Shown: one piece after another, positions 1-64,000 of the stretch
How the letters are laid out: every line of letters begins with the position of its first letter
How positions within the stretch are numbered: position 1 is the stretch's first letter
DNA from: a virus
Length of the DNA stretch: 64,000 nt
Virus record (IMG/VR): IMGVR_UViG_3300003702_000965
Span: 1-64,000 of that record
Direction: 5' to 3' (one strand)
Program-made: the position numbers and the translations under genes
Notes under the pieces: generated by a model
Databases searched by the model: none
Told to the model about the DNA's origin: nothing
What the model saw: only the letters and a program-made list of their open reading frames with translations

Positions 1-2400
1 AAAGGACAAACTGGTGCACAAGGAGGAACGGGCGCGCAAGGTGGAACAGGTCCAACTGGTCCTAAAGGACAAAAAGGCGCGACTGGTGCACAAGGTGGAA
101 CAGGTGCTCAAGGCGCTAAAGGTGCAACCGGTGCACAAGGCGGAACTGGTCCGCAAGGAGCTAAAGGTCAAAAAGGTCAAAAAGGTGCAACTGGTGGAAC
201 AGGCCCAACAGGCGCACAAGGTCCTAAAGGACAAAAAGGTCAAACTGGTGCACAAGGTCCAACAGGCGCGCAAGGCGCTAAAGGTCAGAAAGGTCAGAAG
301 GGAATTGAAGGTAAGGGAAATAATATAACATGGGTTGTTACTGGCAGTACTGCTGTAATTTCAGATGATAATCAGGATTTTACCAGATCTGGCGGTGGTA
401 GTGGTTGGACCTTGGGAATTGGTTCGGTTGAAAAATGGCAAAGTTCTGGCGGTTCAATAGGCGCAACGCTTAGTTTTAAAGCTTACGGCGCTAGCGGTCA
501 GTATATTATGATCGGATTTACTGACACCGTTACGACCTCAAGCGGCGCTTATGGTGACATTGATTTTGCTTGGTATTTAAATAACACTAGCTCAAACATA
601 TACGAAAATGGAAGTAGTATTGGAAACTTTGGAGGTTTTGTAAACGGTACCCAATTTGATATTGTATATGATGGATATAATGTTAGATATTATATGGACG
701 GCACATTAAAGAGAACGGTTGCTAGAGGCGACTTTACTTTTTACATAGACTCTAGTCTTTACAATAACACCAACATGGTTAAAGACATCCATTTCAGTCT
801 TCATGGTGCCAAAGGCCAGAAAGGTCAGAAGGGTGCAACAGGTGCACAAGGTCCGCAAGGGGCACAAGGTCCGCAAGGTGCCAAAGGTCAGAAAGGTCAG
901 AAGGGTACAACTGGTGCACAGGGTCCAACAGGCGCGCAAGGGCCTAAAGGACAAAAAGGCGCAACTGGTGGAACAGGTCCAACAGGCGCTCAAGGAGCTA
1001 AAGGTGCAACCGGTGCACAAGGCGGAACTGGTCCGCAAGGTGGTACTGGTCCGCAAGGAGCCAAAGGTCAAAAAGGTCAAAAAGGCGTAACTGGTGGAAC
1101 AGGCCCAACAGGCGCGCAAGGGCCTAAAGGACAAAAAGGTGCAACTGGTGCACAAGGCGGAACTGGTCCGCAAGGTGGGCAGGGTCCGCAAGGAGCTAAA
1201 GGTCAAAAAGGACAAACTGGTGCACAAGGTGGAACGGGTGCGCAAGGTGGAACAGGTCCAACTGGTCCTAAAGGGCAAAAAGGACAAACTGGTGCACAAG
1301 GTGGAACTGGTGGAACAGGTCCAACAGGTGCGCAAGGGCCTAAAGGACAAAAGGGTGCAACTGGTGGAACAGGTCCACAAGGTGGAACAGGCGCTCAAGG
1401 CGCTAAAGGTGCAACTGGTGCGCAAGGTGGAACGGGTGCGCAAGGTGGAACAGGTCCAACTGGTCCTAAAGGGCAAAAAGGGGCAACTGGTGCACAAGGT
1501 GGAACTGGTGGAACAGGTCCAACAGGTGCGCAAGGGCCTAAAGGACAAAAAGGTGCAACTGGTGCACAAGGTGGAACAGGTGCACAAGGTGGAACAGGTC
1601 CGCAAGGTGGAACAGGTCCGCAAGGAGCTAAAGGCGCAACAGGTTCACAAGGAGGAACAGGCTCGCAAGGTGGAGCAGGCCCGACAGGTCCTAAAGGACA
1701 AAAAGGACAAACTGGTTCAACTGGTTCGCAAGGAGGGTCAGGCCCACAAGGTGCGACAGGGCCTAAAGGCCAAAAAGGTCAAACTGGTTCAACTGGTTCA
1801 AGTGGTGGAAGTGGTCCTACTGGTCCTAAAGGTCAAAAAGGTGCGGGCGGCGGCGCGACTTGGACTAACACTGTACCTTCTCCTTACTATGTCGATTTTT
1901 ATACTTCTAGTCCGTATAATCCGAGTACTAATTACGGGAGGTTATACGGTTCGGGCTATGCTACTTTGCCTTATTGGAAAAGTTATTCCTCCGCATATAC
2001 TGTATATATTTACTCTGACGAGAGGATTAAAGAAAACATTACTACCTTCGATAAGTCTGTAGCATCAGCTTGGGTTAAAGGCACTGCTATATACAATTTC
2101 ACATTTAGAGAAGATTCCGGCGGAGTAGATGCTGTAGAACTTTATGGAGAAGGATATTCAAAAGACGTACCCAGAATTGGGTTCATGGCTCATGAAGTAA
2201 TAGCAACCATAACTGTTGACGGAAAAAGTCCAAACAACTTAGCGTCGGGAGAAAGGAACGCTGTTGACGAGGAAGGAAAAGTCCTTGGCCAACAAGTTGA
2301 CGAAGGTCGACTGGTGCCAATATTGTGGGCCGCTTTGCAAGATTCCATAGCGAGAATAGAAACTTTAGAGACGAAAGTAACAGCCTTAGAGAATAGTTAA
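1..2400 (+). CDS. Collagen-like tail fibre with C-terminal peptidase S74 intramolecular chaperone (5'-truncated)
   Basis: Frame 1 is open from base 1 ([10 protein letters not shown]...) to TAA at 2398-2400, so the track start at 412 is internal. Two Gly-X-Y blocks flank a beta-rich globular domain (~310-804). The C-terminus has [10 protein letters not shown]...IGFMAHEV...[11 protein letters not shown] plus a coiled coil, typical of S74 chaperones. Confidence 0.9.
4..309 (+). repeat. Collagen Gly-X-Y block 1 (34 triplets, open at window edge)
   Basis: Uninterrupted [18 protein letters not shown]... triplets read directly. Confidence 0.95.
805..1839 (+). repeat. Collagen Gly-X-Y block 2 (115 uninterrupted triplets)
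   Basis: Runs from [12 protein letters not shown] to GPK GQK; 1035 nt with a recurring GPKGQKG unit. Confidence 0.95.
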
Positions 2401-2405
2401 TTAAA

Positions 2406-2912
2406 ATGAAAGTTGTAGATATAGCGGACGAAATATATAGAGAATTGGGGTCTCCTACCGATTTGTCTATTCCTGCGGTAACCTATTGGGTTAGAGCTAA
2501 CGTCGGGGCTTTGAACAATAAAATTTCGACCAGTTTCATTATTCACGAAACGACATTAGAAATAGATCAAAAAGAAAAGAACAGCACCACCACTAGGCGA
2601 ATAAATGCGGATGAATCTGCCATTTTGAAGAAAATGTATATGTTGCATTATTACGATGGACAACTTAGAAAAAATTTAAATACGCTAGGAACAGATACGG
2701 TATTATCCGTTACAGACGATGGATCTAGCGTCACAAAAATAAACAGGAACGAAGTGAACAAGGTAATCTCGCAAGTCAGGAGACAGGAGTCCCTAGAACT
2801 CAACGACCTTGTAAACGGATATAAAACATCTTACGCTAGACCGGTTCAAGTTGTAGGGGACGATGCAAGCTCTCCGGCATCTAACTTAACTTCCTCCAGC
2901 AGAATAGGTTAG
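2406..2912 (+). CDS. Putative head-tail adaptor/neck protein
   Basis: 168 aa, helical; first of four small genes before the tail tube. Function from gene order only. Confidence 0.5.
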   Translation: MKVVDIADEIYRELGSPTDLSIPAVTYWVRANVGALNNKISTSFIIHETTLEIDQKEKNSTTTRRINADESAILKKMYMLHYYDGQLRKNLNTLGTDTVLSVTDDGSSVTKINRNEVNKVISQVRRQESLELNDLVNGYKTSYARPVQVVGDDASSPASNLTSSSRIG

Positions 2913-2916
2913 AACT

Positions 2917-3360
2917 ATGCCGAGTCTGATTTCATCAACTGAAAAAACTAATCTTACAACTATATTTACGGATATATTTGACACCTTCAAGAGAGTCATC
3001 ACTATACATAAAGAGCCTAAAAAAATAATAACATCAATAAACGAAAGCGCGCTTTTCGGCTACAAAGATTCCTCTAATATAGTAAACTATGCTTACGAGC
3101 CTGTTTCCTCATCCTTCTACGCTACGGTGAGATACATTGAGGCGGCTAGGGATGACGTGTTCGCGCAAAATTTTAATTCTTACGTGGAAGGAACAGTCGT
3201 AAGGATAAAGGTCCAACAAGCAACAAAAGAATATATAGAAGACGGCCCGAACGAAAAAGTAACTTTCGACGATAGATGTTTCGAGATAATTGGAAATGAT
3301 ACGGTGAAAAAGTTTTTAGATTCGACTTTTTATGTTTATTATTTAAAGGAGACGGGATAA
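2917..3360 (+). CDS. Putative head-closure protein
   Basis: 147 aa, beta-rich C-terminus (EKVTFDDRCFEIIG...YVYYLKE); position in neck module. Confidence 0.5.
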   Translation: MPSLISSTEKTNLTTIFTDIFDTFKRVITIHKEPKKIITSINESALFGYKDSSNIVNYAYEPVSSSFYATVRYIEAARDDVFAQNFNSYVEGTVVRIKVQQATKEYIEDGPNEKVTFDDRCFEIIGNDTVKKFLDSTFYVYYLKETG

Positions 3361-3977
3361 TGGCTATAATTAACATGAACAATATAAAAAGAAAAATAGC
3401 CGTTTCACCGGGCGTGATAAGAAAGACTAACGCGGTATTAAGAAAACGCTTTGAAGCCGCTGAAGCCGCCTATATGAAAGAATTTGAAAATAGTAAAATC
3501 ACTCAAGAGCTAGAAGGCGGAGTTCAATCAGGAAACTCATCAGGGACTTTGGGTTCATATGGAAATCTTTTTACGTTTATGGGATTTTCATCTGGTTCAA
3601 AACCTATTTCTACTCTAAGGAGGGTCCTGAAAGCGGGATTTAAGATGAGCAAAGGGAAAGTGTCTAGGACTAAGCTTAGGACTTATGTTTTTAGTTTTCC
3701 GGGAGTAGATTATCTGAGACGCAATACTAGTACATTATATATGCCTTTTGAGAGAGGTAGAAATTGGGTCCTAGCAATTGAGCAAGGGATTTCTGGATTT
3801 AGTTTTTACATGAATAAAAAGTGGAAAGGAGATGGCGCTAGATCTGGTCATGGAGTTCAGATAGAAAACAAAATAAGTCAAGGTAGAGGTACGTCGACCT
3901 TTAAGCGGACTAGATACAGAACCATATTCGAAAAAGCTTTTACGGATAAAATCAAAGAAAAGAAGAATCGAGCGTAA
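3360..3977 (+). CDS. Putative neck/tail-completion protein (basic)
   Basis: 205 aa, Lys/Arg-rich, TAATG-coupled on both sides; position in neck module. Confidence 0.45.
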   Translation: MAIINMNNIKRKIAVSPGVIRKTNAVLRKRFEAAEAAYMKEFENSKITQELEGGVQSGNSSGTLGSYGNLFTFMGFSSGSKPISTLRRVLKAGFKMSKGKVSRTKLRTYVFSFPGVDYLRRNTSTLYMPFERGRNWVLAIEQGISGFSFYMNKKWKGDGARSGHGVQIENKISQGRGTSTFKRTRYRTIFEKAFTDKIKEKKNRA

Positions 3978-4888
3978 TGGATGTACAATATGAGAATTCT
4001 TTAATGAGTAGTCTTTTGTTGTTCGTGGACAACAAAGTGCTCAAGAGAGGTAATGCTTATACGAACCATGGAGGCTATCTATATCCAGTAACAAATTCCT
4101 ATAGAGACTACGATGTGCTAGCTTCGCCGTTTAAACAACTCGTTTGTGACGTCAGTGTTACGGGCGCAGTTGTGATGTCTGGAGTTTATTACGATACTTC
4201 AACCCCAACAAGCGCCACTTTCGATGGGAGAGTTCACAACCAACATAAATTCATAAAAGTCGGGACGAGTGGATTTAACGCCATTGATCACTCCGAAGGT
4301 TCTGTTTATTTTGATTCTGGAAACTTTGTTAATCCCGGGAGTTATAGGCTTAGTGGGAATTATTCTGTAAAGGACTTTAACGTATACATAACTCAGGAAA
4401 ATGAAGAAGATCTTTTATTCGAAAAGCAGTTTTTCTTAAAACCCAAAGCTGCACAGACAGTTACTGGATTACCGCCAGATGCAGAGCCATATCCATCGAT
4501 TTTTCTAAAGTCAATGTCCAGCAGTAATGAGCCATTTGCTTTCGGAGGTTTGGACAACACGAAAGTTATTGCAAGGGCTATAGTTTTGTCGGATTCGGCC
4601 TATAAAATGGACGCCGTATGTTCGATTCTCAGAGATACCGCGAGAGATTACGTCCCGTTAATGACGAAAGAGGAGCTTCCTTTTATGGCTCATGGAGGAC
4701 TGACTGGATTGGAGTACAACTATGACACCTTAAAAGCTAATAAAATTGCAAGTCAGAGTGGGGTTTATATAACTGATGTGAGTGTTTCCAAGAACGTAGC
4801 GAGGTCAAGTGATTTTAAAAACCTAAATACTAATGTTTTCACGGCTTTTGTTGACTTCGAAATGGAACATCCGAGATACCCAAGATAA
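3977..4888 (+). CDS. Putative tail terminator protein
   Basis: 303 aa directly upstream of the tail tube; YPSIFL motif and terminal beta strand (FTAFVDFEME). Confidence 0.45.
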   Translation: MDVQYENSLMSSLLLFVDNKVLKRGNAYTNHGGYLYPVTNSYRDYDVLASPFKQLVCDVSVTGAVVMSGVYYDTSTPTSATFDGRVHNQHKFIKVGTSGFNAIDHSEGSVYFDSGNFVNPGSYRLSGNYSVKDFNVYITQENEEDLLFEKQFFLKPKAAQTVTGLPPDAEPYPSIFLKSMSSSNEPFAFGGLDNTKVIARAIVLSDSAYKMDAVCSILRDTARDYVPLMTKEELPFMAHGGLTGLEYNYDTLKANKIASQSGVYITDVSVSKNVARSSDFKNLNTNVFTAFVDFEMEHPRYPR

Positions 4889-4948
4889 TAAAAAACTTCT
4901 CATTTCACGGAAAAAAATGTAAATAACAATACATCGAGGATTTAGAAA

Positions 4949-6532
4949 ATGGCTAGAAATAGAGTAATTTATCAAAGTGAGGCACTGTTTGTGGGACCCG
5001 ATTCAACAAGTGGCCATTATTCAGTACCCGTAGACGTGACGGTAAATCGTCTTGCGGGCGCGACACAAACCGCAGGTACAATTAGGTTGACTACTTCTAA
5101 GGTGAGCAGCTCGACTGATTTCGCTGATCTCAATACTGTTGTTAAGATGTCTGGAATCTATACGAAGCCGCAAGGGCAACCTTCTAGTCCATTTGCGCCC
5201 GGAGCGACGGTAAGATTCGATTATTCCACTATTAACGCGGCGTTTGGGGCGATAGCAGCTACTGACGGAGGAGTTGCTCCTCATACTCATAGTGCGACTA
5301 GACTCGTAAGAGCTTTTCCCGCTTCAGGTTCTGAGCTTGGTTTTTATGATGGGAACGCCACAGCGAGGGTCAACAGTCAGGATGGAGCGACTGGAATTGC
5401 TTTAATGCTTCCTCACCCGCTGACTTCTATTCCTTTTTCTGGTCATTCAGGTACAGCCGCTCAAGGACTTCTTAATGCTTGGGGATTTACTGGTTGGATT
5501 CCGGTAACCAATAGAGTTAAGCAGCTTATCAGAGTTCAAAGCGCAAACTATGGTTTTGACATCGGCAGAACAGACGTTAATCAATTTGGCAACCTAGCCG
5601 CTATTGACAGAATCATTCTCGAGCAGCCCACTGTTAGTTTGGACTTTTCGTACCTTTTGTCTTCCGGACAGAACGAAGAGCGTCTTGGATTTGGCGTTAA
5701 GAACGAAAACTCAGCTGTTGGTAACTTCTTAAGTGGAATTGGAGATTCAAGAAATTACTGGATTTACGTGGCGGACGAAGGTAATGATGCCAATAATCCG
5801 GGCGCTGCTAATCACGCTAAGGCCAAATCAATTGGTATTGGAAACGCGTTCCTTACGTCTTACACCTCGGAAGGCGCTGTTGGTGATTTCCCGACCGCTA
5901 GTCTAAATGCTGAAGCGCTTAATATGCGTTTCTACGTCAAGAATAGTGGAGATAATCCGGCTGTTGAACCCGTGAACGGCAAAAACTATAGTGGCTCATT
6001 CCAGTTGCCGACTCCCATGAAGTGGCATAGTGGTTATAATGCTTCTGTTGATTCGCTGGAGCCCACAGCTCTTAGGCCCGGTGATGTCACGATGACGCTC
6101 ACGAATAAAGGCACTAAGGGTGTTCTAGTCACTGATTTGAAATTGCAGAGCTTTTCTTTCAATTTTGATTTAGGAAGAGAGCCTCTGCAAAAACTTGGAA
6201 GTAAGTTTGCTTTTTCCAGAGAGATTTCATTCCCTGTTACCGCAACAATGTCTGTGGACGCGGTTTTAGGAGAGGTTGAAGCTGGAAACTTGGCAGACGT
6301 TGTCGCTAGCGACACATCCGAGTATGACGTTGGCGTGAGAATAAACGCTCCCGGGACAACTACTAGAGCTATTGAATATACCCTTAAAGGCGCGAAACTG
6401 GAATCTCAAAGCTTTACCTCCTCTATTGGAGACAATAAGTCAGTATCTCTTGAATGGGCTTCTCAGGTTGGTGGTCCTCAGGACGTCACGCATGGTATCA
6501 AGATGCAAGTTCAGGATCACGACGCTTCGTAA
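4949..6532 (+). CDS. Major tail tube protein
   Basis: 527 aa, Gly/Ala/Ser/Thr-rich. Two tube-like repeats (RVQSANYGFDIGRTDVNQFG and KLQSFSFNFDLGREPLQKLG). Followed by a terminator, chaperone-like genes and the tape measure. Confidence 0.7.
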   Translation: MARNRVIYQSEALFVGPDSTSGHYSVPVDVTVNRLAGATQTAGTIRLTTSKVSSSTDFADLNTVVKMSGIYTKPQGQPSSPFAPGATVRFDYSTINAAFGAIAATDGGVAPHTHSATRLVRAFPASGSELGFYDGNATARVNSQDGATGIALMLPHPLTSIPFSGHSGTAAQGLLNAWGFTGWIPVTNRVKQLIRVQSANYGFDIGRTDVNQFGNLAAIDRIILEQPTVSLDFSYLLSSGQNEERLGFGVKNENSAVGNFLSGIGDSRNYWIYVADEGNDANNPGAANHAKAKSIGIGNAFLTSYTSEGAVGDFPTASLNAEALNMRFYVKNSGDNPAVEPVNGKNYSGSFQLPTPMKWHSGYNASVDSLEPTALRPGDVTMTLTNKGTKGVLVTDLKLQSFSFNFDLGREPLQKLGSKFAFSREISFPVTATMSVDAVLGEVEAGNLADVVASDTSEYDVGVRINAPGTTTRAIEYTLKGAKLESQSFTSSIGDNKSVSLEWASQVGGPQDVTHGIKMQVQDHDAS

Positions 6533-6567
6533 TTTCCCCATATCTCACAATTACTCATTGTGACCTT

Positions 6568-6597
6568 AAAGCCCTGCCGAAAAGCGGGGCTTTTTTC
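6568..6597 (+). terminator. Rho-independent terminator after tail tube gene
   Basis: aaaGCCCTGC-cgaaaa-GCGGGGCtttttt. Confidence 0.85.
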
Positions 6598-6647
6598 TTA
6601 TTTTGGTGTATATTATTTATAGGAGAAAGGCAGGTTGCAGGATAAGT

Positions 6648-6935
6648 ATGGATGCTGATCCAAAAAGGGTAAAGGAGTTGATGTCTTTTCAAATACATCG
6701 GAATATTGTTAATTTATACAAGAGGTATTTGAATCTTCTAGAAGACGTCAGAAGAGACCATATTTCGCTACTATCCAAAGTCGAAGGGAAAACCAACAAA
6801 GAGTTTGCCAAAAGTATAGACTACTTTGACGCTGAAAAGTATAATTACTACAGAAAAAAGGTCCTAGACTCAGGAAACGAAGTATTTAGGGACATAGAAA
6901 AAACATTAGAATATTTAGAAATTAGAATCAAATGA
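6648..6935 (+). CDS. Hypothetical helical protein
   Basis: ATG 6648 preferred over the track start 6603, which overlaps the GTGTAT motif and a purine-rich leader. Confidence 0.7.
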   Translation: MDADPKRVKELMSFQIHRNIVNLYKRYLNLLEDVRRDHISLLSKVEGKTNKEFAKSIDYFDAEKYNYYRKKVLDSGNEVFRDIEKTLEYLEIRIK

Positions 6936-7852
6936 AATGGGTACATGAATTCCAAGTAAATAGGACAAAAGAGGTCGAAATCTCCGAAACCAAGACTGGT
7001 GAAGAAGGAGAGGAAATAACGACGAAAAGAAAAGAGGAAAAGGTCATTCCCGTCGATTTCGCCTTAAGAAAACCGAACAGGAAAATATATGATGATGCGG
7101 AGTTATTTTATGGAGTCACCTTGTCCAAAGGCATAAAGGCTGGTCTGCTCACAAAAACACAACTAGCCAAAAGATATGATAATGATGGAGGCCCATTCTC
7201 GAATGATCAAAAAACAAAATACTCGGTTTTGATGTTGAACTCGTTCGAAAAAGAAAATGAAATTCAAAAATTTCAGCTGAATTTAGACAGCTTACCCGAA
7301 AGCGAAAAATCAGAAAAACTAACACAATCTCTTATGGAGTTAACAGAGTTAAGAGCTGAGATGAGGGATTTTGAGGTTTTTCACGCCGCTATATTCGACC
7401 AAACAGCCGAAGGTAGAGCGAAAAACATGGTGATTATGTGGTGGGTTTTAAATGTTGCCTACTGGAAGAAGGAAGAAGGAGAAGAGTTCGCGCCGCTTTT
7501 TGAGGGTTTAAATTTCGAAGATAAGTTGGATTTTTACGACGAAATGGAGGAAAAGGAAGATTCGTTTTGGGACGAAGTGATTAGTAAATTAGCTTATTTT
7601 ATAGGATTTTGGTATAACGGAAAAGCTTCTACTCCAGAGGAATTTAAGCAGATCGAAAAATATTTCAACGCCGGAGTGAAAGAAAATGAAGAAGACTCGG
7701 AAGAGCCAGAAGAGCTAGAAGAGCCCAAAGAACCCGAAGATCTAGAGGATATAAATTGGAAGCCTGAAAAGCCCAAAGAACCAGAAAAGCCCAAAGAACC
7801 AGAAGAGCCCCAAAAACAAGACGACAAAGGACAGTCTGACGAGAAAAATTGA
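6932..7852 (+). CDS. Putative tail assembly chaperone with acidic EPEKPK-repeat tail
   Basis: 306 aa between tube and tape measure; ATGA-coupled; low-complexity EEPKEPE/EKPKEPE repeats at ~7700-7812. Confidence 0.55.
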   Translation: MKWVHEFQVNRTKEVEISETKTGEEGEEITTKRKEEKVIPVDFALRKPNRKIYDDAELFYGVTLSKGIKAGLLTKTQLAKRYDNDGGPFSNDQKTKYSVLMLNSFEKENEIQKFQLNLDSLPESEKSEKLTQSLMELTELRAEMRDFEVFHAAIFDQTAEGRAKNMVIMWWVLNVAYWKKEEGEEFAPLFEGLNFEDKLDFYDEMEEKEDSFWDEVISKLAYFIGFWYNGKASTPEEFKQIEKYFNAGVKENEEDSEEPEELEEPKEPEDLEDINWKPEKPKEPEKPKEPEEPQKQDDKGQSDEKN

Positions 7853-8859
7853 AAGACGAAATAAGCAGGCTCAGACATCTTTATAAAGATATTATCAATG
7901 GGTATTCATACGTACCAGAAGGCAAAATTTATGTAAGGCATCTCAAGGAAAAGGACGTTGGGGAAATCGAGGAGAAAAGGCTGAACCTAAAAAGGCAAGC
8001 AATGGAAGAGGGGCTTGAAGATGAAGATGAAAAAATTAAGCTTTTAATAGAAAATGAAATATGGTCGTATGAAAAAGAGAACGACATAAATAAGCTCAAA
8101 GGAGAAATCGAAACACTTCAAGAGACCAGAGGAAAACTGGTTTTAGGCAAGCAAATCAAACAAATCAAAAGCAAAATAAAGAAAAAGGAAAAGCTATATT
8201 CTGACCTAATGAACGAAAGGGTCTCTCAGGTAGGTTTCACGGCAGAAACTTACTCCGACAAAAAGATCAACGAAGAAGTAGTAAGAGTTTTATTTTCCAA
8301 AGACAAGGAACTTTCAACCCCATTTTTCTCTAAAGAGGAATTCGAAGAGTTAAGCACTCCAGATTTGGACGCCTACACCACGTTATATACATCAGTAAAC
8401 TTACAATATTCGGAGAAAATAATAAAGAAAATATCGATATGTCCGTTTTTTTTGAATGCCTTTTTTGTGTGTGAGAATAATTCTAACCAGTTTTTTGGAA
8501 AACCGGTAGTAGAGCTTACCAATTATCAAATAGATGTATTTTCTTACGGAAGATATTTTAAGGGGATTATGGCTGAATGCGAAAGGCCCCCCAAGGATTT
8601 GCATGATGACCCAGAAAAACTTATTGAATATTATGAACTAGCTAGAAGATCTAAGGAAGCCAAAGAAAAGAGGCAAAGCGGAAGCAACAAACAAAGTGAA
8701 TTTATGGGGTCCACTGTATTTGGAGCCTCTAAGGAAGAGCTTGTATCTATAGCGGGAGGAGAAGGAGGCGGTGGCGAATTAGTAGATTTATCTAGGGAAG
8801 TAGAAGGTTCCGGAAAGGATTTGGGTTTAAATGAGTTTCTGAAAATGCATAAGAAATAG
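7849..8859 (+). CDS. Putative second tail assembly chaperone
   Basis: 336 aa coiled-coil protein with TTGA overlap start, directly before the tape measure. Confidence 0.55.
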   Translation: MKDEISRLRHLYKDIINGYSYVPEGKIYVRHLKEKDVGEIEEKRLNLKRQAMEEGLEDEDEKIKLLIENEIWSYEKENDINKLKGEIETLQETRGKLVLGKQIKQIKSKIKKKEKLYSDLMNERVSQVGFTAETYSDKKINEEVVRVLFSKDKELSTPFFSKEEFEELSTPDLDAYTTLYTSVNLQYSEKIIKKISICPFFLNAFFVCENNSNQFFGKPVVELTNYQIDVFSYGRYFKGIMAECERPPKDLHDDPEKLIEYYELARRSKEAKEKRQSGSNKQSEFMGSTVFGASKEELVSIAGGEGGGGELVDLSREVEGSGKDLGLNEFLKMHKK

Positions 8860-8892
8860 TGTAATAGAGTTGTGTAAGGCAAAAGGCTTGAT

Positions 8893-11800
8893 ATGGCAGC
8901 TAAAGGAGATATAGGCTTAGATGTTTTCGCAACGAGACCCTCGCTGCGGAAGTTGCAAAGAGAGCTAAAGCGCTCTACTGAAACGGTAGAGATCAAGGGA
9001 CTTAGCGATTCAGAAGTAAGGAAAAAATTTAAGCAGCCATTAGGTAGAATTAAAGGCGACCTTGGAGAATTCCAAAAATCCATGGACGCTTCTAATGCCC
9101 GTGTTATTGCGTTCGGAGCTTCTGTTGCTATTATTAATGGCGTAGCTAGTGCTTTTAAAGGTGCCGCAAAGGCGTCAGTTGAAGTAGAAAGCGCGCTGGC
9201 TGATATAAATGTAATACTCAATACCACTACCAAAGGTCTTCAAAAGTTTGGTAGCGAGCTTTTCGAGATAGCGAGAAATACTGGTCAAAGTTTCAAGGTG
9301 GTAGCTGAGGCGGCGGGAGAGCTTGCTAGACAGGGCTTGGGGATGGAAGACACCCTTAAAAGAACCAGTGACGCTCTTATTTTAGCCAGATTATCTGGAA
9401 TGGATACAGTAGATGCTGTAAACTCCTTAACTGCTGCAGTTAACTCGTTTTCTAAATCAGCATTAACTTCTGCTGAAATAGTTAATAAATTAGCTAACGT
9501 TGACGCTGCTTTCGCCGTTAGTTCGGCGGATTTGGCGGAAGCAATTAAACGTGTCGGTAGTAGCGCCTCTTCCGCTGGAGTAAGCATGGATGAGCTTATA
9601 GCGATTGTTACTACAGCTCAACAAACAACCGCAAGAGGCGGAGCTGTTATAGGTAACAGCTTCAAAACTATATTCACAAGGCTCCAAAGACCAAAGGTTT
9701 TAGATCAATTAGAGGGTATTGGCGTAGCCACGAAAAACGCAGCGGGAGAAATGTTACCTCTAATGAGCGTTTTGAAGGGTTTGGCAGGGTCTTTTGACAA
9801 ACTAGAAGATACTCAAAGGGCTCAAATAGCAGAGTTAGTTGGTGGTGTTTTTCAAGTTAACATTCTGAAAGCTGCATTATCTGATTTAGGTCAGGAATAT
9901 GGCGTCTACGGAAGGGCTTTAGAAACATCCATAACATCCACAGATCAAGCTATTCTAAGAAACGAAAAGTTAAATGAAACTTTATCATCTTTAATAAACA
10001 GGACTTTGGTAAACGTTCAAAGAATTGGCGCGGAGATTGGCGATTTAGGAATGGCCCCTACGGGTAGAATGCTTTTGGAGGGAATCAACAAAAATCCAAT
10101 TTTTGGGATAGAGGATTTTGATCTAAAAGAAGCGGATGGTGTTGGCGAAAAGCTTGGCGCTGGGATTGTTCGTGGATTGGGGGCTTTCATGAAAGGCCCC
10201 GGGTTAATATTGGCTGGAGCCGGATTCTTGAAGCTTTTCGGTAAATTAAGAACATTTGCTCTAGACGCATTTAAGGGTATATCAGGGCTAAATGTAGAAT
10301 CAAATAAAAGAAAAGCTATAGAAGAGAGAATAGGTGTTGTTTTAGCTGATAATAATAGGTTAATGCGAAACTTTACCGAGGGGACTATCACTGCTACAAA
10401 AGCCGCGGAGGAGCTCTTGCGCGCAATGGCTTCAAGAGACGTGCAGACTTCAAGAAAAAGTAGTCTCATCAGACAAACGGCCAGACAGATGAGTGACTCC
10501 TTCAACATCGATGATGGGATGGTTACCGTCAAAGGGACAAAGAGAAGATCCAAGGCTTTTGGGTATGTCCCGAATTTCAATAAACAAGCTGGCGAAAGAC
10601 TTGAAATGCTTATGGCTGGCTACAATCCGTCAGACATAAAGAGTGCTAGAATAACGCAAACTAGAATTCATAAGGGAGATGGTACTAGTTTTTTGGGGAC
10701 CATGAATTCGGCTGAGAAGAAGCGGACCACAACAAACGCATACGGACATAAAGCCACTTGGATTATCCCACCGAAAAGCTCATCTGCGTATGGAAGATTT
10801 ACCGATAACGTTCCCAATTTTGCTGGCCCGAGAGCATTTGAAAAACTGGATACTCCAACTGGTGTGTACTGGTCGATGATGTTAAAAAAATACGAACAAC
10901 AGCTTGATTTAAGTAAACCAGATAGTGTTATCGGCGCTCAGATGCAAAAGTTAATACAAGAAGAAAAGAATTTAGATTGGAGAGTGGAACCGAACCCTAA
11001 AAAAAGGGCCATCAAAAAGAAAAAATGGGCGAAGGAAGAAAAGAAGCTACCGGGGATGAAATCCGGTTTTCAGGGAACACAGCTTGGTCAGTCCTTCAAA
11101 AGAATGAAAGCCCGAGAAAAATCAGGGGAAGCTTATAAAACGACTGGTTCTATACAAGAGCAAATTTTAGGTATGCTGCCGGGGCCAGAGGGAATGAAGG
11201 CAGGGTCAAGGAGGAAAAAGCCTTTAGCTATATCGTCCGGTAGACATGAAGGAGCTCCAAAGGACATTATAGGTGGTTTAGCTACGCAGTACCGAGCTCC
11301 TCTGCACCCCGGAAAACTCGATAGAGCGGTAAAAATAGGTTTTCCTTCGTACGTGAAGAAAGTAGCTTTTACGAAAGGTGTTTGGCATCAAGCGTTAAAC
11401 CAAACAGAAAAAGATATTTTGAGTACATCCCTTAATAAAGCGGCAGGCGACGAAGCGGCCATGGGTCAGGTTTACGGAAGGGTCTACGAAGCTATCATTG
11501 AAGGAATGACCATGACCAGAAAGAAAAAGGGGAAGTTTGGGTCTGCCGCTTTGGATTATCCAGCTGGGACAGAAATGAAAGAGGCATTTCATAGGCATTT
11601 TGATCCAGAGTTCTTGACCCGGGTTAAGGCAGAAGGAGGAGAGCATAAAAGCGGAGAGTTTGAGTGGGATAGATATCAGAAAAAGCAGGGGGGGATATGG
11701 GGGAAGATGCTAACAGACCCCGGGTATCGGAAAGGCGGCAAAACACCGGAGAGAATAACGCTGCCGCCCGAAGGGGAGGCGCTGCTAAACGAACTTGTCG

Positions 11801-14800
11801 CTAGCGGCCAAGTAAGAGAAAAAACTTTTTACAAAGGTTTGAAAGCGGGAGGTTTTGTCCCTAATTTTTCCAAAAAAACCGCCATGGATGCCGAGAGAAA
11901 AATGGGCGGAGATCCAATGTATTCTGATTTGCCGTTTCCGCATGTTAGAGACAAAAAAACACAAAAAAGATTTTCAGATGTATTAAGAGATCACCCCGAA
12001 GGATTGGGAGCGGCCATATCCAATTCACTGAGCGTACAAAAAAATATTCCTTCATTTGCTCCGCCAATGGGTTCCGGGATAGGCAAGTTGTTAAAGGGTC
12101 TTGGTATAAACGTTATGGGGGATGTATTGGGTGGAGCTAAGAGGGAGATTAAAGAAAGCAAGTATGGAAAAAAGGTACTTGGTACGAAATCTTTGGAAGC
12201 CGAGATCGCTGATTTAGAAGAGGAATTTGAGGGGTTTGTAAAGTCGCTTACACGACACAATAAGGAAATTATTAAAGCTTCTCTCAATTTACAGAAATTT
12301 GAGGCAAAGACGTTTGGAGTCAAAGGAGTTTCCAAGATGGGGACAATCCCCGAGTTTGGGGATCGGACAGATAGATCATTTTTGGATAAAGAGAGGGAAA
12401 AAGCCGCCTTCTCCTCAGAGGCGGCGAAGATTACGGCCGACAAGAAGCGGCTAGATCTGGCGGCTGATAAGCTTGCGCATAGACGAAGGGCGGACAAGGC
12501 GGAAGTTATGGCGGATACAATACTAGCGAAAAAGGAAGAGTTACAAGCTAGACCCCAAGGCGCAGTTGGGAGCAGAATGGAAAAGATAAAAGGAGGTCTA
12601 TTCGCTGCCTCGTTTGCTGTCCCAACGGCGACGGGAATTATAAGCGAATTTATGGGTAGAGACAGCTCTATGGGAAAAGGTGCTACGATTTTAGGGGAAT
12701 CTTTTTCCGCCGCTGCTGGAGTTGCTTCGATTCTTCCGGGGCATTTGGGTTTGATAGCCGGGGCTGCTGTTGGGTTAGGTTCCGCTATTGGAAAGTTCAC
12801 AAATGCGGCGCTAGAAGTTGGTAAAGAGTTAGGGAGGACGAAGGAAGAGCTTCAGCAATCTTTACAAAATTTACAAGACGCTTCGACTAGGTATTTTGAT
12901 ATTGCATCCAAGTTGGATGACGCGGTTAAAAGTGGAGCTTCTGGGGATTTAATTACTAGATTGGGTGAAAAGCTTCAAGACACTCTGGCTAAATTAGATC
13001 CAGCTACTCAAGCGATAGTGACTTCTTCCTTTACTTTAGCCGAAAAGCAAGACGCTTTAGGGAAAATAATAGAGGGTCAGGGAAAAGAATTAAAACAAAT
13101 TCAATTAGCGGAAAACTTGGCGAAAATGATGAACGAGGCAAGGGGTAGTGGTTTTGTTGCTTTTTTCAAGATGCTTGGAGGTATGGCTCCGGGAGGCTTG
13201 AGCCCCACTGAAGCTGGTAGGAATTTTGAAGCTTTAGATTCTAGAAGCGTAGGGGGGGCAGCTTCGGCCCTTTTTGGTTCGTTAGGGGCGAAAAAAGTAA
13301 GAACCAACTTAGGAGTTATTTCGGGAGCTGGGGACAAAGATACCCTTGCCGGAGTCCTAGAGGATTCTTTAGGCGCTACCTCAGATTTAGCCCAGATGGT
13401 TAGGCTTCTTACCGAAGAAGACTTCGAAGCCTTGAGACTGAAGTTGATGATGTTAGGAGAGGAAGCTCAGAGAAACGCTGATCTAGCGGAAGTAAACATA
13501 GAAACTCAAAAAAGGTATAATGCAATAATGACAGAGGCTAACAAAGGTCTGAAAATTGCCTCAGGTAACTTGTTAGACATGCAGAAAAGACTTATAGAAA
13601 CGTTTGTTTTTAATAGGGAGATGAGAAGCAAGAGATTCTTTAATGAAATTGATATTACCATAGCCAAGTTTGACAAGTTGTTTGGAATTGCGTCATCTAC
13701 AATGGGCTCCCTGCAGAAGGCTGACGCGAACTTTAGAAAGAAAAGATTTAATGCAGACGTAGGTTTTCAGAAAAAAATAATTTCCGCACAAAACACCTTT
13801 GTTGGGAGCATGACAGATGTGTCTGGTGAAACGGCAAGAATAGTCAAAGGAAAAAATCAAAAGGCTAAGATGCTCAATAGGACCAGAGATCAGGTCAATT
13901 TTTCGCAACAGATAATAAGTCTTTTAGAGCAGTTTGATTTGAATCAAGATCCGGAGTTGTTGAAAAAATCATTAAAAGACGCAGTGAAAAACGACTCAAC
14001 CGCGCTCGAGCAAGAAAGAATGCTCATAAATATAGACAAAAATTTCAATACATTCCTGCAACAATCCACAAAAGCCCAAATAGAAAGAGAAAAGCAGACC
14101 AAGCTAAATCAAGCTATATTGGATATAGATAGAGAACAGGCCAGACTCATGGCCGCAGGGGGAATTAAGTCCGTATTGGACCCAGCTTCGTTCGATACCC
14201 TTATTGACAAATTTACTGATGCATCAAGAGATATGCTTGTTGGCGGAGGATTCACTGGGCAAGGGGTAAATAGTACAATGGCTGGGTCAGGAGCTTTAAA
14301 TATGCTCAAGCTTTTAAGGGAGAACGGCATGATTGGAGCTGGAGCGGGAACAATTCCTCCTAATTTAAGAAAACAGGCCGTGGACGCGAGAATAGCTCAA
14401 ATCAATGAACTTACAGAAGGCTTGATATTTTTAGGCCAAAGAACTGGAAATCCTTCAATGGTTCGAGAAGCTCAAAATATAAACGCAAGAGAAATAGCCG
14501 AGGCAAACATAGCGGCATTTGAAGACCCGATGGCTGCTTCAGAGAAGCAGATTACGAGGATTTCGGAGCTAATGAAAGATCTTAAAATTGATTTCAATAG
14601 TCATGAGAGCAGTATTGAAGACATATTAAATGCTAACGTAAAATCAAATAGAGAATCTTTTCTTACGTTGGATAAATCTTCTGCGCAACTTTTGGCGGCT
14701 TCAGAGGTATTGCTTCAGTTTCAGATAGCTAGAGAGTTTGATACAGCCGCTGAGCATGCTCAAATAAGGCTGTCAGACAAACAATATAATCAAGCTGTAA

Positions 14801-15885
14801 ATAATTTAACCAAAGACACAGATAGATTACGAGAAGGTTTTCAAGGCATGGCTGAGTTCGAGGGTCCCGATGGGGGGTCGAAAGATAGAAGAGATGCCAG
14901 AGCGGCGTTTTCTAGAGCTATGGGTTATCAAGCCTTTGATCCCCATAACTTTTATCAGACGTCGAAGCTCGGCACGGGCTGGAGCGGGCCCGGAGAAATG
15001 TCGATGCAAAAGTTGGGTCAAGATTTTTTCAAAGATAAAGATGTTCTTGACGCTTTAAAAGCCGTCTCGGGGCTTCCGGGAGGGCTGAAAATGGGCAATC
15101 TTACGACTGGAGGTAGGACCGAGATGGACGAGTTCAACAAAAACATGAGTATATTAGCTCACGAAATTGCCATAAGAAAAGGTCTAGACGATTCCAGAGA
15201 GATAGAAGTTGGGCTAAAAGAGGCGATATTTGGGCGGGAGATAGAAACTAATATGCTGCACGCCTTAAGTGAGTCCACAGATGCAATGTCCAGTGTTATA
15301 AAAACCTCTATTCAGGACATCATAGATGCTGGCCATTTAAAGGGAACTTCAGAGCGAGAGCTTAAGGTAAAGGGAAAGGAGAGGCGAGAAGCTGAGGACG
15401 AAAGAGTATCTAGAACTTCTCAAGCTACAGGCTTTGGAATAACAGACGAGGACGAACATAGGAGAAATCTCCAAGAGCAGACAATAAATGTCCTTAAAGC
15501 GTCTGGGGAAACGATGCAAGCTATGAGAAGGTCTCAAGGCGAGTTTAAAGCTTCATTGAAAGAAGTGTTTACCGTCGAAACACCTATTGGAACAGCTATT
15601 CAAGACTTCGTAGCTGCAGTAAAAGATCCGTTGGATATAAAGATAGGAGAACACACAATTACTGTGAGAGGTGATGAACAGGCTAGAGAGGAGCTGAAAG
15701 AGCATCTGAGCGCAGCAGTGAAAGAGGCCGCGAGAGAAGCCGTTACCTCCGTTGACAGCGTCTACGGAAGGGCTTTAGAGAGGATGCTGCCGCAAGCGCT
15801 TAATGTAATAATAAACCAGCTTCCGGCGGGTGTTCGCGGGTCTACGACGAACGCAGTTAATGCGGTGATAATCGGACCGAACTAA
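8893..15885 (+). CDS. Tail tape measure protein (TP901-like N-terminal domain), 2330 aa
   Basis: N-terminal motifs AAGELARQG...DAVNSLTAAVNSF...VDAAFAVSSADLAEAIKR...GGAVIGNSFKTIFTRL; long helical and Gly/Ala-rich hydrophobic segments. Confidence 0.92.
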   Translation: MAAKGDIGLDVFATRPSLRKLQRELKRSTETVEIKGLSDSEVRKKFKQPLGRIKGDLGEFQKSMDASNARVIAFGASVAIINGVASAFKGAAKASVEVESALADINVILNTTTKGLQKFGSELFEIARNTGQSFKVVAEAAGELARQGLGMEDTLKRTSDALILARLSGMDTVDAVNSLTAAVNSFSKSALTSAEIVNKLANVDAAFAVSSADLAEAIKRVGSSASSAGVSMDELIAIVTTAQQTTARGGAVIGNSFKTIFTRLQRPKVLDQLEGIGVATKNAAGEMLPLMSVLKGLAGSFDKLEDTQRAQIAELVGGVFQVNILKAALSDLGQEYGVYGRALETSITSTDQAILRNEKLNETLSSLINRTLVNVQRIGAEIGDLGMAPTGRMLLEGINKNPIFGIEDFDLKEADGVGEKLGAGIVRGLGAFMKGPGLILAGAGFLKLFGKLRTFALDAFKGISGLNVESNKRKAIEERIGVVLADNNRLMRNFTEGTITATKAAEELLRAMASRDVQTSRKSSLIRQTARQMSDSFNIDDGMVTVKGTKRRSKAFGYVPNFNKQAGERLEMLMAGYNPSDIKSARITQTRIHKGDGTSFLGTMNSAEKKRTTTNAYGHKATWIIPPKSSSAYGRFTDNVPNFAGPRAFEKLDTPTGVYWSMMLKKYEQQLDLSKPDSVIGAQMQKLIQEEKNLDWRVEPNPKKRAIKKKKWAKEEKKLPGMKSGFQGTQLGQSFKRMKAREKSGEAYKTTGSIQEQILGMLPGPEGMKAGSRRKKPLAISSGRHEGAPKDIIGGLATQYRAPLHPGKLDRAVKIGFPSYVKKVAFTKGVWHQALNQTEKDILSTSLNKAAGDEAAMGQVYGRVYEAIIEGMTMTRKKKGKFGSAALDYPAGTEMKEAFHRHFDPEFLTRVKAEGGEHKSGEFEWDRYQKKQGGIWGKMLTDPGYRKGGKTPERITLPPEGEALLNELVASGQVREKTFYKGLKAGGFVPNFSKKTAMDAERKMGGDPMYSDLPFPHVRDKKTQKRFSDVLRDHPEGLGAAISNSLSVQKNIPSFAPPMGSGIGKLLKGLGINVMGDVLGGAKREIKESKYGKKVLGTKSLEAEIADLEEEFEGFVKSLTRHNKEIIKASLNLQKFEAKTFGVKGVSKMGTIPEFGDRTDRSFLDKEREKAAFSSEAAKITADKKRLDLAADKLAHRRRADKAEVMADTILAKKEELQARPQGAVGSRMEKIKGGLFAASFAVPTATGIISEFMGRDSSMGKGATILGESFSAAAGVASILPGHLGLIAGAAVGLGSAIGKFTNAALEVGKELGRTKEELQQSLQNLQDASTRYFDIASKLDDAVKSGASGDLITRLGEKLQDTLAKLDPATQAIVTSSFTLAEKQDALGKIIEGQGKELKQIQLAENLAKMMNEARGSGFVAFFKMLGGMAPGGLSPTEAGRNFEALDSRSVGGAASALFGSLGAKKVRTNLGVISGAGDKDTLAGVLEDSLGATSDLAQMVRLLTEEDFEALRLKLMMLGEEAQRNADLAEVNIETQKRYNAIMTEANKGLKIASGNLLDMQKRLIETFVFNREMRSKRFFNEIDITIAKFDKLFGIASSTMGSLQKADANFRKKRFNADVGFQKKIISAQNTFVGSMTDVSGETARIVKGKNQKAKMLNRTRDQVNFSQQIISLLEQFDLNQDPELLKKSLKDAVKNDSTALEQERMLINIDKNFNTFLQQSTKAQIEREKQTKLNQAILDIDREQARLMAAGGIKSVLDPASFDTLIDKFTDASRDMLVGGGFTGQGVNSTMAGSGALNMLKLLRENGMIGAGAGTIPPNLRKQAVDARIAQINELTEGLIFLGQRTGNPSMVREAQNINAREIAEANIAAFEDPMAASEKQITRISELMKDLKIDFNSHESSIEDILNANVKSNRESFLTLDKSSAQLLAASEVLLQFQIAREFDTAAEHAQIRLSDKQYNQAVNNLTKDTDRLREGFQGMAEFEGPDGGSKDRRDARAAFSRAMGYQAFDPHNFYQTSKLGTGWSGPGEMSMQKLGQDFFKDKDVLDALKAVSGLPGGLKMGNLTTGGRTEMDEFNKNMSILAHEIAIRKGLDDSREIEVGLKEAIFGREIETNMLHALSESTDAMSSVIKTSIQDIIDAGHLKGTSERELKVKGKERREAEDERVSRTSQATGFGITDEDEHRRNLQEQTINVLKASGETMQAMRRSQGEFKASLKEVFTVETPIGTAIQDFVAAVKDPLDIKIGEHTITVRGDEQAREELKEHLSAAVKEAAREAVTSVDSVYGRALERMLPQALNVIINQLPAGVRGSTTNAVNAVIIGPN

Positions 15886-15891
15886 AAAATA

Positions 15892-18621
15892 ATGTTAGAT
15901 TTTCAAAACGCAACTCTTCTTTCATATAATCATACGAACAAATTCGGTGGTGGCGAACTGTTCAGGCTGGGTTCCGTAAAAGAACTGACAGTCAGGGGCT
16001 TTTTAAAGTCCAAAACTGAAAACAAAGATTTAGAAGGAGTCAAAGAGGCGCAGACAAAAATTCAAGATTTCATCGATTTAGCCAACGATTGGGAAGACAT
16101 AAGAATAAACAACCATAATTTCGGAAAAGGAAGAGTCACAAGCCTTGATTTTCTGTCATCACCGGATACATTCACAGATCATATAAGATTTGCAGAATTT
16201 GAAGCGACGATAGAGATCCCGTCATCGACCAATGGAGATGAGCTGTATAATTTAAGGGGGGAGACGTATAGGGGCATATTGTCTGCCATAGATAGGACTT
16301 CCAGCGCTTTGCAGGATTTTGATGAGTCTTTCAGCTTCGAAATAGAAGAAGATAATGGGTATTCATATTCACATGATCTTACAATAAATTTTATTAGCGG
16401 CGTTCTGCCTGAGATGATTACTAGCGGAGCTAGGTATGATTCCAACAAAGAATATTTTATTAAAAATTTAGAAAGCGACGAAGAGTGTTCATTTACTCAG
16501 GGGGCTTCTGAGTCTTTGAGGAGAATAGACACTTCAGCGGATATCATATCAAGCGATGGAAACTTCATTCCAACAGATACGTCAGCTATAGACATAGCGT
16601 TATCGAGCAGAATAGGCAGTACGGCGTCTAGCTCGAGTTACAGTTCCTCTTATCTGCCTGCTAACGCAATTGACATCGAAGTAGGGGATCCCGTGGTGGA
16701 AACAGACTTCGTCGCTAAGACCAAGGATTCTGGAGAAGATAACTATCAATGGTGGGAAATAGATTTAGGATGTAATGTTTATGATTTAACGAAAGTTGTC
16801 ATAAGGAACAGAGACGCTTCCGCCTCAACAAAACTATATTTAAATAACTTTAGGATTAGCGTTTTTGAAGAAGGCTATACCAAAAGTCAAAACGTTACAG
16901 CTGCCGTTTTAGCAACGTCATACGCAAAGTATTTAACTTATAGTAGCGACCATTACGACACTGACGACACCTATCCAGACAGGGAGCTCGCTGTAAGTCT
17001 GCCAGCTGGAGTTTACGGGAGATACCTAAGAGTACAGTGGTTAAGCATGACTACTACTGGGGGCGGCACGACTAGGATTCCCGTTTCCGCGCTAGGTTTT
17101 TCAAATTTCGAATTATATAGTAGCAGGTCTGTAGTTAAAGTATACAATTCCGAGTCGTCAACAAACGACCCAGTAAAAACTTCTGTCAAATTAATAAAGA
17201 CTAACCCCATAGCTCAATCAAAAAAAGCTGCTAGAAGAATATTCGAAACTAGACCAGCCTTGGGTTTTATCGATGCAAAATATTCTGGATATTATCAGAC
17301 GACTGGCCAAAGTTTCTTTAGCGAAACCTACGATTTATCTAATCATACTTGTTCCTTTACAAAGAACTTAAAGTTTGCCGCTAATACAGGAGATAAGTAC
17401 TCGGTTAGTAGGTCTCATTCTTTGGAAATTGCGGAGAATGGAATAGCTACCATAACAGAAGAAGGAAGCGTCAAGGGTAGGATTAAGCCTTTCTTTTCCT
17501 CCGCAAGAGAAGGAGCTGAGACGGAAATAAACAACTCTTATTCTAGGGTAACTGGAATTTTTTCAGGTTATTGTGCGGGATATAATAATAATGCTTGGTT
17601 TTTACCTTGGACTTCAGATAGCGAGATACCGGGACACGACAATTTGGGTTCAGGGATCAACCATGGGCCTTCTGGAATGTATCAAGACATATTCGATAGG
17701 CCAATTGATATATCTAGATCCTATGCTAGTGGGGAATCTAGGGTGGATTATTCTGTCAAATATTCAAATAACCCTAGAATAACTGGTCAGTATCAATTTG
17801 ATAGGAGCGTATCCTTCTCTAAAAACGAAGAAAATATTTTATCTGTAGTCGAAGCCGGAGATATAAAGCCCTATTTTTCCAAAAGATTTAAATACACGCA
17901 GACAAACCCCAATAACGTCGACGACCCATATGGCTTGAAAAGTTTTTATAAACAAAAAGAACATAAAATCAAAGAGAGATGTGAAAGGGCTTATTCTCAA
18001 TATTTGAATAGAATAGATTATCTGAGCCTATATCATAAAGGATTAACGCTGGAGCCGGTATCAACGAAGCTAAGCCATCAAGCTTACGGAAAGTCGTTGA
18101 CGTATACCAAAACGTTCTCAGACGACAAAACCATAGTGGATACGAATAATTTAAAATCTTTTTCTCTTGATTTTTCGGATTCTCCTCCAATATATTCTAG
18201 CAAAGATTATATAATACCTAGATTTGGAGTTGTGTTTAACCAGAAAGGCAATTATGCGACTTTAGGCAAGAGAACAGTGTCTTGCAGGGGAACGTATAAA
18301 AGATTAAACACTTCCAACATTTTGAAGATATATGAAGGAGGAAATTACGTTACTTCAAATCTTCTGTCGGTGCCAAACTTAATGAAGGCTCTGAACTATA
18401 TGAGGGGTCAATGCGTTACAAAAGCTCGCGAGGTTTGGGCTGATTATGGAATAGACCCCGGTCAACACCCAACCTTCCACGTTTCTGATATGAGTTATAG
18501 CTTCGGTTCCGACAGATCTTTGACGTTAAGTATGGATTTTGTCTTTACCGGTTCCAAGGCATTCAATGAACTAGCCTATAGAGATGGTGGGATTAATAAT
18601 TGGGAAGGAAATACGCCATAA
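15892..18621 (+). CDS. Tail-tip protein with inserted F5/8 (discoidin/F-type lectin-like) domain
   Basis: 909 aa after the tape measure; QWWEIDLG...KVVIRNRD...LNNFRISV...GRYLRVQ...FSNFELY at ~16690-17120. Confidence 0.65.
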   Translation: MLDFQNATLLSYNHTNKFGGGELFRLGSVKELTVRGFLKSKTENKDLEGVKEAQTKIQDFIDLANDWEDIRINNHNFGKGRVTSLDFLSSPDTFTDHIRFAEFEATIEIPSSTNGDELYNLRGETYRGILSAIDRTSSALQDFDESFSFEIEEDNGYSYSHDLTINFISGVLPEMITSGARYDSNKEYFIKNLESDEECSFTQGASESLRRIDTSADIISSDGNFIPTDTSAIDIALSSRIGSTASSSSYSSSYLPANAIDIEVGDPVVETDFVAKTKDSGEDNYQWWEIDLGCNVYDLTKVVIRNRDASASTKLYLNNFRISVFEEGYTKSQNVTAAVLATSYAKYLTYSSDHYDTDDTYPDRELAVSLPAGVYGRYLRVQWLSMTTTGGGTTRIPVSALGFSNFELYSSRSVVKVYNSESSTNDPVKTSVKLIKTNPIAQSKKAARRIFETRPALGFIDAKYSGYYQTTGQSFFSETYDLSNHTCSFTKNLKFAANTGDKYSVSRSHSLEIAENGIATITEEGSVKGRIKPFFSSAREGAETEINNSYSRVTGIFSGYCAGYNNNAWFLPWTSDSEIPGHDNLGSGINHGPSGMYQDIFDRPIDISRSYASGESRVDYSVKYSNNPRITGQYQFDRSVSFSKNEENILSVVEAGDIKPYFSKRFKYTQTNPNNVDDPYGLKSFYKQKEHKIKERCERAYSQYLNRIDYLSLYHKGLTLEPVSTKLSHQAYGKSLTYTKTFSDDKTIVDTNNLKSFSLDFSDSPPIYSSKDYIIPRFGVVFNQKGNYATLGKRTVSCRGTYKRLNTSNILKIYEGGNYVTSNLLSVPNLMKALNYMRGQCVTKAREVWADYGIDPGQHPTFHVSDMSYSFGSDRSLTLSMDFVFTGSKAFNELAYRDGGINNWEGNTP

Positions 18622-20546
18622 TGGATAACCCAAATACATATGTTTCTTATGGAGACTTTGGTTTCAAGGGGGATGGTTTCACAACTCCATACGTCTCCAG
18701 AACTCAGACTCCTATCTATTATGGGGTAAGGTCAGGACAGATAAGCGAAATAACTTTACAGGGGCAAATAACTGGGCTTGCATATGAAGAAATTATTTCA
18801 ACTCAAGCAAGGTTAATAAGTGGATTTTCCAAAGATTTTCAAAGTTTAGACCTTAGGGAAAAAGCTACGGATGAGGCTACAGAATTGACTTCTGTCGCAG
18901 GATTTCCGCTTAATAATTGTATAGTTAATAGCATTAATTTTGGTGAGTCAAAATATACTGCATTATTGGATTATTCGATAAGCATTAGGGGGTACGATCC
19001 ATCTCTCTTTTCTGGCGTGTCGAAAGTCACTGAACCTGTCAATAGCTTTTCTTTTGCAGATAGAGAAGATGGGACGGTTTCAGTTTCTCATGAAATTTCA
19101 GCTGTAGGAATAAACACAAAACCTAGCGGAACTATGGAGAGTAACGCTCTGGATAACGCAAAGAGCTTTGTATTGTCTTTGACTGGTTGGAACAATCAAG
19201 TTTTACCGGAACTAATCAAAAAAAATGACGGGTCAAGCTTTACAAGCGTATCTCCATCTCTGGTGTCACAGGTGGAGAATGTTAACAGAATGAATGGGAA
19301 TTTTTCTGTTACTGAAAATTGGGAGTTTGACAAGGACAATAGAGACGATTTTTCAAGAAAAGTTACGGTTGATATTGATTCTGGCATTAATGCTGACTTT
19401 GTGGTAGCGACTGTTCGAGCTGAATACCGTGGAAGCAAGCAAAAATCCATGGCTTTCTTGAGAAACGCCATTCACGACGACGGAGGGATAAAAAAAGAAT
19501 TATATGAAATAGCGGCTGATAATTTCGATGCTTTTAAGGGAGACGTTACTAGAAAAATAAACCCAGAGCCTAGGTCGTTTGACGTGAAAGAGACGGAAGA
19601 TTCGAGAAAGATATCTATTTCTGCGATTTTTAGCGACAGTGACTTACATCCATATAAAGTTATAAACTTTCAAAACACTCCAGAGGGACATCCGAGCAAA
19701 CAGCAAAATTATGCATATTTTGATTATAGCGTAGATTTATCCAAGGACGAAATTAGAAGCTCGACTCAAGTAACAATAAAGGGGTCTGTAGTTGGGATAG
19801 GGGGAGATCTAAAAAATAGATATAGTGGAGCTTACAACTTTGTGGACGACTTACATAACGCCCCTGTAAATTCAGCTACTCCTTACAGGGGACTGAGTGG
19901 ATTTTTATATTGGAAAGCTAAAGGTGTATATGACATTTATTATTCAGGGATTTCAGGATTTGGCTTAAATCAGAGAGCCATGAATATTTCAGTAGATTAT
20001 AATGAGTATGCGGGAAGAGTGGATTTGTCTGCCGATTTTAATGATGATGATCAGTTCCTCGGGCAGTATAGAAAGAATGATAAAGTATCATATTCGATTA
20101 AAGTAAAGCCTACGATCCCAATGATCTCCTCAAAACCAATCATTTCGACTACAGCGACTATAGGAGTTGGTGAGGTCACAAAGCATGAATTTTTTGATTT
20201 GCGAGTAAACAAAAAAACTGAAGTTTCAATCTCTTGTAATGTAAAACCAGAAAAAGGGGCGTATTTTTACAGGGAAAATCTTGTGGAGGAAGCCAAAACA
20301 GACGCGTATAATCTAAGAAAGGTTTTGAAACAATTATATGTAGATGAACAGGCGATTAAATCCAACACAAACACGATAGATGATTCTGCGAGTTTTATTA
20401 AAATTAATTCAGATAAAATAAATTATGATAAATTTTTGGGGGACTTTTCTTTGTCGTCCTCTTATAGTTTCAATGATATAGCTGGTCGTTTTGTTAAACG
20501 GCCCTCTAACTTGTTCAGCAATGAAGATCCGTTAGCGGAAATTTAA
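18621..20546 (+). CDS. Putative tail-tip protein
   Basis: ATG 18621 is TAATG-coupled to the upstream stop (track start 18600 is a TTG); beta-rich modules resemble the preceding gene. Confidence 0.6.
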   Translation: MDNPNTYVSYGDFGFKGDGFTTPYVSRTQTPIYYGVRSGQISEITLQGQITGLAYEEIISTQARLISGFSKDFQSLDLREKATDEATELTSVAGFPLNNCIVNSINFGESKYTALLDYSISIRGYDPSLFSGVSKVTEPVNSFSFADREDGTVSVSHEISAVGINTKPSGTMESNALDNAKSFVLSLTGWNNQVLPELIKKNDGSSFTSVSPSLVSQVENVNRMNGNFSVTENWEFDKDNRDDFSRKVTVDIDSGINADFVVATVRAEYRGSKQKSMAFLRNAIHDDGGIKKELYEIAADNFDAFKGDVTRKINPEPRSFDVKETEDSRKISISAIFSDSDLHPYKVINFQNTPEGHPSKQQNYAYFDYSVDLSKDEIRSSTQVTIKGSVVGIGGDLKNRYSGAYNFVDDLHNAPVNSATPYRGLSGFLYWKAKGVYDIYYSGISGFGLNQRAMNISVDYNEYAGRVDLSADFNDDDQFLGQYRKNDKVSYSIKVKPTIPMISSKPIISTTATIGVGEVTKHEFFDLRVNKKTEVSISCNVKPEKGAYFYRENLVEEAKTDAYNLRKVLKQLYVDEQAIKSNTNTIDDSASFIKINSDKINYDKFLGDFSLSSSYSFNDIAGRFVKRPSNLFSNEDPLAEI

Positions 20547-20551
20547 ATTTT

Positions 20552-22792
20552 ATGTTTGATAGAGATTTATTTTTTAGATATGCGAGTGGAGTGAATCTGG
20601 AAACAGGGGCAATGCTGACTTACTATGCCTTTAATGAGGTCGTCCCTAGGCAAAATCATAAAATATTTAATTCTCTTTATTCAACTGGAGAAAATTTTTT
20701 GTCTGGGGAAATATTGGATTCAGATAAATACGCTGGATACTCTTTGGGCTCTGGCAACTTTCCTGTTAGTGGCGAGTTTACTGGAGCTGGTTACCTTGAC
20801 AGAAAAATATTTGATGGATCTGGATATTTCGACGGGTCTGACTTGATAAAAATAGGGCATAATGTCGACTTGGATTCTTGGACTATGTTCTTTAATTATT
20901 CTGGCGCTAATGAAATCTTGGGCGCTGGAACTGCAATTGGTAAGGAGAAGGTTCTGTTTTCTTCTTGTGGATCTCCTACTGGTTTGTCTGGGTGTTCTAT
21001 TGGCGTGTTGGACAATAAGTTCATATCTTTAAAAAATTATAATGAAACCGGAAGAAATTCTTTAATTTTGACCGCCCAATATCCGGGGCAAAATTTAGTT
21101 TCCATCTCGAGAAGCTTTGGTACAAAATATAATGTTTTAGGGCTACATAATGTATATGAGAACAAACATCATTATTCAACATTTACAGATCCTAGTTTTA
21201 AAAAATCAAACCAATGGCATTTAGGCTCTCATAGTGGGGTTAATACGTATGATTCTACGCTATTGCATAGGGCAACAGGGTTTAGGGGATATATAGATGA
21301 TTTTGTTTTATTTAGCGGTGACTTGTCTAATGTGAAAAAAGAAAGTCTTAGTAAATTCTTTGGTCTAACTGGTTATGCCTATGCTCAAACTGGACTAGTG
21401 TCTGGATATTTTAGTGGAGTTACTGGAGTAAGCGTTATCTCTGGTGTTATAGGTCAGGAGGTGAGTGGATATACGAATAAAATAGTTCAAACAATAACAG
21501 ACAGATCGAACAAAACCATAAATATATACGCCAAAGTTCCTGTTTATTCTCCAGTAAGTGGACAGTTAAGAGTTTATACCACTGGATCTGCCTATGTCCA
21601 AACTACGGGGATAGTAACCCCCGAAAAACTAAGCTATTCGTCTGATTATCTTAAAAGATATTCTTTCAATGCCATTAATTTCTCGAAAGCTAACGCGAGC
21701 AATTCAATAGTTGAATTTAGAAGCAGTAATACAGGGATTGAAAATGTTAATCTAACCCCTTCAATTATTGAGGACAAGTCCTTTGTCATTAACGAGGAAG
21801 CCGCCAATGGGAAATTTAATGTTTTTGTGAGTGGTTATTATAAGTCGCCGAAAGCTTCTGATATAATTGATGCCGGAGCTTTGTTTTCAAGTTACGGAGC
21901 GTCAGGAAGCGATGGGCTACAGACTGGGACTTTCGAGTTTTTAGACGTCATGTCTGGTCAGGCTTATACTTTCGACCCTACTGGAGCTTATTCTTCTTCG
22001 GTTGTTGCTAGAGATCCTTCTGGGGTTGTCGCGGTGGGCCTTAACGACAGTATTCATTCCGAATGGGTACAAAACAAAACCCCAATTGAGATAACCCCGA
22101 AAACAAATAAACTAATATTTTTCCATAAGACCCCACCTTCAATAGCGTATAGGTTTTCGTCTTTCCCAATAAAACTTACTCCGGTCTATAGCCATGATTA
22201 TCAAGTCGGCGGCTCTGGATCGTTTTCTTCCGTTTCTTCTTTCGGTTCAGATTCGGATAAAATTTTAGTTGATTTGCCGAGCTCTAGCAGGGTTTTATAT
22301 CACAATTTTACAGGGCATTCGAACGGGCCTCATACAATTTTCTCTGGTTCTGGTTACGTAAATAAAGATGTTTATTTGGATGGGTTAAAGCTCGGTTCTG
22401 GATATGACCACGATACTTTTGGCGGAAAATTTAGACTTAAAAAGGCTGTTCCCGGGGCCGGAAATAAGGGTTTATTTTTTGTTCCTAGGGCTTATGAAAA
22501 TTTTATAACAGGCTCCGGCGTTTTGCAGGCGAACAAGGTCGCGTTTAACGCTCAGTATAACAAAATTCCACAGTCTGAAACCAAAGCTCCATTATTAGAC
22601 GAACAATTCTGGAGAGCGGGAAAAAGGGAAAAAGAAGATGCGGATTATGAAAAAGTCTTAAGGAACGGAATGTTCTATTCTCCTACGGGTTTGGCTTCAA
22701 CTGCTACAACCTATGATAATCATGTATTCAGCGGAATAGCGACAGGATTTTTCAATACTCTTTTAACGTCAGTACAAGATAACTCAGTATAA
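20552..22792 (+). CDS. Virion protein with LamG/concanavalin-like domain, SG/TG-rich
   Basis: WTMFFNY...QWHLG...FRGYIDDFVLFSGDLS is a LamG-like signature. Confidence 0.6.
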   Translation: MFDRDLFFRYASGVNLETGAMLTYYAFNEVVPRQNHKIFNSLYSTGENFLSGEILDSDKYAGYSLGSGNFPVSGEFTGAGYLDRKIFDGSGYFDGSDLIKIGHNVDLDSWTMFFNYSGANEILGAGTAIGKEKVLFSSCGSPTGLSGCSIGVLDNKFISLKNYNETGRNSLILTAQYPGQNLVSISRSFGTKYNVLGLHNVYENKHHYSTFTDPSFKKSNQWHLGSHSGVNTYDSTLLHRATGFRGYIDDFVLFSGDLSNVKKESLSKFFGLTGYAYAQTGLVSGYFSGVTGVSVISGVIGQEVSGYTNKIVQTITDRSNKTINIYAKVPVYSPVSGQLRVYTTGSAYVQTTGIVTPEKLSYSSDYLKRYSFNAINFSKANASNSIVEFRSSNTGIENVNLTPSIIEDKSFVINEEAANGKFNVFVSGYYKSPKASDIIDAGALFSSYGASGSDGLQTGTFEFLDVMSGQAYTFDPTGAYSSSVVARDPSGVVAVGLNDSIHSEWVQNKTPIEITPKTNKLIFFHKTPPSIAYRFSSFPIKLTPVYSHDYQVGGSGSFSSVSSFGSDSDKILVDLPSSSRVLYHNFTGHSNGPHTIFSGSGYVNKDVYLDGLKLGSGYDHDTFGGKFRLKKAVPGAGNKGLFFVPRAYENFITGSGVLQANKVAFNAQYNKIPQSETKAPLLDEQFWRAGKREKEDADYEKVLRNGMFYSPTGLASTATTYDNHVFSGIATGFFNTLLTSVQDNSV

Positions 22793-22795
22793 AAT

Positions 22796-25468
22796 ATGCC
22801 ATCCCATTATCACACAATAGAGCAAATACAAATAGGAAACCAGAAGCCCGGTTTATTAGAAAGCGACGGAGTCATATACGCCATTATATCCTCGAGCTAT
22901 ACTCAGGGATATACAGATGGCCCCTCTAAGTTTTCCATTAGCATCGTTTCCACGGATTCTTCTGTAGAGTTGGAAAGCCCTAGTGGATATATAGGAACTA
23001 AATTCGAGAATACATTTGCCGAAAGCAATTTGGAAACAATAACCATTCTAGATAATGACGGTGAAGGAGTTTTTTCTTTTACGGGCTTCTTAATTTCCTA
23101 TTCGGAGAATCTTTCCGCAGGAAACAGGTCTTACACCTTGGAATACGTTGACACCTCAGTAATATTAGATAAAATTTTTGTAGGACTGCCAAATAGACAT
23201 AAGAGCAGTGACCACTACAACATGGCAGAAGTGGATGTAAAAGCTTTGTGTACGGATGCCGAAGGGATATCTACGGTTGCTTCTCGTAAATTTCGCCTTG
23301 ATGGAACGCGACTAGTAGACGGAGTAACTGGCATGCCGCTGGGAGATGGAATAAAATTAGCTTCTGAAAGAAGTTATAAGGCATTTTTGAACCGTGAAAA
23401 ATTTGCTGGTGGAATGATGATAGTTGGAGATGAGCAATGGTCTGAGAATTCATGTTCTATTCCTAAGGTTGATTATGAGCTTGGTGATTTACTTTATACC
23501 ATGAGCATCGGAGCAAATATCCTTTCCGAAGGAGCTCCGGTGAAGGGAATAAGACGGGAGCATTCTGGAACTCTGAGGGCAGTTTTAAGTAATTGGTGTG
23601 CTGAGTTTGGTTATACTTTTATTTGGGGTGCCGACAAAGATTACGACAGAGTTTCTTTTATAAATATGGGTATAGGTATTAATCCTAACTTTAGGGGCAT
23701 CAAAAGTGCGCTAAAAACGGCTGGGATTGAGTCCATGACTTATTCCAAAACAAATGATTCAATGTCCGTGGGTTTAACTACTCGTTTTATGAAGCCTCAT
23801 AATATAGAAGACAAGTCGGTAAGCATTTCAGCGCCTGTCCCATGTTCTCCGTTGAGGATCCAAGATGTTTTTAATTTTCAGACTTATGCTGTCCAAATGC
23901 CGGGGCAAGGAGTCAGGGGGGATGCATTTTCCATAAGCTGTGCTTTGTCCAAATACAACACCGACATAAGGACTTTATGGTATTTGGGTGGCTGCCGGCA
24001 AGGCAATTTTAGGTGGGAGGCGTTAGGGATATATTTAGCAGCCGGATCGTGGGGCTCTGGAGACAATGATTTTTACGCATTGGGCAAAGATGCTGAAAAA
24101 AATAATTTATTAAGATCTTATTTTTTATCTGATTATGATCAGATATTAGAGGAATGGGGCGGTGCGGCTAACGTTAAGTGCGCTATAGTCTATAGAAGCG
24201 AGGATATGGAAAATAGATTTATAGAATGGGAAAGAAGTATAGCTGATAATTTTATAGGGCAATATTTTAAAGCTAATTATTACAGTACTATTCCAGACTC
24301 GGAAGAATGCGGCCCGTTTGGTAGAAGAATGAAAGTTGCGGACAGCGATCCTCCATTCGAAGATTTGATAGGAGGATTTGTGGAGGCAAACTCAATGGAT
24401 CCATACGGCAAAGGACTTGGCATTGCGCCCTTCGCAAAATTTGGCCATGTAATAAAGAGATCTTCTGCGCCTTGGGTTGGTGGCATTGAGGCTGATAATG
24501 AATTAGATGTAAAAACATTTTTGCCTAGGTTTTTCCCAATAGATAACGACGTCATTGAATTGTTAATCGAAAACGGAACGATGACTGATGCCGTAATAAG
24601 TAGTTTCGCTATGGGAGGTGCTAGATTTGAGCTGGGGATTATGGTGTTTCACACAAAATCAATCAATACAAGCTCACTTGTGAGCATCGAGAACGGTAGA
24701 GGTGAGAACAATAGCGAAGTTACATTTAACGAAATCAATAAAGGAGCTATGGGGGTGAGCTCTGATTGCAAGCGTACCTGCTCCATCGATATCGAACAAT
24801 TAATTTGTAGAAAACCCATCTTTCCGAACAATTTAAGACCCGGCCCTAATAGTAATAGGTGCATGACGGTTGATGTGACGTATGACGGAGAATCTTTGGG
24901 GAAAATATTTATGCCAGCAGGGACGCTTGAAAACAGTGGTTTCACTAGGATAGAAAAGATAGATTTTTCCAACACTTTTTTCAAAAAAGCGATCAAACAT
25001 TTCGAGTTTTCCCCGCCAAGTAATGTCCTTAACGCGGCTTCTATAAATATAGTGACTCAAGACATGACTAATCAGGTTTTGTATCTTCCCAGCGAGACTG
25101 GAGACAGAGTATTAACCGCTGATACTATTGTAATCGGTAGAGGAAGCGCGAAAAGCTACGGTTATATAGACGTGGGATTTGGCGGTGCAGTAAGAAAATA
25201 TCATAACGATACGTTGGGAAGCTCTGTTGTTGGGGGGGAAAGCTCGCCTAAGGAAACTTTAAGCGCGGTTGTTCCGTCTTACGCTTTGTCAAAAATAACA
25301 GAGCTATTGAATGTGAAAAAAGGAATCTCTTCCTTTACTTTTTCTATCGGAGCTAATGGTTCAGACGTGAATGTTTCATTTGCTAATTTACCACCCACAC
25401 CCCCATCAATGGATATTTTAATGATTGATCAAGCGGTGAAAACAAGCACAATCCACTTTAGAAATTAA
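22796..25468 (+). CDS. Putative baseplate hub/central tail-tip protein
   Basis: 890 aa; GTLRAVLSNWCAEFGYTFIW resembles hub-protein segments; position in tail module. Confidence 0.45.
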   Translation: MPSHYHTIEQIQIGNQKPGLLESDGVIYAIISSSYTQGYTDGPSKFSISIVSTDSSVELESPSGYIGTKFENTFAESNLETITILDNDGEGVFSFTGFLISYSENLSAGNRSYTLEYVDTSVILDKIFVGLPNRHKSSDHYNMAEVDVKALCTDAEGISTVASRKFRLDGTRLVDGVTGMPLGDGIKLASERSYKAFLNREKFAGGMMIVGDEQWSENSCSIPKVDYELGDLLYTMSIGANILSEGAPVKGIRREHSGTLRAVLSNWCAEFGYTFIWGADKDYDRVSFINMGIGINPNFRGIKSALKTAGIESMTYSKTNDSMSVGLTTRFMKPHNIEDKSVSISAPVPCSPLRIQDVFNFQTYAVQMPGQGVRGDAFSISCALSKYNTDIRTLWYLGGCRQGNFRWEALGIYLAAGSWGSGDNDFYALGKDAEKNNLLRSYFLSDYDQILEEWGGAANVKCAIVYRSEDMENRFIEWERSIADNFIGQYFKANYYSTIPDSEECGPFGRRMKVADSDPPFEDLIGGFVEANSMDPYGKGLGIAPFAKFGHVIKRSSAPWVGGIEADNELDVKTFLPRFFPIDNDVIELLIENGTMTDAVISSFAMGGARFELGIMVFHTKSINTSSLVSIENGRGENNSEVTFNEINKGAMGVSSDCKRTCSIDIEQLICRKPIFPNNLRPGPNSNRCMTVDVTYDGESLGKIFMPAGTLENSGFTRIEKIDFSNTFFKKAIKHFEFSPPSNVLNAASINIVTQDMTNQVLYLPSETGDRVLTADTIVIGRGSAKSYGYIDVGFGGAVRKYHNDTLGSSVVGGESSPKETLSAVVPSYALSKITELLNVKKGISSFTFSIGANGSDVNVSFANLPPTPPSMDILMIDQAVKTSTIHFRN

Positions 25469-25469
25469 A

Positions 25470-26855
25470 ATGATTGTATTTAGCGGAAAAGATTTCAGGA
25501 ATATAAAAAATGAAAAGTCCATCACTTTTTCCATGGAAAACTTGGGTTTCAGCAACACAATTGGGAGTGGCTGTTTTGGTTTCTCTGGAGCGCTAAACAA
25601 AAGCTTTAATTTTAAATTCATAAAAGGCAATCTCGAGGACTCGAATGGGAGGGTTTTTTATAATTATGATGAAAATGGTGCTTTCGATTTTTCCGGAAAC
25701 GTCAATGAATCTAGTTATGATTATTATATAGATAGTATAGCTTATAGCAGAAATTCAAATAGATCCAACTACACAATTCAAAATTTCTTTGTTGAGTGTA
25801 GCGGCACCAACATGTCCGGAGATATAAACATTTATACCAAGGAGTCCAGAAAACTTAGTTTCACGCTACCTCCAAGATTCAGCGTTAGCGGAACTGTTAC
25901 AGGAACAATAACAAATTCCAGCTTGGATTACTCGTTGGATATATTTAGCAGCTATACTCAGCTGGATGAACAAAGCTTTACTTTAGAATCAATCACAAAC
26001 GCCGGTCATCTACGGCCCAATTCGACAATTAAATACGTTCTAAAAAACAACACAGGAGAAGCGGGAATTGTTTATCCAATTGATTTGATTTTCCCAACTT
26101 CAGCTGGAGATATTAGGGTTTTCAAAACTTCCATAGGAAGAGCTGATAAACCTTTTGAAAACAGCTCTCTCCAGACGTTGTCTCCCCTGTTTTCATCAGG
26201 GGAAAGCTCGGAGACGTACGACTCTGGAAGTTTTTATTTTAATAACGAAAAAAGAACCGCGACTGGATCAGGAGTAGTTGGGGATTACTATAGGCTGTTT
26301 TTGAAGTATGATCGGGGCTATACAGGGTTAACTTCAGGTTGGACAGGAGCTTTCACAATGTCAAATGCTGGGGCAGGATATGGCGATCAAAGTTTTAATG
26401 TCACTGGAGGATATGGAGTTGGGGGGCATGGTTTTGTTCTTTCTGATAGAAATGGAGTTCCCTCAGGCAGGTTGACTGGTATTTCTATAGATTCTTTAGG
26501 TAAGAATTATTCTGGTCAGCCGATTATGAAGATCAATCCCACGCTTGGAGTTACTGGAGAGACTCTTGCCGCCGGTGTTGGAGCCTCCATAACTGTGGAC
26601 AGACATGGGTACTATAAAAAGTTTTGGAATGTTTGGGACCTTTATTCGGGATCCTCTCCAACTGAATTACTTCCCGTTACTGGGGAAGACAGGCTGAATG
26701 AAGCTTACACAGGAAAGTTCCAAAGCAATCAAAACTTTTACATAGGTGTAAGGTCAAGAAACTATTATGACGACTTGGTGCAGGTTGCTGATTTGATAGT
26801 AAGTGGAGTGTCTAACGGGAAAGTGTTTACAGAGAAAATAACAGGAGTTTTATAA
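25470..26855 (+). CDS. Hypothetical virion protein
   Basis: 461 aa, Gly/Ser/Thr-rich; SNAGAGY and DSLGKNYSGQP motifs. Confidence 0.6.
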   Translation: MIVFSGKDFRNIKNEKSITFSMENLGFSNTIGSGCFGFSGALNKSFNFKFIKGNLEDSNGRVFYNYDENGAFDFSGNVNESSYDYYIDSIAYSRNSNRSNYTIQNFFVECSGTNMSGDINIYTKESRKLSFTLPPRFSVSGTVTGTITNSSLDYSLDIFSSYTQLDEQSFTLESITNAGHLRPNSTIKYVLKNNTGEAGIVYPIDLIFPTSAGDIRVFKTSIGRADKPFENSSLQTLSPLFSSGESSETYDSGSFYFNNEKRTATGSGVVGDYYRLFLKYDRGYTGLTSGWTGAFTMSNAGAGYGDQSFNVTGGYGVGGHGFVLSDRNGVPSGRLTGISIDSLGKNYSGQPIMKINPTLGVTGETLAAGVGASITVDRHGYYKKFWNVWDLYSGSSPTELLPVTGEDRLNEAYTGKFQSNQNFYIGVRSRNYYDDLVQVADLIVSGVSNGKVFTEKITGVL

Positions 26856-28666
26856 TGCCAGTAATAAAATCAGAAGCATCTCCAAATATATACAAAATAA
26901 ATAAGTTTGTTATAGTTGGCTATGTGCCCGGGGCAGGATCCGAAAACTCTGACCCCAAGGAGGCAGGCGCTAATCAAAAAAGACCGATCATTTTACAGGG
27001 GCGTAGAATATTCAGGAATTCCAACAAAGTAGAGATGGTTGATACGGAAGCGCCAATTGTTAACATTGCTGTGCCCGAGAATTTGCGATTTAGTGGCGCT
27101 GGATCTGGCGAAATTCAATTTAATACTGAGGTAGCGCCACCAAATAGCGCAGCCATTGGCACGTCGACCAAAAACGCATTAATTTGCCCCCCTTACCGAG
27201 TTGCAAATCCCGATCATCAAAAATCTTTCCTCGCCCAGCTAGCGGATGGAACCATTCCACCTCAAGCTGTTATTTACGCAATGAGGCTTGAGGCTGATGT
27301 GCGAACGGGAATTTCGCAGCCAAACTCCGAAACAAAATTAACTTGCATATATGTAGACACTAACGTTGACGGAAGAATGTTGAAAATTTCCAGCCAAAGC
27401 AAGTCTAATAAAATTGATCTTTCTGTAAAATACGGTCTAGCCGATCAAATAAAAGCTTGCCAAATAAACGAAGATGCGGCTATTGAATATTTATCTGATA
27501 TAGATGAGATATCTGGCTTCCCCACGGTGCTAACGTCTGCTCCGGATGATGTCACAACTGAACAAAAATATGCTATCGCTTTTAATGGGACGGATTCGTC
27601 GATTAACACTAAAGTTGCGTTAGTTCCTTTCTCTCCCGGTAGTGGCAGCGGGGTTAATCATTTTAGAGCTTTATCTGACGTTAATTCAGCTGCAGCAGAC
27701 TTGATAAGTGATCAAACTCCGGATGACGGCGATGCAGCAGTCACTGTGGCTTTTCAAAGTGGTCTGACTAATAGTCATGGGGGTTTAATTTTTTCAGCTC
27801 CAAATTTTACCGGAGGTGGATCTGCAAAAATAAGAGCAAATTATATAATAAACAAAAACTTCCAAGGAGGCGAGGGAGCTAATAATAATTTTTCCTATTT
27901 TGCGGTTTGCCCGCAGCCTCCTTTGGGGGACAGGGAAGATAATGAAAGCGCGACCGCTTCCGTTGGTTTACACACTTTTTCCGAGCTGATTGATAATGGC
28001 ATTTTCAAAGTCTTAGCGGGGGATACTAACGGTGAAGATAGCTTTAGTGCTCTCGATCATGTCGGTGCAGACAATCCAAATTCAGTTTATGTGCTGACTG
28101 CTTCTCCCGGTGAGATAACTCCAGCCGATGACGAAAATCCTATACTTGGTGAGGTGAGGTTCAGACAATTAGGATATTTGGAGCAGCTGGGAGGAGTTAC
28201 TGTTGCTGACGCCGTGAAATCCCATACGGACATTGAATCCGACGATGGGGTGTTATGCTTGGCTAAGTTAAAGCAAAGAACAACTGACGCAGCATCAAAC
28301 GCTCGGCATACAGTAACATTCGATACGTTAGGTTCTATATTAAGCGATCCTGATCCAGCTGCCCTAAAAACAGGGACCGATGTTCAGGCCGGAAGTTGGT
28401 TAGTGGTTAAAAAGGGGGGTACTGGAGGAACGTTGCAGACTGCCCTGTTGCATGCTGATCTTTTTGGTGGTGGCGGCGGCGGGAACGTAAGTTATGAATC
28501 TCCAAGCGAAGGCCTTACGACGGGGAGGCTTAAATTAGGGACACAAGATCTTGCCGATTCACAAAAATACCAAGTTTATACGCCGACTCTTTTTGGTATC
28601 TGCAAGGAGAATGGAAGCTATGAATATAGGTATTTTTTAACCTCTCTCCCTGTCACCAGCACATAA
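26855..28666 (+). CDS. Hypothetical virion/tail protein
   Basis: 603 aa, TAATG-coupled, acidic. Confidence 0.6.
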   Translation: MPVIKSEASPNIYKINKFVIVGYVPGAGSENSDPKEAGANQKRPIILQGRRIFRNSNKVEMVDTEAPIVNIAVPENLRFSGAGSGEIQFNTEVAPPNSAAIGTSTKNALICPPYRVANPDHQKSFLAQLADGTIPPQAVIYAMRLEADVRTGISQPNSETKLTCIYVDTNVDGRMLKISSQSKSNKIDLSVKYGLADQIKACQINEDAAIEYLSDIDEISGFPTVLTSAPDDVTTEQKYAIAFNGTDSSINTKVALVPFSPGSGSGVNHFRALSDVNSAAADLISDQTPDDGDAAVTVAFQSGLTNSHGGLIFSAPNFTGGGSAKIRANYIINKNFQGGEGANNNFSYFAVCPQPPLGDREDNESATASVGLHTFSELIDNGIFKVLAGDTNGEDSFSALDHVGADNPNSVYVLTASPGEITPADDENPILGEVRFRQLGYLEQLGGVTVADAVKSHTDIESDDGVLCLAKLKQRTTDAASNARHTVTFDTLGSILSDPDPAALKTGTDVQAGSWLVVKKGGTGGTLQTALLHADLFGGGGGGNVSYESPSEGLTTGRLKLGTQDLADSQKYQVYTPTLFGICKENGSYEYRYFLTSLPVTST

Positions 28667-28690
28667 TAATCAGTGTAATATATTTCGAGT

Positions 28691-29458
28691 ATGTCAAGAT
28701 TAAATTCTTCCAAATACGATTCGGTACTCATTGAAGATCTAGACTTTGATTCATCAACAAGAGTAGTAACCAAGAGAAAAACCAGAAAAAGAATCAAGAC
28801 TTTTGATATAAAAGACTTGGACTGGACAGATAAACAAAGAAATTTAATAGATTTATCTACAGAAAAAAGCTCAAAAATACTTTTTATTAAAGGTCCGGCT
28901 GGTACTTCTAAGACTATTATTTCGGTGTATTCAGCTCTAAAAATGGTAAATGAACTCTACGTTAACGATATAGTTTACGTCAGATCGGCTGTTGAGAGCT
29001 CAGACGCCAAGATAGGACACCTTCCGGGGGATGCTGAGCAGAAACTTCATTTCTATAATCTACCCTTTCACGACAAGCTTTCCGAGCTTTTAGACTCAAC
29101 AAACATGCAAACCTTGCAGAAAAATGACATAATTAGCGCGTACCCTATAAACTTTTGTAGGGGTATGAGCTGGAAGAACAAGTGTATAATTATGGATGAA
29201 GCTCAAAATAGCACGTTCAGGGAAATAGTTACGCTTATTACAAGGTTAGGATGTGGGTGTAAATGTTTTATATTGGCTGATCCAGAGCAAACAGATTTAA
29301 CCAATGGGAGAACTGGCGGCTTTGAGAAGATATACAAAGTCTTCGACAATAAAGAAAGCAGAGAGCATGGAATTCATACTTTTGAATTCCTAGAAGATGA
29401 CATCAAGAGATCAGAACTAGTAAAATTTGTAGTGAAAAGATTAAAAACAATTAAGTAA
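28691..29458 (+). CDS. phoH: PhoH-family ATPase
   Basis: GPAGTSKT (Walker A), IGHLPGD, RGMSW, IIMDEAQN, TRLG, DIKRSELVK. Confidence 0.92.
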   Translation: MSRLNSSKYDSVLIEDLDFDSSTRVVTKRKTRKRIKTFDIKDLDWTDKQRNLIDLSTEKSSKILFIKGPAGTSKTIISVYSALKMVNELYVNDIVYVRSAVESSDAKIGHLPGDAEQKLHFYNLPFHDKLSELLDSTNMQTLQKNDIISAYPINFCRGMSWKNKCIIMDEAQNSTFREIVTLITRLGCGCKCFILADPEQTDLTNGRTGGFEKIYKVFDNKESREHGIHTFEFLEDDIKRSELVKFVVKRLKTIK

Positions 29459-32400
29459 TGCCAACACCATTAGCAGAATTAGTAGCGCCCATTAAGAAGG
29501 GTTCATTAGGAGGTGCTCAGGTAGCAGACGTAGGAAAGATTTGCGATAGTGAACTCAAGGCCTCCGATGACGATCCTAGCGAGGGGGATAATAATGGGAC
29601 CGAAACAGACCATAGTAAATTCGTATATCACAGAGATAGAGTCGTAGACAAATATTCCGTTACAAGAGACACTATAAATGAGGGGACCGCTGCTACATTA
29701 AGTTACAATAATTCAGACCAAAAGTCGACTTCTCCTAATTTATACGTAGAAACTAATGCGAAAGCAGAGGCAGACGTAGTTTTACTTCCAACCCAAGCAG
29801 TTTCGAATTCTAACGAAGATGAAGGTGATTACGCCTATCTTGAGCCTTCTGTAAATTATGATTCTGACGGTAAGGAAAAGTGTTCCAGAACAACTAATAA
29901 TTTATTCAAGCCATCTGAATTGGTGGAACTTCACTCAAAAGAAAGCACTACATTAGATTCTCCTTTTAAGGCCACCAGAGCAAAAGGGGAGTACCAGTCG
30001 GAAACAATCCTAAACGCAAACAATTATAAAACTGGTCCCTCACCAAACGGAATGACCGTAGAATTGAATGACGGATTTTGTTTTATAGCTTCAATAGACA
30101 ATGCTGCCGAGTACGGAACTTTACTGTTGAATTTCAAACAGTCTCACCCCGCAAAAAGAGCGATAACCTCTTATATGATAAACAACCATATACAAGATCC
30201 GGATAAGTTATTAACTAATCCAAGAACTTTCAAGGGGGTGAACGACGCGGGGACCACGGAAGGTGGGTATTTTAGTGAGCACTCCATCGACTTTCGGTCA
30301 ATGCTTACCTCCCAATTATCGCCAGTCTCTCTTTATTCTGCTCCCATGTGGGTTTATAATAAATCAATAGAAAGTAGAGTTGTTTCTTATCCTCATGGTC
30401 ACGCTAGCCTGCAAGGTAATGATGATCTTCAAGCTTATATTGGGTATATACAAAGCTACAGCAAGAACAATGGGGACAAAAGCGCTGATTTAAATGTATT
30501 TTACAGCAGCTCATTTATATCAGAAGATTTCGGCAACTTATCGGTAGCTGCCCCTTTTACAGATGGAAAAGCTATTCGTACTGTAGTCCCCTATGGGACA
30601 AACGTAGCGAGTGCATGCGCCCTCGGAATGGGAAATTTATGTACTAATGCTAATGCTAGAAGCGATAGGACTAACGAACATCGAACAACTGCATATGGTT
30701 CTATAGATTACACTTTGACCCTTCCGCCAAACTACATAGAAGAAGAAGTAACTATTGAGCTCAATGAATCAGGTTTGCATGCTGGGTTCCCTAATTCCGC
30801 GGGTTCAACTACTGGCGATCCCGATCAGGTTTTATGGAACGCTAATAGTAATAATGGAGTTACTAGTCAATTCAAGGGCAACAGGAAGGATCCGGTTAAT
30901 GGTCGACCTACGGTTTCAAATGTTATAAGAGCTGACTTGGGTTGGAGACCGTATGAGATAATAGTCTTTAGGGGGACATTAACATATAACAAAAATACCG
31001 GTGTGGAATCTCATTCTGAAGATTATGTTGAGTATTTTAGATTTAGAACATTTGACACAGTTTTCAAAAAAGAAACTTACAATAGACAAATCGGTTCAGC
31101 TAGCGAAAGTGCAGAATCCACAGCGACATCTGCGGAAGGTGGAGATGTCCATGAGTATAGCTTCCCAGTAACAGGTTATCACAGGGAGAGTGATGGAGGT
31201 TTCGTAATTAATTTTTCTGAAAACTTCAAGACCTCTGATTTTTCACCGCAAAATAAACTCAAGGTCGCTGTAATACAGGACATAGTTGTAGATCCTGACG
31301 CGGTAAAAGCCACGTTCAGCAGTGCCGTTATAAATGCTATTCTTCCGGATGAAGGCAGGGTATTTTCTCCGATATTCGAAGACACCCTGCAAGTTTTAAA
31401 CAAAGATGAGGGCCTGTTTTTCGACACTAGCAGAGATTCCGCTAAATATAGTCGACCTTTCGGATATGGAAACTCTTATTCAACAGTAGAAGATCCAAAT
31501 TCGCCTACTGGACTCACATATTTAACCCATTTCTTTTGTCTTTCTTATGAAGTAGATTTGGAAGATGCGTATTATGGAAATAATGCTTGTTTCAATTCTA
31601 ACAGCTTTATAAGAGCTGGTACTGGCGGGCCAAGTGCCTTTGAGGGTACGGTTGCAACAGAATGGGAGCATCCAAATTATGATTGCACAAATTTTGGTGA
31701 TCTTGCTATTGATTTTCCCGGATTACCTTGGGTAATCAATAGTTATGAAAATCCTGTTCAAATACAAGATCCAATAACCTCGGTGAAATATCCCACTGAT
31801 CCGACTCAAAGAAGTTGCTCAATCCCCATTTTCCCGGGGCAAGACATAACTCAAATGGACCCAGATGGTAACAATGTAACACAGACCGCTGCAGAATGGG
31901 GATATGCTTTTTCGGGCGGTCTTGCCGTAAGAAGAGACACTTCGCCTGATGTTCCATTCGAATATATAAATGATACAGTTTTTAGTGACCCGGTTTGTGT
32001 AGCTGGATACGTAAATGGTTATAGGGAAACTTCTTGGTTCGCGAGAGATTTAGTTGCGGCTTATAGTGAAACTAGGTTCAATCAAATTAAAGACGCAGAT
32101 TACGGAATTTTTTCTGAAGAGCATAATGGCGTAAATTTTATTATGCCGGTACCTTGGACGTTGGGAATACAACTCATAAAACCTGAAAATATAAACGGAA
32201 TAGACTTGGATTCTGTAAGATGCTCTCTGGACAGAGACTCTTTCCACTCAAAAGCATTAGGCCCGGAAGAAGGAGAAAGTGACACGTTGAATGGTGTTGG
32301 TTATCATTGTGGAGAATGCGAGGATCTTGCCGAACCGCCTTCTGCAGAATTTGACGATGACCCGCCAACAAAACATGGTAAAGTGAAGAAGGGCTTTCCC

Positions 32401-32469
32401 CTGACGGATACATTAAATGATCACAGGTCATATGTCAGAATTCATGACGGAGCTAATTTAAATCCATAA
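29458..32469 (+). CDS. Large acidic hypothetical protein, probably virion-associated
   Basis: 1003-aa ORF, TAATG-coupled; no family recognised. Confidence 0.65.
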   Translation: MPTPLAELVAPIKKGSLGGAQVADVGKICDSELKASDDDPSEGDNNGTETDHSKFVYHRDRVVDKYSVTRDTINEGTAATLSYNNSDQKSTSPNLYVETNAKAEADVVLLPTQAVSNSNEDEGDYAYLEPSVNYDSDGKEKCSRTTNNLFKPSELVELHSKESTTLDSPFKATRAKGEYQSETILNANNYKTGPSPNGMTVELNDGFCFIASIDNAAEYGTLLLNFKQSHPAKRAITSYMINNHIQDPDKLLTNPRTFKGVNDAGTTEGGYFSEHSIDFRSMLTSQLSPVSLYSAPMWVYNKSIESRVVSYPHGHASLQGNDDLQAYIGYIQSYSKNNGDKSADLNVFYSSSFISEDFGNLSVAAPFTDGKAIRTVVPYGTNVASACALGMGNLCTNANARSDRTNEHRTTAYGSIDYTLTLPPNYIEEEVTIELNESGLHAGFPNSAGSTTGDPDQVLWNANSNNGVTSQFKGNRKDPVNGRPTVSNVIRADLGWRPYEIIVFRGTLTYNKNTGVESHSEDYVEYFRFRTFDTVFKKETYNRQIGSASESAESTATSAEGGDVHEYSFPVTGYHRESDGGFVINFSENFKTSDFSPQNKLKVAVIQDIVVDPDAVKATFSSAVINAILPDEGRVFSPIFEDTLQVLNKDEGLFFDTSRDSAKYSRPFGYGNSYSTVEDPNSPTGLTYLTHFFCLSYEVDLEDAYYGNNACFNSNSFIRAGTGGPSAFEGTVATEWEHPNYDCTNFGDLAIDFPGLPWVINSYENPVQIQDPITSVKYPTDPTQRSCSIPIFPGQDITQMDPDGNNVTQTAAEWGYAFSGGLAVRRDTSPDVPFEYINDTVFSDPVCVAGYVNGYRETSWFARDLVAAYSETRFNQIKDADYGIFSEEHNGVNFIMPVPWTLGIQLIKPENINGIDLDSVRCSLDRDSFHSKALGPEEGESDTLNGVGYHCGECEDLAEPPSAEFDDDPPTKHGKVKKGFPLTDTLNDHRSYVRIHDGANLNP

Positions 32470-32470
32470 A

Positions 32471-34300
32471 ATGCCAGACACATATAAAACTACATATAGG
32501 GTCGAAAAAGAGAAACAATTTACGCTAGAAGGGAAACAGGTGAATGTAGCTGGTTTTGTTTCTAGTTGCGATTATTGTGAACCGTGTCATGACGAGGCGG
32601 AGGGCATAGACAGCTTATCCGTATGGGAAAATGGAGAAACTACAATAAGATTTTTCCCACACGTAACCGATCAAAATGGTCCCGACTATACAGCCAGATC
32701 AACTGAACTTATTAATTCGGTAGGCACAATCCCACGGACTTCGTTTGCCTACGGAATTGGTGTAGATGGACTGGCCGATCCCTCAATAGCTAATCCTGAC
32801 TGGGTAGATGGCGGGGGTTTCTATTTCAAAAAAAGAACTCCTGCGTTTCTAGTCTCATCCGATCCTCCCACGAACGATCCAAACATTGATGAAGATGGAA
32901 ACCATCTAAGAGATGTGCATGGTGATCTAGTGGAACCTAGGAAACCTATTTGCGAGTATTTAATCGAAGTGAACTGGAGCGCGGTTATGGATAACCAAAT
33001 ATTAAATTGGTTCAGGGGTGGGCCAGATAGGATGGCTTTTTTGGTGGTGAACAGACACACAGATCGCATGGCTGAAAACAATGTTTTTCCGTCCCAACCT
33101 TTCGTATATAGCGAAGGTATCCATGCGAATCCAGACCTCAAAGGGGGTATTATACAGCAATATTTTCATTTCTTGAATCATACCGGAAGTGTCGGCGCAT
33201 CGGGAATAACTGGAGATGGAATAGAGCGGGCATATCCTTCTGGAAAATTCTTTTTTAAGGCAAAGTCTTATGATTCTTTTTGGATTGAATTTTATGAGTA
33301 CGGCAGGAGGGGATTCAGCAATGAAGAGCTAATGGCAAGAGAAAGCAATGAAAATGACGAAAACATGTTTAGAGTCGAGTATGCCGAAATGAACGACGCT
33401 ACTTCATGGGGCTTAGAGGCTCCCGAAACGTATGGCCCCGGACTAGCTACGGCAGTTGTTAATTGGTCGAAGAGCCTTAATGATTATGATTCGTTTTATG
33501 ACTTTTCACTTGGGTATACAACCTCGCAAAGAATAGATCTAGGGGTAATTCATAAAATGAAAGATGATGTTAAAAACTATAATGACACTTTACCGGAGCT
33601 AAGAAGAATGGGAGCTTTTGCGAGGTACAACAGAGGGGTATTTGAGGGTGGAAATGTTTTTTATGATGTTATAGATCCGGAAACAGGAGAGATTGTAGTT
33701 GATGAAGAAACAGGAGAAAATGTAGTTAATGAAATTTCCGACTCTGAACTGAAATATAATAGGTTAGGCGCTGATGGAACAGACAACCCTCTTTCCGGCG
33801 GAACGTACAATATGAAATACGAATTACCAGCGACGTTAGGTAGTCACTCCGCTTACGATTTAAATTTAGGACTTGCAGATCCTATTAATTACGACTGGAG
33901 GAGGGGCGACCCTGAAACCTTAAATACAAACGAATCGACCAATATTGACCACAACAACATCAAAATGACATTTAAAAAACATTTGATCGTCAGCCCTTCT
34001 TTTGCATATGTACCGTCTGAAGATGCGAGCAAAAGCTTAACAAACAAAACAGTAGCCTTCGCTCCTTATATGGAAATTAAATCCTTTGGTTTTTTGGGTC
34101 ATGGTCGAGCAGGACTTAATCATCCTCTCGGCGACATCGACTCGGACCATGATGTTAAAGTAGGAGGCGCAGCGTATCCGCATGGATCAACCGAAGGTAA
34201 TAGATTTACTAAAAATATGGGAGACGGAAAACAGGCTCCCACAAATAAAGTGGCCAGACCGGGGCAATTATTGCATCACACTTTAGCAGTAGAGAAATAA
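32471..34300 (+). CDS. Acidic hypothetical protein
   Basis: 609-aa ORF with N-terminal CDYCEPC; last gene of the + strand block. Confidence 0.65.
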   Translation: MPDTYKTTYRVEKEKQFTLEGKQVNVAGFVSSCDYCEPCHDEAEGIDSLSVWENGETTIRFFPHVTDQNGPDYTARSTELINSVGTIPRTSFAYGIGVDGLADPSIANPDWVDGGGFYFKKRTPAFLVSSDPPTNDPNIDEDGNHLRDVHGDLVEPRKPICEYLIEVNWSAVMDNQILNWFRGGPDRMAFLVVNRHTDRMAENNVFPSQPFVYSEGIHANPDLKGGIIQQYFHFLNHTGSVGASGITGDGIERAYPSGKFFFKAKSYDSFWIEFYEYGRRGFSNEELMARESNENDENMFRVEYAEMNDATSWGLEAPETYGPGLATAVVNWSKSLNDYDSFYDFSLGYTTSQRIDLGVIHKMKDDVKNYNDTLPELRRMGAFARYNRGVFEGGNVFYDVIDPETGEIVVDEETGENVVNEISDSELKYNRLGADGTDNPLSGGTYNMKYELPATLGSHSAYDLNLGLADPINYDWRRGDPETLNTNESTNIDHNNIKMTFKKHLIVSPSFAYVPSEDASKSLTNKTVAFAPYMEIKSFGFLGHGRAGLNHPLGDIDSDHDVKVGGAAYPHGSTEGNRFTKNMGDGKQAPTNKVARPGQLLHHTLAVEK

Positions 34301-34450
34301 CTATCTTGGGTTTTTCTTTTCTCTTGATACTGACCTGTTTCTCATTGGTCTTATTTGACCTTTTTGAGTATATGCCCCACCTGATTTGACGGCTTCGTTC
34401 CTTTCTTTGGAATCATTAGCTTTTTTCAATCTTGATGCTGCTGTTGCCAT
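34301..34450 (-). CDS. Small basic protein, 49 aa (absent from ORF track)
   Basis: Hand translation MATAASRLKKANDSKERNEAVKSGGAYTQKGQIRPMRNRSVSREKKNPR*. Its stop abuts the convergent stop at 34300, and GTGTAT lies 8 nt upstream of its ATG. Confidence 0.6.
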   Translation of the reverse strand: MATAASRLKKANDSKERNEAVKSGGAYTQKGQIRPMRNRSVSREKKNPR

Positions 34451-34471
34451 ATAAACAAATACACTAAAGAA

Positions 34472-34693
34472 CTAATAAGGCCACAAAACTACACAGTTTT
34501 GATGCTCTTGTTCTTCTAGCTCTATTGGGTCGTCGAACACAGCAACAGGCTCGCCAATAGAACATTGCAAGTCAATTCCTATATCTTCTATTAGGGAAAA
34601 CTTATGTCTTTCGTTGTCGTTTTTATAAGCAAGAACAACTTCAGATTTGCCGTCTTCGTTTTCTAGGAGTGAAATTAGCTCCTCTACATTCAT
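34472..34693 (-). CDS. Small acidic hypothetical phage protein
   Basis: MNVEELISLLE...VVLWPY; preceded by a GTGTAT motif. Confidence 0.7.
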   Translation of the reverse strand: MNVEELISLLENEDGKSEVVLAYKNDNERHKFSLIEDIGIDLQCSIGEPVAVFDDPIELEEQEHQNCVVLWPY

Positions 34694-34716
34694 CAATCGC
34701 TAATAGAAGAATACAC

Positions 34717-34744
34717 AAAAAAACCCCCAGTAAGAAACTGGGGG
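34717..34744 (-). terminator. Rho-independent terminator
   Basis: Minus strand CCCCCAGT-ttctt-ACTGGGGG followed by 7 T. Confidence 0.85.
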
Positions 34745-34763
34745 CTAAATAGATGTGTATTTT

Positions 34764-35309
34764 TTATTCTCCGGGCTTGTTTACGTCGATGACTTTATCT
34801 CTGTTGTTTTTAAATTCTTTACGAATTTCCTTGATGCGCTTGCTGACTTCCTCTCGGTGAGATTTCATTTTCTCATACCATTCCTTTCTCCCAGCGGCCA
34901 TTTTCTCTCTAAGAGCTTTCTTCTCATCGTCCGTGGCATCTTTCCACGCTTTCCTATCAAAGCCTTTCCAGCCCTTCTTAGAGGCAGCAGCGAAAGCCTC
35001 TTTCAGCTCCTTAATTTTAGCATCGTCTCTTACAAGCTTCCCAAAGCTTCCACCTTTCTTATCGCCCTTCTTGGGACCATGAACCTTGTGTCCCCGTTTC
35101 TTTGCGTCATTATGGCGTTTGCTACGTTTCTCAAAAGCGGCCTTGAGGCGATCCTTCACCTTCTCTTTGTCCCACTTACCCTTCTCGGGCCTTTCCTTCT
35201 TTGGCTTGTCCGGTTTGGGATCAGGTTTAGGAACTTGAGCTTGCGAGATTGTTAACGCTGATGCCACAATGGCCACCAGCCCGACTTTAAGTATGCGTTT
35301 AACAAACAT
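34764..35309 (-). CDS. Signal-peptide-bearing, Lys/Arg/Glu-rich helical protein
   Basis: MFVKRILKVGLVAIVASALTISQA|Q Sec-type signal; Pro/Lys linker; charged helices; own promoter motif and terminator. Confidence 0.8.
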   Translation of the reverse strand: MFVKRILKVGLVAIVASALTISQAQVPKPDPKPDKPKKERPEKGKWDKEKVKDRLKAAFEKRSKRHNDAKKRGHKVHGPKKGDKKGGSFGKLVRDDAKIKELKEAFAAASKKGWKGFDRKAWKDATDDEKKALREKMAAGRKEWYEKMKSHREEVSKRIKEIRKEFKNNRDKVIDVNKPGE

Positions 35310-35338
35310 AACATATATTACACTGCAGAAACCATGCC

Positions 35339-35370
35339 AAAAAGAAAACCCCCTTTTTACAGGGGGTTCT
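35339..35370 (-). terminator. Rho-independent terminator downstream of nrdJ
   Basis: Minus strand AACCCCCT-gtaaaa-AGGGGGTT-ttcttttt. Confidence 0.75.
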
Positions 35371-35440
35371 CAGGTTTTATCTACTCTAACATTACATATG
35401 GGGGATTATTCCCCGTTCGGGGTGGGAGCTATTTCCCAAA

Positions 35441-37411
35441 TTAATTTATTTCACAATTTCCTCCAGCGCAAGCTAGCACATCTTGAAGATGCGTGTCGTC
35501 GTGAATTTCCTCAAGCAACGAGTAATCCATAGGAGCCATAGAAGAAGCTAACCTATTGAAAATCTTTTCGTCATTTTCGGACGTTACGTTTTCCATAGGA
35601 GCTTGCTTGAAGTCTTTGTCTCCAGTTGCGGCTAGTAGAGATACGGCCGCAAAAAAATCTCTATTATCGTAAAGATATTGAGCTACTTTATCCCATTCTC
35701 CATCTTCGACTACAACTGTACAGCTTACCGAATGCGTGGTTTTCTTTTTGTTGTATTTTGTCGTGCCCGGGAGAACCCAGTTTTCTTGGGTGGATTTTAT
35801 ATAATTCAAATGTTTGAAAGTATCTAAATCTGCTTTAGTCAGAGCGCCGTTAGTTATGTTTATTGGAAAAGTGACAACATCATCCGTTTTATTGGCGCTC
35901 CAGACGCTTTCTTCACATAATTTATCATTAAACATCTTAAAGAACTGATAAACAGAATCTATTTTGTTACATTGGACTCTACGAAAGTATCTTCGACTAT
36001 GGTGGGGATGGATTCCGGAGGAGGACCCCAAGATAAGGCTCGAGGTTCCCTCTGGTTTAACACAAGTAACTCTTGCGGCAGGCTTTATCTTGAGTTTTTT
36101 AGCCCATTCTTCATTAGTTTTTACTGCTATTTCAGCGCATTCCTTTTGATGCTTGGAGTTAAGCAGCGTTTTGGGGTTATCCATTATCCCGGTTATTGAC
36201 ACTCCAAGTAAAGCTTCTTCCTCAGTAAGCTCTTTAGAAGCGTTTCTCAAATAGTGGAAATTAGTATATCCAGCCTGAAGAGTCCCTATCAAAGCTGCTC
36301 CCCAAGAATGGTCTCGAAACTCTTTCGAAGTGTGTGTTTGTGAACCATTGATAGATGTTAAATTACAAAATTGCACGCCGCATCTGCCGTCTTTAGTAAC
36401 GGGAACAAACCCAATCTCGCGACATGGATTAGAGAGGGTATCTTCGTGATCTGCGAAAATGAATCCGGGTTCTCCGAATTCTCTAGATCTAGTTAAGACT
36501 TGCTTAAAGTTCTCTTCGGTAACCTTTTTTCTTAGAAAGAGGACTGAATTATTGCTTCTCGCTCTTTGAGGATTTTCTTCAATCCAATTCCCTGTTTTGG
36601 CGTTCATCATTTCTTCGTCGTCAGAGTCAAAAACGACAGAAGTAGCTGCTCTCCTAATTCCGCCACTTAAAACGGCGTCGGCACAATGCATTAAAATATC
36701 ATAAGCGTTTATTGGGGCCATTCTAGTTTGGGTCTTGTTTTCTATGAGCTCATCTAGAAGGTTCTTAATTTTAGCGTGCGCTGCCTTAAGCCCGCTGTAT
36801 CCCGGTGCTTTTCCTCCTCCGGTTTTCAGCTTCGCGCCTTTTCTGCGTATCTTAGAGTAGTCAAAAACAACTTTCCTACCCGTGAATGGTGTTTGCTTGA
36901 AAAAGCTGTCGAGAAGAACTTCTACGCTGTCAGCCCAACCTTCTATGCTGTCCTCTACGGCGTAAGTTACGACAATACCTGTTTTGTTCTCGGCTCCGAC
37001 GAGGTCTGGAAGTCTATTGAGGTATTTCTTGGTGATTCCAAAATCAACTCCACATCCGCAAAGAAGCAAATAAAAACATTCAGAAAACGATCTTATTGAG
37101 TCCATATGCCTACAAGAACAATTAAAAATTCTTGCGTTATGAGCGAATACGGCTTCACCCCCAAACTGCATTGACCTCATGGAGGGAACTATCTTTTTTT
37201 CTCTTACTAAATCGAACGCTTCGTTTATTTTAGCCTTGTCCTCATCTGGGAGAAAGTCGTATCTGCTAAGATGCATTTCTTCTACTCTGGAAACCGCTTC
37301 TTCCCATGTTTCTCGTCTTTTATTCTTCTCGCTGTATCTAGCGTACTTGCTGGTAAATATGAATTTTGAAATCTCTTCTAATCCGTTGGCTTTAGTCTCT
37401 ATTTTGCTCAT
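35441..37411 (-). CDS. nrdJ: Class II (adenosylcobalamin-dependent) monomeric-type ribonucleotide reductase
   Basis: PSMRSMQFGG, FNCS, SGGIRRAA, RARSNNS, GEPGF, NPCREI, FCNL, TCVKPEGTSS, C-terminal CAGGNCE; no beta-subunit gene nearby. Confidence 0.9.
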   Translation of the reverse strand: MSKIETKANGLEEISKFIFTSKYARYSEKNKRRETWEEAVSRVEEMHLSRYDFLPDEDKAKINEAFDLVREKKIVPSMRSMQFGGEAVFAHNARIFNCSCRHMDSIRSFSECFYLLLCGCGVDFGITKKYLNRLPDLVGAENKTGIVVTYAVEDSIEGWADSVEVLLDSFFKQTPFTGRKVVFDYSKIRRKGAKLKTGGGKAPGYSGLKAAHAKIKNLLDELIENKTQTRMAPINAYDILMHCADAVLSGGIRRAATSVVFDSDDEEMMNAKTGNWIEENPQRARSNNSVLFLRKKVTEENFKQVLTRSREFGEPGFIFADHEDTLSNPCREIGFVPVTKDGRCGVQFCNLTSINGSQTHTSKEFRDHSWGAALIGTLQAGYTNFHYLRNASKELTEEEALLGVSITGIMDNPKTLLNSKHQKECAEIAVKTNEEWAKKLKIKPAARVTCVKPEGTSSLILGSSSGIHPHHSRRYFRRVQCNKIDSVYQFFKMFNDKLCEESVWSANKTDDVVTFPINITNGALTKADLDTFKHLNYIKSTQENWVLPGTTKYNKKKTTHSVSCTVVVEDGEWDKVAQYLYDNRDFFAAVSLLAATGDKDFKQAPMENVTSENDEKIFNRLASSMAPMDYSLLEEIHDDTHLQDVLACAGGNCEIN

Positions 37412-37536
37412 TTCAGTAAGTTCTATTATTAATTACAGGCCCTGCGCCAATAGGGAAAGACTTTCATTTAAAACCTTTTTAGGGCTTTTATGGTGGGTCA
37501 ATTTTACCCTCGAAGTGCTTTCCGAACGCCGTTTTT

Positions 37537-37565
37537 AGGGTATCAAACTCTTTGGGGGGAGTCAA
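37537..37565 (-). promoter_or_regulatory. Sigma70-type promoter upstream of nrdJ
   Basis: TTGACT-ccccccaaagagtttga(17)-TACCCT, with TG extension. Confidence 0.65.
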
Positions 37566-37567
37566 GC

Positions 37568-37843
37568 TTATTTGGAGAAAGAAATACTGTCTATTTTATC
37601 TTCTAGCTTGTCGAACCTTTCGTGGATAACGGTTATTGCGTGGGAGAGATCAGTTTTTGTCACATATTCCTTTGGCAATTCTATGGCAATTTTGGTGAGT
37701 CGACTCGTCATTTCATCGTGTTTTCTCCATAACTCGTCTATACTGTGAAACAGCCTCTTAATAGTCCACCCAATAAAAATTGCTGCGCAGGCAAAGGCTA
37801 TGTCTATGATTTGATGGGTTTCAACCATGTTTCCTGCATCCAT
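37568..37843 (-). CDS. Single-TM coiled-coil protein (holin/XhlA-like)
   Basis: N-terminal TM IIDIAFACAAIFIGW, then LPKEYVTKTDL...FDKLEDKID. Confidence 0.55.
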   Translation of the reverse strand: MDAGNMVETHQIIDIAFACAAIFIGWTIKRLFHSIDELWRKHDEMTSRLTKIAIELPKEYVTKTDLSHAITVIHERFDKLEDKIDSISFSK

Positions 37844-37845
37844 AA

Positions 37846-38055
37846 TTATCTAAAAGTCATTTTACTTAGGTCTGCGACCTCAATGTCGTAGTTTTCGTGA
37901 TCGCCCACAAACCCTTCCTTGAGAAGGTACCAAAACATATTTACACCAATTTTTTGGTTATTGAGTCCTTTATCGTTAAGGATGATGATTTTGTTTTTAC
38001 GTAGAGATATTTTAGTGTCTAGGACCTTGAAAAAATCAATTTTATTGGATATCAT
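37846..38055 (-). CDS. Hypothetical protein
   Basis: 69 aa, ATGA-coupled in the minus-strand operon. Confidence 0.6.
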   Translation of the reverse strand: MISNKIDFFKVLDTKISLRKNKIIILNDKGLNNQKIGVNMFWYLLKEGFVGDHENYDIEVADLSKMTFR

Positions 38056-38240
38056 GATGGAGATCTTAAGTCGAAAATATCAACCTTCTTACCCATTCCT
38101 TGGTTTTTTATCACATGAAAGGTGGATTCATCAAGCACGCCGCTGACTATCCCCGTCCAATTATCTGATGGGTCTAATACTGTTACGGTTTTCCCTATCA
38201 TTCTTTTATTTGCTTCTATTTTTTCTTCGTTATTTGTCAT
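38052..38240 (-). CDS. Hypothetical protein (SH3/Sm-like pattern)
   Basis: 62 aa; IGKTVTV...WTGIVSGV...VDIFDLRS. Confidence 0.6.
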   Translation of the reverse strand: MTNNEEKIEANKRMIGKTVTVLDPSDNWTGIVSGVLDESTFHVIKNQGMGKKVDIFDLRSPS

Positions 38241-38541
38241 TTAAGGTTAGTTGCTTTAAATAGGTTCGGCAATTTCCCGCCAATCCTTCTGTTATAATGA
38301 TATTTGTTATGATTGTTTCGGTTTCTTTAGGGTCAGTTTCCTTTTCCAGTTTTGATTGTAGCAGTTTAACCTGTTCTTCGTATTCGGCTAAGCTTTGATT
38401 TTGGGTTTCTATCGTGTCTTCTAGTGACATATGAATGCCGCCTTCGGCTATTTTCGTTATATCAATAAAATTAGTTTTGCCAACTCTCTCTTTTATTTGG
38501 TCTACGATTGATAAGTTTTTTAATTTAGGTATGTTGTCCAT
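38230..38541 (-). CDS. Hypothetical coiled-coil protein
   Basis: 103 aa, overlapping its neighbours in the operon. Confidence 0.6.
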   Translation of the reverse strand: MDNIPKLKNLSIVDQIKERVGKTNFIDITKIAEGGIHMSLEDTIETQNQSLAEYEEQVKLLQSKLEKETDPKETETIITNIIITEGLAGNCRTYLKQLTLNDK

Positions 38542-38869
38542 TACTTTCTATTGTTAAAAGTTCTTTTTTCTCGTTGTTTATTTTGGCGCAAAATTTAATG
38601 GAGTTTTTGTTAGTTAATGGGATCATATATTTCTTAATTTTTTCGATGCTTTCTTTGGGGGTGGCGGGGATAGAGGCTTGATACATCCTTTCTAAAAGCT
38701 GGAGCCTTGCTTCTTTTTGGTTTCCGCAGCAAGTAGAGGTTTTTTGGGCCGAGTTCCAAACCTTTATTAAGATTTGATATTCCGGAAAATGCTTGTATAA
38801 CCCTTCATTTTCACTTAGAAACTCAATAAATGCGCTAGCAGAAGAAAAAGTGAAACAATTATCTGGCAT
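38525..38869 (-). CDS. Hypothetical protein with CCG motif
   Basis: 114 aa, overlapping its neighbours. Confidence 0.6.
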   Translation of the reverse strand: MPDNCFTFSSASAFIEFLSENEGLYKHFPEYQILIKVWNSAQKTSTCCGNQKEARLQLLERMYQASIPATPKESIEKIKKYMIPLTNKNSIKFCAKINNEKKELLTIESNGQHT

Positions 38870-39230
38870 ATTTTTCTAAAATCAAATATATATTATAGAT
38901 AAACAGGGTCAAGATTACGACTAACGGGAAATATAGCGGCATAATGAATACGACAGCTACGCTCATCCAAAAGGTTAAGCAAATAGGGCATGATACTAAT
39001 TTTGAAAAAAAGTCATCGTTCGTAATTGACAGAAACTCAGAGTAATTTACACTAACTTTAGCTTGATTAACAAAATTTTCGTATTCTTCCAAGTTAAAAA
39101 GCTCTTTGATTATCCTTATTTTATCGAGCTTTAATACTTTTATATATTCATAAAAAACATTAGTTTTAAGCCAAATTATAAGGACTAGAGAATAAACAAA
39201 TGGAAGCAAGATTATAGCCCCGTTATCCAT
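38859..39230 (-). CDS. DUF1360-like membrane protein
   Basis: Hydrophobic ends and LVSCPICLTFW (CxxCxxxW); ATG 39230 preferred. Confidence 0.6.
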   Translation of the reverse strand: MDNGAIILLPFVYSLVLIIWLKTNVFYEYIKVLKLDKIRIIKELFNLEEYENFVNQAKVSVNYSEFLSITNDDFFSKLVSCPICLTFWMSVAVVFIMPLYFPLVVILTLFIYNIYLILEKYAR

Positions 39231-40632
39231 CTTTTGTATTGCAAAAAGACACAATCACATATCTTGTGCCGCTGGTGGTAGGTCTAGCTCCATGCTTATG
39301 AGTTATATTACCGGGATGCATAACCACTTCTCCAATGTCGTTTTGGACGAGTATTTTTTGCCTTCTAAAATATGTTCCGCTCCCTTCAAAATCCCTTCCA
39401 CGTTGATTTAGGTTAGCTAGAAAGGTCAGCTTCGAATAGTCGTGGTGAAGCGATAGGTGCGACTGCTTGGATGGTATATATTTTATAATGAAGTTTTCCC
39501 CCGTTAAGGATGCCCAGTTTGAGCCTTCCAGCGCGTATAGAAATTCAGCGGCAGGGTAGCAGTGCTTCTTCAAAACTTGTTCATATACATTATTGATTCC
39601 CACTGTATCTAATAACATGTCAGTTGTAGGATAAAATTCATGCCTTTTCTCTGTCCACTCCCCCTCGGTTTCGCATAAATCAATCATTTCTTTACAGAAA
39701 ATTTCATTGAAAAGGGGCCATTTGAAAATGTTTGAGTATCCGGGTTCTCCCAATTCATCTGCCATCAATTCCCATTCGTGGGAGCGAGCCTCTATTCTCA
39801 GGTATTTTTCTTCCCAAGCTTTTGGGTCTTTGTCGTAGTCTCTTATCGACAAGTCTCCTTCCGTTGGCTGACCTTGTGGGCTGTCGAATCTAGATGCTAT
39901 ATTTCCTTTTAAGGGTTCTATTTTTTTTGTCTTGATTGGCTTAAATTCTTCGTAGCCGAAGTCTTCTTTCCCTGACTCCCCCTTTTTGGTCACCTCCTTG
40001 CTTATGGTGACGCCGGGTACTGGGGAAATGAGAGGCTGTGAAAATTTAGACTTCTCTCCATCTGCTCTTATGAAAGCTACCAATGTTAGTCTTCCGTCAT
40101 ACAAATCATTACCAAAGTATTCGTCAGACTTGTGAAAGAAGAGAGGGTTGTAGATCATACATCTGTTATATACGTTTTCTACTGTTTCTCTTACGTCATA
40201 CCATTTTGGATCTCCATCTGATTCTTTATATTCTTTAGACTTTTTATTTGCGCTTTCTTTTAAGTCGTAAATTATAGTGCCTGAATTGGGCTTTGGGTCA
40301 GGAGTAAGGTAAATTAAAGCAACATGAGTGAAGTCTTGATCCATCTTGTCGTCATGAACCCAGCTATCCCCGTCTTTTGAAGTACACAATTGAAACATTA
40401 CCTCAAAATAAGACTCTTTACCTTGCGGCCAGCCCATAACTTCGTATATTCTCCCAGTAAACTCATAATAAAGTTTTTCGCTGAGAGTATGATAAAAAGG
40501 AGTTCTAGTTCCGGGCCAATTGCCCCCAGATGGATGAGTTTCTTTTGGAAAAAACTTCTGAGAAAGGGCGAACTTCCTTACTTTATCAGGATCTGGGAAA
40601 AAATTTTCGAATACAAGCTCTTTGTCACTCAT
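39223..40632 (-). CDS. Tandem 2OG-Fe(II) dioxygenase: N-terminal DUF6445-like domain plus C-terminal procollagen lysyl hydroxylase (PLOD)-like domain
   Basis: N-half: ENFFPDPDKVR, WPGTRT, HDD...FFH...GRLT. C-half: PLFNEIFC, YPTTDM, FIIKYIPSKQSHLSLHHDYS, FEGSGTYF, HPGNITHKHGARPTTSGTRYVIVSF. Confidence 0.85.
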   Translation of the reverse strand: MSDKELVFENFFPDPDKVRKFALSQKFFPKETHPSGGNWPGTRTPFYHTLSEKLYYEFTGRIYEVMGWPQGKESYFEVMFQLCTSKDGDSWVHDDKMDQDFTHVALIYLTPDPKPNSGTIIYDLKESANKKSKEYKESDGDPKWYDVRETVENVYNRCMIYNPLFFHKSDEYFGNDLYDGRLTLVAFIRADGEKSKFSQPLISPVPGVTISKEVTKKGESGKEDFGYEEFKPIKTKKIEPLKGNIASRFDSPQGQPTEGDLSIRDYDKDPKAWEEKYLRIEARSHEWELMADELGEPGYSNIFKWPLFNEIFCKEMIDLCETEGEWTEKRHEFYPTTDMLLDTVGINNVYEQVLKKHCYPAAEFLYALEGSNWASLTGENFIIKYIPSKQSHLSLHHDYSKLTFLANLNQRGRDFEGSGTYFRRQKILVQNDIGEVVMHPGNITHKHGARPTTSGTRYVIVSFCNTKDG

Positions 40633-40638
40633 GATCTG

Positions 40639-41073
40639 TTATATTTTTACTAATTCGACACCATAAAAATCTAATATTTCTTTAGCTTTCAGGTCTTGAT
40701 CATATTCTTCAGAGTATATTACTTGTGGTATTTTGTATGCAGCTATTAGCGTGGCACAGTGAGAACATGGTAATAGAGTCACGGCTAGTATACTAGCTTG
40801 ACCTTTATTGAATAGAGACATACAGTTGGCTTCTGCGTGTATCATATACTTCCTTCTTTCGTCTCTGTCGAGCCAGAATTCCGCGTCCACCTTTTTTTTA
40901 GGAGCTAACCCGTTGTAACCGACTCCTAGGATCATCCTGTCTCGGTCTAAGGCGCAAGCTCCCACTTTTCTATGAGGATCTTCGCTTCTTTTAGAAGCTG
41001 TTTTAGCTATTTCAAGGGCGTATTCTTGCCAGCTAAGCCTTTCTTTAATATCAGTTCCTAGAATATATTCCAC
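40639..41073 (-). CDS. dCMP deaminase
   Basis: RSEDP, GYNG, HAEAN, PCSHC. GTG 41073 preferred because the track's TTG at 41115 is a promoter -35 box. Confidence 0.9.
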   Translation of the reverse strand: MEYILGTDIKERLSWQEYALEIAKTASKRSEDPHRKVGACALDRDRMILGVGYNGLAPKKKVDAEFWLDRDERRKYMIHAEANCMSLFNKGQASILAVTLLPCSHCATLIAAYKIPQVIYSEEYDQDLKAKEILDFYGVELVKI

Positions 41074-41086
41074 AACAAAGGAGCTT

Positions 41087-41115
41087 ATTTTATGAATTAC
41101 TTTGGCAGTGGTCAA
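41087..41115 (-). promoter_or_regulatory. Leftward sigma70-type promoter
   Basis: TTGACC-actgccaaagtaattca(17)-TAAAAT. Confidence 0.75.
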
Positions 41116-41130
41116 GGAAAATAAAAAGAG

Positions 41131-41159
41131 TTGACAAACAAAAAGGTGTCGAATATTAT
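41131..41159 (+). promoter_or_regulatory. Rightward sigma70-type promoter
   Basis: TTGACA-aacaaaaaggtgtcgaa(17)-TATTAT. Confidence 0.85.
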
Positions 41160-41165
41160 TTGTTA

Positions 41166-41592
41166 ATTGCTTTTCGCGGCAAGTAGCCTAGCGAGGATAT
41201 CTCGCTTCAACACGTAAGAGACAACAGGCCCGTAAAAAGACGCCAATCAAGAAGGCTAATAACCTTCACGCTATTTCGGGAAAAGGCGGCGTTTGAGATT
41301 GGAAAAGCTGTTAACTTGGGCGACCCCTCTGGGGGAAGGAAGAAGTTAAAGTGTCAAAAAACAAGTCCTGCCGCTTAATGTTAAGCAATGTACATAGCTG
41401 AATTTGGTTGTGAGCTAGGCTGAAGCATGGCCGACGCGTAGGACTGAAACGGGTAAATTCAGACCATTTTTTAGGTAATGTCATGATTTTCACTTGACGG
41501 TTACCAAGTTGACTGCTATTCCTTAGGCTCCTCCTCGGAGGAAGGAAGAAGTTAAAACTTCTTCTTATGCGTTCTGCGAACGCTAATTTTTT
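41166..41592 (+). ncRNA. Candidate ~430-nt structured RNA or leader, family unrecognised
   Basis: Largest non-coding gap in the window, directly after a near-consensus promoter. Contains many helices, a duplicated 17-nt motif and a 3' hairpin plus U-tract. Confidence 0.55.
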
Positions 41593-41598
41593 AAACAT

Positions 41599-42207
41599 AT
41601 GGATAGCCAAGTAACCGTTTCTGATTTAGAGTTAGTCGATGAAATAAGAGAGTTTAAGTGCTCCGACAGTCTTGTAGCGTTGACTGGTAGGCATGTCGGG
41701 ATCCTAAATAAAGTCTTCAAAAGATATTCGGGGGCCTTAGTTTCTATTGGGTATTCCTATGATTCCTTTAAAGGTGATTTTAATTTAGTTACTTTTAAAG
41801 CTTGCACATCATTTAGAATAGAAGGCGGGTCTAAGTTTTCGACTTGGCTATGTAATCACGCAAGATACCACTGTTTGAATCAAATAAATAAAAAAAATAA
41901 AATTAAAGATTTAAGTATCGAAGATGAGCAATATTTAGAATTCTTAGCGCAAAGCCAAAGCCTGCCCAACTCCTTCAAGCTCGAAATAGATTACGTCTTT
42001 AAAATCCTGTCAGACATGAAAGACAAAAGGATTTCCAAAGTTTTTAATATGAGATATTTCGGAGAAATTGGAAAAAATGGATGCCCTTGGTCTAAAATAG
42101 GTGAAGAACTTGGGATAAGCACCCAGACGGCGATAAATTTACATGAAAAAGGAGCTAAATTAATCAGAAACAAGCTTAAAAGCCCAAACCCGACTGACAA
42201 AATCTAG
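41599..42207 (+). CDS. Phage sigma70-family sigma factor (regions 2 and 4)
   Basis: FKACTSF...SKFSTWLCNHARY (region 2); MRYFG...WSKIGEELGISTQTAINLHEKG (region 4 HTH). Confidence 0.8.
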   Translation: MDSQVTVSDLELVDEIREFKCSDSLVALTGRHVGILNKVFKRYSGALVSIGYSYDSFKGDFNLVTFKACTSFRIEGGSKFSTWLCNHARYHCLNQINKKNKIKDLSIEDEQYLEFLAQSQSLPNSFKLEIDYVFKILSDMKDKRISKVFNMRYFGEIGKNGCPWSKIGEELGISTQTAINLHEKGAKLIRNKLKSPNPTDKI

Positions 42208-42209
42208 AC

Positions 42210-42238
42210 TTGACAAAGGGGAAAGGGTAACTTAATAT
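42210..42238 (+). promoter_or_regulatory. Sigma70-type promoter
   Basis: TTGACA-aaggggaaagggtaact(17)-TAATAT, 10 nt before ATG 42249. Confidence 0.75.
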
Positions 42239-42248
42239 AAATTTTCTT

Positions 42249-42554
42249 ATGGCTGATAACAAGTCGAAAAGCACAGAAGTAGGGGCTCTCTGGAAAAGGG
42301 TAGCTAAGAACTCAGGTAAGACTTATCTGGCTGGTCACATCGCAATTGAAGATCTCGGAGCAATGGCTCTAGAGAAGAAAGTTAAGATAGTGGTCTTCTC
42401 CAACAATAAAGAAGGGCAATCTGAAAATGCTCCAGATTTTAGGATGTATTTATCCAAAGTCATAGAGCAGAGGAAAGAAGAGTCTTCGACGGCGACTCCT
42501 CAGCCTGAAGCCGAGGTGGTTTCCGCTTCGCCTGAAGATGGAGATCTCATTTAA
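42249..42554 (+). CDS. DUF736-like protein with acidic tail (possible ssDNA-binding protein)
   Basis: EVGALWKR...GKTYLAG...NAPDFRMY; ends EDGDLI. Confidence 0.6.
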   Translation: MADNKSKSTEVGALWKRVAKNSGKTYLAGHIAIEDLGAMALEKKVKIVVFSNNKEGQSENAPDFRMYLSKVIEQRKEESSTATPQPEAEVVSASPEDGDLI

Positions 42555-43632
42555 CTTACCTATTAACTCAGTCTCTTTCGGGCAAGTTTCTTTAGCTTTA
42601 CTCAGGGAGGCTTTCAACAGAAAGCTTCAGCCTTCTCTTGTTCCGATAGGGGAGGTTGATCTTTCTTCACAGTCAGGCGTAACTGACGAGTTTAAATCTT
42701 GGTTAGACTCCTGCCTCAAAAAGGGAAGGACCGAACACAGCAGGGAAGTCCCATGCTTGAAGCTTTGGCACCTTAACGGAGGCATGGAATCTATTAGCAA
42801 CAAACCTAATTTGCTAACGTTTTACGAACTAGACGAACCGACTAAAACCGAGATTAACGTAGCAAGAAACAATAAAGTAATATTTACTTCATCTTATACG
42901 AAAAATATCTTCGAAAGAGAAGACATAGATTGCGGTTCAATCCCTCTAGGATTTGATTTGTATAATTTTCATAAAATAAAACCTACTGACAAACGTTTTC
43001 CCGACGACAGGATAACCTTCAACTTAGTTGGTAAATTCGAGAGGAGGAAGCACCACGAAAAAGTAGTTAATGCTTGGCTAAAGAAATTCGGAAACAACAG
43101 GAAATATCTCCTTCAGTGTGCTATATATAATCCGTTCTTTTCGGAATCCGATAACGAGAAAGTCTGGGATTCTCTTGGCAGAAAGTCGGGTTTTTTCAAT
43201 TTAAGTTTTTTAGGATTCATGAAGAGGAACTCTATCTATAATGATTTTCTGAATTCTGGAGATGTTGTAATCGGAATGTCAGGAGGAGAAGGCTGGGGCC
43301 TCCCCGAATTTCAGTCCGTTTGTTTGGGGAAACATGCTGTTATATTAAACGCTTCAGCATATAAAGATTGGGCCAACGAAGATTGTTGCGTTATGGTTGA
43401 GCCTTCTGGAAAAATCCCCGCTTATGATGGAATATTTTTTAAAGAGGGTGGGGACTATAACCAAGGGAGCATTTTTGATTTCTCTGAAGATGATTTTATT
43501 TCCGGCTGCGAAGAAGCGATTAAAAGAGTAGAGGCTTCCAAAGATAAAAATAACGAAGAGGGAGAACACCTTAAGGATAAATTTTCCATCTCTAATTCAT
43601 TCGACAAAATATTAGATTGTATATATGCCTGA
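42538..43632 (+). CDS. GT-B (GT4-like) glycosyltransferase
   Basis: VGKFERRK; SGGEGWGLPEFQSVCLGK. Confidence 0.8.
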   Translation: MEISFNLPINSVSFGQVSLALLREAFNRKLQPSLVPIGEVDLSSQSGVTDEFKSWLDSCLKKGRTEHSREVPCLKLWHLNGGMESISNKPNLLTFYELDEPTKTEINVARNNKVIFTSSYTKNIFEREDIDCGSIPLGFDLYNFHKIKPTDKRFPDDRITFNLVGKFERRKHHEKVVNAWLKKFGNNRKYLLQCAIYNPFFSESDNEKVWDSLGRKSGFFNLSFLGFMKRNSIYNDFLNSGDVVIGMSGGEGWGLPEFQSVCLGKHAVILNASAYKDWANEDCCVMVEPSGKIPAYDGIFFKEGGDYNQGSIFDFSEDDFISGCEEAIKRVEASKDKNNEEGEHLKDKFSISNSFDKILDCIYA

Positions 43633-43969
43633 ATATACATATGAGAATCCGGAGACAGGAGAAACTGTAAACGTCTTCCAAAAAATAGACGACGATCATG
43701 AATACTCAAAAGACGGACTACAATACAACAGAGTCTTCACGGTCCCTAACGCTTCCATAGACTCGGACCTGTCCTCCCTTTCCGAAGAAGCCTTCGTTAG
43801 AGCTACGGCCAAGAAGAAAGGTACCTTGGGTGATTTATGGGATGCTTCAAAAGAAGCCAGTCTAAAGAGGGAGAAAACTTACGGGAAAGATCCCGTTAAG
43901 GAGAAATATTTCAAAAAATATAGCGAAAAAAGAAAAGGAGCTAAGCATAAAGATGACCCGTCCAGATGA
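43625..43969 (+). CDS. FmdB-like zinc-ribbon family protein lacking cysteines
   Basis: MPEYTYENPETGETVNVFQ matches the MPxYxYxCxxCG pattern without the Cys residues. Confidence 0.55.
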   Translation: MPEYTYENPETGETVNVFQKIDDDHEYSKDGLQYNRVFTVPNASIDSDLSSLSEEAFVRATAKKKGTLGDLWDASKEASLKREKTYGKDPVKEKYFKKYSEKRKGAKHKDDPSR

Positions 43970-44972
43970 AATAACTTTCGTCGTAATATCTAACGGCAAC
44001 AATCACGAAAAGCTAAAGAGGCTTTTAACAAGCATAGAGCATAACGGCGAACACCACCTAAAGTCTTATGAAATAAACCTATGTGGCGAAGCTGGAGACT
44101 TCGAGCTTCCTGCTATTGTAAATTATTTTCATTTGCCAGAGGACGCCTCTAACGCTCGACTTGGGGACATGAGAAACGTTGGGTGCGAAAACGCGACTAA
44201 AGAAACAATTTGCATTTTAGATGACGATTTTATTTTGGCTCCTGATTGGGTAGAAAATATTCCTCATAATTATTTCGATATTATGACTTCTCAGGTTAGA
44301 GTTCCTGATGGAGGCAGATATTGGGATCACGCATGCTACATGAGTCCCACTAAAGGTCACGTAATTCTTATGCCAGACGAAAAGGATGACTGTTTGTATA
44401 TGTCTGGAGGATGCGCTTGGATGATGAAGAGGAAAGTGTGGGAAAAAGTTAAGTGGGACTCTTCTGGGATTTACAACATGAGCAGTCTGGAGGAGTACAA
44501 AGAAGGAAAGCATAATGAAGACACTCACTTTTCTTTAAGGTGTAGGGAAAATAAGTTTTTATTAATCCATAACCACGACTCCATTTCTTTCCATGACGAC
44601 GATTCCTATACTAATGTCGGCAGGATCTGCAACAGAAGAAGAGACGACAGAAGCTATTCTTGGGTTTTGGACTTGAGCTTATCTTTTTCTCCGTCAGTGT
44701 TATGCGACTTTGCTGTTTCCCTCTTTTCGAACGGCTTTCTTCCTGAATCGGCTGATATACTTAGGTATGGACTGATTAACTTTCCATCAAATTATGATCT
44801 ACAAAAGACATTTGAATCCACAATAGTTAAACACTCTGGAGTTTTAGAAGACTCTAGATACTCTCCCAATGGTGACCCTTTATATTTAGAGTTTAAGTCT
44901 TTTTATGACGACGACTCAGATGACGACTCCGAACTCGAGGGACTAACCCAAGAGCAAATGAATATCCTCTGA
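43953..44972 (+). CDS. GT-A (GT2-like) glycosyltransferase with C-terminal helical region
   Basis: RNVGCENA...CILDDD; NEDTHFSLR. Confidence 0.8.
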   Translation: MTRPDEITFVVISNGNNHEKLKRLLTSIEHNGEHHLKSYEINLCGEAGDFELPAIVNYFHLPEDASNARLGDMRNVGCENATKETICILDDDFILAPDWVENIPHNYFDIMTSQVRVPDGGRYWDHACYMSPTKGHVILMPDEKDDCLYMSGGCAWMMKRKVWEKVKWDSSGIYNMSSLEEYKEGKHNEDTHFSLRCRENKFLLIHNHDSISFHDDDSYTNVGRICNRRRDDRSYSWVLDLSLSFSPSVLCDFAVSLFSNGFLPESADILRYGLINFPSNYDLQKTFESTIVKHSGVLEDSRYSPNGDPLYLEFKSFYDDDSDDDSELEGLTQEQMNIL

Positions 44973-44973
44973 T

Positions 44974-45717
44974 ATGAGAATAGGCCCAATTCAAAGTTTA
45001 TGGATAGGAGACGAGCTTTCTGATTTGGAGGTTTTATGCATAAATTCCTTCTTGAAAAATGGATATGATTTTCATCTTTACACGTACGGAACTATAAAAA
45101 ACGCGCCTAAAGATTGCGTCATATTAGACGGCAACGAGTTTCTAGAAGAATCGGAGGTTTTCTCCTACAAAGTAGGAGTAGGGAAGGGCAGCTTTTCAGC
45201 CTTCTCTAACCTCTTTAGATACAAAATGCTTTATGACATTGGCGGGATCTGGTGCGACACTGACGTAATAAATTTAAATCCCATCCCGAACATGGAATAT
45301 CTTTTCGCGTCAGAGAAAGATGGCGACGAAATAGTCTGCGCTTCTTGTTTCATAAAAGCTCCTAAGGGTTCTGCTTTCGCCAAGTATTGTTACGATAAGG
45401 CCTCTTCTGTAGACAGAGAGAAGCTTGAATGGGGCCAGATAGGTCCTAAGTTAGTAGGGGAAGCGGTTAAGACTTACGGTCTTAGCGACTTTATTGTTCC
45501 CTTCAAAAAATTCAACCACGTTCCTTGGTATAGCGCTGAACTCTTTTTTTACGATGATCCAGAAAATATGGGCGAGATGCTTTATGAGAGCATAGCCAGC
45601 GAAGCGTATTGCATTCATATGTGGAACGAAGTTTGGAGAAGATTAGGTTTGGATAAGAGCGCGGAGTTTCCGAAAGGCTGTTTCTACGAGGTGTTAAAGT
45701 CCAAAATAAAAGTATGA
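44974..45717 (+). CDS. GT32-like (alpha-1,4-glycosyltransferase/DXD) glycosyltransferase
   Basis: QSLWIG, FSNLFRY, GGIWCDTD, WGQIGPKL, IHMWNEVWR. Confidence 0.85.
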   Translation: MRIGPIQSLWIGDELSDLEVLCINSFLKNGYDFHLYTYGTIKNAPKDCVILDGNEFLEESEVFSYKVGVGKGSFSAFSNLFRYKMLYDIGGIWCDTDVINLNPIPNMEYLFASEKDGDEIVCASCFIKAPKGSAFAKYCYDKASSVDREKLEWGQIGPKLVGEAVKTYGLSDFIVPFKKFNHVPWYSAELFFYDDPENMGEMLYESIASEAYCIHMWNEVWRRLGLDKSAEFPKGCFYEVLKSKIKV

Positions 45718-46469
45718 AGAAAATATATTTAAATGATTTCTTTCAGGAAAGTGGTTATGATTGGGAGAACGACGCACCCATGATGAAAGAAATTTGCAAG
45801 CTCAGCAAAACTAGACACATGGAAAACCCTCCGAAAGAGTTTCAATTTACTTACGGAATGGAGCAGCCATTTTTTATCAAGGCTTTTTTGGAAAACGTAT
45901 ATTGTGAGAAGTTTTTTGAGATTGGAACGGGAAGGGGAACTTGTTCCATGGCGGCTTCTTTATGTAAAGACATGAGAAAGGTAGATAGTTTTGACATTCT
46001 TGTTCCGGACGAGAAGAGAGATAACGTAATAAATTTCAGAAAGGAGGAAGCGTCTAATATGGATATTCTGGAGAGATTTAGGACTAAGGCTGCTAAGATT
46101 ACAAACTTCGTTGCTCAAGCGTACCCTAGTGAAATTAAATTTAATCATGTTTCAGGGTACGCGAAGTTTATTGACGACCCAGATAATAAAGACTATAGCG
46201 TCTGTTTCATAGACGGAGACCACGATAATGCTGAAACAATTTTAAAAGACTATCTAATATGCAACAAAGTGATGGAGAAATCTAAAGAGGCTTATATTAT
46301 TTGGGACGATTACTATCCAGATAAGTTCGCCGTTAAGGAAGTTGTAGATAAAATCACGGAAGTAGACGGAAGGGAGTGCACTCTAGTTCCTTTCAGAGGC
46401 CATTTATTTGATAGCGACGATAAAGCCAGAGAGGAAGACTCTGGCGAAATAATAATGAAAATGACATGA
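45714..46469 (+). CDS. Class I SAM methyltransferase (Methyltransf_24-like)
   Basis: FEIGTGRG, FIDGDH, IWDDY. Confidence 0.8.
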   Translation: MKKIYLNDFFQESGYDWENDAPMMKEICKLSKTRHMENPPKEFQFTYGMEQPFFIKAFLENVYCEKFFEIGTGRGTCSMAASLCKDMRKVDSFDILVPDEKRDNVINFRKEEASNMDILERFRTKAAKITNFVAQAYPSEIKFNHVSGYAKFIDDPDNKDYSVCFIDGDHDNAETILKDYLICNKVMEKSKEAYIIWDDYYPDKFAVKEVVDKITEVDGRECTLVPFRGHLFDSDDKAREEDSGEIIMKMT

Positions 46470-47461
46470 AGATAGCGTATTTATGCGATAGAGACACCTA
46501 TCTACATAAAATGTCTAGGGTTAGGTTTCACGGCATTCAAGCCATATCGGAAACGAATGAAGTTAAATGGCTAGGGAGAGGATGGAACAATGACGCTCAA
46601 TTAGGATTTGGGTGGAACGGCTCCCTAACCGTAGACGAAAACTTTAAAAGATTAGGTTTTTATCCTGATTTAATAATTGGATATAAACCTTTAGATATTC
46701 TAGGCTTTTGTGACTCTAAAATCAAGAAGTGCATTAGATACAATGAAATGTACGACGTAGAATGGACGATAAGAGAAATCGTCGAGAGTAACGCTGACAT
46801 AGTCATTTGCCACCACCAAAATGATTATGAAGAATACGTTTCTAATTATCAAGTTTCGGAAGACCACAAAGTTGGCCTTAGTAGCGTAACTTTCGTTAAC
46901 ATCCCCCATTGTGCTGAAAAGACAGTTTTCAAAGACTATGGTCTCGCCAAAGAAACAGACTTACTCTTAGTTGGCGCTACCTTCGCTCAGAGTACCCTAG
47001 GTCAGCATTATCCCTTGAGAGACAGAATGGCAAGTGACATCTTACCAAAACTTTCGCTTAAATATAATTGCAAGATATATGAGCACCCCGGATACAGCAT
47101 GGGAGACGCACACACCAACATATACGCCCAAAACTTTGCGAGAGCCATAAACTCAGCCAAAATAGCTATAACCTGTTCCGGCTTGCCCAGAAGTAGATTT
47201 GGTAAATATGTAGAAATTCCCATGTGCAGAACAGCCATTGCTGCCGACATGCCCGGCGAAATGCAAGACTTTTTTAAGGAATTTTTAATTAACATAGACA
47301 TGAGTCACTCCGACGCTCAAATAATGGCCTTGTTGGAGAATAACCTAAAAGAGCCCCACAGGATACAACAGAAGGCAGACAGAGGATATGAGATGAGCAA
47401 GAAATTCGACCAAGAATATTACGCCGAATTATTTAACGAAAAAGTCTTGAGCTTGTTATGA
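46466..47461 (+). CDS. GT-B glycosyltransferase (CgeB/Glyco_trans_1_2-like)
   Basis: YPLR, HPGY, INSAKIAI, GKYVEIPMC. Confidence 0.75.
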   Translation: MKIAYLCDRDTYLHKMSRVRFHGIQAISETNEVKWLGRGWNNDAQLGFGWNGSLTVDENFKRLGFYPDLIIGYKPLDILGFCDSKIKKCIRYNEMYDVEWTIREIVESNADIVICHHQNDYEEYVSNYQVSEDHKVGLSSVTFVNIPHCAEKTVFKDYGLAKETDLLLVGATFAQSTLGQHYPLRDRMASDILPKLSLKYNCKIYEHPGYSMGDAHTNIYAQNFARAINSAKIAITCSGLPRSRFGKYVEIPMCRTAIAADMPGEMQDFFKEFLINIDMSHSDAQIMALLENNLKEPHRIQQKADRGYEMSKKFDQEYYAELFNEKVLSLL

Positions 47462-48384
47462 AAGTCCTACCCATTCACGGAAACGAGAACTGGCTCTGCG
47501 ATAGATACGCGCAGGAGTGGAAGGATCTCAACACTTTCCACGCTTGTCCCTACAACAACTCTAATGATGCGGATGTTCTTTGGTTGCTTGCTCCTTGGGA
47601 ATGGAAACAGATACCCAAAGCGTATTTAGAGACAAAGAAAGTCGTTTGCACTATCCACCACATGGTTCCAGACAAAACCGACGAGTCTACTTGGAAAGAA
47701 TTCGAAGAAAGAGATAAGTATATTGACGCTTACCATACCCCCTGCTTTCCCTCTTACGCTCAGTTCGGCCCCAGAATAGGCCACAAGCCGTTCTTAATTA
47801 ATCCTTTTTGGTGCAATAATGAAATCTTTAAACCAATAGACGACAAAATTGGATTGAGGGAGAAATACGGAATAAAGCAAAAAGCCCATTTAATGGGCTC
47901 GTTCCAAAGAGACACAGAAGGCTCTGACCTCTCTTCCCCAAAACTGGAAAAAGGTCCGGATGTTTTTTGTGACATTATTGAGAAAGAGAAGGAAAAGAAC
48001 CCCGACGTTGAGGTTCTATTAGCTGGATGGAGAAGGCAGTATGTTATAAATAGATTAAACAAGGCCGGGATAAAGTATTATTATTTTGAACTACCTTCAA
48101 TTAAAACGATTAATGAGCTGTATAACTGTTTGGACCTTTATGTTGTAGCTGCCAGATACGAGGGAGGGCCTCAGTCTATTCCGGAATGTATTATGACCAA
48201 TACCCCCATTGTATCTACTCCCGTTGGCTTATCCAGCAAACTGCTTCACCCCAAAAGTATATTTTCCTCTTCTTCTAATTTTAATAGAGCTTCTCCTGAC
48301 TTGTCTTGGGGAGAAAGAGCTATTGCGCCTTATATAATTCCAGAAGGCTTCAAACCATTCAATGATTTTTTCGATAGCTTATGA
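47458..48384 (+). CDS. GT4-like glycosyltransferase
   Basis: KGPD; YNCLDLYVVAARYEGGPQSIPEC; PIVSTPVG. Confidence 0.85.
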   Translation: MKVLPIHGNENWLCDRYAQEWKDLNTFHACPYNNSNDADVLWLLAPWEWKQIPKAYLETKKVVCTIHHMVPDKTDESTWKEFEERDKYIDAYHTPCFPSYAQFGPRIGHKPFLINPFWCNNEIFKPIDDKIGLREKYGIKQKAHLMGSFQRDTEGSDLSSPKLEKGPDVFCDIIEKEKEKNPDVEVLLAGWRRQYVINRLNKAGIKYYYFELPSIKTINELYNCLDLYVVAARYEGGPQSIPECIMTNTPIVSTPVGLSSKLLHPKSIFSSSSNFNRASPDLSWGERAIAPYIIPEGFKPFNDFFDSL

Positions 48385-49319
48385 ATTCACTTAATTTTTC
48401 CACTTTGATTAGGTGGCTGATAACTATTCAAGACTCGGGGTATCCTTGGACTTTGCAAAAAAACCCAAAGGGGGTAGACAGGTGCCTTCTTTCGTCAGCT
48501 AGCCTTTTTTGTAAGCTCTCTAAAATTTACGAAAATTATTTTCAACCCGACAAAGAAGAATTGAAAAAAATTATTTTATCCTTCACTAGAAAAAAGGATG
48601 GCATGCTGGAAGACATATCCGGCAAACAGAATATCATATCAGAGACGAGGCAGGCTTTTTCGGGCTTGAAAAATATAGGAGAAAAACTTCCCCCTTTTGA
48701 CCCTTCTGAATATTTTCAAGAGCCTCTTTATTTTCTACAAGACGACGAGTGGGACAACCCTTGGGGCGCTGGAGCGCATCTTTCTCATTATTTGTTTTTC
48801 ATGAAACAAACAGGACAAACCTCGAAAATTAGCGAGGCCTTAGATAGGATTAAAATATATGAACACGAAGACGGCTGGTATAGAAACAAGCCCGACGATC
48901 ACACTTTAGTTAATGGGATCATGAAAGTCATGACGGCTTACGACGCTGCCAAAGTAGAAATTCCCGCGAGTTTAAAGGAAACTATATTAGACTACGTTTT
49001 TAAATATGCTTGCGAAGGTGGCGGTTGTGGAATTTACGACTTCGTCTATGTTGTGGATAAATGTATGGACTTGGGGCTTCACACCGACAAATGTGAGAAA
49101 TCTTTAAAGAACTGTTTTGAATTCATATTGAAGCACCAAAAGAAAGATGGAGGGTTTTCTTATAACCTTAATCAGTGTCAAACAAGCTTTTACGGTAGGC
49201 GCATAGCCGATCCGTTTGCGTGTGGGGACGTTCATGGAACGACTTTACTTAGCATGGCTTTAGTGAGAATTGATAGTGGTTTAAATTTAGATTATAATCT
49301 GTCTTTCGCGGTTACATGA
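48381..49319 (+). CDS. Alpha/alpha-barrel (prenyltransferase/squalene-cyclase-repeat-like) protein
   Basis: QKKDGGF, EHEDGWY and RKKDGML QW-like turns; NPWGAG; DVHGT. Confidence 0.5.
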   Translation: MNSLNFSTLIRWLITIQDSGYPWTLQKNPKGVDRCLLSSASLFCKLSKIYENYFQPDKEELKKIILSFTRKKDGMLEDISGKQNIISETRQAFSGLKNIGEKLPPFDPSEYFQEPLYFLQDDEWDNPWGAGAHLSHYLFFMKQTGQTSKISEALDRIKIYEHEDGWYRNKPDDHTLVNGIMKVMTAYDAAKVEIPASLKETILDYVFKYACEGGGCGIYDFVYVVDKCMDLGLHTDKCEKSLKNCFEFILKHQKKDGGFSYNLNQCQTSFYGRRIADPFACGDVHGTTLLSMALVRIDSGLNLDYNLSFAVT

Positions 49320-50092
49320 ATAAGATAGTTGGAATTTGTTTATTCAAAGACGAAGAGATATACGCTGAAACCGTTATACATAATATAATTGACTTTTGCG
49401 ACAAGATTATTATCATAGATAACAATTCCACCGACAAGACCTTCGATATAGTAAGAAAACGCTTCTCGTCTAGTCCCAAGGTGACTATGTTAAAAATGGA
49501 AGACCATTTAGCTTCGGGAAGAATGACGTATTCTTTTTTCGGATCAAAAACTTTTCTTTTTGCGGTAGATGGTGACGAAATATACGATAGAGACGGGTTA
49601 AAAGCTATGAGACAAAGAATTAAAAATGGATTTTTCGACAAAGTTTGGAAAATCAGCGGAACCTCTTTCCACGTTAACGATGTCTCCTCTACTTGCGTTT
49701 CAGGTTTTTCCTGCCCTCCCAATAAGCATGTGACGAAACTTTACAATTTTAACGTTATAAATTCTTGGGATCAAGGCGAAAGACTACATGGGGTTGGCTT
49801 AAATCCACAGCCATATTATAAAGAGAGTCTTATTGATGTAAAATTCGCAAATGAAAGAGGCTTGGAAGAGTCTAATCAAGTAGATTGGAGATTCTCTGAA
49901 TTTAGGTGCCTGCATATGTGTTTTGTTCGAAGATCCCAACGAGACTCCGAGGATTCAAATTTTCGGTGTGAAGCTGGCTTCTATAGACCAGCCCCAATAG
50001 GGCACGATTTTAATTATAAAGCTATAAAATACGGGCTAGGGCCTACTCTAAAAATAAAAAGATCCACCTTGAAGCCTTTCCATTTGCCGTGA
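49316..50092 (+). CDS. GT2-like glycosyltransferase
   Basis: FKDEE, IIDNNSTDKT, VDGDE. Confidence 0.8.
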   Translation: MNKIVGICLFKDEEIYAETVIHNIIDFCDKIIIIDNNSTDKTFDIVRKRFSSSPKVTMLKMEDHLASGRMTYSFFGSKTFLFAVDGDEIYDRDGLKAMRQRIKNGFFDKVWKISGTSFHVNDVSSTCVSGFSCPPNKHVTKLYNFNVINSWDQGERLHGVGLNPQPYYKESLIDVKFANERGLEESNQVDWRFSEFRCLHMCFVRRSQRDSEDSNFRCEAGFYRPAPIGHDFNYKAIKYGLGPTLKIKRSTLKPFHLP

Positions 50093-51045
50093 TAGACGAA
50101 CTCCCCAAAGATAAAACTTTCGTTTTCGGCATGTGCCCTAATAGACACTCTGCCGGAGGAGGGGGCACGAAGTTTGTTAATTATTTTAGCGAAAAGCTTG
50201 TTGGGAGAGCTTCGTTTTTTATTAACTCCAATGAGCCTGACCCTGATTACATTCTGCTTTTCGATCCTAGACATTTAGATTTTTCAGGCAATTGGCTTAG
50301 TCTCGATGTTCTAAAAGAGATCAAAGCTAGAGGCATAAAGAGTAAAATCATCCACAGAATAAACGACATAGGATACCCTAAGAATAGACCACCAGAGTAT
50401 GTTGACGCTGTAATAGAAATGGCTAATTTATCCGATAAGGTAATTTATGTTTCTGATTTTGTTAGAGATTATTATGGAGACAGGATAAAGACGGAGTACG
50501 AAGTCATACCAAACGGCGTAGACGAAAGGATCTTCACTTTTAAGGAATATTCTTTTGATAAACTTAGGTTCGTTACACACCACTGGTCTTCTGATCCCAT
50601 GAAAGGCAAGGTTCTATACGATTTCATAGACGAAATGTTGTCGGATTTAGAGGGGGAGGCTGAGTTCACCTATATTGGGAACCCTCCCAAGGGGTCAAAT
50701 TTCAGAAGAACCAACGTGATAAAACCCCTTTACGGAGAAGAGCTGGCTAATGAAATTAAAAAGCATAACATTTATGTTTCTGGTTCCCAGCATGAACCCT
50801 GCGGCATGCATAAACTAGAAGGAGTTGCCTGCGGACTTCCCATAATGTACAATGTAGACAGCGGAGATTCGTACCTTACGTCAGATTATGGAGTCGGCAT
50901 AGAATATAACGGTTTTCCCAAATTTGGTATTGCTTTAGCTGAAATGATGGGAAACCATAAGCGTTTTTATGATAAAATAGTTAATAATTTTGATTTATAT
51001 TTAGAAAATAGATGCGTTAAGTATTTAGAATTTATAACGAAATGA
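50089..51045 (+). CDS. GT4-like glycosyltransferase
   Basis: GGGGTKF, IPNGVD, KG, EPCGMHKLEGVACGLP. Confidence 0.85.
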   Translation: MIDELPKDKTFVFGMCPNRHSAGGGGTKFVNYFSEKLVGRASFFINSNEPDPDYILLFDPRHLDFSGNWLSLDVLKEIKARGIKSKIIHRINDIGYPKNRPPEYVDAVIEMANLSDKVIYVSDFVRDYYGDRIKTEYEVIPNGVDERIFTFKEYSFDKLRFVTHHWSSDPMKGKVLYDFIDEMLSDLEGEAEFTYIGNPPKGSNFRRTNVIKPLYGEELANEIKKHNIYVSGSQHEPCGMHKLEGVACGLPIMYNVDSGDSYLTSDYGVGIEYNGFPKFGIALAEMMGNHKRFYDKIVNNFDLYLENRCVKYLEFITK

Positions 51046-51953
51046 AATATTTAGTTACAGGAGGTTTCGGGTTCATAGGCTCCCACTTAGCCGTTAAGCT
51101 TATTAGAGACGGCCATCACGTTACAATCATAGACGACTGTTCCTCTGACAGCGTCTCATCCCCCCCTTGGCATGATAATTGTGACTTCATCAATTGCGAC
51201 ATCATCAACACCCAGTTCTATGAAAAATTTTTGAATGGTGTTGACGTAGTGTTTCATTTAGCCGCTAAAGCTAGGGTTCAGCCCTCTATAGCTGATCCTG
51301 TTTATTTCGATTATACCAATGTTCATGGTACAGTTAACCTATTCAAAGCGTGCGTCGACGCTGGAGTCAGAAAAATTGTTTTTAGTTCGTCCTCTTCGGT
51401 TTACGGGGACGCTGAAATGCCTACTTCAGAAAATCATCGGCTTTCCCCCCAAAGTCCTTATGGTTTACAAAAGAAGATAGGGGAGGAGTATCTCGAACTT
51501 TTCACCAAGATTTACGACATAAAGGGGGTTTCTTTGAGATATTTTAATGTTTACGGAGAAGGAATGCCCCTTGGAGGGGGTTACGCAACCGCCATTGGCA
51601 TCTTTTTAAATCAAAGAAGGAATGATAAAAAAATCACCATATTTGGAGACGGAGAACAGACTAGAGATTTTACTCATGTAAACGACGTTATCCAAGCTAA
51701 TATATTAGCGGCTACGGCTACCACAGAGGGACTTGAAAATTATGAAGTTTTCAATGTGGGGAACGGGGACAATGTTAGCGTGAACGAAGTAGCTAAATTA
51801 ATAGGAGGAGACATACAGTATCTAGCGCCTAAAATTGAACCCAAAGCTACACTTGCGGACAACTCAAAAATTAAAGAAAAACTAAAATGGGCTCCTACCG
51901 GAAATTTGCATAAATGGATCCCCGAATACAAGAAAATCGCGAACATACAATAA
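51042..51953 (+). CDS. NAD-dependent nucleotide-sugar epimerase/reductase (extended SDR)
   Basis: VTGGFGFIGSH, HLAA, SSSSVYG, YGLQK, RYFNVYG, GDGEQTRDF. Confidence 0.9.
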   Translation: MKYLVTGGFGFIGSHLAVKLIRDGHHVTIIDDCSSDSVSSPPWHDNCDFINCDIINTQFYEKFLNGVDVVFHLAAKARVQPSIADPVYFDYTNVHGTVNLFKACVDAGVRKIVFSSSSSVYGDAEMPTSENHRLSPQSPYGLQKKIGEEYLELFTKIYDIKGVSLRYFNVYGEGMPLGGGYATAIGIFLNQRRNDKKITIFGDGEQTRDFTHVNDVIQANILAATATTEGLENYEVFNVGNGDNVSVNEVAKLIGGDIQYLAPKIEPKATLADNSKIKEKLKWAPTGNLHKWIPEYKKIANIQ

Positions 51954-51954
51954 A

Positions 51955-53079
51955 ATGCAAATATTAAACATAACTACAGCTAGACAAATTAGAAATAAAA
52001 TGGATCCGAACGAAAAGTGTGTTGTCATCACTGGCGTCACAGGCCAAGACGGAAGTAATATGGTTGATTATCTACTTGATACGTCTCATTCCATATGGGA
52101 TAATGGCTTACATGTATACGGCGGAGCCAGAAGATTAAGCCTCGACAACCATACAAATATTGAACATTTAAAAGATAACGAGAATTTCTCTTTAATAAAC
52201 CTAGATATTACCGACACTACTTGCGTTAATAGAGTCATAAAAGATCTGCAGCCAGATTATTTTATTAATTTTGCGGCGCAAAGCTTTGTCGGGAGTAGCT
52301 GGGACCTTCCCAAGCAAACTTTCGCTGTTAACGCTACTGCTGTTTTGGATATGCTTGAGGCTATTAGACTCTATGCTCCTCTTTGTAGATTTTACCAAGC
52401 GGGTTCTAGCGAAGAGTTTGGAGATGTCGCCTACGCTCCACAGGACGAGAAGCATCCCTCAAGACCAGTTAGCCCTTACGGAGCCTCTAAGGTTGCCGCT
52501 AGGGCTTTAGTTAAGGTTTATAGAGACTCTTATAATCTATATGCTTGCGCTGGCTTCCTTTTTAATCACGAAGGAGTTCGTAGAGGCGAGGAATTCGTAA
52601 CCAGAAAGATTACTAAGGGGGTAGCTCGGATAAAACAAGCTATGATAAATGGGGAAAAATTCGAACCAATACAATTAGGCAACGTGAACTCCAAAAGAGA
52701 TTGGTCTGATTCGGAAGATTTCGTGCACGGCGTTTGGCTTATGCTTAATCAAGATAAGCCGGGAGAATATGTTTTATCTAGCGACGAAACTCACGAAATA
52801 AAGGAGTTCGTTTCTCTAGCTTTTAACGCGGCTGGGATCGATGGACACTGGCAGGACGAAGGCATGGATGAAAAATTTGTAACTGATTTACATAATTATA
52901 TTCTTTCTGAAGTCAATGAAAAGTTCTACAGGCCAGCGGAAATTGATTTGCTTTACGGAGACTCTTCCAAGGCAAGAAAAGAGCTAAAGTGGGTTCCTAG
53001 GGTGTCTTTTCCTCAGCTTGTTCGCAAAATGGTTTCTAATGATTTGAGCTTGTTGGGAATTGATGACATTTCTTCTTGA
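51955..53079 (+). CDS. gmd: GDP-mannose 4,6-dehydratase
   Basis: ITGVTGQDG, AAQSFV, YQAGSSEEFG, SPYGASK, LFNHE, FVTRKIT, KRDW, YRPAEIDLLYGD. Confidence 0.93.
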   Translation: MQILNITTARQIRNKMDPNEKCVVITGVTGQDGSNMVDYLLDTSHSIWDNGLHVYGGARRLSLDNHTNIEHLKDNENFSLINLDITDTTCVNRVIKDLQPDYFINFAAQSFVGSSWDLPKQTFAVNATAVLDMLEAIRLYAPLCRFYQAGSSEEFGDVAYAPQDEKHPSRPVSPYGASKVAARALVKVYRDSYNLYACAGFLFNHEGVRRGEEFVTRKITKGVARIKQAMINGEKFEPIQLGNVNSKRDWSDSEDFVHGVWLMLNQDKPGEYVLSSDETHEIKEFVSLAFNAAGIDGHWQDEGMDEKFVTDLHNYILSEVNEKFYRPAEIDLLYGDSSKARKELKWVPRVSFPQLVRKMVSNDLSLLGIDDISS

Positions 53080-53104
53080 CTCCGCTGAAAGCGTTTGGTA
53101 CTTT
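53076..53104 (+). promoter_or_regulatory. Sigma70-type promoter with GAAAGCGT spacer box
   Basis: TTGACT-ccgctGAAAGCGTttgg(17)-TACTTT, 6 nt before GTG 53111. Confidence 0.7.
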
Positions 53105-53110
53105 CCTCGG

Positions 53111-53470
53111 GTGACTGATTCTGGAAAATATAAGTATTTGATAGAAAATTTCTTATTCGATCATAAAAAGTGCAATTTCTTTCATCAGCGCAAACAGGCT
53201 AAAAAGTTGATCTCATTTTTCCCAGACATAGAATTTTGGAAATGGCTAAAGAACAATTACAAGGATTATCAAGTTTATACGCTTGTATCTTATTTGAAAC
53301 CGGACAAGCTTGCGTTTTTAAGGAAGCAATTAAAGGTGATGGGTTTCAAGTTCAAGGAAAAACGAACATACGTTCTCTCTGATGAAAAATTCGGGAAAGA
53401 TAAAGAGATGCGCCCACGAAGGTTTAGCACTTTAGATTTTTTAAGATATGGGAAGAAAGAAGAAGGTTAA
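53111..53470 (+). CDS. Hypothetical basic protein
   Basis: GTG 53111 preferred because the track start 53060 lies upstream of the promoter. Confidence 0.6.
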   Translation: MTDSGKYKYLIENFLFDHKKCNFFHQRKQAKKLISFFPDIEFWKWLKNNYKDYQVYTLVSYLKPDKLAFLRKQLKVMGFKFKEKRTYVLSDEKFGKDKEMRPRRFSTLDFLRYGKKEEG

Positions 53471-54545
53471 TACAACCGGAGGCAATGAGCCTTGGGAGCA
53501 GATCAAGCAATACCTTTCGGATAACGAAGAGTATCACAATGATTTCGACGAGGAGATTGATTACACTGTTTCTAGTGGTAGTCTTTTGTTAGACATGGAG
53601 ATGTCAGGAGGGCTTAGGCCCTCTGTTATAAGGGCTTCTGGCGTCGCAGAAGGGGGGAAGACTTCATGCGCTCTATCTTTCGCTAGGAACTTTCAGAAAA
53701 TGGATAATAGCATGGTGGTGTTCGTAAAAGCCGAGGGAAGATTATCCAAAGAAATGATAGAAAGAGCAGGGGTAGACACTTCGGAAGAAAAATGGTGCGT
53801 CAGAAGGACGAACATTTACGAACATGTTTTAAATTTCCTGAGGTATTTAGTCCAAGATAACCCGAAGGGATGCAAATATCTATTTATTATAGATTCGATG
53901 GACGCTTTAGTGAGGCATTCTGATTTAGATAGGCCCTTTGAGGAGTCCAACAAAGTTGCCGGAGGATCTACTCTTAGTTCTGACTTCTTAAGAAAGATTG
54001 CACTTAGTCTTAGCGTAGGTGGTCACATTTTGTTTCTGATCAGTCAAGTCAGAAGTAAGGTTTCCATAAATCCCTACGACAAAGGAGATCCTAGGCTTAC
54101 AAATGCTTCGGGAGGAAACGCGCTTCTTCATTATAGCGATTGGATTTTAGAATTTCAACCCAGATATAGCGCCGACTTTATCAAGGAAAAAGACGAGCAA
54201 GGGAAGGAGGTTATAGTTGGCCACTTTTGCAGAGTCATCTTGAGAAAAACTCCCAATGAAAAGACTGGTTCTTTGGTTAGATACCCCATCAAACATTTCA
54301 GGAAACATGGCGAAAGCATTTGGGTAGAACAGGAGCTTATTATGATGATGACCGCTTTCCATTGTATATCCACTAAAGGCCCTTGGATTACCTTCTCCGA
54401 CGAAATGTGCGCAGACTTCGATAAAAATAAAATTGAGTATGAAAAACAGCACCAAGGGATGGAGAAATTTAGAAAATATCTGACGTCAAATAAAAAACTT
54501 TCTAAGTATTTATATGATTATATTTTAGGAGCTTTTTCCAAGTAA
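53448..54545 (+). CDS. RecA/UvsX-like recombinase
   Basis: SSGSLLLD, GVAEGGKTS (Walker A), IIDSMDAL (Walker B), ISQVR, SGGNALLHYS. Confidence 0.88.
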   Translation: MGRKKKVNTTGGNEPWEQIKQYLSDNEEYHNDFDEEIDYTVSSGSLLLDMEMSGGLRPSVIRASGVAEGGKTSCALSFARNFQKMDNSMVVFVKAEGRLSKEMIERAGVDTSEEKWCVRRTNIYEHVLNFLRYLVQDNPKGCKYLFIIDSMDALVRHSDLDRPFEESNKVAGGSTLSSDFLRKIALSLSVGGHILFLISQVRSKVSINPYDKGDPRLTNASGGNALLHYSDWILEFQPRYSADFIKEKDEQGKEVIVGHFCRVILRKTPNEKTGSLVRYPIKHFRKHGESIWVEQELIMMMTAFHCISTKGPWITFSDEMCADFDKNKIEYEKQHQGMEKFRKYLTSNKKLSKYLYDYILGAFSK

Positions 54546-54546
54546 A

Positions 54547-54996
54547 ATGAAAATAAGAATAAAAAGATTAGTCCCGCAGGCCACAATCCCCACAAGAGCT
54601 AATGATAGCGATGCTGGGTATGATCTATACGCATCATCAGGAGCTAGAATAGACGGTAGATGTAGGGGAATTGTAAATACTGGAATATCCATAGCCATTC
54701 CCGAGGGTTACTACGGTAGAGTTGCCCCCCGCTCTGGCTTAGCCGTTAAGAGCGGAATAGATGTTTTAGCAGGGGTTATAGATTCTGGTTACAGGGGAGA
54801 AGTTGGTGTTGTTTTGCAGAACCTTGGACTAATGGATTTTAATTGCGAGGAGGGAGACAGGGTTGCTCAGTTAATCATAGAGAAATGTCACGACATTGAA
54901 TGGGAAGAAGTTGATGAAGTGGTTAATTTAGATGATTCAGAGGACATAACTCATTTTGTTAGAGGAGAAGGCGGATTTGGAAGCAGTGGAAGTTAA
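54547..54996 (+). CDS. dut: Trimeric dUTPase
   Basis: AGYDL, PRSGLA, GVIDSGYRGE, RVAQL, RGEGGFGSSG. Confidence 0.95.
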   Translation: MKIRIKRLVPQATIPTRANDSDAGYDLYASSGARIDGRCRGIVNTGISIAIPEGYYGRVAPRSGLAVKSGIDVLAGVIDSGYRGEVGVVLQNLGLMDFNCEEGDRVAQLIIEKCHDIEWEEVDEVVNLDDSEDITHFVRGEGGFGSSGS

Positions 54997-55002
54997 CATC
55001 CC

Positions 55003-55419
55003 TTGAAGCTATACAACGTAAACGGAAGAATCGTAGGCAAGGATGTAGTTAAGTATAGAATCAAGTGGAATAAAAAATGCAGGTCGAAAATCCAATACAA
55101 AGTAAAACAATTCCTGAAGCCTTACTGGAAGAACCACATATGCTTCGAGGAGTTCCCTGTTTTCGGGACTAGGCTGAAAGTAGACATGATTAACTTTACC
55201 AGAAAAGTAGCCATAGAAGTTCAAGGAAACCAACATTACTCCTTCAATAAATTTTTTCATTCTAATTCTAGATTAAAATACTTGGAGTCAATTAGAAGAG
55301 ACAATCAAAAACAAAACTGGTTAGAGCTTAATAAGATAAAGTTAATAGAAATTTTAGAAAATGAAGTCGACAATTTGTCTAAAAAGTTTTTTTATGAAAA
55401 GTTCAACCTTAAGTTATAA
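55003..55419 (+). CDS. DUF559/Vsr-like endonuclease
   Basis: EEFP...VD...AIEVQGNQH...RDNQKQNW; TTG start. Confidence 0.75.
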   Translation: MKLYNVNGRIVGKDVVKYRIKWNKKCRSKIQYKVKQFLKPYWKNHICFEEFPVFGTRLKVDMINFTRKVAIEVQGNQHYSFNKFFHSNSRLKYLESIRRDNQKQNWLELNKIKLIEILENEVDNLSKKFFYEKFNLKL

Positions 55420-55436
55420 GGGGTGTAACCATAATC

Positions 55437-55754
55437 ATGGCGGGATTTAAGTTCCCAACTTCGGTCTTGAACCAAATAGACGAATGCTCCAAAGGGGGAT
55501 TCATTCTCTTCACCATAAACGGTGAAGGAGATCCCGTTGTGTTCAGTAAATTTGACGATTCTACTTCCGCCTTAGCCTTGCAGTACTACGCAAAGAACTG
55601 GACGGAAGTCATTCATGAGATCAACAACAAAGCGACTTTCTCCAACATAGCTAGCACCATGGAAGAACAAGAACGGGAACAAGAAGAGGAAGACGAGAAG
55701 ACTGACGACTCGTTCATCGACTCAGACGAAGACGATGACGGCTTTTTGATTTAG
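55437..55754 (+). CDS. Hypothetical protein with very acidic C-terminus
   Basis: 105 aa; GTGTAA 8 nt upstream of its ATG. Confidence 0.7.
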   Translation: MAGFKFPTSVLNQIDECSKGGFILFTINGEGDPVVFSKFDDSTSALALQYYAKNWTEVIHEINNKATFSNIASTMEEQEREQEEEDEKTDDSFIDSDEDDDGFLI

Positions 55755-55755
55755 T

Positions 55756-55784
55756 TTGACTTTCAAGAAAGCGTCTGTTACCAT
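55756..55784 (+). promoter_or_regulatory. Sigma70-type promoter with GAAAGCGT spacer box
   Basis: TTGACT-ttcaaGAAAGCGTctgt(17)-TACCAT, 9 nt before the dnaB ATG. Confidence 0.75.
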
Positions 55785-55793
55785 TCCTTTTCA

Positions 55794-57275
55794 ATGGAGA
55801 TCTACTCTCTTCAAATAGAGAAGCATGTTTTAGGTGGGCTGATTAAAAATCCCAAGTTTTTTTATGAAATAGATCGCTTTGTCAACGAGGACGACTTCTA
55901 CCAGCCGACTCACGGCACAATATTTTCCGTCGTTAAGAGTCTGATTCTATCGGGAGGCAATGTGGATAAAATTGTTGTTTCTGAGAAGATTAAGAATTTG
56001 GGGATATCTTTTAAGGATGATATTAATATTTATGACTATATAGAAAATTTATCTTTCACTCAAATTACCAGCAAAGGCTTAATGGAATCCTGTCGAGAGC
56101 TTGTGAAGCTTAGAGTCAGGAGAGAATTAATAAGCACATGCGATAAAATTAAAGATTACGTTAAAGGGTCGGGATCGGACAACGTAGAGGAGATAATATC
56201 ACAAGTTGACAAAATTCATTCTGAGAAAATAGATAGTTATTCTTTTTCTGATGAGCCGGTAAATTTATTTGACGGAGCGGAAGATTTAATTGAGGAAATA
56301 GGCAGGAATCCTGTCGAAGAATCGGGGCTTCAAACGCCATATCCAGAGTTTAATAGACTTTTTGGTGGCTTAAAAAAAGCTAACGTGTATGCAATAGTTT
56401 CCAGACCAGCTCAAGGCAAAACGACATGGATTAACGACATGGCTTTTAAAATCTCCGTTGATAGCGAAGTCAGTACTTTGGTTCTTGATACGGAAATGAG
56501 CACTCAAGAGATGCAGTTTAGGATGGTAGCATCATTGTCAGGTGTTCCTGTTTGGTATTTGGAGACTGGCAAATGGAGACATAATCAAGAGATGGAGGTC
56601 AAAGTGAGAGCGGCCTTCAAAAAGGTTAAATCCTATAAATATTTTCACTACCACGTGGGGAATAAAACAATTGATGAGGTATGCTCTATAATTAGAAGGT
56701 GGTATTACTCCAAAGTCGGAAGAGGGGAAAAATGTTTAATCGCTTATGACTATGTTAAACTTACTGGCGAGAAAGTCTCTTATAATTGGGCTGAGCACCA
56801 AGCCATTGGAGAGAAAATAGATAAGTTAAAAAGAATATCTGAAGAAATATCTTGTCCTATTTTAACCGCCATGCAAATGAATAGATCCGGGGAAAGCTTT
56901 AACAGAAATTCAAGCGGCTTGGTAGACGATGCGTCGGCAATATCTCTGTCAGACAGGCTTCAGTGGTTCGCTAGTTTCGTCGCTATATTTAGACGAAAAA
57001 CCATAGATGAAATTGCCCTAGACGGGGACGAATTTGGCACACATAAACTAATACCCTTAAAGACCAGATTCCAAGGCAGGGACGCCGCCGGTCACCATGA
57101 TCTTATATTGAGGGAGATGGAAGATGGGTCGGAAAAATATACAAACAATTATTTAAATTTTGATGTTCAAAATTTTGACGTTGAAGAGAAGGGATCCCTC
57201 AGGAATGTTGTAGACGCGCAAAGAGAACAACACACCCTTGACGATGTTAGCACTTCAGATGGAGAATTAATATGA
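55794..57275 (+). CDS. dnaB: DnaB-like replicative helicase
   Basis: N-domain EKHVLGGL...DFYQPTH; SRPAQGKTT, LDTEM, YDYVKL, AMQMNR, KTR. Confidence 0.92.
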   Translation: MEIYSLQIEKHVLGGLIKNPKFFYEIDRFVNEDDFYQPTHGTIFSVVKSLILSGGNVDKIVVSEKIKNLGISFKDDINIYDYIENLSFTQITSKGLMESCRELVKLRVRRELISTCDKIKDYVKGSGSDNVEEIISQVDKIHSEKIDSYSFSDEPVNLFDGAEDLIEEIGRNPVEESGLQTPYPEFNRLFGGLKKANVYAIVSRPAQGKTTWINDMAFKISVDSEVSTLVLDTEMSTQEMQFRMVASLSGVPVWYLETGKWRHNQEMEVKVRAAFKKVKSYKYFHYHVGNKTIDEVCSIIRRWYYSKVGRGEKCLIAYDYVKLTGEKVSYNWAEHQAIGEKIDKLKRISEEISCPILTAMQMNRSGESFNRNSSGLVDDASAISLSDRLQWFASFVAIFRRKTIDEIALDGDEFGTHKLIPLKTRFQGRDAAGHHDLILREMEDGSEKYTNNYLNFDVQNFDVEEKGSLRNVVDAQREQHTLDDVSTSDGELI

Positions 57276-58180
57276 TCGACAAAGTTAGAGAAGTTTTAGA
57301 GGAAATAGGATACACTAACATAAAGGATCTTGGCATGGAGTTTAGGATGAGACCCATATATCGAGATTCCGATAATGATACCGTATTAAGAGTTAAAAAG
57401 GACACAGGATTTTTCGTTGACTTTAAAGAGTCGATATCAGGTTCGTTGGAGGACCTAGTCAAAATCACTTTAAATCTAAAAGACTTAAGCGAAGCTAAGG
57501 TTTGGATGAAAGACAAAACCAACTTCCAAGTAACTCGCGCCCAGACGAAGTCCAAGCTGAAGGAGCCTAGAACTTTCCCAGAAGACACTCTTGACGCAAT
57601 GGTCAAAGATCACTCTTATTGGATTTCTAGGGGCATAAGCGAAGACAATTTAAAACTATTCGGAGGAGGCGTAATCAAAACTGGTCGAATGAAAGACAGA
57701 TACGTTTTTCCAATTAGAAACTACAAATCACAAATAGTAGGATTAGCGGGGAGAGATTTAATAAACAATAAAGACAACAAATTAAGACCTAAATGGAAAC
57801 TCGTTGGAGATAAATCTACTTGGAGATATCCTTTCCAGTTTAACCACAGATATATCACGAAGTCTAAACGCGTAATAGTGGTGGAGAGCATAGGCGACAT
57901 GTTGGCACTATGGAGCTCTGGTGTAAAGATTACATTAGTTTCTTTTGGGTTGGATTTAAGTATACCATGCTTGAATGCTTTGCTTAAAATCGATCCTCGC
58001 AAAATATTCATTTGTTTTAATAACGATTCTTCTGGCGCTGGAGACGCAGCTTCGACTAAACTCAGAAAGAAGCTTTTAAAATATTTTGATCCAAACCAAG
58101 TAGAAATTAAGCTACCTTCTGGATATAATGACTTTGGGGAGATGTCAATAGACGAAATAAAAACATTCTTTGAATCATGA
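57272..58180 (+). CDS. DNA primase (TOPRIM)
   Basis: RYVFPI...GLAGR, PKWK, VVESIGD, FNND, NDFGE. Confidence 0.85.
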   Translation: MIDKVREVLEEIGYTNIKDLGMEFRMRPIYRDSDNDTVLRVKKDTGFFVDFKESISGSLEDLVKITLNLKDLSEAKVWMKDKTNFQVTRAQTKSKLKEPRTFPEDTLDAMVKDHSYWISRGISEDNLKLFGGGVIKTGRMKDRYVFPIRNYKSQIVGLAGRDLINNKDNKLRPKWKLVGDKSTWRYPFQFNHRYITKSKRVIVVESIGDMLALWSSGVKITLVSFGLDLSIPCLNALLKIDPRKIFICFNNDSSGAGDAASTKLRKKLLKYFDPNQVEIKLPSGYNDFGEMSIDEIKTFFES

Positions 58181-58782
58181 GTCTCTCTTTCGGGATAGAA
58201 CAACAAGAGAAAGAAAAAGAGTTACTAACCTACTATTGGTTTGAAAACGGTTTTTCGCCGAGTCAATGCAAACAAATTATCGAGCTAGGAAGACGGTATC
58301 CCCGACTCGATGCCCAAGTTTTCGCGGATGATGGCGGGAAAAAAGGTGCTAGCTCCTCCGACACTAGAAATAGCACCGTAAGGTGGATAGATATATATGA
58401 CCCCAGTGCGGAATGGATAATACGTGAATTGGGTCGAATGGCTATAGAAGCTAACGAGGCGTTGTTCAAATTAGATTTGTATGGTTTTACTGAAAATTTG
58501 CAGTTCACAGAATACGAAGGAAAAGGAACGCATTATAATTGGCATCCCGATATTGGTCCCAAACAAAATAAAAGAAAGTTAAGTATAGTTATTCAGCTGA
58601 GCGACGAAAAAGATTACGATGGAGGGGAACTGATTATAAACACAGGAAACTTAGTGACCCCGAACAAAAGACAAGGGAACGTGATATTTTTTCCATCTTT
58701 TCTACTTCATAAAGTAGAGCCTTTGAAGTCTGGGAATAGATACTCTTTAGTTTGTTGGATTAGTGGTAACGCTTGGAGATGA
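58177..58782 (+). CDS. 2OG-Fe(II) oxygenase (PKHD/P4H-like)
   Basis: QFTEY...WHPD, RKLS, DYDGGEL, FPSFLLHKVEP, RYSLVCW. Confidence 0.9.
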   Translation: MSLSFGIEQQEKEKELLTYYWFENGFSPSQCKQIIELGRRYPRLDAQVFADDGGKKGASSSDTRNSTVRWIDIYDPSAEWIIRELGRMAIEANEALFKLDLYGFTENLQFTEYEGKGTHYNWHPDIGPKQNKRKLSIVIQLSDEKDYDGGELIINTGNLVTPNKRQGNVIFFPSFLLHKVEPLKSGNRYSLVCWISGNAWR

Positions 58783-59795
58783 ATAAGAAAGAAAGAATTT
58801 TATCGGCGTCGAGAATTAAGACCTTGGAGACTTGCACTTGGTCTTATTGGTGCAACTATCACCTCAAGCTTCCCCAAAGACAGAATGAGGGAGCGTTAAG
58901 GGGCACAATATGTCATTTAGTGTTCGAACTTCTTTTGAAGCCCAGACATAAGCGTCATTATGATGATATAGTATTAGGGGGAAGCATAACCTGTTCTCCT
59001 GCGGTTGCTGGGTTAGTTTTGAAAAATCTTAAGCGCGATAGAATCAAACACGACTTGCCTATGGATAGCGATCAAAACTTTTCTTTGATGGATAAAATGA
59101 TTTTAGTTGGTTTATCGCACGACTACACCTGCAAAGGAGGTACGATAGATAAGCCGGAATATGAGTTTTTACTAGAGAGCGACTCTCCCAAATATAAGAT
59201 AAGAGGCTTCATTGATAAGCCTGCCGTTTACGACAAAAATAAGGTTGTAAAAATTATAGATTACAAGAGCAGTAAAAACAGATTTCCCCAGAAAGAGCTA
59301 CCCTCCAATATTCAAGCCATGGCGTATTCCTTAGCGGCTAAAAAAGAATGGCCAGATTATACCCCTGTCGTTGAATTTTTGTTTTTGAGACATCCTAGAA
59401 AGCCCACCCAAACAATAGAGATTTCCGACGAACAACTAGAAGGCTTCGAGTATTATTTAGAGCACTGCTATTCTATAATTAACAACTATTCTGAAGAGAC
59501 GGCCACTTCAAGGTACGCGGCCGATTACGACGAAGATAAATGGATGTGTAAAATAGGTTCTTGGAAGTGTCCTTACCTCGAGCCTTTTGATTATTTTTGT
59601 TTATTAGACGAGCAAGGAGAGGTCTTGGAGAAAAGCCTGAAGGATGATTTTAAAGCCGAAGTTGGACAGACGGTAGTTAAAGAGAAATACAACGGTTGCC
59701 CCAGACACTTTATCCAAAGGCAAAGTAGAGTGGATCCTTTTTCTGGCATATCGGAACCGAACGCTATAGGCTCCAATGATCCATTCGACTTCTAA
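58779..59795 (+). CDS. PD-(D/E)XK Cas4/RecB-like exonuclease
   Basis: LSASRIKTLETC, GTICH, RGFIDK, IIDYKS, QAMAY, C-terminal cysteines. Confidence 0.85.
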   Translation: MNKKERILSASRIKTLETCTWSYWCNYHLKLPQRQNEGALRGTICHLVFELLLKPRHKRHYDDIVLGGSITCSPAVAGLVLKNLKRDRIKHDLPMDSDQNFSLMDKMILVGLSHDYTCKGGTIDKPEYEFLLESDSPKYKIRGFIDKPAVYDKNKVVKIIDYKSSKNRFPQKELPSNIQAMAYSLAAKKEWPDYTPVVEFLFLRHPRKPTQTIEISDEQLEGFEYYLEHCYSIINNYSEETATSRYAADYDEDKWMCKIGSWKCPYLEPFDYFCLLDEQGEVLEKSLKDDFKAEVGQTVVKEKYNGCPRHFIQRQSRVDPFSGISEPNAIGSNDPFDF

Positions 59796-60516
59796 AACAT
59801 TTATAGAAATAGGGTCTAATTGTTTTGACACCTTAAACTTCTTGGGAGGTGAAGGTTGGAGTGGGGTAATCATTGAGCCTGTTGAATACTATTTAAATAA
59901 AATTTCTCCCAAATATGAAAACATAGTTTATGAAAACTTTGCGGTATCTGACATTAACGAAAAAAAAGATTTTGTTTACTTCGATCCGGAAAAGCTAGAC
60001 TCAATAGAAGACTATAGGGAGAGCTTCGCTTCTTTCGATCGCTCTGATTTAGGAAAGTGGGTTAGCGGCGCAGGTTCTTTGGATGAATCTGGCATCTCTA
60101 CTGCCTTTGATAATTTTCCCGAAGAATTCATGATAAAGAAAAAGGTGGATTGTTTTACTTTAGATTACGTTATTGAAAAACATAAATTGGATAGGGTAGA
60201 CGCCCTTAAAATAGACGCCGAAGGACAAGAGTGGAGGATACTACGCTTATTTAGCTTTAGGGTCAGACCGTTTTGGATCAAATTCGAAACGGACCATTTT
60301 AAGAAATCCGAAAAGGGCAGGCGCAATTTGCGATATATTTATAGTAAGCTCATGTCCTTGGGTTACTCAATCAGAAAGCTTAAACATGATTGCATTTGCA
60401 TCCATTCTTCCACATACATTTCCAGCCCGACCCTCTCAACAGACGACGCCATTAAGCGTTACAAGAAAGATTTTCAGCATCTAAAAACTCTTGACGAGCT
60501 GGAAAGCGTCGTTTAG
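59776..60516 (+). CDS. FkbM-family methyltransferase
   Basis: FIEIGSN, IIEP, LKIDAEGQE, IKFE. Confidence 0.85.
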   Translation: MIHSTSKTFIEIGSNCFDTLNFLGGEGWSGVIIEPVEYYLNKISPKYENIVYENFAVSDINEKKDFVYFDPEKLDSIEDYRESFASFDRSDLGKWVSGAGSLDESGISTAFDNFPEEFMIKKKVDCFTLDYVIEKHKLDRVDALKIDAEGQEWRILRLFSFRVRPFWIKFETDHFKKSEKGRRNLRYIYSKLMSLGYSIRKLKHDCICIHSSTYISSPTLSTDDAIKRYKKDFQHLKTLDELESVV

Positions 60517-60519
60517 ACT
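60491..60519 (+). promoter_or_regulatory. Sigma70-type promoter with GAAAGCGT spacer box, inside the FkbM 3' end
   Basis: TTGACG-agctgGAAAGCGTcgtt(17)-TAGACT, 7-10 nt before GTG 60527/ATG 60530. Confidence 0.7.
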
Positions 60520-60529
60520 AGCTTCGGTG

Positions 60530-61282
60530 ATGATTCCTCTTTTTAAGAGCCACTATTCCATAGGTAGAAGCATCCTGAGCCTTTCTCCCGAAGGTTCTTC
60601 TGGAGATTCTATTATTTCCATATGCAAGGAGGCGGAGATAGAGGACTTGTTCCTTGTGGAGGATTCTATGAGCGGGTTTTTAGAGGCTTATGTGAATAGT
60701 TTGGAAGCCAAGATCAAGTTGATATTTGGGCTAAGAATTACATTATGTTCTGACGCAAAACAAAAAAATGAAGAATCTAGGTTGGGGAGCAGCAAAGTAG
60801 TAGTTTTCTGTAAAAACGCCAAAGGGTACAAGAGGCTTGTCAAAATATATGGGATAGCAGCTAAGGATGGCTTTTATTATGAGCCTAGAGTTGACTTAAA
60901 TTTATTGAAGGAGTTTTGGAAAGATTCCGAGTTGATGTTGTGTGTTCCGTTCTATGATTCTTTCTTATATAGCAATTTTTTAAATGGGGGCAACTTTGTT
61001 CCAGACTTCAGCTTCTGTGAGCCTGTGTTTTTTATTGAGGACAACGAGCTCCCGTTTGACGGCATACTTGCAGACAAAGTAAAGGATTATTGCGGAAGCT
61101 CATTAGAGATGAAGAGGTCAAAGAGTATTTTTTATAAGGACAGAAAGGATTTTATAAGTTATCTTACTTTTAAATGTATCAACAAAAGGAAGACTCTCAA
61201 CAAGCCCAATTTAGATCACATGTGCTCTGAAGAGTTCTGCTTAGAAAGCTGGCAAGATGGACGAACACTTACTAAGGTATAA
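60530..61282 (+). CDS. Stand-alone PHP domain of DNA polymerase III alpha
   Basis: KSHYSIGRSIL, VEDSMSGF, KLIFG, VFCKNAKGYKRLVKI, FYYEPRVD. Confidence 0.8.
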   Translation: MIPLFKSHYSIGRSILSLSPEGSSGDSIISICKEAEIEDLFLVEDSMSGFLEAYVNSLEAKIKLIFGLRITLCSDAKQKNEESRLGSSKVVVFCKNAKGYKRLVKIYGIAAKDGFYYEPRVDLNLLKEFWKDSELMLCVPFYDSFLYSNFLNGGNFVPDFSFCEPVFFIEDNELPFDGILADKVKDYCGSSLEMKRSKSIFYKDRKDFISYLTFKCINKRKTLNKPNLDHMCSEEFCLESWQDGRTLTKV

Positions 61283-61901
61283 TAAGAATAAAGAATTAGT
61301 GTTTATAGATTGCGAGACTCTAAATCTCTGCTTGAATGAATGCTATAATCTTCCTTGGCAGATAGCCATGCTAAAAGTCAAGGGCTCGAAAATAGTCGAC
61401 TCCAAAGACCTGTACATCAAGTGGGATACAGATTTAAAAATTTCTAAAGAAGCGGCCGACATAACTGGATTCAATCCTAAAAAAGTCGAGGACATAGGAA
61501 TATCTCCCAAGTCTGCCTTTGAGCAAATTCGGGATTGGCTTGATGAAAGCGACAGGATAGTGGGACACAATATTCTTGGGTTCGATATATATCTTTTAAG
61601 GATTTTGTATAAGAAATTTGGAGAAATTGAAGGCTACAAAAAATTAGTCTACAAAATAATAGACACAAACTGCATAGCCAAGGGCATAAAATTTGGCACA
61701 CCGTATTCCCCCAAGGAAGACTTTTTACCGTACCAATACAGGATGTATCATACAATCAAAAGAGGGGTTAGGACGAATCTCACCGCTCTTGGTAGAGAGA
61801 ACAAGGTGGAACATGATTACGACAACCTTCATGACGCCTTGGTGGATCTTGAGTTAAATTTGAAAGTTTGGGATATATTAAAATGGCAAGTGGAAATATA
61901 A
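61257..61901 (+). CDS. DEDDh 3'-5' exonuclease (DnaQ/epsilon-like)
   Basis: FIDCET, GHNILGFD, IDT, HDALVD. Confidence 0.88.
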   Translation: MDEHLLRYNKNKELVFIDCETLNLCLNECYNLPWQIAMLKVKGSKIVDSKDLYIKWDTDLKISKEAADITGFNPKKVEDIGISPKSAFEQIRDWLDESDRIVGHNILGFDIYLLRILYKKFGEIEGYKKLVYKIIDTNCIAKGIKFGTPYSPKEDFLPYQYRMYHTIKRGVRTNLTALGRENKVEHDYDNLHDALVDLELNLKVWDILKWQVEI

Positions 61902-62572
61902 TAACAAGTTTCGATCAGTTTGATTTCGAGGTCCTTAAAAGCTTTGATAAGATTATCGTCTCTGGCCCTCAAAGATCAGGAACAAATTTAGCTTGTCAGT
62001 ATCTTGACAGTGTTTTAGGTTACAATTATATAGATGAGCTGGAATTTAACTTTTTTTTAGAGACTCATTTTTTAGAAAAAATCAAAGAACACAAGAAACT
62101 GATAATGCAGGCTCCGACAATGAGCCATATACTGCACTTGATAGAAGAGCCCAAAACTTGTGTCTTTTTTCTTTTTAGAAACCCCTCTGAAATAATTAGG
62201 TCTCAAAATAGAGTTAGATGGGCAGCTGAAAAACATGAGCGGAAAAATTACACTAGTAAGGAATATGAGTTCTTACCTATCTCAATTGCTAAATATTCAG
62301 AATGGTGTTTTCATCAAAGAAAACTAATGAAGGTCCCTTTCTTTGAATTAGACTTCGAAGCTCTTCGTAGCTCTCCCATTTGGTCTTCGGATTTTGGGTC
62401 TAGTAGTGATTACCAACCAGATACCTCTTGGAAACCAGCCAGCGCTAAAGATGATGGTGGCAGATGGGCTTTTGTGGACACAGGGAAAGGGAAGAACAGA
62501 TCACTTAAAGTAGTAGAGTATTGGTTTGAGACAGATGAGGCTATTGAAAAATGCAGGATACCAAGAAAATAA
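61883..62572 (+). CDS. Sulfotransferase-like P-loop protein
   Basis: IIVSGPQRSGTN (5'-PSB-like) and FLFRNPSEIIRS (3'-PB-like); ATG 61883. Confidence 0.65.
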   Translation: MASGNIITSFDQFDFEVLKSFDKIIVSGPQRSGTNLACQYLDSVLGYNYIDELEFNFFLETHFLEKIKEHKKLIMQAPTMSHILHLIEEPKTCVFFLFRNPSEIIRSQNRVRWAAEKHERKNYTSKEYEFLPISIAKYSEWCFHQRKLMKVPFFELDFEALRSSPIWSSDFGSSSDYQPDTSWKPASAKDDGGRWAFVDTGKGKNRSLKVVEYWFETDEAIEKCRIPRK

Positions 62573-64000
62573 AAAGTTTCTCTAAGAGCTTTTCCAAGCT
62601 GTCCCTTGATACGAATGGGGTAAGACTGCCTGATTTCGAGATAGAATCCAAGTCGCGAAAAGCCTATGGAGTTAGCGAAGATAAGAGTAACCATTATTTC
62701 CTTAGGTCTTTGTCTTACGCTGGCTACGAGGACAAACTGAAACTTCATAAAATAGATCCCAAGGATGCAGAAAAATACGTGGAGAGAGCCAAGTACGAAC
62801 TAGACACTATATTAGATTTGGGGTTTGTGGATTATATTTTACTTGTCTGGGACGTGATCAACTTTTGCAAGAGGAATGACGTCCCCATAGGGTTAGGCAG
62901 AGGATCTGCCGCTGGCAGTTTGATTCTTTATTTGATTGGAGTTACTGGTATAGATCCAATAAAACATGAATTATTTTTTGAGAGATTTATATCTAAAACC
63001 AGAGCAAAGAAAAAAGTTGTTAATGGGGTGACGTATCTTGATGGTTCGTTAATGTGTGATGTAGATTTGGACATATGTTATTACAAAAGACAAGCTGTGT
63101 TGGATTTTTTAGAAAATAAATTTAAAAATAGAACAGCTAAGATATTGACCCTCAACACTTTAAGCGGAAAGCTTCTAATAAAAGAGTGCGGCAAAGTGGT
63201 ATACGAGAAGTCTGAAACAGAAATGAATACTGTAAGCAGCATGATACCCAAAGTTTTCGGCAAGGTACACGACATAGAAGACGCCTATAAAGAAGTCCAA
63301 GATTTTAGAGAATGGTGCGATGCTAATCCCAAAGCTTATGAAATAGCATTAAAGTTGAGGGGCTTAATTAAAAATAAAGGTGTCCATCCTTCTGGCGTTT
63401 TACTCTCTTATGGCTTGCTCGAGGATTCTTGTCCGACAGAATTATCATCTGACAAAGCTACGGTTTCGTCTTTTGATATGAACTGGGCCTCTCTGTCTAA
63501 TGTGAAATTAGATATCCTTGGACTTAGAAGTGTTTCTGTTGTCGATCAGACCTGCAAGGAGGTCGGCATAAAGCTTGCGGAGATCGATATTGAGCAACCA
63601 GAAATATACCAGAATTTACAGGATCTTAGATGTCCACATGGATTGTTCCAAATTGAAGCTGAAACTAATTATAAAGTTTGCCAAAAAGTTAAGCCGAAAG
63701 ACTTACAAGAGCTTAGCGCCGTATTGGCTCTCGCTAGGCCCGGAGCTTTAGCTTATGTTGACCAGTACGCTAATTATACTAATACAGGGGTTTACGATGT
63801 TATCCATCCTTTTTTCGATGACATTTTGTCATCAACAGGTGGCGTCTGTCTATACCAAGAGCAGATGATGAAAATGGCCAACAAGGTAGGGTTCACATTA
63901 GACGAAGCCGAGATTTTGAGGCGGATCGTCGGGAAGAAGAAAACTAAAGAAGTTAGGCAATGGAAGAAGAAGATTAGAGAAAAGATTAAGGAGAATAGGC
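62551..64000 (+). CDS. dnaE: DNA polymerase III alpha catalytic core, no PHP domain (3'-truncated; absent from ORF track)
   Basis: Hand translation from ATG 62551: GVRLPDF, GFVDYIL, GLGRGSAAGSL, FERF, MCDVDLD, GVHPSG, KLDILGL, GLFQIE, LARPG, YQEQ. Confidence 0.92.
   Translation, partial: MQDTKKIKSFSKSFSKLSLDTNGVRLPDFEIESKSRKAYGVSEDKSNHYFLRSLSYAGYEDKLKLHKIDPKDAEKYVERAKYELDTILDLGFVDYILLVWDVINFCKRNDVPIGLGRGSAAGSLILYLIGVTGIDPIKHELFFERFISKTRAKKKVVNGVTYLDGSLMCDVDLDICYYKRQAVLDFLENKFKNRTAKILTLNTLSGKLLIKECGKVVYEKSETEMNTVSSMIPKVFGKVHDIEDAYKEVQDFREWCDANPKAYEIALKLRGLIKNKGVHPSGVLLSYGLLEDSCPTELSSDKATVSSFDMNWASLSNVKLDILGLRSVSVVDQTCKEVGIKLAEIDIEQPEIYQNLQDLRCPHGLFQIEAETNYKVCQKVKPKDLQELSAVLALARPGALAYVDQYANYTNTGVYDVIHPFFDDILSSTGGVCLYQEQMMKMANKVGFTLDEAEILRRIVGKKKTKEVRQWKKKIREKIKENR

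Follow-up and report, generated by a model that had tools for sequence, protein, structure and literature searches.

A tape measure protein (TMP) gene in the 64-kb window (the whole stretch of DNA that was analysed, 64,000 nucleotides) encodes an otherwise helical ruler that carries a three-module cassette at aa 557-1056, with a copy of one short junction peptide at every module edge. Comparison of related TMPs indicates that this peptide is the site at which modules are added, lost, replaced and reordered in related phages.

The tape measure protein gene and its cassette

The gene (8893..15885, + strand) encodes a protein of 2330 aa (P0001) with a match to PF10145 at aa 127-314 (E 2.1e-31; score 109.8 bits, cutoff 33.2), the only domain above the Pfam cutoff. 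Thirteen of its 14 PHROG matches were to 'tail length tape measure protein'. Hydrophobic Gly/Ala-rich segments were found at aa 66-92, 428-457 and 1232-1303, and the cassette lies between the last two of these. Upstream lies a collagen-like fibre gene, and the product of the gene directly downstream has 909 aa and an F5/8-type-C domain; the two ORFs immediately upstream of the TMP gene gave no family match. Judged by its sequence, ORF 8893-15885 is the tail TMP of an uncultured marine phage. With PF10145 above the gathering score, a length of 2330 aa and hydrophobic Gly/Ala-rich segments, it has the traits of TP901-1-type TMPs (PF10145, PhageMin_Tail), which it resembles in N-terminal domain, length, hydrophobic segments and, probably, position in a tail block. 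It differs from them by a 500-aa non-ruler cassette with a repeated junction peptide.

The conserved N-terminal ruler part (aa 1-556; 8893..10560, + strand), which contains the PF10145 domain, shares 65-67% identity with the nearest relatives (P0002-P0008), and the C-terminal ruler part (aa 1057-2330; 12061..15885, + strand) about 30%. The central stretch (aa 557-1056) had been described as distinct in composition, and it was indeed richer than both flanks in Pro (6.0% vs 1.3% in the N part and 1.9% in the C part), aromatics (8.6% vs 4.7% and 5.0%) and Lys (12.0% vs 7.0% and 7.9%). Its pI is 9.9, compared to 6.4 for the C part.

The junction peptide in P0001 and in related proteins

P0001 has four junction copies, all on the + strand. 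The strict consensus is satisfied by J1 (G-Y-V-P-N-F-N, aa 557-563, 10561..10581) and J3 (G-G-F-V-P-N-F-S, aa 986-993, 11848..11871). The other two are degenerate: J2 (N-V-P-N-F-A, aa 639-644, 10807..10824) is without G-F/Y, and J4 (N-I-P-S-F-A, aa 1051-1056, 12043..12060) has Ser replacing Asn, in a column that reads Q-G-[IV]-P-N-F-A in relatives.

An earlier note on this DNA had quoted five strings (GYVPNF at aa 557-562, NVPNFA, GGFVPNFS, NIPSFA and TIPEFG), and all were found in frame at the positions it gave. It had also placed the motif in the central stretch only; all four copies of [VI]P[NS]F do fall within aa 559-1055, at spacings of 81, 349 and 63 aa, close to the spans of ~83, ~350 and ~64 aa that it had reported. 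Its weaker fifth motif did not hold up: TIPEFG (aa 1151-1156; 12343..12360, + strand) is a non-conserved look-alike outside the junction system, with TIPEF kept in 0/11 aligned relatives, and is probably due to chance.

From composition, 0.030 copies of [VI]P[NS]F would be expected in the 2330 aa of P0001. Among 20,000 shuffles of the protein, 19,380 had no copy, 613 had one, seven had two and none had three or more. A six-frame search of the 64-kb window found the consensus-form peptide only in ORF 8893-15885. Junction residues had pLDDT < 50 in the AF2 model, compared to 89-96 in the adjoining module M1; as modelled, the peptide is an unstructured linker abutting folded modules.

Across 135 related proteins we collected 618 junction copies, with the family consensus (A/S)-x-G-(F/Y)-(I/V)-P-N-F-(A/S). 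Position frequencies were 91% for G(-2), 84% for F/Y(-1), 93% for I/V(0), 82% for A/S(-4) and 70% for A/S(+4), the P, N/S and F/Y positions being preset by the search pattern. Two to 11 copies were present in 76 of the 77 parsed IMG/VR TMP genes, and all 27 proteins of one relative set carried 2-8 copies, against 0.04-0.16 expected. The first copy, at aa 557 in P0001, has a family median of 548. Copies number one more than modules, one standing at every module edge. P0001 shows the traits of this cassette-TMP family, with at least two copies after about aa 540, M1 following the first copy and M3 closing the cassette.

Tandem junction copies just 8-35 aa apart occur in relatives (P0051 x3, P0082 x3, P0126 and L072), a spacing that is odd for cleavage sites. 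One relative, L069, is the sole TMP with M1 but without M2 and M3, and its peptide copies are the decayed forms GHIPTA, GFVPAG and GFTPAA; this decay is a single case.

At least 549 IMG/VR contigs belong to the clade, and at 50% identity the cassette alone falls into 117 clusters. Among 50,697 GenBank phage records none matched the cassette, and a cultured relative was not found. A literature search for the junction motif returned no description or name.

Modules of the P0001 cassette

Module M1 (aa 564-638; 10582..10806, + strand) is predicted by AF2 to be a compact alpha/beta domain of two helices, four strands and one helix (pLDDT 89-96 over model residues 20-95). It shares 54-59% identity with the nearest relatives, with E568, N605, E608 and G618 invariant in alignment A1. 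Directly following the first junction copy, it also aligns with 33 relatives at 23-42% identity (alignment A5).

Module M2 (aa 645-985; 10825..11847, + strand) is Lys-rich, fast-evolving (20-26% identity with the nearest relatives) and partly helical, partly disordered, with pLDDT < 50 at aa 745-806 and 62-85 at aa 806-874. It had no matches in Pfam, PDB sequences or Atlas. A PD-(D/E)xK nuclease, with the signature E ... D ... (D/E)-x-K on a restriction-endonuclease-like fold, was considered for M2; the pattern G-x-x-F-E ... D-F ... (D/E)-x-K ... K is kept in alignments A2, A3 and A4. The M2 of L013 gave a confident model (pLDDT 83) with no PDB match (best Foldseek E 0.34, best VIA Z 4.7), and the BFVD rows that name peptidases for this model were non-significant (E 0.8-5.5, TM 0.09-0.12). 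The P0001 M2 matched the L013 M2 profile weakly (hhalign probability 23%, P 9e-4, 48 columns).

Module M3, here in its variant M3b (aa 994-1050; 11872..12042, + strand), carries the signature E-R-x-M-G-G-x-P ... P-F-P-H-V-x-D ... R-D-H-P-E-G and shares 60-65% identity with the nearest relatives. Its AF2 confidence was low to moderate (42-72). A jackhmmer search from the P0001 M3 found 99 of the 212 family proteins; M3a or M3b is present in 161/165 full-length family members, and in 131 of 172 cases M3 stands last among the modules, with the C-terminal ruler following it.

The description of these modules as non-helical was borne out for the four strands of M1, but M1 also has three helices, and M2 and M3 are largely helical or disordered in the AF2 models. 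Neither sequence nor structure searches recognised an enzyme or a known fold in the modules of P0001, whose cassette is a minimal M1-M2-M3 set without a recognisable enzyme.

Module exchange and enzyme-like modules in relatives

In the insert regions, 55% of BLAST homology-block ends fell within 5 aa of a motif, compared to 6.8% for random placement (19,716 ends), a statistic that counts many related pairs, so that the events are not independent. Inter-motif segments from 165 full-length proteins formed 181 clusters, 127 of them singletons. Module order also differs between relatives, with C-G-H in P0036, C-H-G in L063 and G-C-H in P0113. The proposal that the motif marks a true module boundary agrees with this family-level variation, in which copy number (0-14) and inter-motif content differ among proteins that share a conserved N-terminal part of 540 aa. 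Invariant, collinear segments among relatives had been named in the earlier note as what would speak against it, and at short range this was partly what we saw, since the P0001 cassette is collinear with those of its 8 nearest relatives.

All 11 Pfam matches in relatives (E <= 1e-3) fell wholly inside single inter-motif intervals: six GNAT rows, AAA_33, PcfJ, two HATPase_c and DUF7178. The GNAT rows of P0036 and L066 have identical coordinates. A P-loop module was found in 12 proteins, with its Walker A box 37-39 aa past the motif. Several enzyme-like domains stand on one polypeptide in relatives such as L066 (P-loop and GNAT) and L071-L073, but not in P0001. By these domain matches, the inter-motif cargo of some relatives appears enzyme-like (GNAT, P-loop kinase, GHKL ATPase, PcfJ and DUF7178). 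The suggestion that the TMP delivers swappable effectors gains from these relatives and finds no counterpart in the P0001 cassette.

Possible roles of the junction peptide

On balance we consider it probable that the junction-fenced modules of P0001 ride with the TMP and that the peptide is their common handle for one partner. The cassette, with its alpha/beta M1, basic fast-evolving filler M2 and small conserved M3, would most likely be carried within the TMP in the lumen of the tail. It would leave the tail together with the TMP at infection, as TMPs are established to be ejected. The single partner of this shared handle may be a protease, which would release the modules, or else a surface of the tail or host that serves for docking.

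It is a tenable possibility that the peptide remains uncut and works in docking or as a hinge, being a short linear motif with a single binding surface, and that the modules remain tethered to the TMP. This surface may belong to the tail-tube lumen, a tail assembly chaperone, a neighboring TMP chain or a host protein. The peptide is unstructured in the AF2 monomer model, the short-spacer tandem arrays of relatives resemble avidity repeats, and the hydrophobic-Pro-x-Phe core resembles peptide-in-groove motifs and may be akin to the C-terminal tails of FtsZ and SSB. However, since no further protein encoded in the window has the peptide, there is no sign of a binding network. A precedent for tethered modules is gp96 of phage P23-45, as presented in passages of PMC10770324.

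We regard it as rather doubtful that the TMP is a true polyprotein, in which the peptide would be a protease or self-cleavage site and the TMP would be cut after assembly or ejection, freeing M1, M2 and M3 (and, in relatives, enzymes too). The presence of a copy at each module edge, in a flexible and basic linker, would suit this arrangement, as would the conserved small residues (A/S, G) beside bulky ones, which are seen at many cleavage sites, and the decay of the peptide in L069, where M2 and M3 are lost. Processing into units has been proposed for polyvalent phage proteins in passages of PMC5512222. Against cleavage, Pfam found no peptidase domain in the TMP or in the 52 other window ORFs scanned, nor in the relatives scanned; 8-9 conserved positions exceed what most proteases read, and cutting at the tandem copies would yield tiny peptides. 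For P23-45, passages of PMC10770324 propose that the TMP-fused enzyme remains with the TMP pore.

A structural role, which we think unlikely, would make M1-M2-M3 a built-in component of the tail machine, for example a plug, part of a membrane channel or a marker of register during tube assembly, with the peptide as a conserved linker and cargo restricted to the extra modules of larger relatives. The identity of M1 and M3 among the nearest relatives (54-65%), the wide occurrence of M3 and its usual place before the C-terminal ruler are consistent with this, as are the two flanking hydrophobic segments typical of TMPs and the lack of an enzyme signature in the P0001 cassette. Since M1 and M3 are near-universal and conserved, they may be structural tail parts instead of cargo. 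However, L069 retains a TMP without M2 and M3, and M2 evolves like filler or an arms-race part.

A more far-reaching proposal, and to our minds a quite improbable one, is that the whole TMP family is a tail-borne polyprotein, with the peptide as a self-contained processing and targeting signal. Every copy would be a point at which the chain is cut or unzipped after ejection, M1 and M3 would read the peptide, and the host would receive reshufflable acetyltransferases, kinases, GHKL ATPases and unknown folds (M2).

A DNA-level recombination signal, as also suggested in the earlier note, with the coding sequence as a short homology box, is very improbable: module exchange does fall exactly at the motif, but the four P0001 copies share only 8-17/24 nt and use different codons, and the junction residues are conserved although the proteins are only 20-40% identical elsewhere. 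Given the different codons, it is the protein that is under selection rather than a recombination site in the DNA, and the junction peptide is maintained at the protein level.

Comparison with known systems

The usual view of TMPs is of passive rulers in which no more than one wall-degrading activity is embedded. The family described here is a large uncultured clade that constructs its rulers as cassette arrays around one fixed junction peptide. Should the modules enter the host, there would be two compartments for delivering pre-made proteins, the capsid and the tail lumen, and the latter would come with its own grammar of module exchange. The peptide provides a simple search key for such cargo and renders the post-ejection fate of the TMP directly testable. 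Lambda gpH (processed to gpH*), T5 pb2 and the TMP of mycobacteriophage TM4 with its Rpf motif are cut in assembly or bear a cell-wall enzyme or motif, and all are expelled when the phage infects. To our knowledge, each of these has one cut or one embedded activity, with neither a repeated junction peptide nor an exchange of cassettes. The likeness of the P0001 family to viral polyproteins with repeated protease sites is one of layout only, a short conserved peptide at domain boundaries.

According to passages of PMC10770324, gp96 of Thermus phage P23-45 is a giant TMP fused to a virion RNA polymerase that is thought to enter the host together with it, a precedent for TMP-borne enzymes that reach the host; these passages describe one N-terminal enzyme and report no repeated junction motif or module swapping. 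In contrast, the modules of the P0001 family are internal, peptide-fenced and, in relatives, multiple, and Pfam found no RNAP family in P0001. Polyvalent proteins (Iyer et al. 2017, PMC5512222), in which the term 'tape measure' appears 0 times, are described in passages of that article as carrying several unrelated enzyme or effector domains on one polypeptide that is co-delivered with DNA, mostly packaged in the head, with zincin-like metallopeptidase domains predicted to carry out its processing. The cassette carrier differs in being a TMP, in having its units marked by a linker peptide and in that no peptidase domain was found by Pfam; P0001 itself has no multiple recognisable enzyme or effector domains. 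GNAT and ParB-like domains are common to the polyvalent proteins, as described in those passages, and to the cassette-bearing TMP relatives.

The tape measure protein and its repeated motif

The ORF at 8893-15885 (+), encoding 2330 aa, has a PF10145 domain (Phage-related minor tail protein; Pfam, 109.8 bits against a cutoff of 33.2) spanning aa 127-314. Of the 14 PHROG families that it also matched, 13 carry the annotation tail length tape measure protein, and we therefore assigned the ORF to a tailed phage as its tape measure protein (TMP), of the TP901-1 type. The earlier note had listed five motif strings in this ORF, and all were found at the correct coordinates and in the correct frame. 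The TMP holds four copies of the pattern [VI]P[NS]F (aa 559, 640, 989 and 1052), where 0.030 are expected, and none of 20,000 shuffles of the TMP sequence gave three or more copies; given this excess, the motif is not a chance pattern. Six-frame translation of the whole window showed the consensus form to be confined to the TMP ORF. The copies at aa 557 and 987 follow the strict consensus, the other two (NVPNFA and NIPSFA) being degenerate. A weaker fifth site, TIPEF (aa 1152), had been included as well, but none of the 11 relatives aligned has an equivalent site, and for that reason TIPEF was dropped as a motif copy.

The central stretch at aa 557-1056 was said to differ in composition from the rest of the protein, and it does differ from both TMP flanks, being richer in proline (6.0% vs 1.3% and 1.9%), aromatic residues (8.6% vs 4.7% and 5.0%) and lysine (12.0% vs 7.0% and 7.9%), with a pI of 9.9 where the C part has 6.4. 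When aa 531-1200 were compared with the entire TMP by BLAST, no significant repeat emerged beyond the short motif, the best match (E 0.013) falling in an unrelated helical stretch.

Conservation of the junction peptide across the family

A search with aa 530-1180 recovered 26 further proteins of TMP size, of marine and other metagenomic origin, and all 26 have 2-8 motif copies (0.04-0.16 expected). All 1.84 billion representatives were then searched without a profile (query aa 540-1070, E<=0.001), which gave 117 clusters; one of them, the database protein P0057, was rejected as a low-complexity false match. Another database protein, P0137, has no copy under the search pattern used. In total 618 copies were counted in 135 proteins, with the first copy at a median position of aa 548. 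The pattern fixed three positions (P, N/S, F/Y), so the conservation figures refer to the others: G at -2 in 91% of copies, F/Y at -1 in 84%, I/V at 0 in 93%, A/S at -4 in 82% and A/S at +4 in 70%. The family consensus of this junction peptide is therefore (A/S)-x-G-(F/Y)-(I/V)-P-N-F-(A/S).

Scanning IMG/VR with a single sequence found no relative, but an alignment-based scan did; at least 549 loci encode a TMP relative, among the 598 pattern matches listed. The TMP ORF was parsed in 77 of the 80 loci kept, and 76 of these TMPs have 2-11 motif copies (exactly four in 44). Cultured relatives were sought too, but no match was obtained by tblastn of the window cassette and the cassette of the related locus L013 against 50,697 GenBank phage records, and no prophage relative was found in 185,579 species genomes scanned with the family alignment A2. 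Short motif-bearing database proteins are mostly contig-end fragments and are uninformative on protein termini.

Anatomy of the cassette

The common layout consists of an N part of ~540 aa (PF10145), then modules M1 (~81 aa), M2 (~230-345 aa) and M3 (63-81 aa), each edged by junction peptides, and a C part of ~1000-1260 aa. The window TMP has exactly this layout and carries the minimal core cassette only, bracketed by two Gly/Ala-rich hydrophobic stretches (aa 428-457 and aa 1232-1303). Its identity to the eight nearest relatives is 65-67% in the N part, 54-59% in M1 and 60-65% in M3, falling to only 20-26% in M2 and ~30% in the C part. There are two sequence variants of M3: M3a, dominant in the major IMG/VR clade, and M3b, present in the window. 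M3a or M3b was found in 161 of the 165 full-length proteins, and in 131 of 172 occurrences no further module lies between M3 and the C part.

The earlier note had proposed structure prediction of the segments. This succeeded for M1, with poor or partial results for M2 and M3. The AF2 model of aa 545-1068, built from 51 aligned rows, had a mean pLDDT of 60.6. M1 (aa 564-639) was modelled with two helices, four strands and one helix (pLDDT 89-96). M2 was disordered in part (aa 745-806), with a helical bundle at aa 806-874 (pLDDT 62-85), and M3 was modelled poorly (pLDDT 42-72). Because they scored below pLDDT 50, the junction residues behave as a linker and not as part of a fold. A motif-like string, G-F-P-S-Y-V, lies within M2 (11332-11349, aa 814-819) and is conserved in the eight nearest relatives, with S/A-Y-P-N/G-F/Y-V in relatives; as it falls inside a modelled helix, it does not count as a junction. 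Complex prediction with three M1 copies and flanking peptides scored 0.00 against a mark of 0.42, which is no evidence either way on a trimer.

M1, M2 and M3 of the window are without a family, solved relative or fold match in these searches. Pfam returned noise only for four cassette pieces at E<=10, a 531-aa piece had no match among PDB sequences, and module profiles against PDB sequences reached best E values of 0.28 for M2 and 0.02 for M1, with none for M3. The ESM Atlas held no usable match for M2 or M1. With the window model (aa 545-1068), Foldseek gave no PDB match at E<=0.001, and VIA wide returned generic three-helix-bundle rows only (Z<=6.6, model residues 256-330). The M2 model of L013 (pLDDT 83.1) likewise had no match in PDB (Foldseek best E 0.34), no chain at Z>=5 in VIA wide (best Z 4.7) and no match in BFVD (best E 0.77). 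An HMM of the major-clade M2 matched 88 of the 165 full-length proteins, the window M2 not among them; jackhmmer from the window M2 gave 31 matches, and the union of the two covers 113/165. By hhalign the window M2 was linked only weakly to the major-clade profile (probability 23%, P 9e-4, 48 columns), which means that the L013 model may not apply to the window M2. A PD-(D/E)xK nuclease was considered for M2 because G-x-x-F-E ... D-F ... (D/E)-x-K ... K is conserved in alignments.

Modules are exchanged at the junction peptide

The proposal that the motif marks a module boundary and a site of module exchange was borne out by segment clusters, changes of order and the ends of homology blocks. 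Inter-motif segments of the 165 full-length proteins fell into 181 clusters, including 127 singletons. The same modules occur in different orders: M1-c-C-G-H-Q-V-M3b in the database protein P0036, M1-X-C-H-G-x-f-M3a at the IMG/VR locus L063 and M1-.-G-C-H-Q-r-f-M3a in P0113, G being a P-loop module and H a GNAT module. A P-loop module recurs in 12 proteins, in which the Walker A box follows the peptide at a distance of 37-39 aa. Among 19,716 BLAST homology-block ends in the insert regions, 55% lie <=5 aa from a motif, vs 6.8% under random placement, a figure that describes layout and is not a count of independent events, since many protein pairs are related.

All 11 enzyme-like Pfam hits in relatives (E<=1e-3) lie wholly within one inter-motif interval. 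They comprise GNAT acetyltransferase (L066/P0036, L063, P0095, P0113 and P0104), AAA_33 P-loop kinase (L071), PcfJ (L072), GHKL ATPase (HATPase_c; L073 and L080) and DUF7178 (P0054). In L066 the GNAT module spans aa 1182-1365 and a P-loop module aa 1005-1182, and the GHKL module of L073 spans aa 954-1318. A HIGH_NTase1 hit in P0121 was sub-threshold (21.6 bits against a cutoff of 27), overlapped a motif and was taken as spurious.

Several relatives depart from the usual arrangement. The peptide forms tandem arrays without an intervening module in P0051 (aa 1238-1340, a 32-aa unit three times), P0082 (aa 1672-1705, where a Lys-rich stretch has three copies at 14-aa intervals) and L072 (aa 2139-2160). 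The TMP of L069 (7474-13806, +), the sole motif-free one among the 77 parsed loci, has kept M1 and has neither M2 nor M3, its copies having decayed to GHIPTA, GFVPAG and GFTPAA. At L043 (12990-13110) the gene seemed to be split at the peptide, the frame stopping 35 aa past the cassette directly after a ten-A run, with the rest of the TMP encoded in a different frame; the break reflects a sequencing error or slippage and not a natural split.

Possible roles of the junction peptide

The data fit a peptide that serves every module edge as the same handle and is recognised by a single partner. Of what kind that handle might be, three readings were weighed, which are not wholly exclusive. TMPs leave the tail at infection, and precedents for other activities of TMPs include lambda gpH processing, T5 pb2 and the Rpf motif of TM4. 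It is possible, and we suggest it tentatively, that the peptide is an uncut docking or hinge motif, as the tandem arrays in relatives and its predicted lack of structure would favor. A known TMP-borne enzyme is also consistent with this: in P23-45 gp96 an RNA polymerase is fused to the TMP, and the authors of that study propose that the polymerase remains with the TMP pore (PMC10770324).

That the peptide is instead a cleavage site, and the TMP a polyprotein, seems somewhat unlikely. Two things speak for it: the layout of one copy per module edge, and the decayed peptide copies of L069, the single TMP keeping M1 without M2 and M3. However, a scan of the TMP and of 52 other window ORFs gave no peptidase domain, and tandem copies in relatives are only 8-35 aa apart. 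Multi-enzyme 'polyvalent proteins' are delivered with phage DNA, and in excerpts of their description metallopeptidase domains are credited with processing (PMC5512222); the words 'tape measure' have zero occurrences in PMC5512222.

Given the conservation of M1 and M3, the latter of which is almost always present, M1-M2-M3 of the window TMP may be a built-in tail part and not cargo, which we regard as rather improbable. Taken at the DNA level, the recombination boundary suggested in the earlier note failed: the window copies agree at no more than 8-17 of 24 nt and differ in codon choice, and the peptide is not a DNA recombination box.

Among the papers listed for the motif strings, none has a phage context, judged by title or abstract. 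Literature on polyvalent proteins with tape measure contained no TMP of this kind, by title or abstract, and among the papers listed on TMP processing none dealt with junction-peptide TMPs. TMP-borne enzymes are already known; in the layout described here the TMP is organised as an array of cassettes that share a single fixed junction peptide.

Genes surrounding the tape measure gene

Beyond the TMP the window is phage-like and mostly unannotatable. Upstream, the product of 412-2400 (+), 662 aa long, combines collagen triple-helix repeats (PF01391, E 3.6e-32) with an S74 'chaperone of endosialidase' domain at its C-terminus and is probably a self-cleaving tail fibre. G+C is 50% in the first 2 kb and ~40% elsewhere. 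Immediately 5' of the TMP gene, two ORFs of 306 and 336 aa (6932-8859, +) overlap by 4 nt, the first ending in an acidic P-E-K-P-K-E-P-E repeat; this is the usual place of tail assembly chaperones, yet neither matches a family. Immediately 3' lies the gene of a 909-aa protein (15892-18621, +) in which aa 245-390 match an F5/8 type C (discoidin) domain that binds sugars, and the seven large ORFs that come next (461-1003 aa) have no Pfam or PHROG family match.

Further along are genes for PhoH, class II ribonucleotide reductase, dUTPase, DnaB and primase, and a long run of sugar-modifying genes. The latter, an unbroken run of about ten at 43953-53079 (+), forms a glycan-synthesis island that is large for a phage. 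Five to six of its genes encode glycosyltransferases, and the run also includes genes for a methyltransferase, a GDP-mannose 4,6-dehydratase (E 2e-105) and an NAD-dependent epimerase. Two separate 2OG-Fe(II) oxygenase genes are also present, at 58177-58782 (+) and 39223-40632 (-), the second of which is fused to a DUF6445 domain and adjoins a dCMP deaminase gene.

Follow-up and report, generated by a model that had tools for sequence, protein, structure and literature searches.

A putative DUF6445-lysyl hydroxylase fusion enzyme and a candidate collagen-like substrate in an uncultured tailed phage

Hydroxylysine and its glycosides count as hallmark modifications of animal collagen, and the question raised by the stretch of viral DNA analysed here (64,000 nucleotides, referred to below as the window) is whether a bacteriophage may apply the same chemistry to a fibre of its own. 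The publications that we found on collagen lysine hydroxylation concern animals and giant viruses alone. Mimivirus L230 has been described as the first such enzyme outside animals (PMC9614988), and a 2022 review treats prokaryotic collagens as essentially unmodified (PMC8968730). An earlier note on this DNA had proposed that the window encodes a PLOD-like lysyl hydroxylase (LH), its collagen substrate and the sugar supply for glycosylation. Our analysis suggests that the phage probably hydroxylates its own fibre, and perhaps sugar-coats it, because the enzyme is a true relative of the lysyl hydroxylases and the fibre lysines all lie at the position on which these enzymes act. The phage is uncultured, tailed and not T4-like, with PolIII-alpha, a tape measure of 2330 aa and structural proteins that lack PHROG matches.

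A two-domain dioxygenase with a PLOD-type domain

The open reading frame at 39223-40632 on the minus strand is real, as the note had claimed, and encodes 469 aa with no internal stops. The product had been taken for a PLOD-like enzyme alone; the translation and domain searches instead identify a fusion of two 2-oxoglutarate (2OG)/Fe(II) dioxygenases, in which a DUF6445 (Syn9 gp52-like) domain (aa 6-188; 40069-40617) is followed by a linker rich in Lys, Glu and Pro (aa 189-255; 39868-40068) and a PLOD-type LH domain (aa 256-469; 39226-39867), all on the minus strand. Inspection by eye shows no signal peptide. The linker's C-terminal part is homologous to the segment N-terminal of LH in proteins where LH is fused to a glycosyltransferase (GT), and BLAST alignments of these GT-LH fusions reach residue ~179-221 of the fusion protein. 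The DUF6445-LH architecture is not an assembly artefact, because it recurs in eight metagenomic orthologue clusters (58-61% identity, 455-472 aa) and in the related locus L002. Such a double-dioxygenase fusion in a phage that is not T4-like is new here. A megablast comparison of the 38-42 kb region with 50,697 phage records revealed no near-identical phage, and tblastn against cultured phages found the family of the N-terminal domain in cyanophages, a weak relative of the C-terminal domain (27% identity) in S-PRM1 and S-CAM9, and nothing beyond these.

By sequence and by predicted fold, the C-terminal domain is a genuine member of the PLOD/L230-type lysyl hydroxylase family, as the note had read it. 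Single-sequence phmmer searches of the PDB matched residues ~256-465 to human LH3/PLOD3 (E 4e-26) and to the LH domain of mimivirus L230 (E 4e-24), with no further 2OG oxygenase at E<10 and nothing else below E 0.3. A family profile of 25 sequences gave E-values of 4e-51 for LH3 and 9e-51 for L230; the next class was the B. anthracis P4H (E 3e-5), and no TET/JBP, AlkB or thymine-hydroxylase chain appeared at E<1. The AlphaFold model (pLDDT 93.8) has L230 and LH3 as its top Foldseek matches, superposing on L230 (6ax6) with TMq 0.85 / TMt 0.92, an rmsd of 1.7 A and 29-30% identity, and on LH3 with TMq 0.83-0.87; other oxygenases reach TMq 0.61 at most, and T7H only 0.39. The tree places the clade of the query (9 rows, support 98) among phage-type LHs; its neighbours are a GT25-LH fusion clade and the stand-alone LHs encoded by syntenic relatives, and it is apart from a eukaryote-type clade that includes a choanoflagellate PLOD. 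A grouping with nucleic-acid or small-molecule oxygenases, which the note had set as grounds for abandoning its reading, is thus seen neither in the profile nor in the Foldseek or tree comparisons.

The catalytic residues were mapped with the L230 numbering of PMC5802723, in which the Fe triad is H825/D827/H877 and the 2OG C5-carboxylate is bound by Y814 and R887. All five are kept in the phage domain, where alignment to L230 predicts an Fe triad of H396/D398/H447 and Y385 and R457 as 2OG ligands. The HxD, the distal His and the Arg, which the note had reported as intact, show no variation across 25 LH homologues. L230 forms a tail-to-tail homodimer in which the knob residue L873 enters an aromatic pocket made of Y798, Y801 and Y831, and its activity on long collagen chains depends on this dimerisation (PMC5802723). 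The phage domain has a conservative change at the knob (I443) and keeps Y798 as Y366, but differs at the other two pocket positions, with the non-aromatic L402 for Y831 and, in a column that adjoins an alignment gap, the non-aromatic E369 for Y801.

The N-terminal domain was assigned from Pfam (PF20043 over residues 6-188, E 1e-10, 42.4 bits where the cut-off is 24), PHROG (phrog_1644, E 3e-27), alignment and a model with pLDDT 91.6. It is 26-35% identical to cultured phage proteins and is a member of the Syn9 gp52-like dioxygenases of cyanomyoviruses and pelagimyophages; in cultured phages these proteins are stand-alone and ~190 aa long, whereas in our phage it is joined to a lysyl hydroxylase. 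H93-x-D95...H167 and R181 are invariant in an alignment of 26 sequences. As judged from conserved residues, the active sites of both oxygenase domains are intact, and the DUF6445 oxygenase is predicted to be active. Foldseek returned only generic DSBH matches for its model (PHD2, OGFOD1, P4H, SnoN and HygX; TMq 0.49-0.64), and a profile of the domain had no match in the PDB. Iyer et al. (2010) classed DUF6445 as a family of classical 2OG dioxygenases and proposed roles in secondary metabolism for the Syn9 gp52-like members (PMC2938197). The occurrence of stand-alone DUF6445 genes between the collagen and LH genes in other phages (loci L267 and L269-L282), together with the fusion to LH, suggests instead that the substrate is a protein, namely the fibre. 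Collagens linked to DUF6445 and those linked to small P4H-like oxygenases share no distinguishing residue in their compositions. The P4H-linked collagens are almost devoid of Pro.

The collagen-like fibre and the linkage of LH to Lys-at-Y collagens

The proposed substrate is a collagen-like virion fibre encoded at 1-2400 on the plus strand, recognized by PF01391 (E 1.5e-42) and by triplet counts, the 5' end of the gene being cut off by the end of the contig. Its Gly-X-Y blocks occupy nt 4-318 and 805-1857, with a non-collagen insert, and the C-terminus is a Peptidase_S74 intramolecular chaperone (nt 2014-2208). The note's observation that the lysines are in the Y position holds throughout: Lys occurs at Y in 43 of 152 triplets (28%) and never at X, and Pro shows the opposite pattern, with 34 residues at X and none at Y. 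There are 22 GxKGxKG doublets, the commonest Gly-X-Lys units being GPKGQKG, GAKGQKG and GQKGQKG. The lysines are not salt-bridge partners, since the fibre contains hardly any Asp or Glu. The designation 'tail fibre' was not borne out; the gene's position is upstream of the tape-measure module, and the genes in between have no PHROG match even at E 0.05.

The note had proposed that the co-occurrence of LH with collagens rich in GxK be checked, and at the level of the family it is found. Related loci were retrieved with an alignment of six sequences; the 156 viral loci compared comprise 14 LH lineages at 70% identity. In eight of the 14 lineages (48 of 50 informative members), a large Lys-at-Y collagen gene is present in the same locus as LH; in the other six lineages no collagen lies within 10 kb. 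The median for Lys at Y is 30% in LH-linked collagens, 1.3% in the 40 background viral collagens listed and 0.2% in all 67. When the 40 background collagen-bearing records were searched for LH (positive control, 5/5), it was present in one, and that record has by far the highest share of Lys at Y (57%). Weaker 'LH' matches in background loci (E 1e-8 to 1e-16) proved to be other 2OG oxygenases. LH was missing from eight of the nine Lys-rich background records searched, including one that is 90% and one that is 100% complete, so that Lys at Y does not by itself demand hydroxylation. Giant Lys-at-Y collagens also occur in an unrelated group in which a GT25-LH protein is unlinked to collagen: its two longest records encode them at a distance of 33-40 kb, which is the layout of the window.

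A single scan of IMG/VR found 244 contigs that match the LH query. Most members of the family, hundreds of marine proteins, have LH fused to GT25 and/or GT4. GT4-LH, GT25-LH and GT4-GT25-LH fusions are encoded beside giant collagen-like genes in uncultured marine phages (L006-L081 and L226-L282), and our literature search found no publication on such fusions beside phage collagens. Such fusions would make little sense if the GT did not use the LH product as its acceptor.

Genomic context and candidate partner enzymes

In the window, the LH gene lies 37 kb from the fibre gene and on the opposite strand. It belongs to a minus-strand operon with a dCMP deaminase, small open reading frames and ribonucleotide reductase. 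The dCMP deaminase (40639-41115; Pfam E 3e-17) is directly upstream of LH, as it is upstream in the relatives L003, L005 and L067, and is context rather than part of the modification system. Directly downstream is a DUF1360-like membrane protein of 131 aa (38859-39254, minus strand; PF07098 E 1.7e-4, with 21.9 bits above the cut-off of 21), whose gene start overlaps the LH stop and which holds this place in all four syntenic relatives (L002, L003, L005 and L067). A sigma-70-like promoter match at 41115-41087 precedes the operon, and no minus-strand terminator match occurs before 35371. The content of the operon does not point to a role with structural proteins, and none of the four syntenic relatives has a collagen within 10 kb of LH.

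We infer the fibre as substrate from the enzyme's family and not from its neighbourhood, because this LH lineage is unlinked to collagen. A search of the whole records of the closest relatives (G001-G003) found no collagen, a negative that is uninformative because these records are without the tape-measure region. The relative G004 has a stand-alone LH in the equivalent genomic slot and a fibre fragment with GPKGQKG units like those of the window fibre. Co-occurrence within the lineage rests on our contig and this fragment, since the records of the relatives miss the structural module.

The GTs and GDP-sugar enzymes that the note had assigned to fibre glycosylation are indeed present at 42538-53079 (plus strand; Pfam), as two GT2s, a GT32-like protein, two GT4s, a methyltransferase, a GDP-fucose-synthase-like epimerase and a GDP-mannose 4,6-dehydratase; their role with the hydroxylase is unsupported. 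BLAST over all open reading frames of the contig gave no homology between this cluster and the LH-fused GT modules or the cassette GT2s, and we therefore reject it as a demonstrated sugar supply. The cluster is conserved in L002; from its third gene onwards, the LH-keeping loci of L003, L005 and L067 lack it. The contig's sole GT25 gene (PF01755, 33.9 bits, cut-off 24), whose family is the usual partner of LH, is at 82,609-83,340 of the contig, 42 kb from LH and outside the window, so that the note's placing of enzyme, substrate and sugar supply all within the window is not supported. This stand-alone GT25 has a weak BLAST link to LH-fused proteins (E 4e-6 to 7e-4) and is conserved in G004 (44% identity).

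A further candidate is a P4H-like 2OG-FeII_Oxy_3 oxygenase of 201 aa at 58177-58782 on the plus strand (Pfam E 1e-15). Over its full length it is 36-37% identical (E 1e-38 to 1e-43) to the small oxygenases at L057:6873-7475 and L267:11308-11928, which lie inside the collagen-to-LH cassettes of other phages, and it is kept in G001 and G002 (55% identity). On these similarities, it is possibly another fibre-modifying enzyme. The contig thus holds DUF6445, P4H-like and GT25 functions, all dispersed, which elsewhere recur as separate genes in LH cassettes. It also has a prepilin-like gene, a possible clue to the host.

Proposed fibre modification and alternative readings

We favour, with moderate confidence, a scheme in which the fusion enzyme hydroxylates the lysines of the phage's own fibre, the hydroxylysines are probably glycosylated by GT25 and the N-terminal domain also acts on the fibre. 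The gene product would be a cytoplasmic, bifunctional 2OG/Fe(II) dioxygenase whose LH domain would convert Y-position lysines in Gly-X-Lys-Gly units to hydroxylysine, working on unfolded fibre chains ahead of the trimerisation driven by the C-terminal S74 chaperone. The hydroxylysines would then probably be O-glycosylated, the separate GT25 being the likeliest enzyme, and the DUF6445 domain would act at another site of the fibre. For this phage, as with the substrate, we infer both glycosylation and whatever the N-terminal domain does.

Among the closest known parallels, the viral protein L230 of Acanthamoeba polyphaga mimivirus shares the LH fold, the Fe triad, the 2OG-binding Tyr and Arg and the position of LH at the C-terminus of a multidomain protein, and its virus also encodes Lys-at-Y collagen-like proteins (PMC9614988). 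Its N-terminal partner is a GT25-like GT, whereas here the partner is a DUF6445 oxygenase and GT25 is separate and unlinked; its host is an amoeba and that of our phage a bacterium; and its LH and hydroxylysine glucosyltransferase activities have been shown, whereas the activity of the phage enzyme is predicted. Human LH3/PLOD3 with COLGALT1/GLT25D1 (6fxk, 8zgc) offers a homologous LH, a GT25 partner and the same logic of Lys to hydroxylysine to glycosyl-hydroxylysine at X-Lys-Gly. The GT and accessory domains of LH3, however, are missing from the phage protein, the two fall in separate clades, and the setting is the prokaryotic cytoplasm instead of the ER. The GT-LH fusion phages have LH domains 44-53% identical to ours, Lys-at-Y collagens, a DUF6445 or P4H-like oxygenase and GT25. 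In these phages LH is fused to a GT and the cassette follows the fibre gene, whereas in our phage, which unlike them is not T4-like, LH is fused to DUF6445 and the genes are scattered across more than 80 kb.

If phages do modify their own collagen-like fibres, this chemistry would be common across the ocean virome, and its enzymes, working in the bacterial cytoplasm, would be useful for making modified recombinant collagen. Fibre decoration could add a new layer of control over host range or stability. The GTs of phage host-recognition regions, which have so far been taken for LPS modifiers (PMC7029224), would call for a new interpretation.

Fibre hydroxylysine may also be an end in itself, serving helix stability, cross-linking or receptor contact without glycosylation, while the GTs of the phage serve other glycans; we regard this as possible, though clearly the less probable course. 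Consistent with it, the LH partner in this lineage is an oxygenase and not a GT, GT25 is 42 kb away in a family that Pfam names for LPS biosynthesis, the authors of the pelagimyophage study read fibre-region GTs as LPS modifiers (PMC7029224), and mimivirus virions contain hydroxylysine whose glucosylation is unconfirmed on particles (PMC9614988). The fusion of most LH family members to GT25 and/or GT4, and the conservation of GT25 in G004, argue for glycosylation.

It is unlikely that LH acts on lysines of a non-collagen protein, leaving the fibre unmodified, although precedents exist in a bacterial P4H that acts on EF-Tu and in the ribosomal oxygenases. The target would be an early host or phage protein, for example a ribosomal protein or a translation factor, or another phage protein with X-Lys-Gly units. 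The early-looking nucleotide-metabolism operon in which LH is kept in four syntenic relatives, the six of 14 lineages without a nearby collagen and the Lys-rich viral collagens that occur without LH speak for such a reading. However, all experimentally characterized members of the family act on collagen lysines (PMC5802723, PMC9614988), LH is linked to Lys-at-Y collagens in eight lineages, and the unlinked groups show collagens whenever the record is long enough. The contig also encodes P0267, a GSKGY-repeat protein with many GxKG motifs; we rejected it as a conserved alternative substrate, since the Gly-rich tail of its G004 homologue is without Lys.

A role in nucleic-acid or nucleotide modification, by base hydroxylation and then glycosylation of the T-even or TET/JBP type with the dCMP deaminase and the GT cluster as partners, has in its favour the adjoining deaminase, the nearby ribonucleotide reductase and large GT cluster, a DUF6445 domain of no known substrate and weak PHROG matches labelled 'DNA endonuclease', but is very improbable given that the C-terminal domain groups exclusively with protein lysyl hydroxylases, that nucleic-acid oxygenases such as T7H score far below LH structurally, that the PHROG matches, at E 1e-7, carry labels that amount to annotation noise, that Pfam finds no DNA methyltransferase beside the gene and that three LH-keeping relatives lack most of the GT cluster from their loci.

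Within the favoured reading of fibre modification, we tentatively suggest that the fusion is a two-headed enzyme that performs two different hydroxylations on the fibre and, by extension, that the DUF6445 and P4H-like oxygenases of marine phages may be hydroxylases of virion proteins rather than enzymes of primary or secondary metabolism. The same suggestion would give marine phages a modular, animal-like toolkit for collagen maturation that tunes their host-recognition fibres; such a toolkit might comprise the Lys hydroxylase, second and third hydroxylases, GT25, GT4 and GT2, and we put it forward as no firmer a proposal than the two-headed enzyme. The natural fusion ties the orphan DUF6445 family, which is common in cyanophages, to the LH pathway and provides the family with its first testable substrate hypothesis. 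As a separate observation, DUF6445 and small P4H-like oxygenases are numerous in the genomes of marine cyanophages and pelagiphages.

A lysyl hydroxylase domain fused to a second oxygenase

The uninterrupted ORF at 39223-40632 (minus strand) encodes a 469-aa protein, P0001, whose C-terminal ~210 residues the earlier note had described as PLOD-like, with the HxD...H motif and the 2OG-binding Arg intact; both the ORF and this description are borne out. Residues ~256-465 have their PDB matches in the human collagen lysyl hydroxylase (LH) LH3/PLOD3 (E 4e-26) and in mimivirus L230, where the LH domain aligns (E 4e-24), and no further PDB chain falls below E 0.3. A profile built from 25 stand-alone homologues gives 4e-51 for LH3 and 9e-51 for L230, the next class being bacterial P4H (3e-5). 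The AlphaFold2 model of the domain (pLDDT 93.8) superposes on L230 with TM scores of 0.85 by query length (TMq) and 0.92 by target length (TMt) and an rmsd of 1.7 A; for LH3 the TMq is 0.83-0.87, and all other oxygenases stay at TMq 0.61 or below. The L230 residues reported as essential by Guo et al. (PMC5802723) were located on the printed alignment, where chain index + 660 gives H825, D827, H877, R887, Y814 and L873. The Fe(II) triad H825, D827 and H877 corresponds to H396, D398 and H447 of P0001, and the 2OG-binding Y814 and R887 to Y385 and R457; the dimer knob L873 is I443, and in the aromatic pocket Y798 is kept as Y366, while Y801 and Y831 are the non-aromatic E369 and L402. The profile and fold comparisons proposed in the earlier note place the domain with LH3 and L230, and since sequence, fold and active site all agree, it belongs to the LH family. 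A tree of 198 LH domains (a quick FastTree with midpoint root, from which no direction of transfer is claimed) puts the query clade (support 98) among phage LHs, with the syntenic stand-alone LHs as sister and a GT25-LH clade next, and apart from a well-supported eukaryote-type clade with a choanoflagellate PLOD.

The earlier claim did not include a second oxygenase domain, DUF6445, at residues 6-188 (PF20043, E 1e-10; phrog_1644, E 3e-27). Cyanomyoviruses and a pelagimyophage commonly encode stand-alone proteins (~190 aa) of this Syn9 gp52-like family, which Iyer et al. place among the classical 2OG dioxygenases (PMC2938197). H93, D95, H167 and R181 are invariant in 26 DUF6445 homologues, which predicts an active enzyme. 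The model of the domain (pLDDT 91.6) is about as similar to small-molecule oxygenases as to protein prolyl hydroxylases such as PHD2, OGFOD1 and P4H (TMq 0.49-0.64 overall), so fold comparison assigns no substrate. The fusion is genuine, because the same architecture recurs in the related locus L002 and in eight orthologue clusters (58-61% identity, 455-472 aa) drawn from independent samples.

The collagen-like fibre and its association with LH domains

The ORF at 1-2400 (plus strand), truncated by the contig end, combines collagen repeats (PF01391, E 1.5e-42) with an intramolecular chaperone of the Peptidase_S74 type at its C-terminus, which makes it a trimeric virion fibre. As had been claimed, its lysines are at Y: among 152 Gly-X-Y triplets, Lys occupies Y in 43 and X in none, and Pro occupies X in 34 and Y in none. 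GxKGxKG doublets (GPKGQKG, GAKGQKG, GQKGQKG) occur 22 times, and acidic residues are nearly absent, so the lysines are not for Lys-Asp/Glu pairing. Downstream of this gene comes the tape-measure module, and none of the genes between has a PHROG identification.

The co-occurrence of LH domains with GxK-rich phage collagens, which the earlier note proposed as a test, is observed across lineages. Two IMG/VR scans yielded 156 distinct LH-bearing loci in 14 lineages at 70% LH identity, lineages being counted instead of loci because many loci are near-copies. Eight of the 14 have a large collagen-like ORF at the same locus, mostly directly upstream on the same strand, and this arrangement recurs in 48 of the 50 members whose upstream sequence runs to 7 kb or more (an 'informative' class defined post hoc). 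All viral records are fragments. The LH architectures are GT4-LH (~560-610 aa), GT4-GT25-LH (~760-820 aa), GT25-LH (~456 aa) and stand-alone LH (205-211 aa), and the collagens linked to all of them carry Lys at Y and nearly never at X. Median Lys at Y is 30% in LH-linked collagens (66 loci, 86% of them at 15% or more) and 28% in the window's single fibre, versus 1.3% in the 40 background loci listed when a generic (Gly-x-y)x9 DNA pattern was used to sample collagen-like genes from viruses (at least 15% in 7/40) and 0.2% in all 67 stored background loci (13/67). When 40 background collagen-bearing records were searched whole, by a procedure that recovered 5/5 positive controls, one held a true LH (E 7.5e-78), and its collagen has by far the highest Lys at Y, 57%. 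LH predicts a Lys-at-Y collagen, but the converse is false, because several Lys-rich collagens occur in near-complete genomes without LH.

The phage and the neighbourhood of the LH gene

The source contig (83,950 bp in IMG/VR; estimated completeness 55%), of which the window is the first 64 kb, comes from a bacteriophage and not a eukaryotic virus, as its genes show: it carries a very long tape-measure protein (2330 aa, PhageMin_Tail domain; 8893-15885, plus strand), a DnaB-type helicase, Toprim primase, PolIII-alpha with PHP and exonuclease pieces, a RecA-like protein, ribonucleotide reductase, dCMP deaminase and a prepilin-like gene. The last, outside the window (contig 83374-83949, L212:19374-19949; N-terminal methylation motif PF07963, E 7e-9), may point to the host. 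Megablast found no cultured relative, and the 18 structural-module ORFs (2406-34300, plus strand) have no meaningful PHROG match (ten scanned at E 1e-5 and ten at E 0.05, two common to both; the single hit, a marginal E 0.018, is to a family without assigned function). This phage group has unusually divergent virion proteins. The gene directly after the tape measure (15892-18621, plus strand) encodes a candidate receptor-binding protein of 909 aa, with a galactose-binding-like F5/8 type C domain. The PolIII-type replicase is split into separate PHP, exonuclease (RNase_T) and PolIII-alpha NTPase/finger ORFs (60491-63999, plus strand, and L212:3-1154), which is unusual for a phage.

Synteny with the window is seen at loci L002, L003/L004, L005 and L067, which share a sigma-like gene and two more genes on one side and, on the other, dCMP deaminase, LH and a DUF1360-like membrane protein in that order. 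The LH in this slot is stand-alone (220-243 aa) in L003, L005 and L067, and fused to DUF6445 only in the window and L002. The DUF1360-like protein (131 aa; 38859-39254, minus strand) overlaps the LH stop codon and directly follows fused or stand-alone LH in L002, L003, L005 and L067, and may be functionally coupled to it. The sigma-factor-like ORF (202 aa; 41599-42207, plus strand), kept in all syntenic relatives and without Pfam match, is preceded by a ~430-nt non-coding gap (41166-41592) with a strong sigma-70-like promoter match, TTGACA-17-TATTAT at 41131-41159. No collagen gene lies within 10 kb of LH in this lineage (the window, L002, L003/L004, L005, L067); the collagen-negative search of the relatives' records is uninformative because they stop short of the tape-measure region. 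The L067 record, G004, starts with a fibre fragment bearing GPKGQKG units, as in the window's fibre. An unrelated group (L215-L225; GT25-LH, 453-501 aa) likewise has no collagen within 10 kb, and its two longest records carry giant Lys-at-Y collagens 33-40 kb from LH, a layout as in the window.

Partner genes and the proposed modification of the fibre

Across the family, LH is associated with Lys-at-Y fibres and with GT25, GT4, DUF6445 and P4H-like genes. L057-type cassettes run from two collagens through a P4H-like oxygenase and GT2 to GT4-LH; L267 has collagen, DUF6445, GT4-GT25-LH and P4H-like; and L269-L282 have collagen, a DUF6445-containing protein, GT2, LH and ATP-grasp. The window's contig has the same parts, but dispersed and with DUF6445 fused to LH. 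Its P4H-like gene (58177-58782) shares 36-37% identity with the cassette versions along the full length, and two relatives (G001, G002) keep this gene at 55% identity. A stand-alone GT25 gene outside the window (contig 82,609-83,340, L212:18609-19340), followed by the prepilin-like gene, has a counterpart of 44% identity in G004. The animal collagen galactosyltransferase is a GT25 enzyme. L230 is GT25-like in its N-terminal half (PMC9614988). The glycosyltransferase cluster at 42.5-53 kb, which the earlier note took as the sugar supply, finds no support in that role: it has no similarity to the LH-fused GT modules, and the loci of three LH-keeping relatives lack everything beyond its first two genes.

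The L057 collagens (L057:2570-6831), beside a 2OG-FeII_Oxy_3 oxygenase (L057:6873-7475), are nearly Pro-free, with mainly Asn, Ala and Ser at X, so prolyl hydroxylation is an improbable activity for this 'P4H-like' enzyme there. A further fibre modification is hinted at in one phage lineage by an ATP-grasp ligase gene immediately after the stand-alone LH (L270:10644-11597, and L269-L282).

A bona fide LH and a second, intact oxygenase are thus encoded as one cytoplasmic protein in a genome that also encodes a Lys-at-Y fibre. We consider it probable that P0001 hydroxylates collagen lysine, its C-terminal domain acting on Y-position Lys of the nascent fibre prior to trimerisation. A glycosyltransferase, most plausibly GT25, might then glycosylate the hydroxylysine, a step we regard as possible but somewhat short of even odds, and, more tentatively still, the DUF6445 domain could add a second modification to the same fibre. 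The main competing explanation, that LH acts on a non-collagen Lys substrate, draws on the position of the gene, which shares an operon with genes of nucleotide metabolism downstream of a sigma-70-like promoter match (41115-41087); given the family-wide association with Lys-at-Y fibres, we judge it unlikely. A nucleic-acid role is highly improbable because the affinity of the domain is exclusively to the LH family.

Full-text literature searches turned up neither a PLOD-type enzyme nor hydroxylysine described for a bacteriophage. Reviews describe prokaryotic and phage collagens as generally unmodified (PMC8968730), and a pelagimyophage survey took fibre-region glycosyltransferases as LPS modifiers (PMC7029224). 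New at this locus are the oxygenase-oxygenase fusion, the dispersed gene layout and the non-T4-like phage background.

The contig also encodes, outside the window, a 207-aa protein, P0267 (contig 76690-77313, L212:12690-13313), in which GSKGY and MGTKGF repeats come after a Cys-rich N-terminus. GxKG motifs are numerous, but the protein is no Gly-X-Y collagen. In the G004 homologue (L214:1330-1752) the N-terminus is conserved and the tail is of GATGATG type, without Lys.

Follow-up and report, generated by a model that had tools for sequence, protein, structure and literature searches.

The stretch of 64,000 nucleotides analysed here (the window; positions 1 to 64,000 of the 84-kb IMG/VR virus record IMGVR_UViG_3300003702_000965) contains a gene-free gap at positions 41116-41598, which is bordered by a dCMP deaminase gene on the minus strand (40639-41115; Pfam PF00383) and by a gene for a phage sigma-70-family factor on the plus strand (41599-42207; phrog_1740, with homologues named sigma-70 family). 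The gap is a point of divergent transcription and forms the head of a plus-strand gene block that reaches the end of the window. A consensus promoter upstream of the gap's central part, reported in an earlier note on this DNA, was verified as a sigma-70-like, host-type TTGACA-17-TATTAT on the plus strand (41131-41159) that matches 11 of 12 consensus positions, with the -35 box at 41131-41136, the -10 box at 41154-41159 and a predicted transcription start at about 41166. The promoter scan revealed a second promoter, TTGACA-17-TAATAT, 3' of the sigma gene (42210-42238, plus strand). Other conserved gaps, unrelated to the one described here, occupy this position in related phages.

Downstream of the first promoter lies a non-coding RNA gene of about 425 nt (41166-41592, plus strand), which is supported by its conservation, the score of its 5' domain against the covariance model described below and the lack of a coding signal. 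Sequence conservation starts immediately 3' of the -10 box, and the RNA ends in a weak hairpin with a U-tract, 6 nt upstream of the sigma ATG; no promoter-like site was found by the scan between the RNA and this ATG in the window. A TTGACA-17-TAGGAT promoter was detected by the same scan in lineage L106 at the same distance upstream of the conserved RNA, and promoter-like sites at this distance could be read by eye in the aligned upstream sequences of other lineages, whereas a strict scan of lineage L074 yielded no site upstream of the RNA. Over the family, most lineages have such a site immediately in front of the conserved start. Compared with its closest relative (L002), the RNA gene is 83% identical over 426 nt, as against 67-68% nucleotide identity for the flanking genes and 52% identity for the sigma factor at the protein level. 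The mismatches to this relative are spread evenly over the three phases (26/25/22) and thus show no codon periodicity, and a conserved reading frame is absent from 41166-41592. Two candidate open reading frames were discarded: one of 99 amino acids on the minus strand (41311-41610), where L002 has no ORF of at least 50 amino acids, and one of 15 codons on the plus strand starting at 41567, whose ATG reads ATA in L002.

A covariance model (R1) of the 135-position 5' domain was used to identify homologues, and the 5' domain in the window scored 124.8 bits against it (E 2e-33). The family comprises 59 IMG/VR phage contigs, recognized by a two-part motif and model R1, and three metagenome contigs; the latter, the only yield of the metagenome scan, are all L002-like copies, and that scan added no further variants to the sub-lineage to which the window itself belongs. 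A homologue was found neither in 185,579 prokaryote species genomes nor among GenBank phages (blastn and tblastn), and scanning viral contigs with a single protein gave nothing. A first scan of prokaryote genome contigs gave 0 matches, and the 16 prokaryote-genome matches of a second scan all failed model R1 and are therefore regarded as chance matches. Across dozens of phages that carry the RNA, the proteins have diverged to about 40% identity while the RNA is nearly unchanged. A literature search found no description of such an RNA either. The family, absent from the catalogues searched, is carried by a lineage of about 60 uncultured phages.

The comparison with Rfam and the earlier note's failure to recognise tRNA, tmRNA, RNase P or group I hallmarks led to the same result. 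Rfam 15 gave no match at gathering score in the window and nothing meaningful at E<=10, and no match at E<=1 was obtained within the RNA of four other lineages. ARAGORN detected no tRNA or tmRNA in the window, and with the group I intron model (Intron_gpI, RF00028) neither this region nor the 84-kb record as a whole produced a match at E<=10. The covariance models of RNase P RNA, SRP RNA and 6S RNA did not match even at E<=10, nor did those of GOLLD, ROOL, OLE and raiA. A tRNA-like end is absent from the RNA. The word GUAAAAAG and a UAAUAA hairpin loop presumably recall tmRNA, and a tmRNA-like tag was considered; it was dropped because the reading frame that leads up to UAAUAA lacks conservation and is interrupted by a stop codon in L074. 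A splicing context is absent as well, as the promoter lies directly upstream, the first bases of the RNA are paired and the sigma gene is complete.

The folding-energy z-score of the region is -2.5 for the plus strand and -2.1 for the minus strand. Folding energy alone is weak evidence, and the case for a structured RNA thus rests on the homologues. The fold model derived from them consists of 64 pairs in 13 helices, with five crossing helix pairs. Over 28 sequences these pairs are 95.8% paired, compared with 33-46% when the partners are slid against each other, and 40 of the 64 pairs change on both sides, a number reached by 0 of 500 shuffles. Several pairs are G-U throughout or in the majority of the sequences; as the opposite strand would then have A-C mismatches, the structure fits the plus strand only. 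Conservation above that of the flanks, no conserved frame and abundant compensatory changes together support the view that the gap holds a multi-domain non-coding RNA, as the earlier note had proposed. Many A-rich joiners are unpaired and invariant among the sequences.

All helices lie on the plus strand. The 5' end is closed by P0 (AUUGCUU, 41166-41172 with 41383-41389), in which the leader of each lineage complements its own downstream tail, so that complementarity is retained although the leaders differ completely among lineages, and by P1 (GCGGC, 41176-41180 with 41370-41374), which is 99.3% paired and shows both-sided changes in three of its five pairs. The 5' domain proper (41186-41302) contains P2 (41186-89/41284-87), P3 (41190-95/41201-06), the invariant P4 (41229-32/41277-80), P5 (41251-55/41263-67) and two pseudoknots, PKa (41268-71/41289-92) and PKb (41243-48/41297-41302). 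Its 29 pairs are 94.3% paired versus 34-46% when slid, 20 of them change on both sides, and the invariant GGCCCGUAAAAAGAC with the later UUUCGGGRAA is found in the window. The 3' part is tied back to this domain by the long-range helix PKc (CAAC/GUUG, 41222-41225 with 41508-41511; 98.2% paired). A pattern search across lineages recovered PKc as CAAC/GUUG, CAUC/GAUG, CCUC/GAGG and CAGC/GUUG, and the alignments show CCAC/GUGG in the largest lineage and CAAC/GUUG in L080. PKc and the two modules described below were checked in each sequence and not from the alignment (A4) alone.

The central domain (41364-41461) is formed by P8 (41364-68/41441-45), which crosses both P1 and P9, is 100% paired and has three pairs that change on both sides, by the covarying P9 (41399-41406/41454-61, extended by 41408/52, 41410/50 and 41411/49), which together with its extension is 97.1% paired with both-sided changes in 9 of 11 pairs, and by the small helices P10 (41414-15/41436-37) and P11 (41418-21/41429-32). 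It is preceded by module M1 (41303-41356), a hairpin with a purine-rich internal loop recognized from a sequence repeat and its local fold, with the stems P6a (41307-09/41350-52), P6b (41311-17/41343-49) and P7 (41324-27/41331-34); P7 covaries, and every lineage has the outer stems, though in shifted registers. Module M2 (41513-41566) is a second, nearly identical copy of this type of hairpin, likewise with a purine-rich loop, identified on the same grounds, and contains a 43-nt stretch identical to L002. The modules share a 20-bp direct repeat, the only repeat in the gap, whose copies lie 206 bp apart (GGGGGAAGGAAGAAGTTAAA, 41331-41350, in M1; GGAGGAAGGAAGAAGTTAAA, 41537-41556, in M2). In M2 the repeat is followed by a stem of its own (41543-52/41557-66), with which a stem UUCCUU/AAGGAA competes for 41543-47. 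In every lineage M1 and M2 carry an identical, lineage-specific 3' word. Between the central domain and M2 stands a hairpin (GGUAA-GUCA/UGAC-UUACC, 41474-41505, -9.7 kcal/mol) whose length and sequence differ in all lineages. The RNA terminates in the hairpin GCGUUC-UGC-GAACGC with UAAUUUUUU (41569-41592, -7.1 kcal/mol), a weak intrinsic terminator in which the stem (41569-41583) is followed by TAATTTTTT and separated from the T-run by 3 nt. Two compensatory pairs distinguish this hairpin from that of L002 (ACGCUC/GAGCGU), and the T-run is absent in the L002-type relatives, the nearest ones, which have kept the hairpin.

The helices that the earlier note had read by eye were about half right, with five that hold, one that does so in this lineage only and four that fail. 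AGCGAG/CTCGCT and GAAGG/CCTTC correspond to P3 and P5, respectively, each supported by compensatory change, and the terminal GCGTTC/GAACGC hairpin before the sigma ATG likewise stands by the compensatory pairs mentioned above. From the longer pairing AGTCCTGC/GTAGGACT the core AGTCC/GGACT was retained as P8 on the basis of compensatory change. TTAACTT/AAGTTAA forms in the window and over 5 bp in L002, but in the other lineages the stem has a different register, and GGTAA-GTCA/TGAC-TTACC turned out to be the lineage-specific variable hairpin, L002 having a hairpin of different sequence there. The long-range GCCCGT/ACGGGT showed no both-sided change and its 3' arm covaries with 41408-41411 instead; ACGCC/GGCGT and TAGCT/AGCTA were paired in only 51% and 60% of cells, respectively; and GCTTAA/TTAAGC is displaced by the conserved P0/P1 pairing of the 5' end with 41370-41389. 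The pseudoknots, P0/P1, P9 and the duplicated hairpin module had not been part of that map. Among other pairings considered, the minimum-energy long-range helix 41301-19/41504-22 and the inverted-repeat pairing 41162-75/41302-15 are displaced by the conserved P0, PKc and module stems, and an alternative helix between 41449-54 and 41370-74 is not upheld by L002 and L044.

In every locus that extends far enough, a sigma gene is found 3' of the RNA in the same orientation. It lies about 375-390 nt from the core motif, the short spacing that applies to the window, L002, L103 and the L059 type, and about 1000 nt from it in loci with an inserted kinase-like gene. In the window and in the L002-type and L059-type loci, only 6-25 nt, with no promoter, separate the end of the 3' hairpin from the start codon, and in the L059 type the ribosome-binding site and the sigma ATG come directly after it. 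In three lineages with the same fold, including L103 and the L106 group as well as L080, promoter-like sites separate the RNA from the gene that comes after it; in L080 a tRNA-Gly gene abuts the last module and is followed by a new TTGACA promoter. In the window, where the sigma gene has no promoter of its own and begins 6 nt behind the hairpin and T-run, it would have to be reached by read-through. The position before the sigma gene could, however, also reflect an inherited gene order in related phages and not function. Two of three RNA libraries gave nothing; the third gave a single 151-nt contig of an L002-like relative, which stretches from the 3' module over the hairpin as far as the first part of the sigma gene and for which DNA carry-over is possible.

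The explanation favored here, for which the chances appear about even, is that the locus encodes a discrete, folded early RNA acting as a two-module scaffold or decoy, combined with a leaky terminator that meters the sigma factor. Transcription by host-type RNA polymerase would begin at the promoter TTGACA-17-TATTAT. The first transcribed bases form P0/P1 and thereby close the 5' domain of P2-P5 with its two internal pseudoknots, P8 and P9 form a second domain interleaved with P1, and the 4 bp of PKc anchor the 3' part to the 5' domain. The RNA would be made very early as a discrete and stable molecule, and M1 and M2 may represent two equivalent binding modules for one and the same partner, serving while transcription passes from the host to the phage. 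Only the concerted evolution of the modules suggests these two binding sites, and it could be accounted for just as well by strand exchange between M1 and M2 or by gene conversion. In this phage the weak terminator would pass only a fraction of the transcripts into the sigma gene, and since that gene is promoterless, the RNA gene may set both the amount and the earliness of sigma.

A tentative alternative, possible but on the unlikely side, is a cis-acting leader of the sigma gene, that is an attenuator, sensor or translation gate, perhaps responsive to a ligand or protein, in which the fold would control either the passage of polymerase through the 3' hairpin or the access of ribosomes to the sigma start. 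The order of promoter, structured RNA, hairpin with T-run and start codon of a promoterless regulator gene resembles terminator leaders, and this reading is favored by the same-strand sigma gene (or kinase-like gene and then sigma) that always follows, by the promoterless 6-25 nt in the window, L002-type and L059-type loci, by the hairpin adjoining the ribosome-binding site and ATG in the latter, and by the competing M2 stems that share 41543-47. Terminator leaders differ in having an antiterminator, whereas no sequence complementary to the terminator's 5' arm was found upstream of it; moreover, the T-run is not conserved in relatives, the fold is kept where promoter-like sites, and in L080 also a tRNA gene, separate it from the next gene, and its size and five crossing helices exceed those of any leader known to us. 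The interleaving of P1 and P8 also raises the possibility of a ribozyme that would cut or modify the transcript to which it belongs and might in this way set free or cap the mRNA downstream, as the lariat-capping ribozyme does. Its strand order (P1-5', P8-5', P1-3', inner hairpins, P8-3') is what we take to be that of P3/P7 in group I introns, and the P8 5' strand abutting the P1 3' strand behind an A-rich joiner, with small hairpins enclosed, presumably completes a group-I-like layout, to which the many invariant, unpaired A-rich joiners can be added. We know, however, of no group I intron with counterparts of PKa, PKb, PKc, P9 or the duplicated modules, and the negative Intron_gpI and Rfam searches of the window and the four other lineages, the lack of exons or an interrupted gene, a 5' end that starts at a promoter and is paired in P0, and the lack of an identified conserved candidate cleavage site make a ribozyme of this kind very unlikely.

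Slightly more doubtful still is a role like that of HK022 put, a phage RNA that renders the polymerase transcribing it resistant to terminators (PMC9378689). As with put, the RNA lies just 3' of an early promoter and could act on its own polymerase; it heads the plus-strand block that runs to the end of the window, and a terminator-like site must be passed for sigma to be expressed. Yet put is a pair of small stem-loops and not a multi-domain 425-nt fold (PMC9378689), terminator-like sites in the downstream block are no commoner than in shuffled sequence (18 found versus 16 expected), and the second consensus promoter at 42210-42238 makes the long gene block independent of the RNA transcript. 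The divergent transcription at the gap and the direct repeat could finally suggest a DNA-level element, such as the replication origin at the strand switch that the earlier note had offered as an alternative, and the 99-amino acid and 15-codon ORFs could suggest small protein-coding genes. Both are highly improbable, because selection has kept base pairs of one strand and not DNA words, with some pairs G-U in every sequence, and because both ORFs are missing in L002 and codon periodicity is lacking.

The RNA can be compared with known large RNAs. To our knowledge, few RNA classes of such size with so many pseudoknots exist, and those of known function are catalysts, sensors or scaffolds. tmRNA, RNase P RNA and 6S RNA, large housekeeping RNAs of bacteria that some phages also carry, fall into a similar size range, and tmRNA is also rich in pseudoknots. 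Like GOLLD, ROOL, OLE and raiA, the present RNA is large, pseudoknot-rich, strongly covarying and phage-carried, and its internal repeated modules could pair within or between molecules; it differs from them in its fixed place between an early promoter and a phage sigma gene, and the likeness is one of kind only. Characterized examples of large RNAs are scarce, and homo-oligomeric, RNA-only assembly is a feature of the ornate RNAs among them (PMC12286853). GOLLD and ROOL have no described function and are often located near tRNA genes (PMC12286853), a proximity shared by the RNA copy that abuts the tRNA-Gly gene in L080. With about 425 nt, the family is shorter than the studied ROOL of 659 nt and than many GOLLDs, which exceed 800 nt (PMC12286853).

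It is rather unlikely, though conceivable, that the family represents a new class of large functional RNA for host take-over. One possibility would be a catalyst in which the group-I-like layout serves a different job, such as processing or capping of the sigma transcript; another would be a self-assembling or two-site decoy that captures a host machine such as RNA polymerase, the ribosome or a defence nuclease within the first minutes after infection. If this were true, the folded RNAs without homology to it that related phages carry at this site would be different answers to one common problem. Its length of about 425 nt puts the RNA within reach of chemical probing and cryo-EM, and a covariation model is at hand. 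The early host-type promoter and the positional tie to the sigma gene point to the earliest steps of infection or to the hand-over of transcription, and the conserved but unrelated gaps that related phages have at this site suggest that there may be a general, so far unrecognized layer of RNA-based early regulation.

The window covers 64 kb of an 83,950-bp IMG/VR virus record (estimated completeness, 55%) in which the RNA is present as a single copy. The gap that contains it (41116-41598) separates the minus-strand dCMP deaminase gene (40639-41115; PF00383) from the plus-strand sigma gene (41599-42207), whose 202-aa product matches PHROG 1740, "RNA polymerase sigma factor"; PF04542 is present in some homologs of this protein, and the source names refer to the sigma-70 family. 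A promoter matching 11 of 12 consensus positions (TTGACA-17-TATTAT; 41131-41159, plus strand) precedes the RNA, and a second consensus promoter (TTGACA-17-TAATAT; 42210-42238, plus strand) is located in the 41 bp that separate the sigma gene from the gene after it; sigma is thus bracketed by two host-type promoters. The promoter scan found no promoter-like site between the RNA and the sigma gene in the window, which, together with the promoter 3' of sigma, indicates that both belong to one short early unit. Adjoining the dCMP deaminase gene, and near a ribonucleotide reductase gene, is a gene for a 469-aa protein with DUF6445 and a 2OG-Fe(II) oxygenase domain (39223-40632, minus strand), a candidate enzyme of nucleotide or DNA modification. 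A collagen-like tail-fibre gene lies at the 5' end of the window. A 2330-aa ORF (8893-15885) precedes eight ORFs of 255-1003 aa (15892-34300); the eight ORFs searched within 8893-34300 (461-1003 aa) had no PHROG family match, placing the structural module very distant from described phages.

For the whole window, searches of Rfam 15 returned no match at gathering scores; for the gap they returned noise alone at E ≤ 10, and for four other lineages no match inside the RNA. ARAGORN found neither tRNA nor tmRNA in the gap, and no family, model or paper covering the RNA was found in Rfam and the literature. The closest relative, L002, shares 83% identity with the window over the 426 nt of the RNA, compared with 67-68% nucleotide identity in the flanking genes and 52% protein identity in sigma; in the pairwise alignment, conservation starts just past the -10 box and stops at the terminal hairpin. 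Relatives of the sigma protein were aligned and 80 viral loci were fetched for gap comparison, of which just 11 contain the RNA; in the gap comparison, four loci besides L002 matched its 5' half. An exact scan with an invariant 17-mer recovered 41 loci, including three chance matches, and a two-part motif scan recovered 60 viral contigs, all homologous by alignment except L127; the newly found contigs were also supported by R1, the covariance model built with Infernal, which covers the 5' domain alone. Three metagenome contigs carry L002-like copies. The L002-like type is the one other type in the sub-lineage of the window, and the 3' modules and terminator were thus judged mostly from the wider family. 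Of two scans of prokaryotes (one genome per species, 185,579 species), the first gave no pattern match and the second gave 16, all of which failed R1; GenBank phages contained neither the DNA of the RNA nor the sigma protein. Metagenomes from 14 studies, of marine and hydrothermal-vent origin, make up the sequencing runs that contain the stretch.

By itself, the folding z-score (plus strand, -2.5; minus strand, -2.1) is a modest thermodynamic signal. RNAalifold predicted 49 pairs from 28 sequences, 31 of them with compensatory change. Manual extension brought the model to 13 helices with 64 pairs; on counting, 95.8% of cells were paired, compared with 33-46% when the 3' partners were slid by 1-3 columns, and both-side changes were seen at 40 pairs, a number reached by none of 500 shuffles. 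All helices are on the plus strand: P1 (41176-80/41370-74), P2 (41186-89/41284-87), P3 (41190-95/41201-06), P4 (41229-32/41277-80; invariant, hence uninformative), P5 (41251-55/41263-67), P7 (41324-27/41331-34), P8 (41364-68/41441-45), P9 (41399-41406/41454-61, with an extension at 41408-11/41449-52), P10 (41414-15/41436-37), P11 (41418-21/41429-32), and the pseudoknot helices PKa (41268-71/41289-92), PKb (41243-48/41297-41302) and PKc (41222-25/41508-11). Five crossing helix pairs were counted in the fold model; PKa forms crossings with P2 and P4, PKb with these two and with PKa, and P8 with both P1 and P9. PKc reaches across nearly the entire molecule and varies by lineage (CAAC/GUUG, CAUC/GAUG, CCUC/GAGG, CAGC/GUUG; read from alignments, the largest lineage has CCAC/GUGG and L080 has CAAC/GUUG), and it shows the 3' part and the 5' domain to belong to the same molecule. 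G-U occurs at several pairs in all or most sequences (e.g., in 28 of 28 at columns 275/286), and since these would be A-C mismatches on the other strand, the plus strand is the functional one. The promoter-to-hairpin unit encodes a compact, multiply knotted RNA, in which the base pairs and many unpaired A-rich joiners are under strong purifying selection.

Half of the ten helices read by eye in the earlier note were borne out, namely P3, P5, P8, a variable hairpin (41474-41505) and the terminal hairpin, and TTAACTT/AAGTTAA holds in this lineage only. The other four fail. The proposed long-range GCCCGT/ACGGGT is 90% paired with zero both-side changes, its 3' arm showing covariation with 41408-11 instead; ACGCC/GGCGT and TAGCT/AGCTA are paired in 51% and 60% of cells, respectively, and GCTTAA/TTAAGC overlaps P0/P1.

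The 5' end of the RNA is fixed by the promoter and P0 (41166-72/41383-89, plus strand), which pairs the first transcribed bases with a stretch 3' of P1. The P0 leaders are unrelated in sequence across lineages, each being complementary to its own tail: AUUGCUU/AAGCAAU in the window, and AGUUCUUUGU/ACAAAGAACU, CAGUCUGUUGU/ACAACAGACUG and UUAGUUUGAUC/GAUCAAGCUAA in a second, third and fourth lineage. A 20-nt repeat (41331 and 41537) forms the 3' strand in each of two like hairpin modules, M1 (41303-56) and M2 (41513-66) on the plus strand, both built of an outer stem, a purine-rich internal loop and a short inner hairpin. The outer stems are not alignable column by column across lineages; in every lineage both copies share one lineage-specific word (GAAGUUAAA in the window; elsewhere, e.g., GGAUAAGCAGUC, GCUGGCAGUU or GGCGAUGGUAG), and the 5' strands also change together (GCUAG with GCUAU to ACUAG with ACUAU in L132). 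Pairing may occur within each module, by a strand swap of the two or between molecules, arrangements that look alike to covariation. The concerted evolution of the two modules suggests either that the RNA offers one partner two equivalent sites or that it self-associates. Only 9 of 54 window genes have a GGAG, GAGG or AGGA word before the start codon, and their upstream regions are A/T-rich; the host thus probably uses few Shine-Dalgarno sites, and against this background the two GGAGGAAGGAAG-like loops in the RNA are conspicuous.

M2 is the last element kept in all lineages and is followed by a short hairpin with its own sequence in each. In the window, this hairpin (GCGTTC-TGC-GAACGC, 41569-41583, with TAATTTTTT; -7.1 kcal/mol, then UAA and six U) is the top terminator-like site of its strand in the region; compared with L002 it shows two compensatory pairs, and the T-run is missing in L002-type relatives. 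The sole match in RNA libraries, one contig of a relative, extends from M2 across the hairpin into sigma and, if real RNA, represents read-through and not a free 3' end. In L080, a tRNA-Gly (GCC) gene (2925-3000; anticodon read by eye from the alignment) begins a few bases after M2 and is followed by a TTGACA-17-TATTAT promoter, so that 5' processing of the tRNA would free the RNA.

Wherever a locus is long enough, the sigma gene follows downstream of the RNA on the same strand; the upstream neighbors vary. The sigma start is about 375-390 nt from the core motif in the window, L002, L103 and the L059 type, and about 1000 nt where a P-loop kinase-like gene of about 200 aa is inserted (L074:3375-4022, L039:2402-3031, L044:1894-2553, L080:3072-3683), the product of which matches the dNMP kinase and phosphomevalonate kinase families of Pfam only weakly and below threshold. 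In L103 and the L106 group, the RNA and the gene after it have promoter-like sites between them. Many of the remaining loci among the 80 have other conserved gene-free gaps of 390-490 nt in the same place, without detectable similarity to the RNA and absent from Rfam where searched. One such type in sister phages (L027:2507-2974, L064:2488-2974, L075:2506-2977, L077:2483-2971, L053:1201-1640, L079:2587-2974) occupies the slot of the RNA about 1 kb upstream of the same sigma gene, is about 390-490 nt long and 73-93% identical among copies, and had no Rfam match in L027, the one of the six searched; it looks like another uncatalogued RNA. In this neighborhood, related phages carry two more sets of gaps, about 400-490 nt long and alike within each set (L027:458-892, L064:923-1356, L075:931-1365, L079:522-958; and L028:1820-2215, L035:1063-1522, L031:1519-1973, L030:2895-3382, L038:2441-2910).

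The RNAs most alike in kind are GOLLD and ROOL, large phage- or prophage-encoded RNAs of unknown function often found beside tRNA genes; ROOL has multiple pseudoknots, and both were shown to form RNA-only assemblies (PMC12286853). Neither model matches the RNA. In layout, the interleaved P1 and P8 are reminiscent of the group I intron core (P3/P7); the defining features of these introns that could be tested are absent, and their model had no match in the entire record at E ≤ 10.

A purely cis-acting leader, close to the attenuator proposed in the earlier note, would fit the order of promoter, fold, terminator and gene, but the search for an antiterminator gave none and relatives do not all keep the T-run; we regard this explanation as possible but doubtful. 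Catalysis by the knotted fold, i.e., a ribozyme, appears improbable, and marginally more so a polymerase modifier like the HK022 put RNA (PMC9378689), with which the position behind an early promoter is the only common feature. The gap contains a single ORF of notable size, 99 aa long, on the minus strand and starting with TTG, which has neither a family match nor a counterpart in L002, and the 73 mismatches between window and L002 are distributed 26/25/22 across the three phases; small ORFs, or a DNA element, are the least credible explanation.

For an early, discrete molecule that would act through its fold, the chief argument is constancy of structure: lineages retain this fold regardless of whether the following gene is joined to it, carries a promoter of its own or lies beyond a tRNA gene. 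In the phage of the window, a weak terminator before the promoter-less sigma gene would let through only some transcripts, by which the RNA gene would also set sigma dose and timing. We hold this combined reading, of an early discrete RNA working as a folded molecule and also setting the dose and timing of sigma, with evenly balanced confidence.
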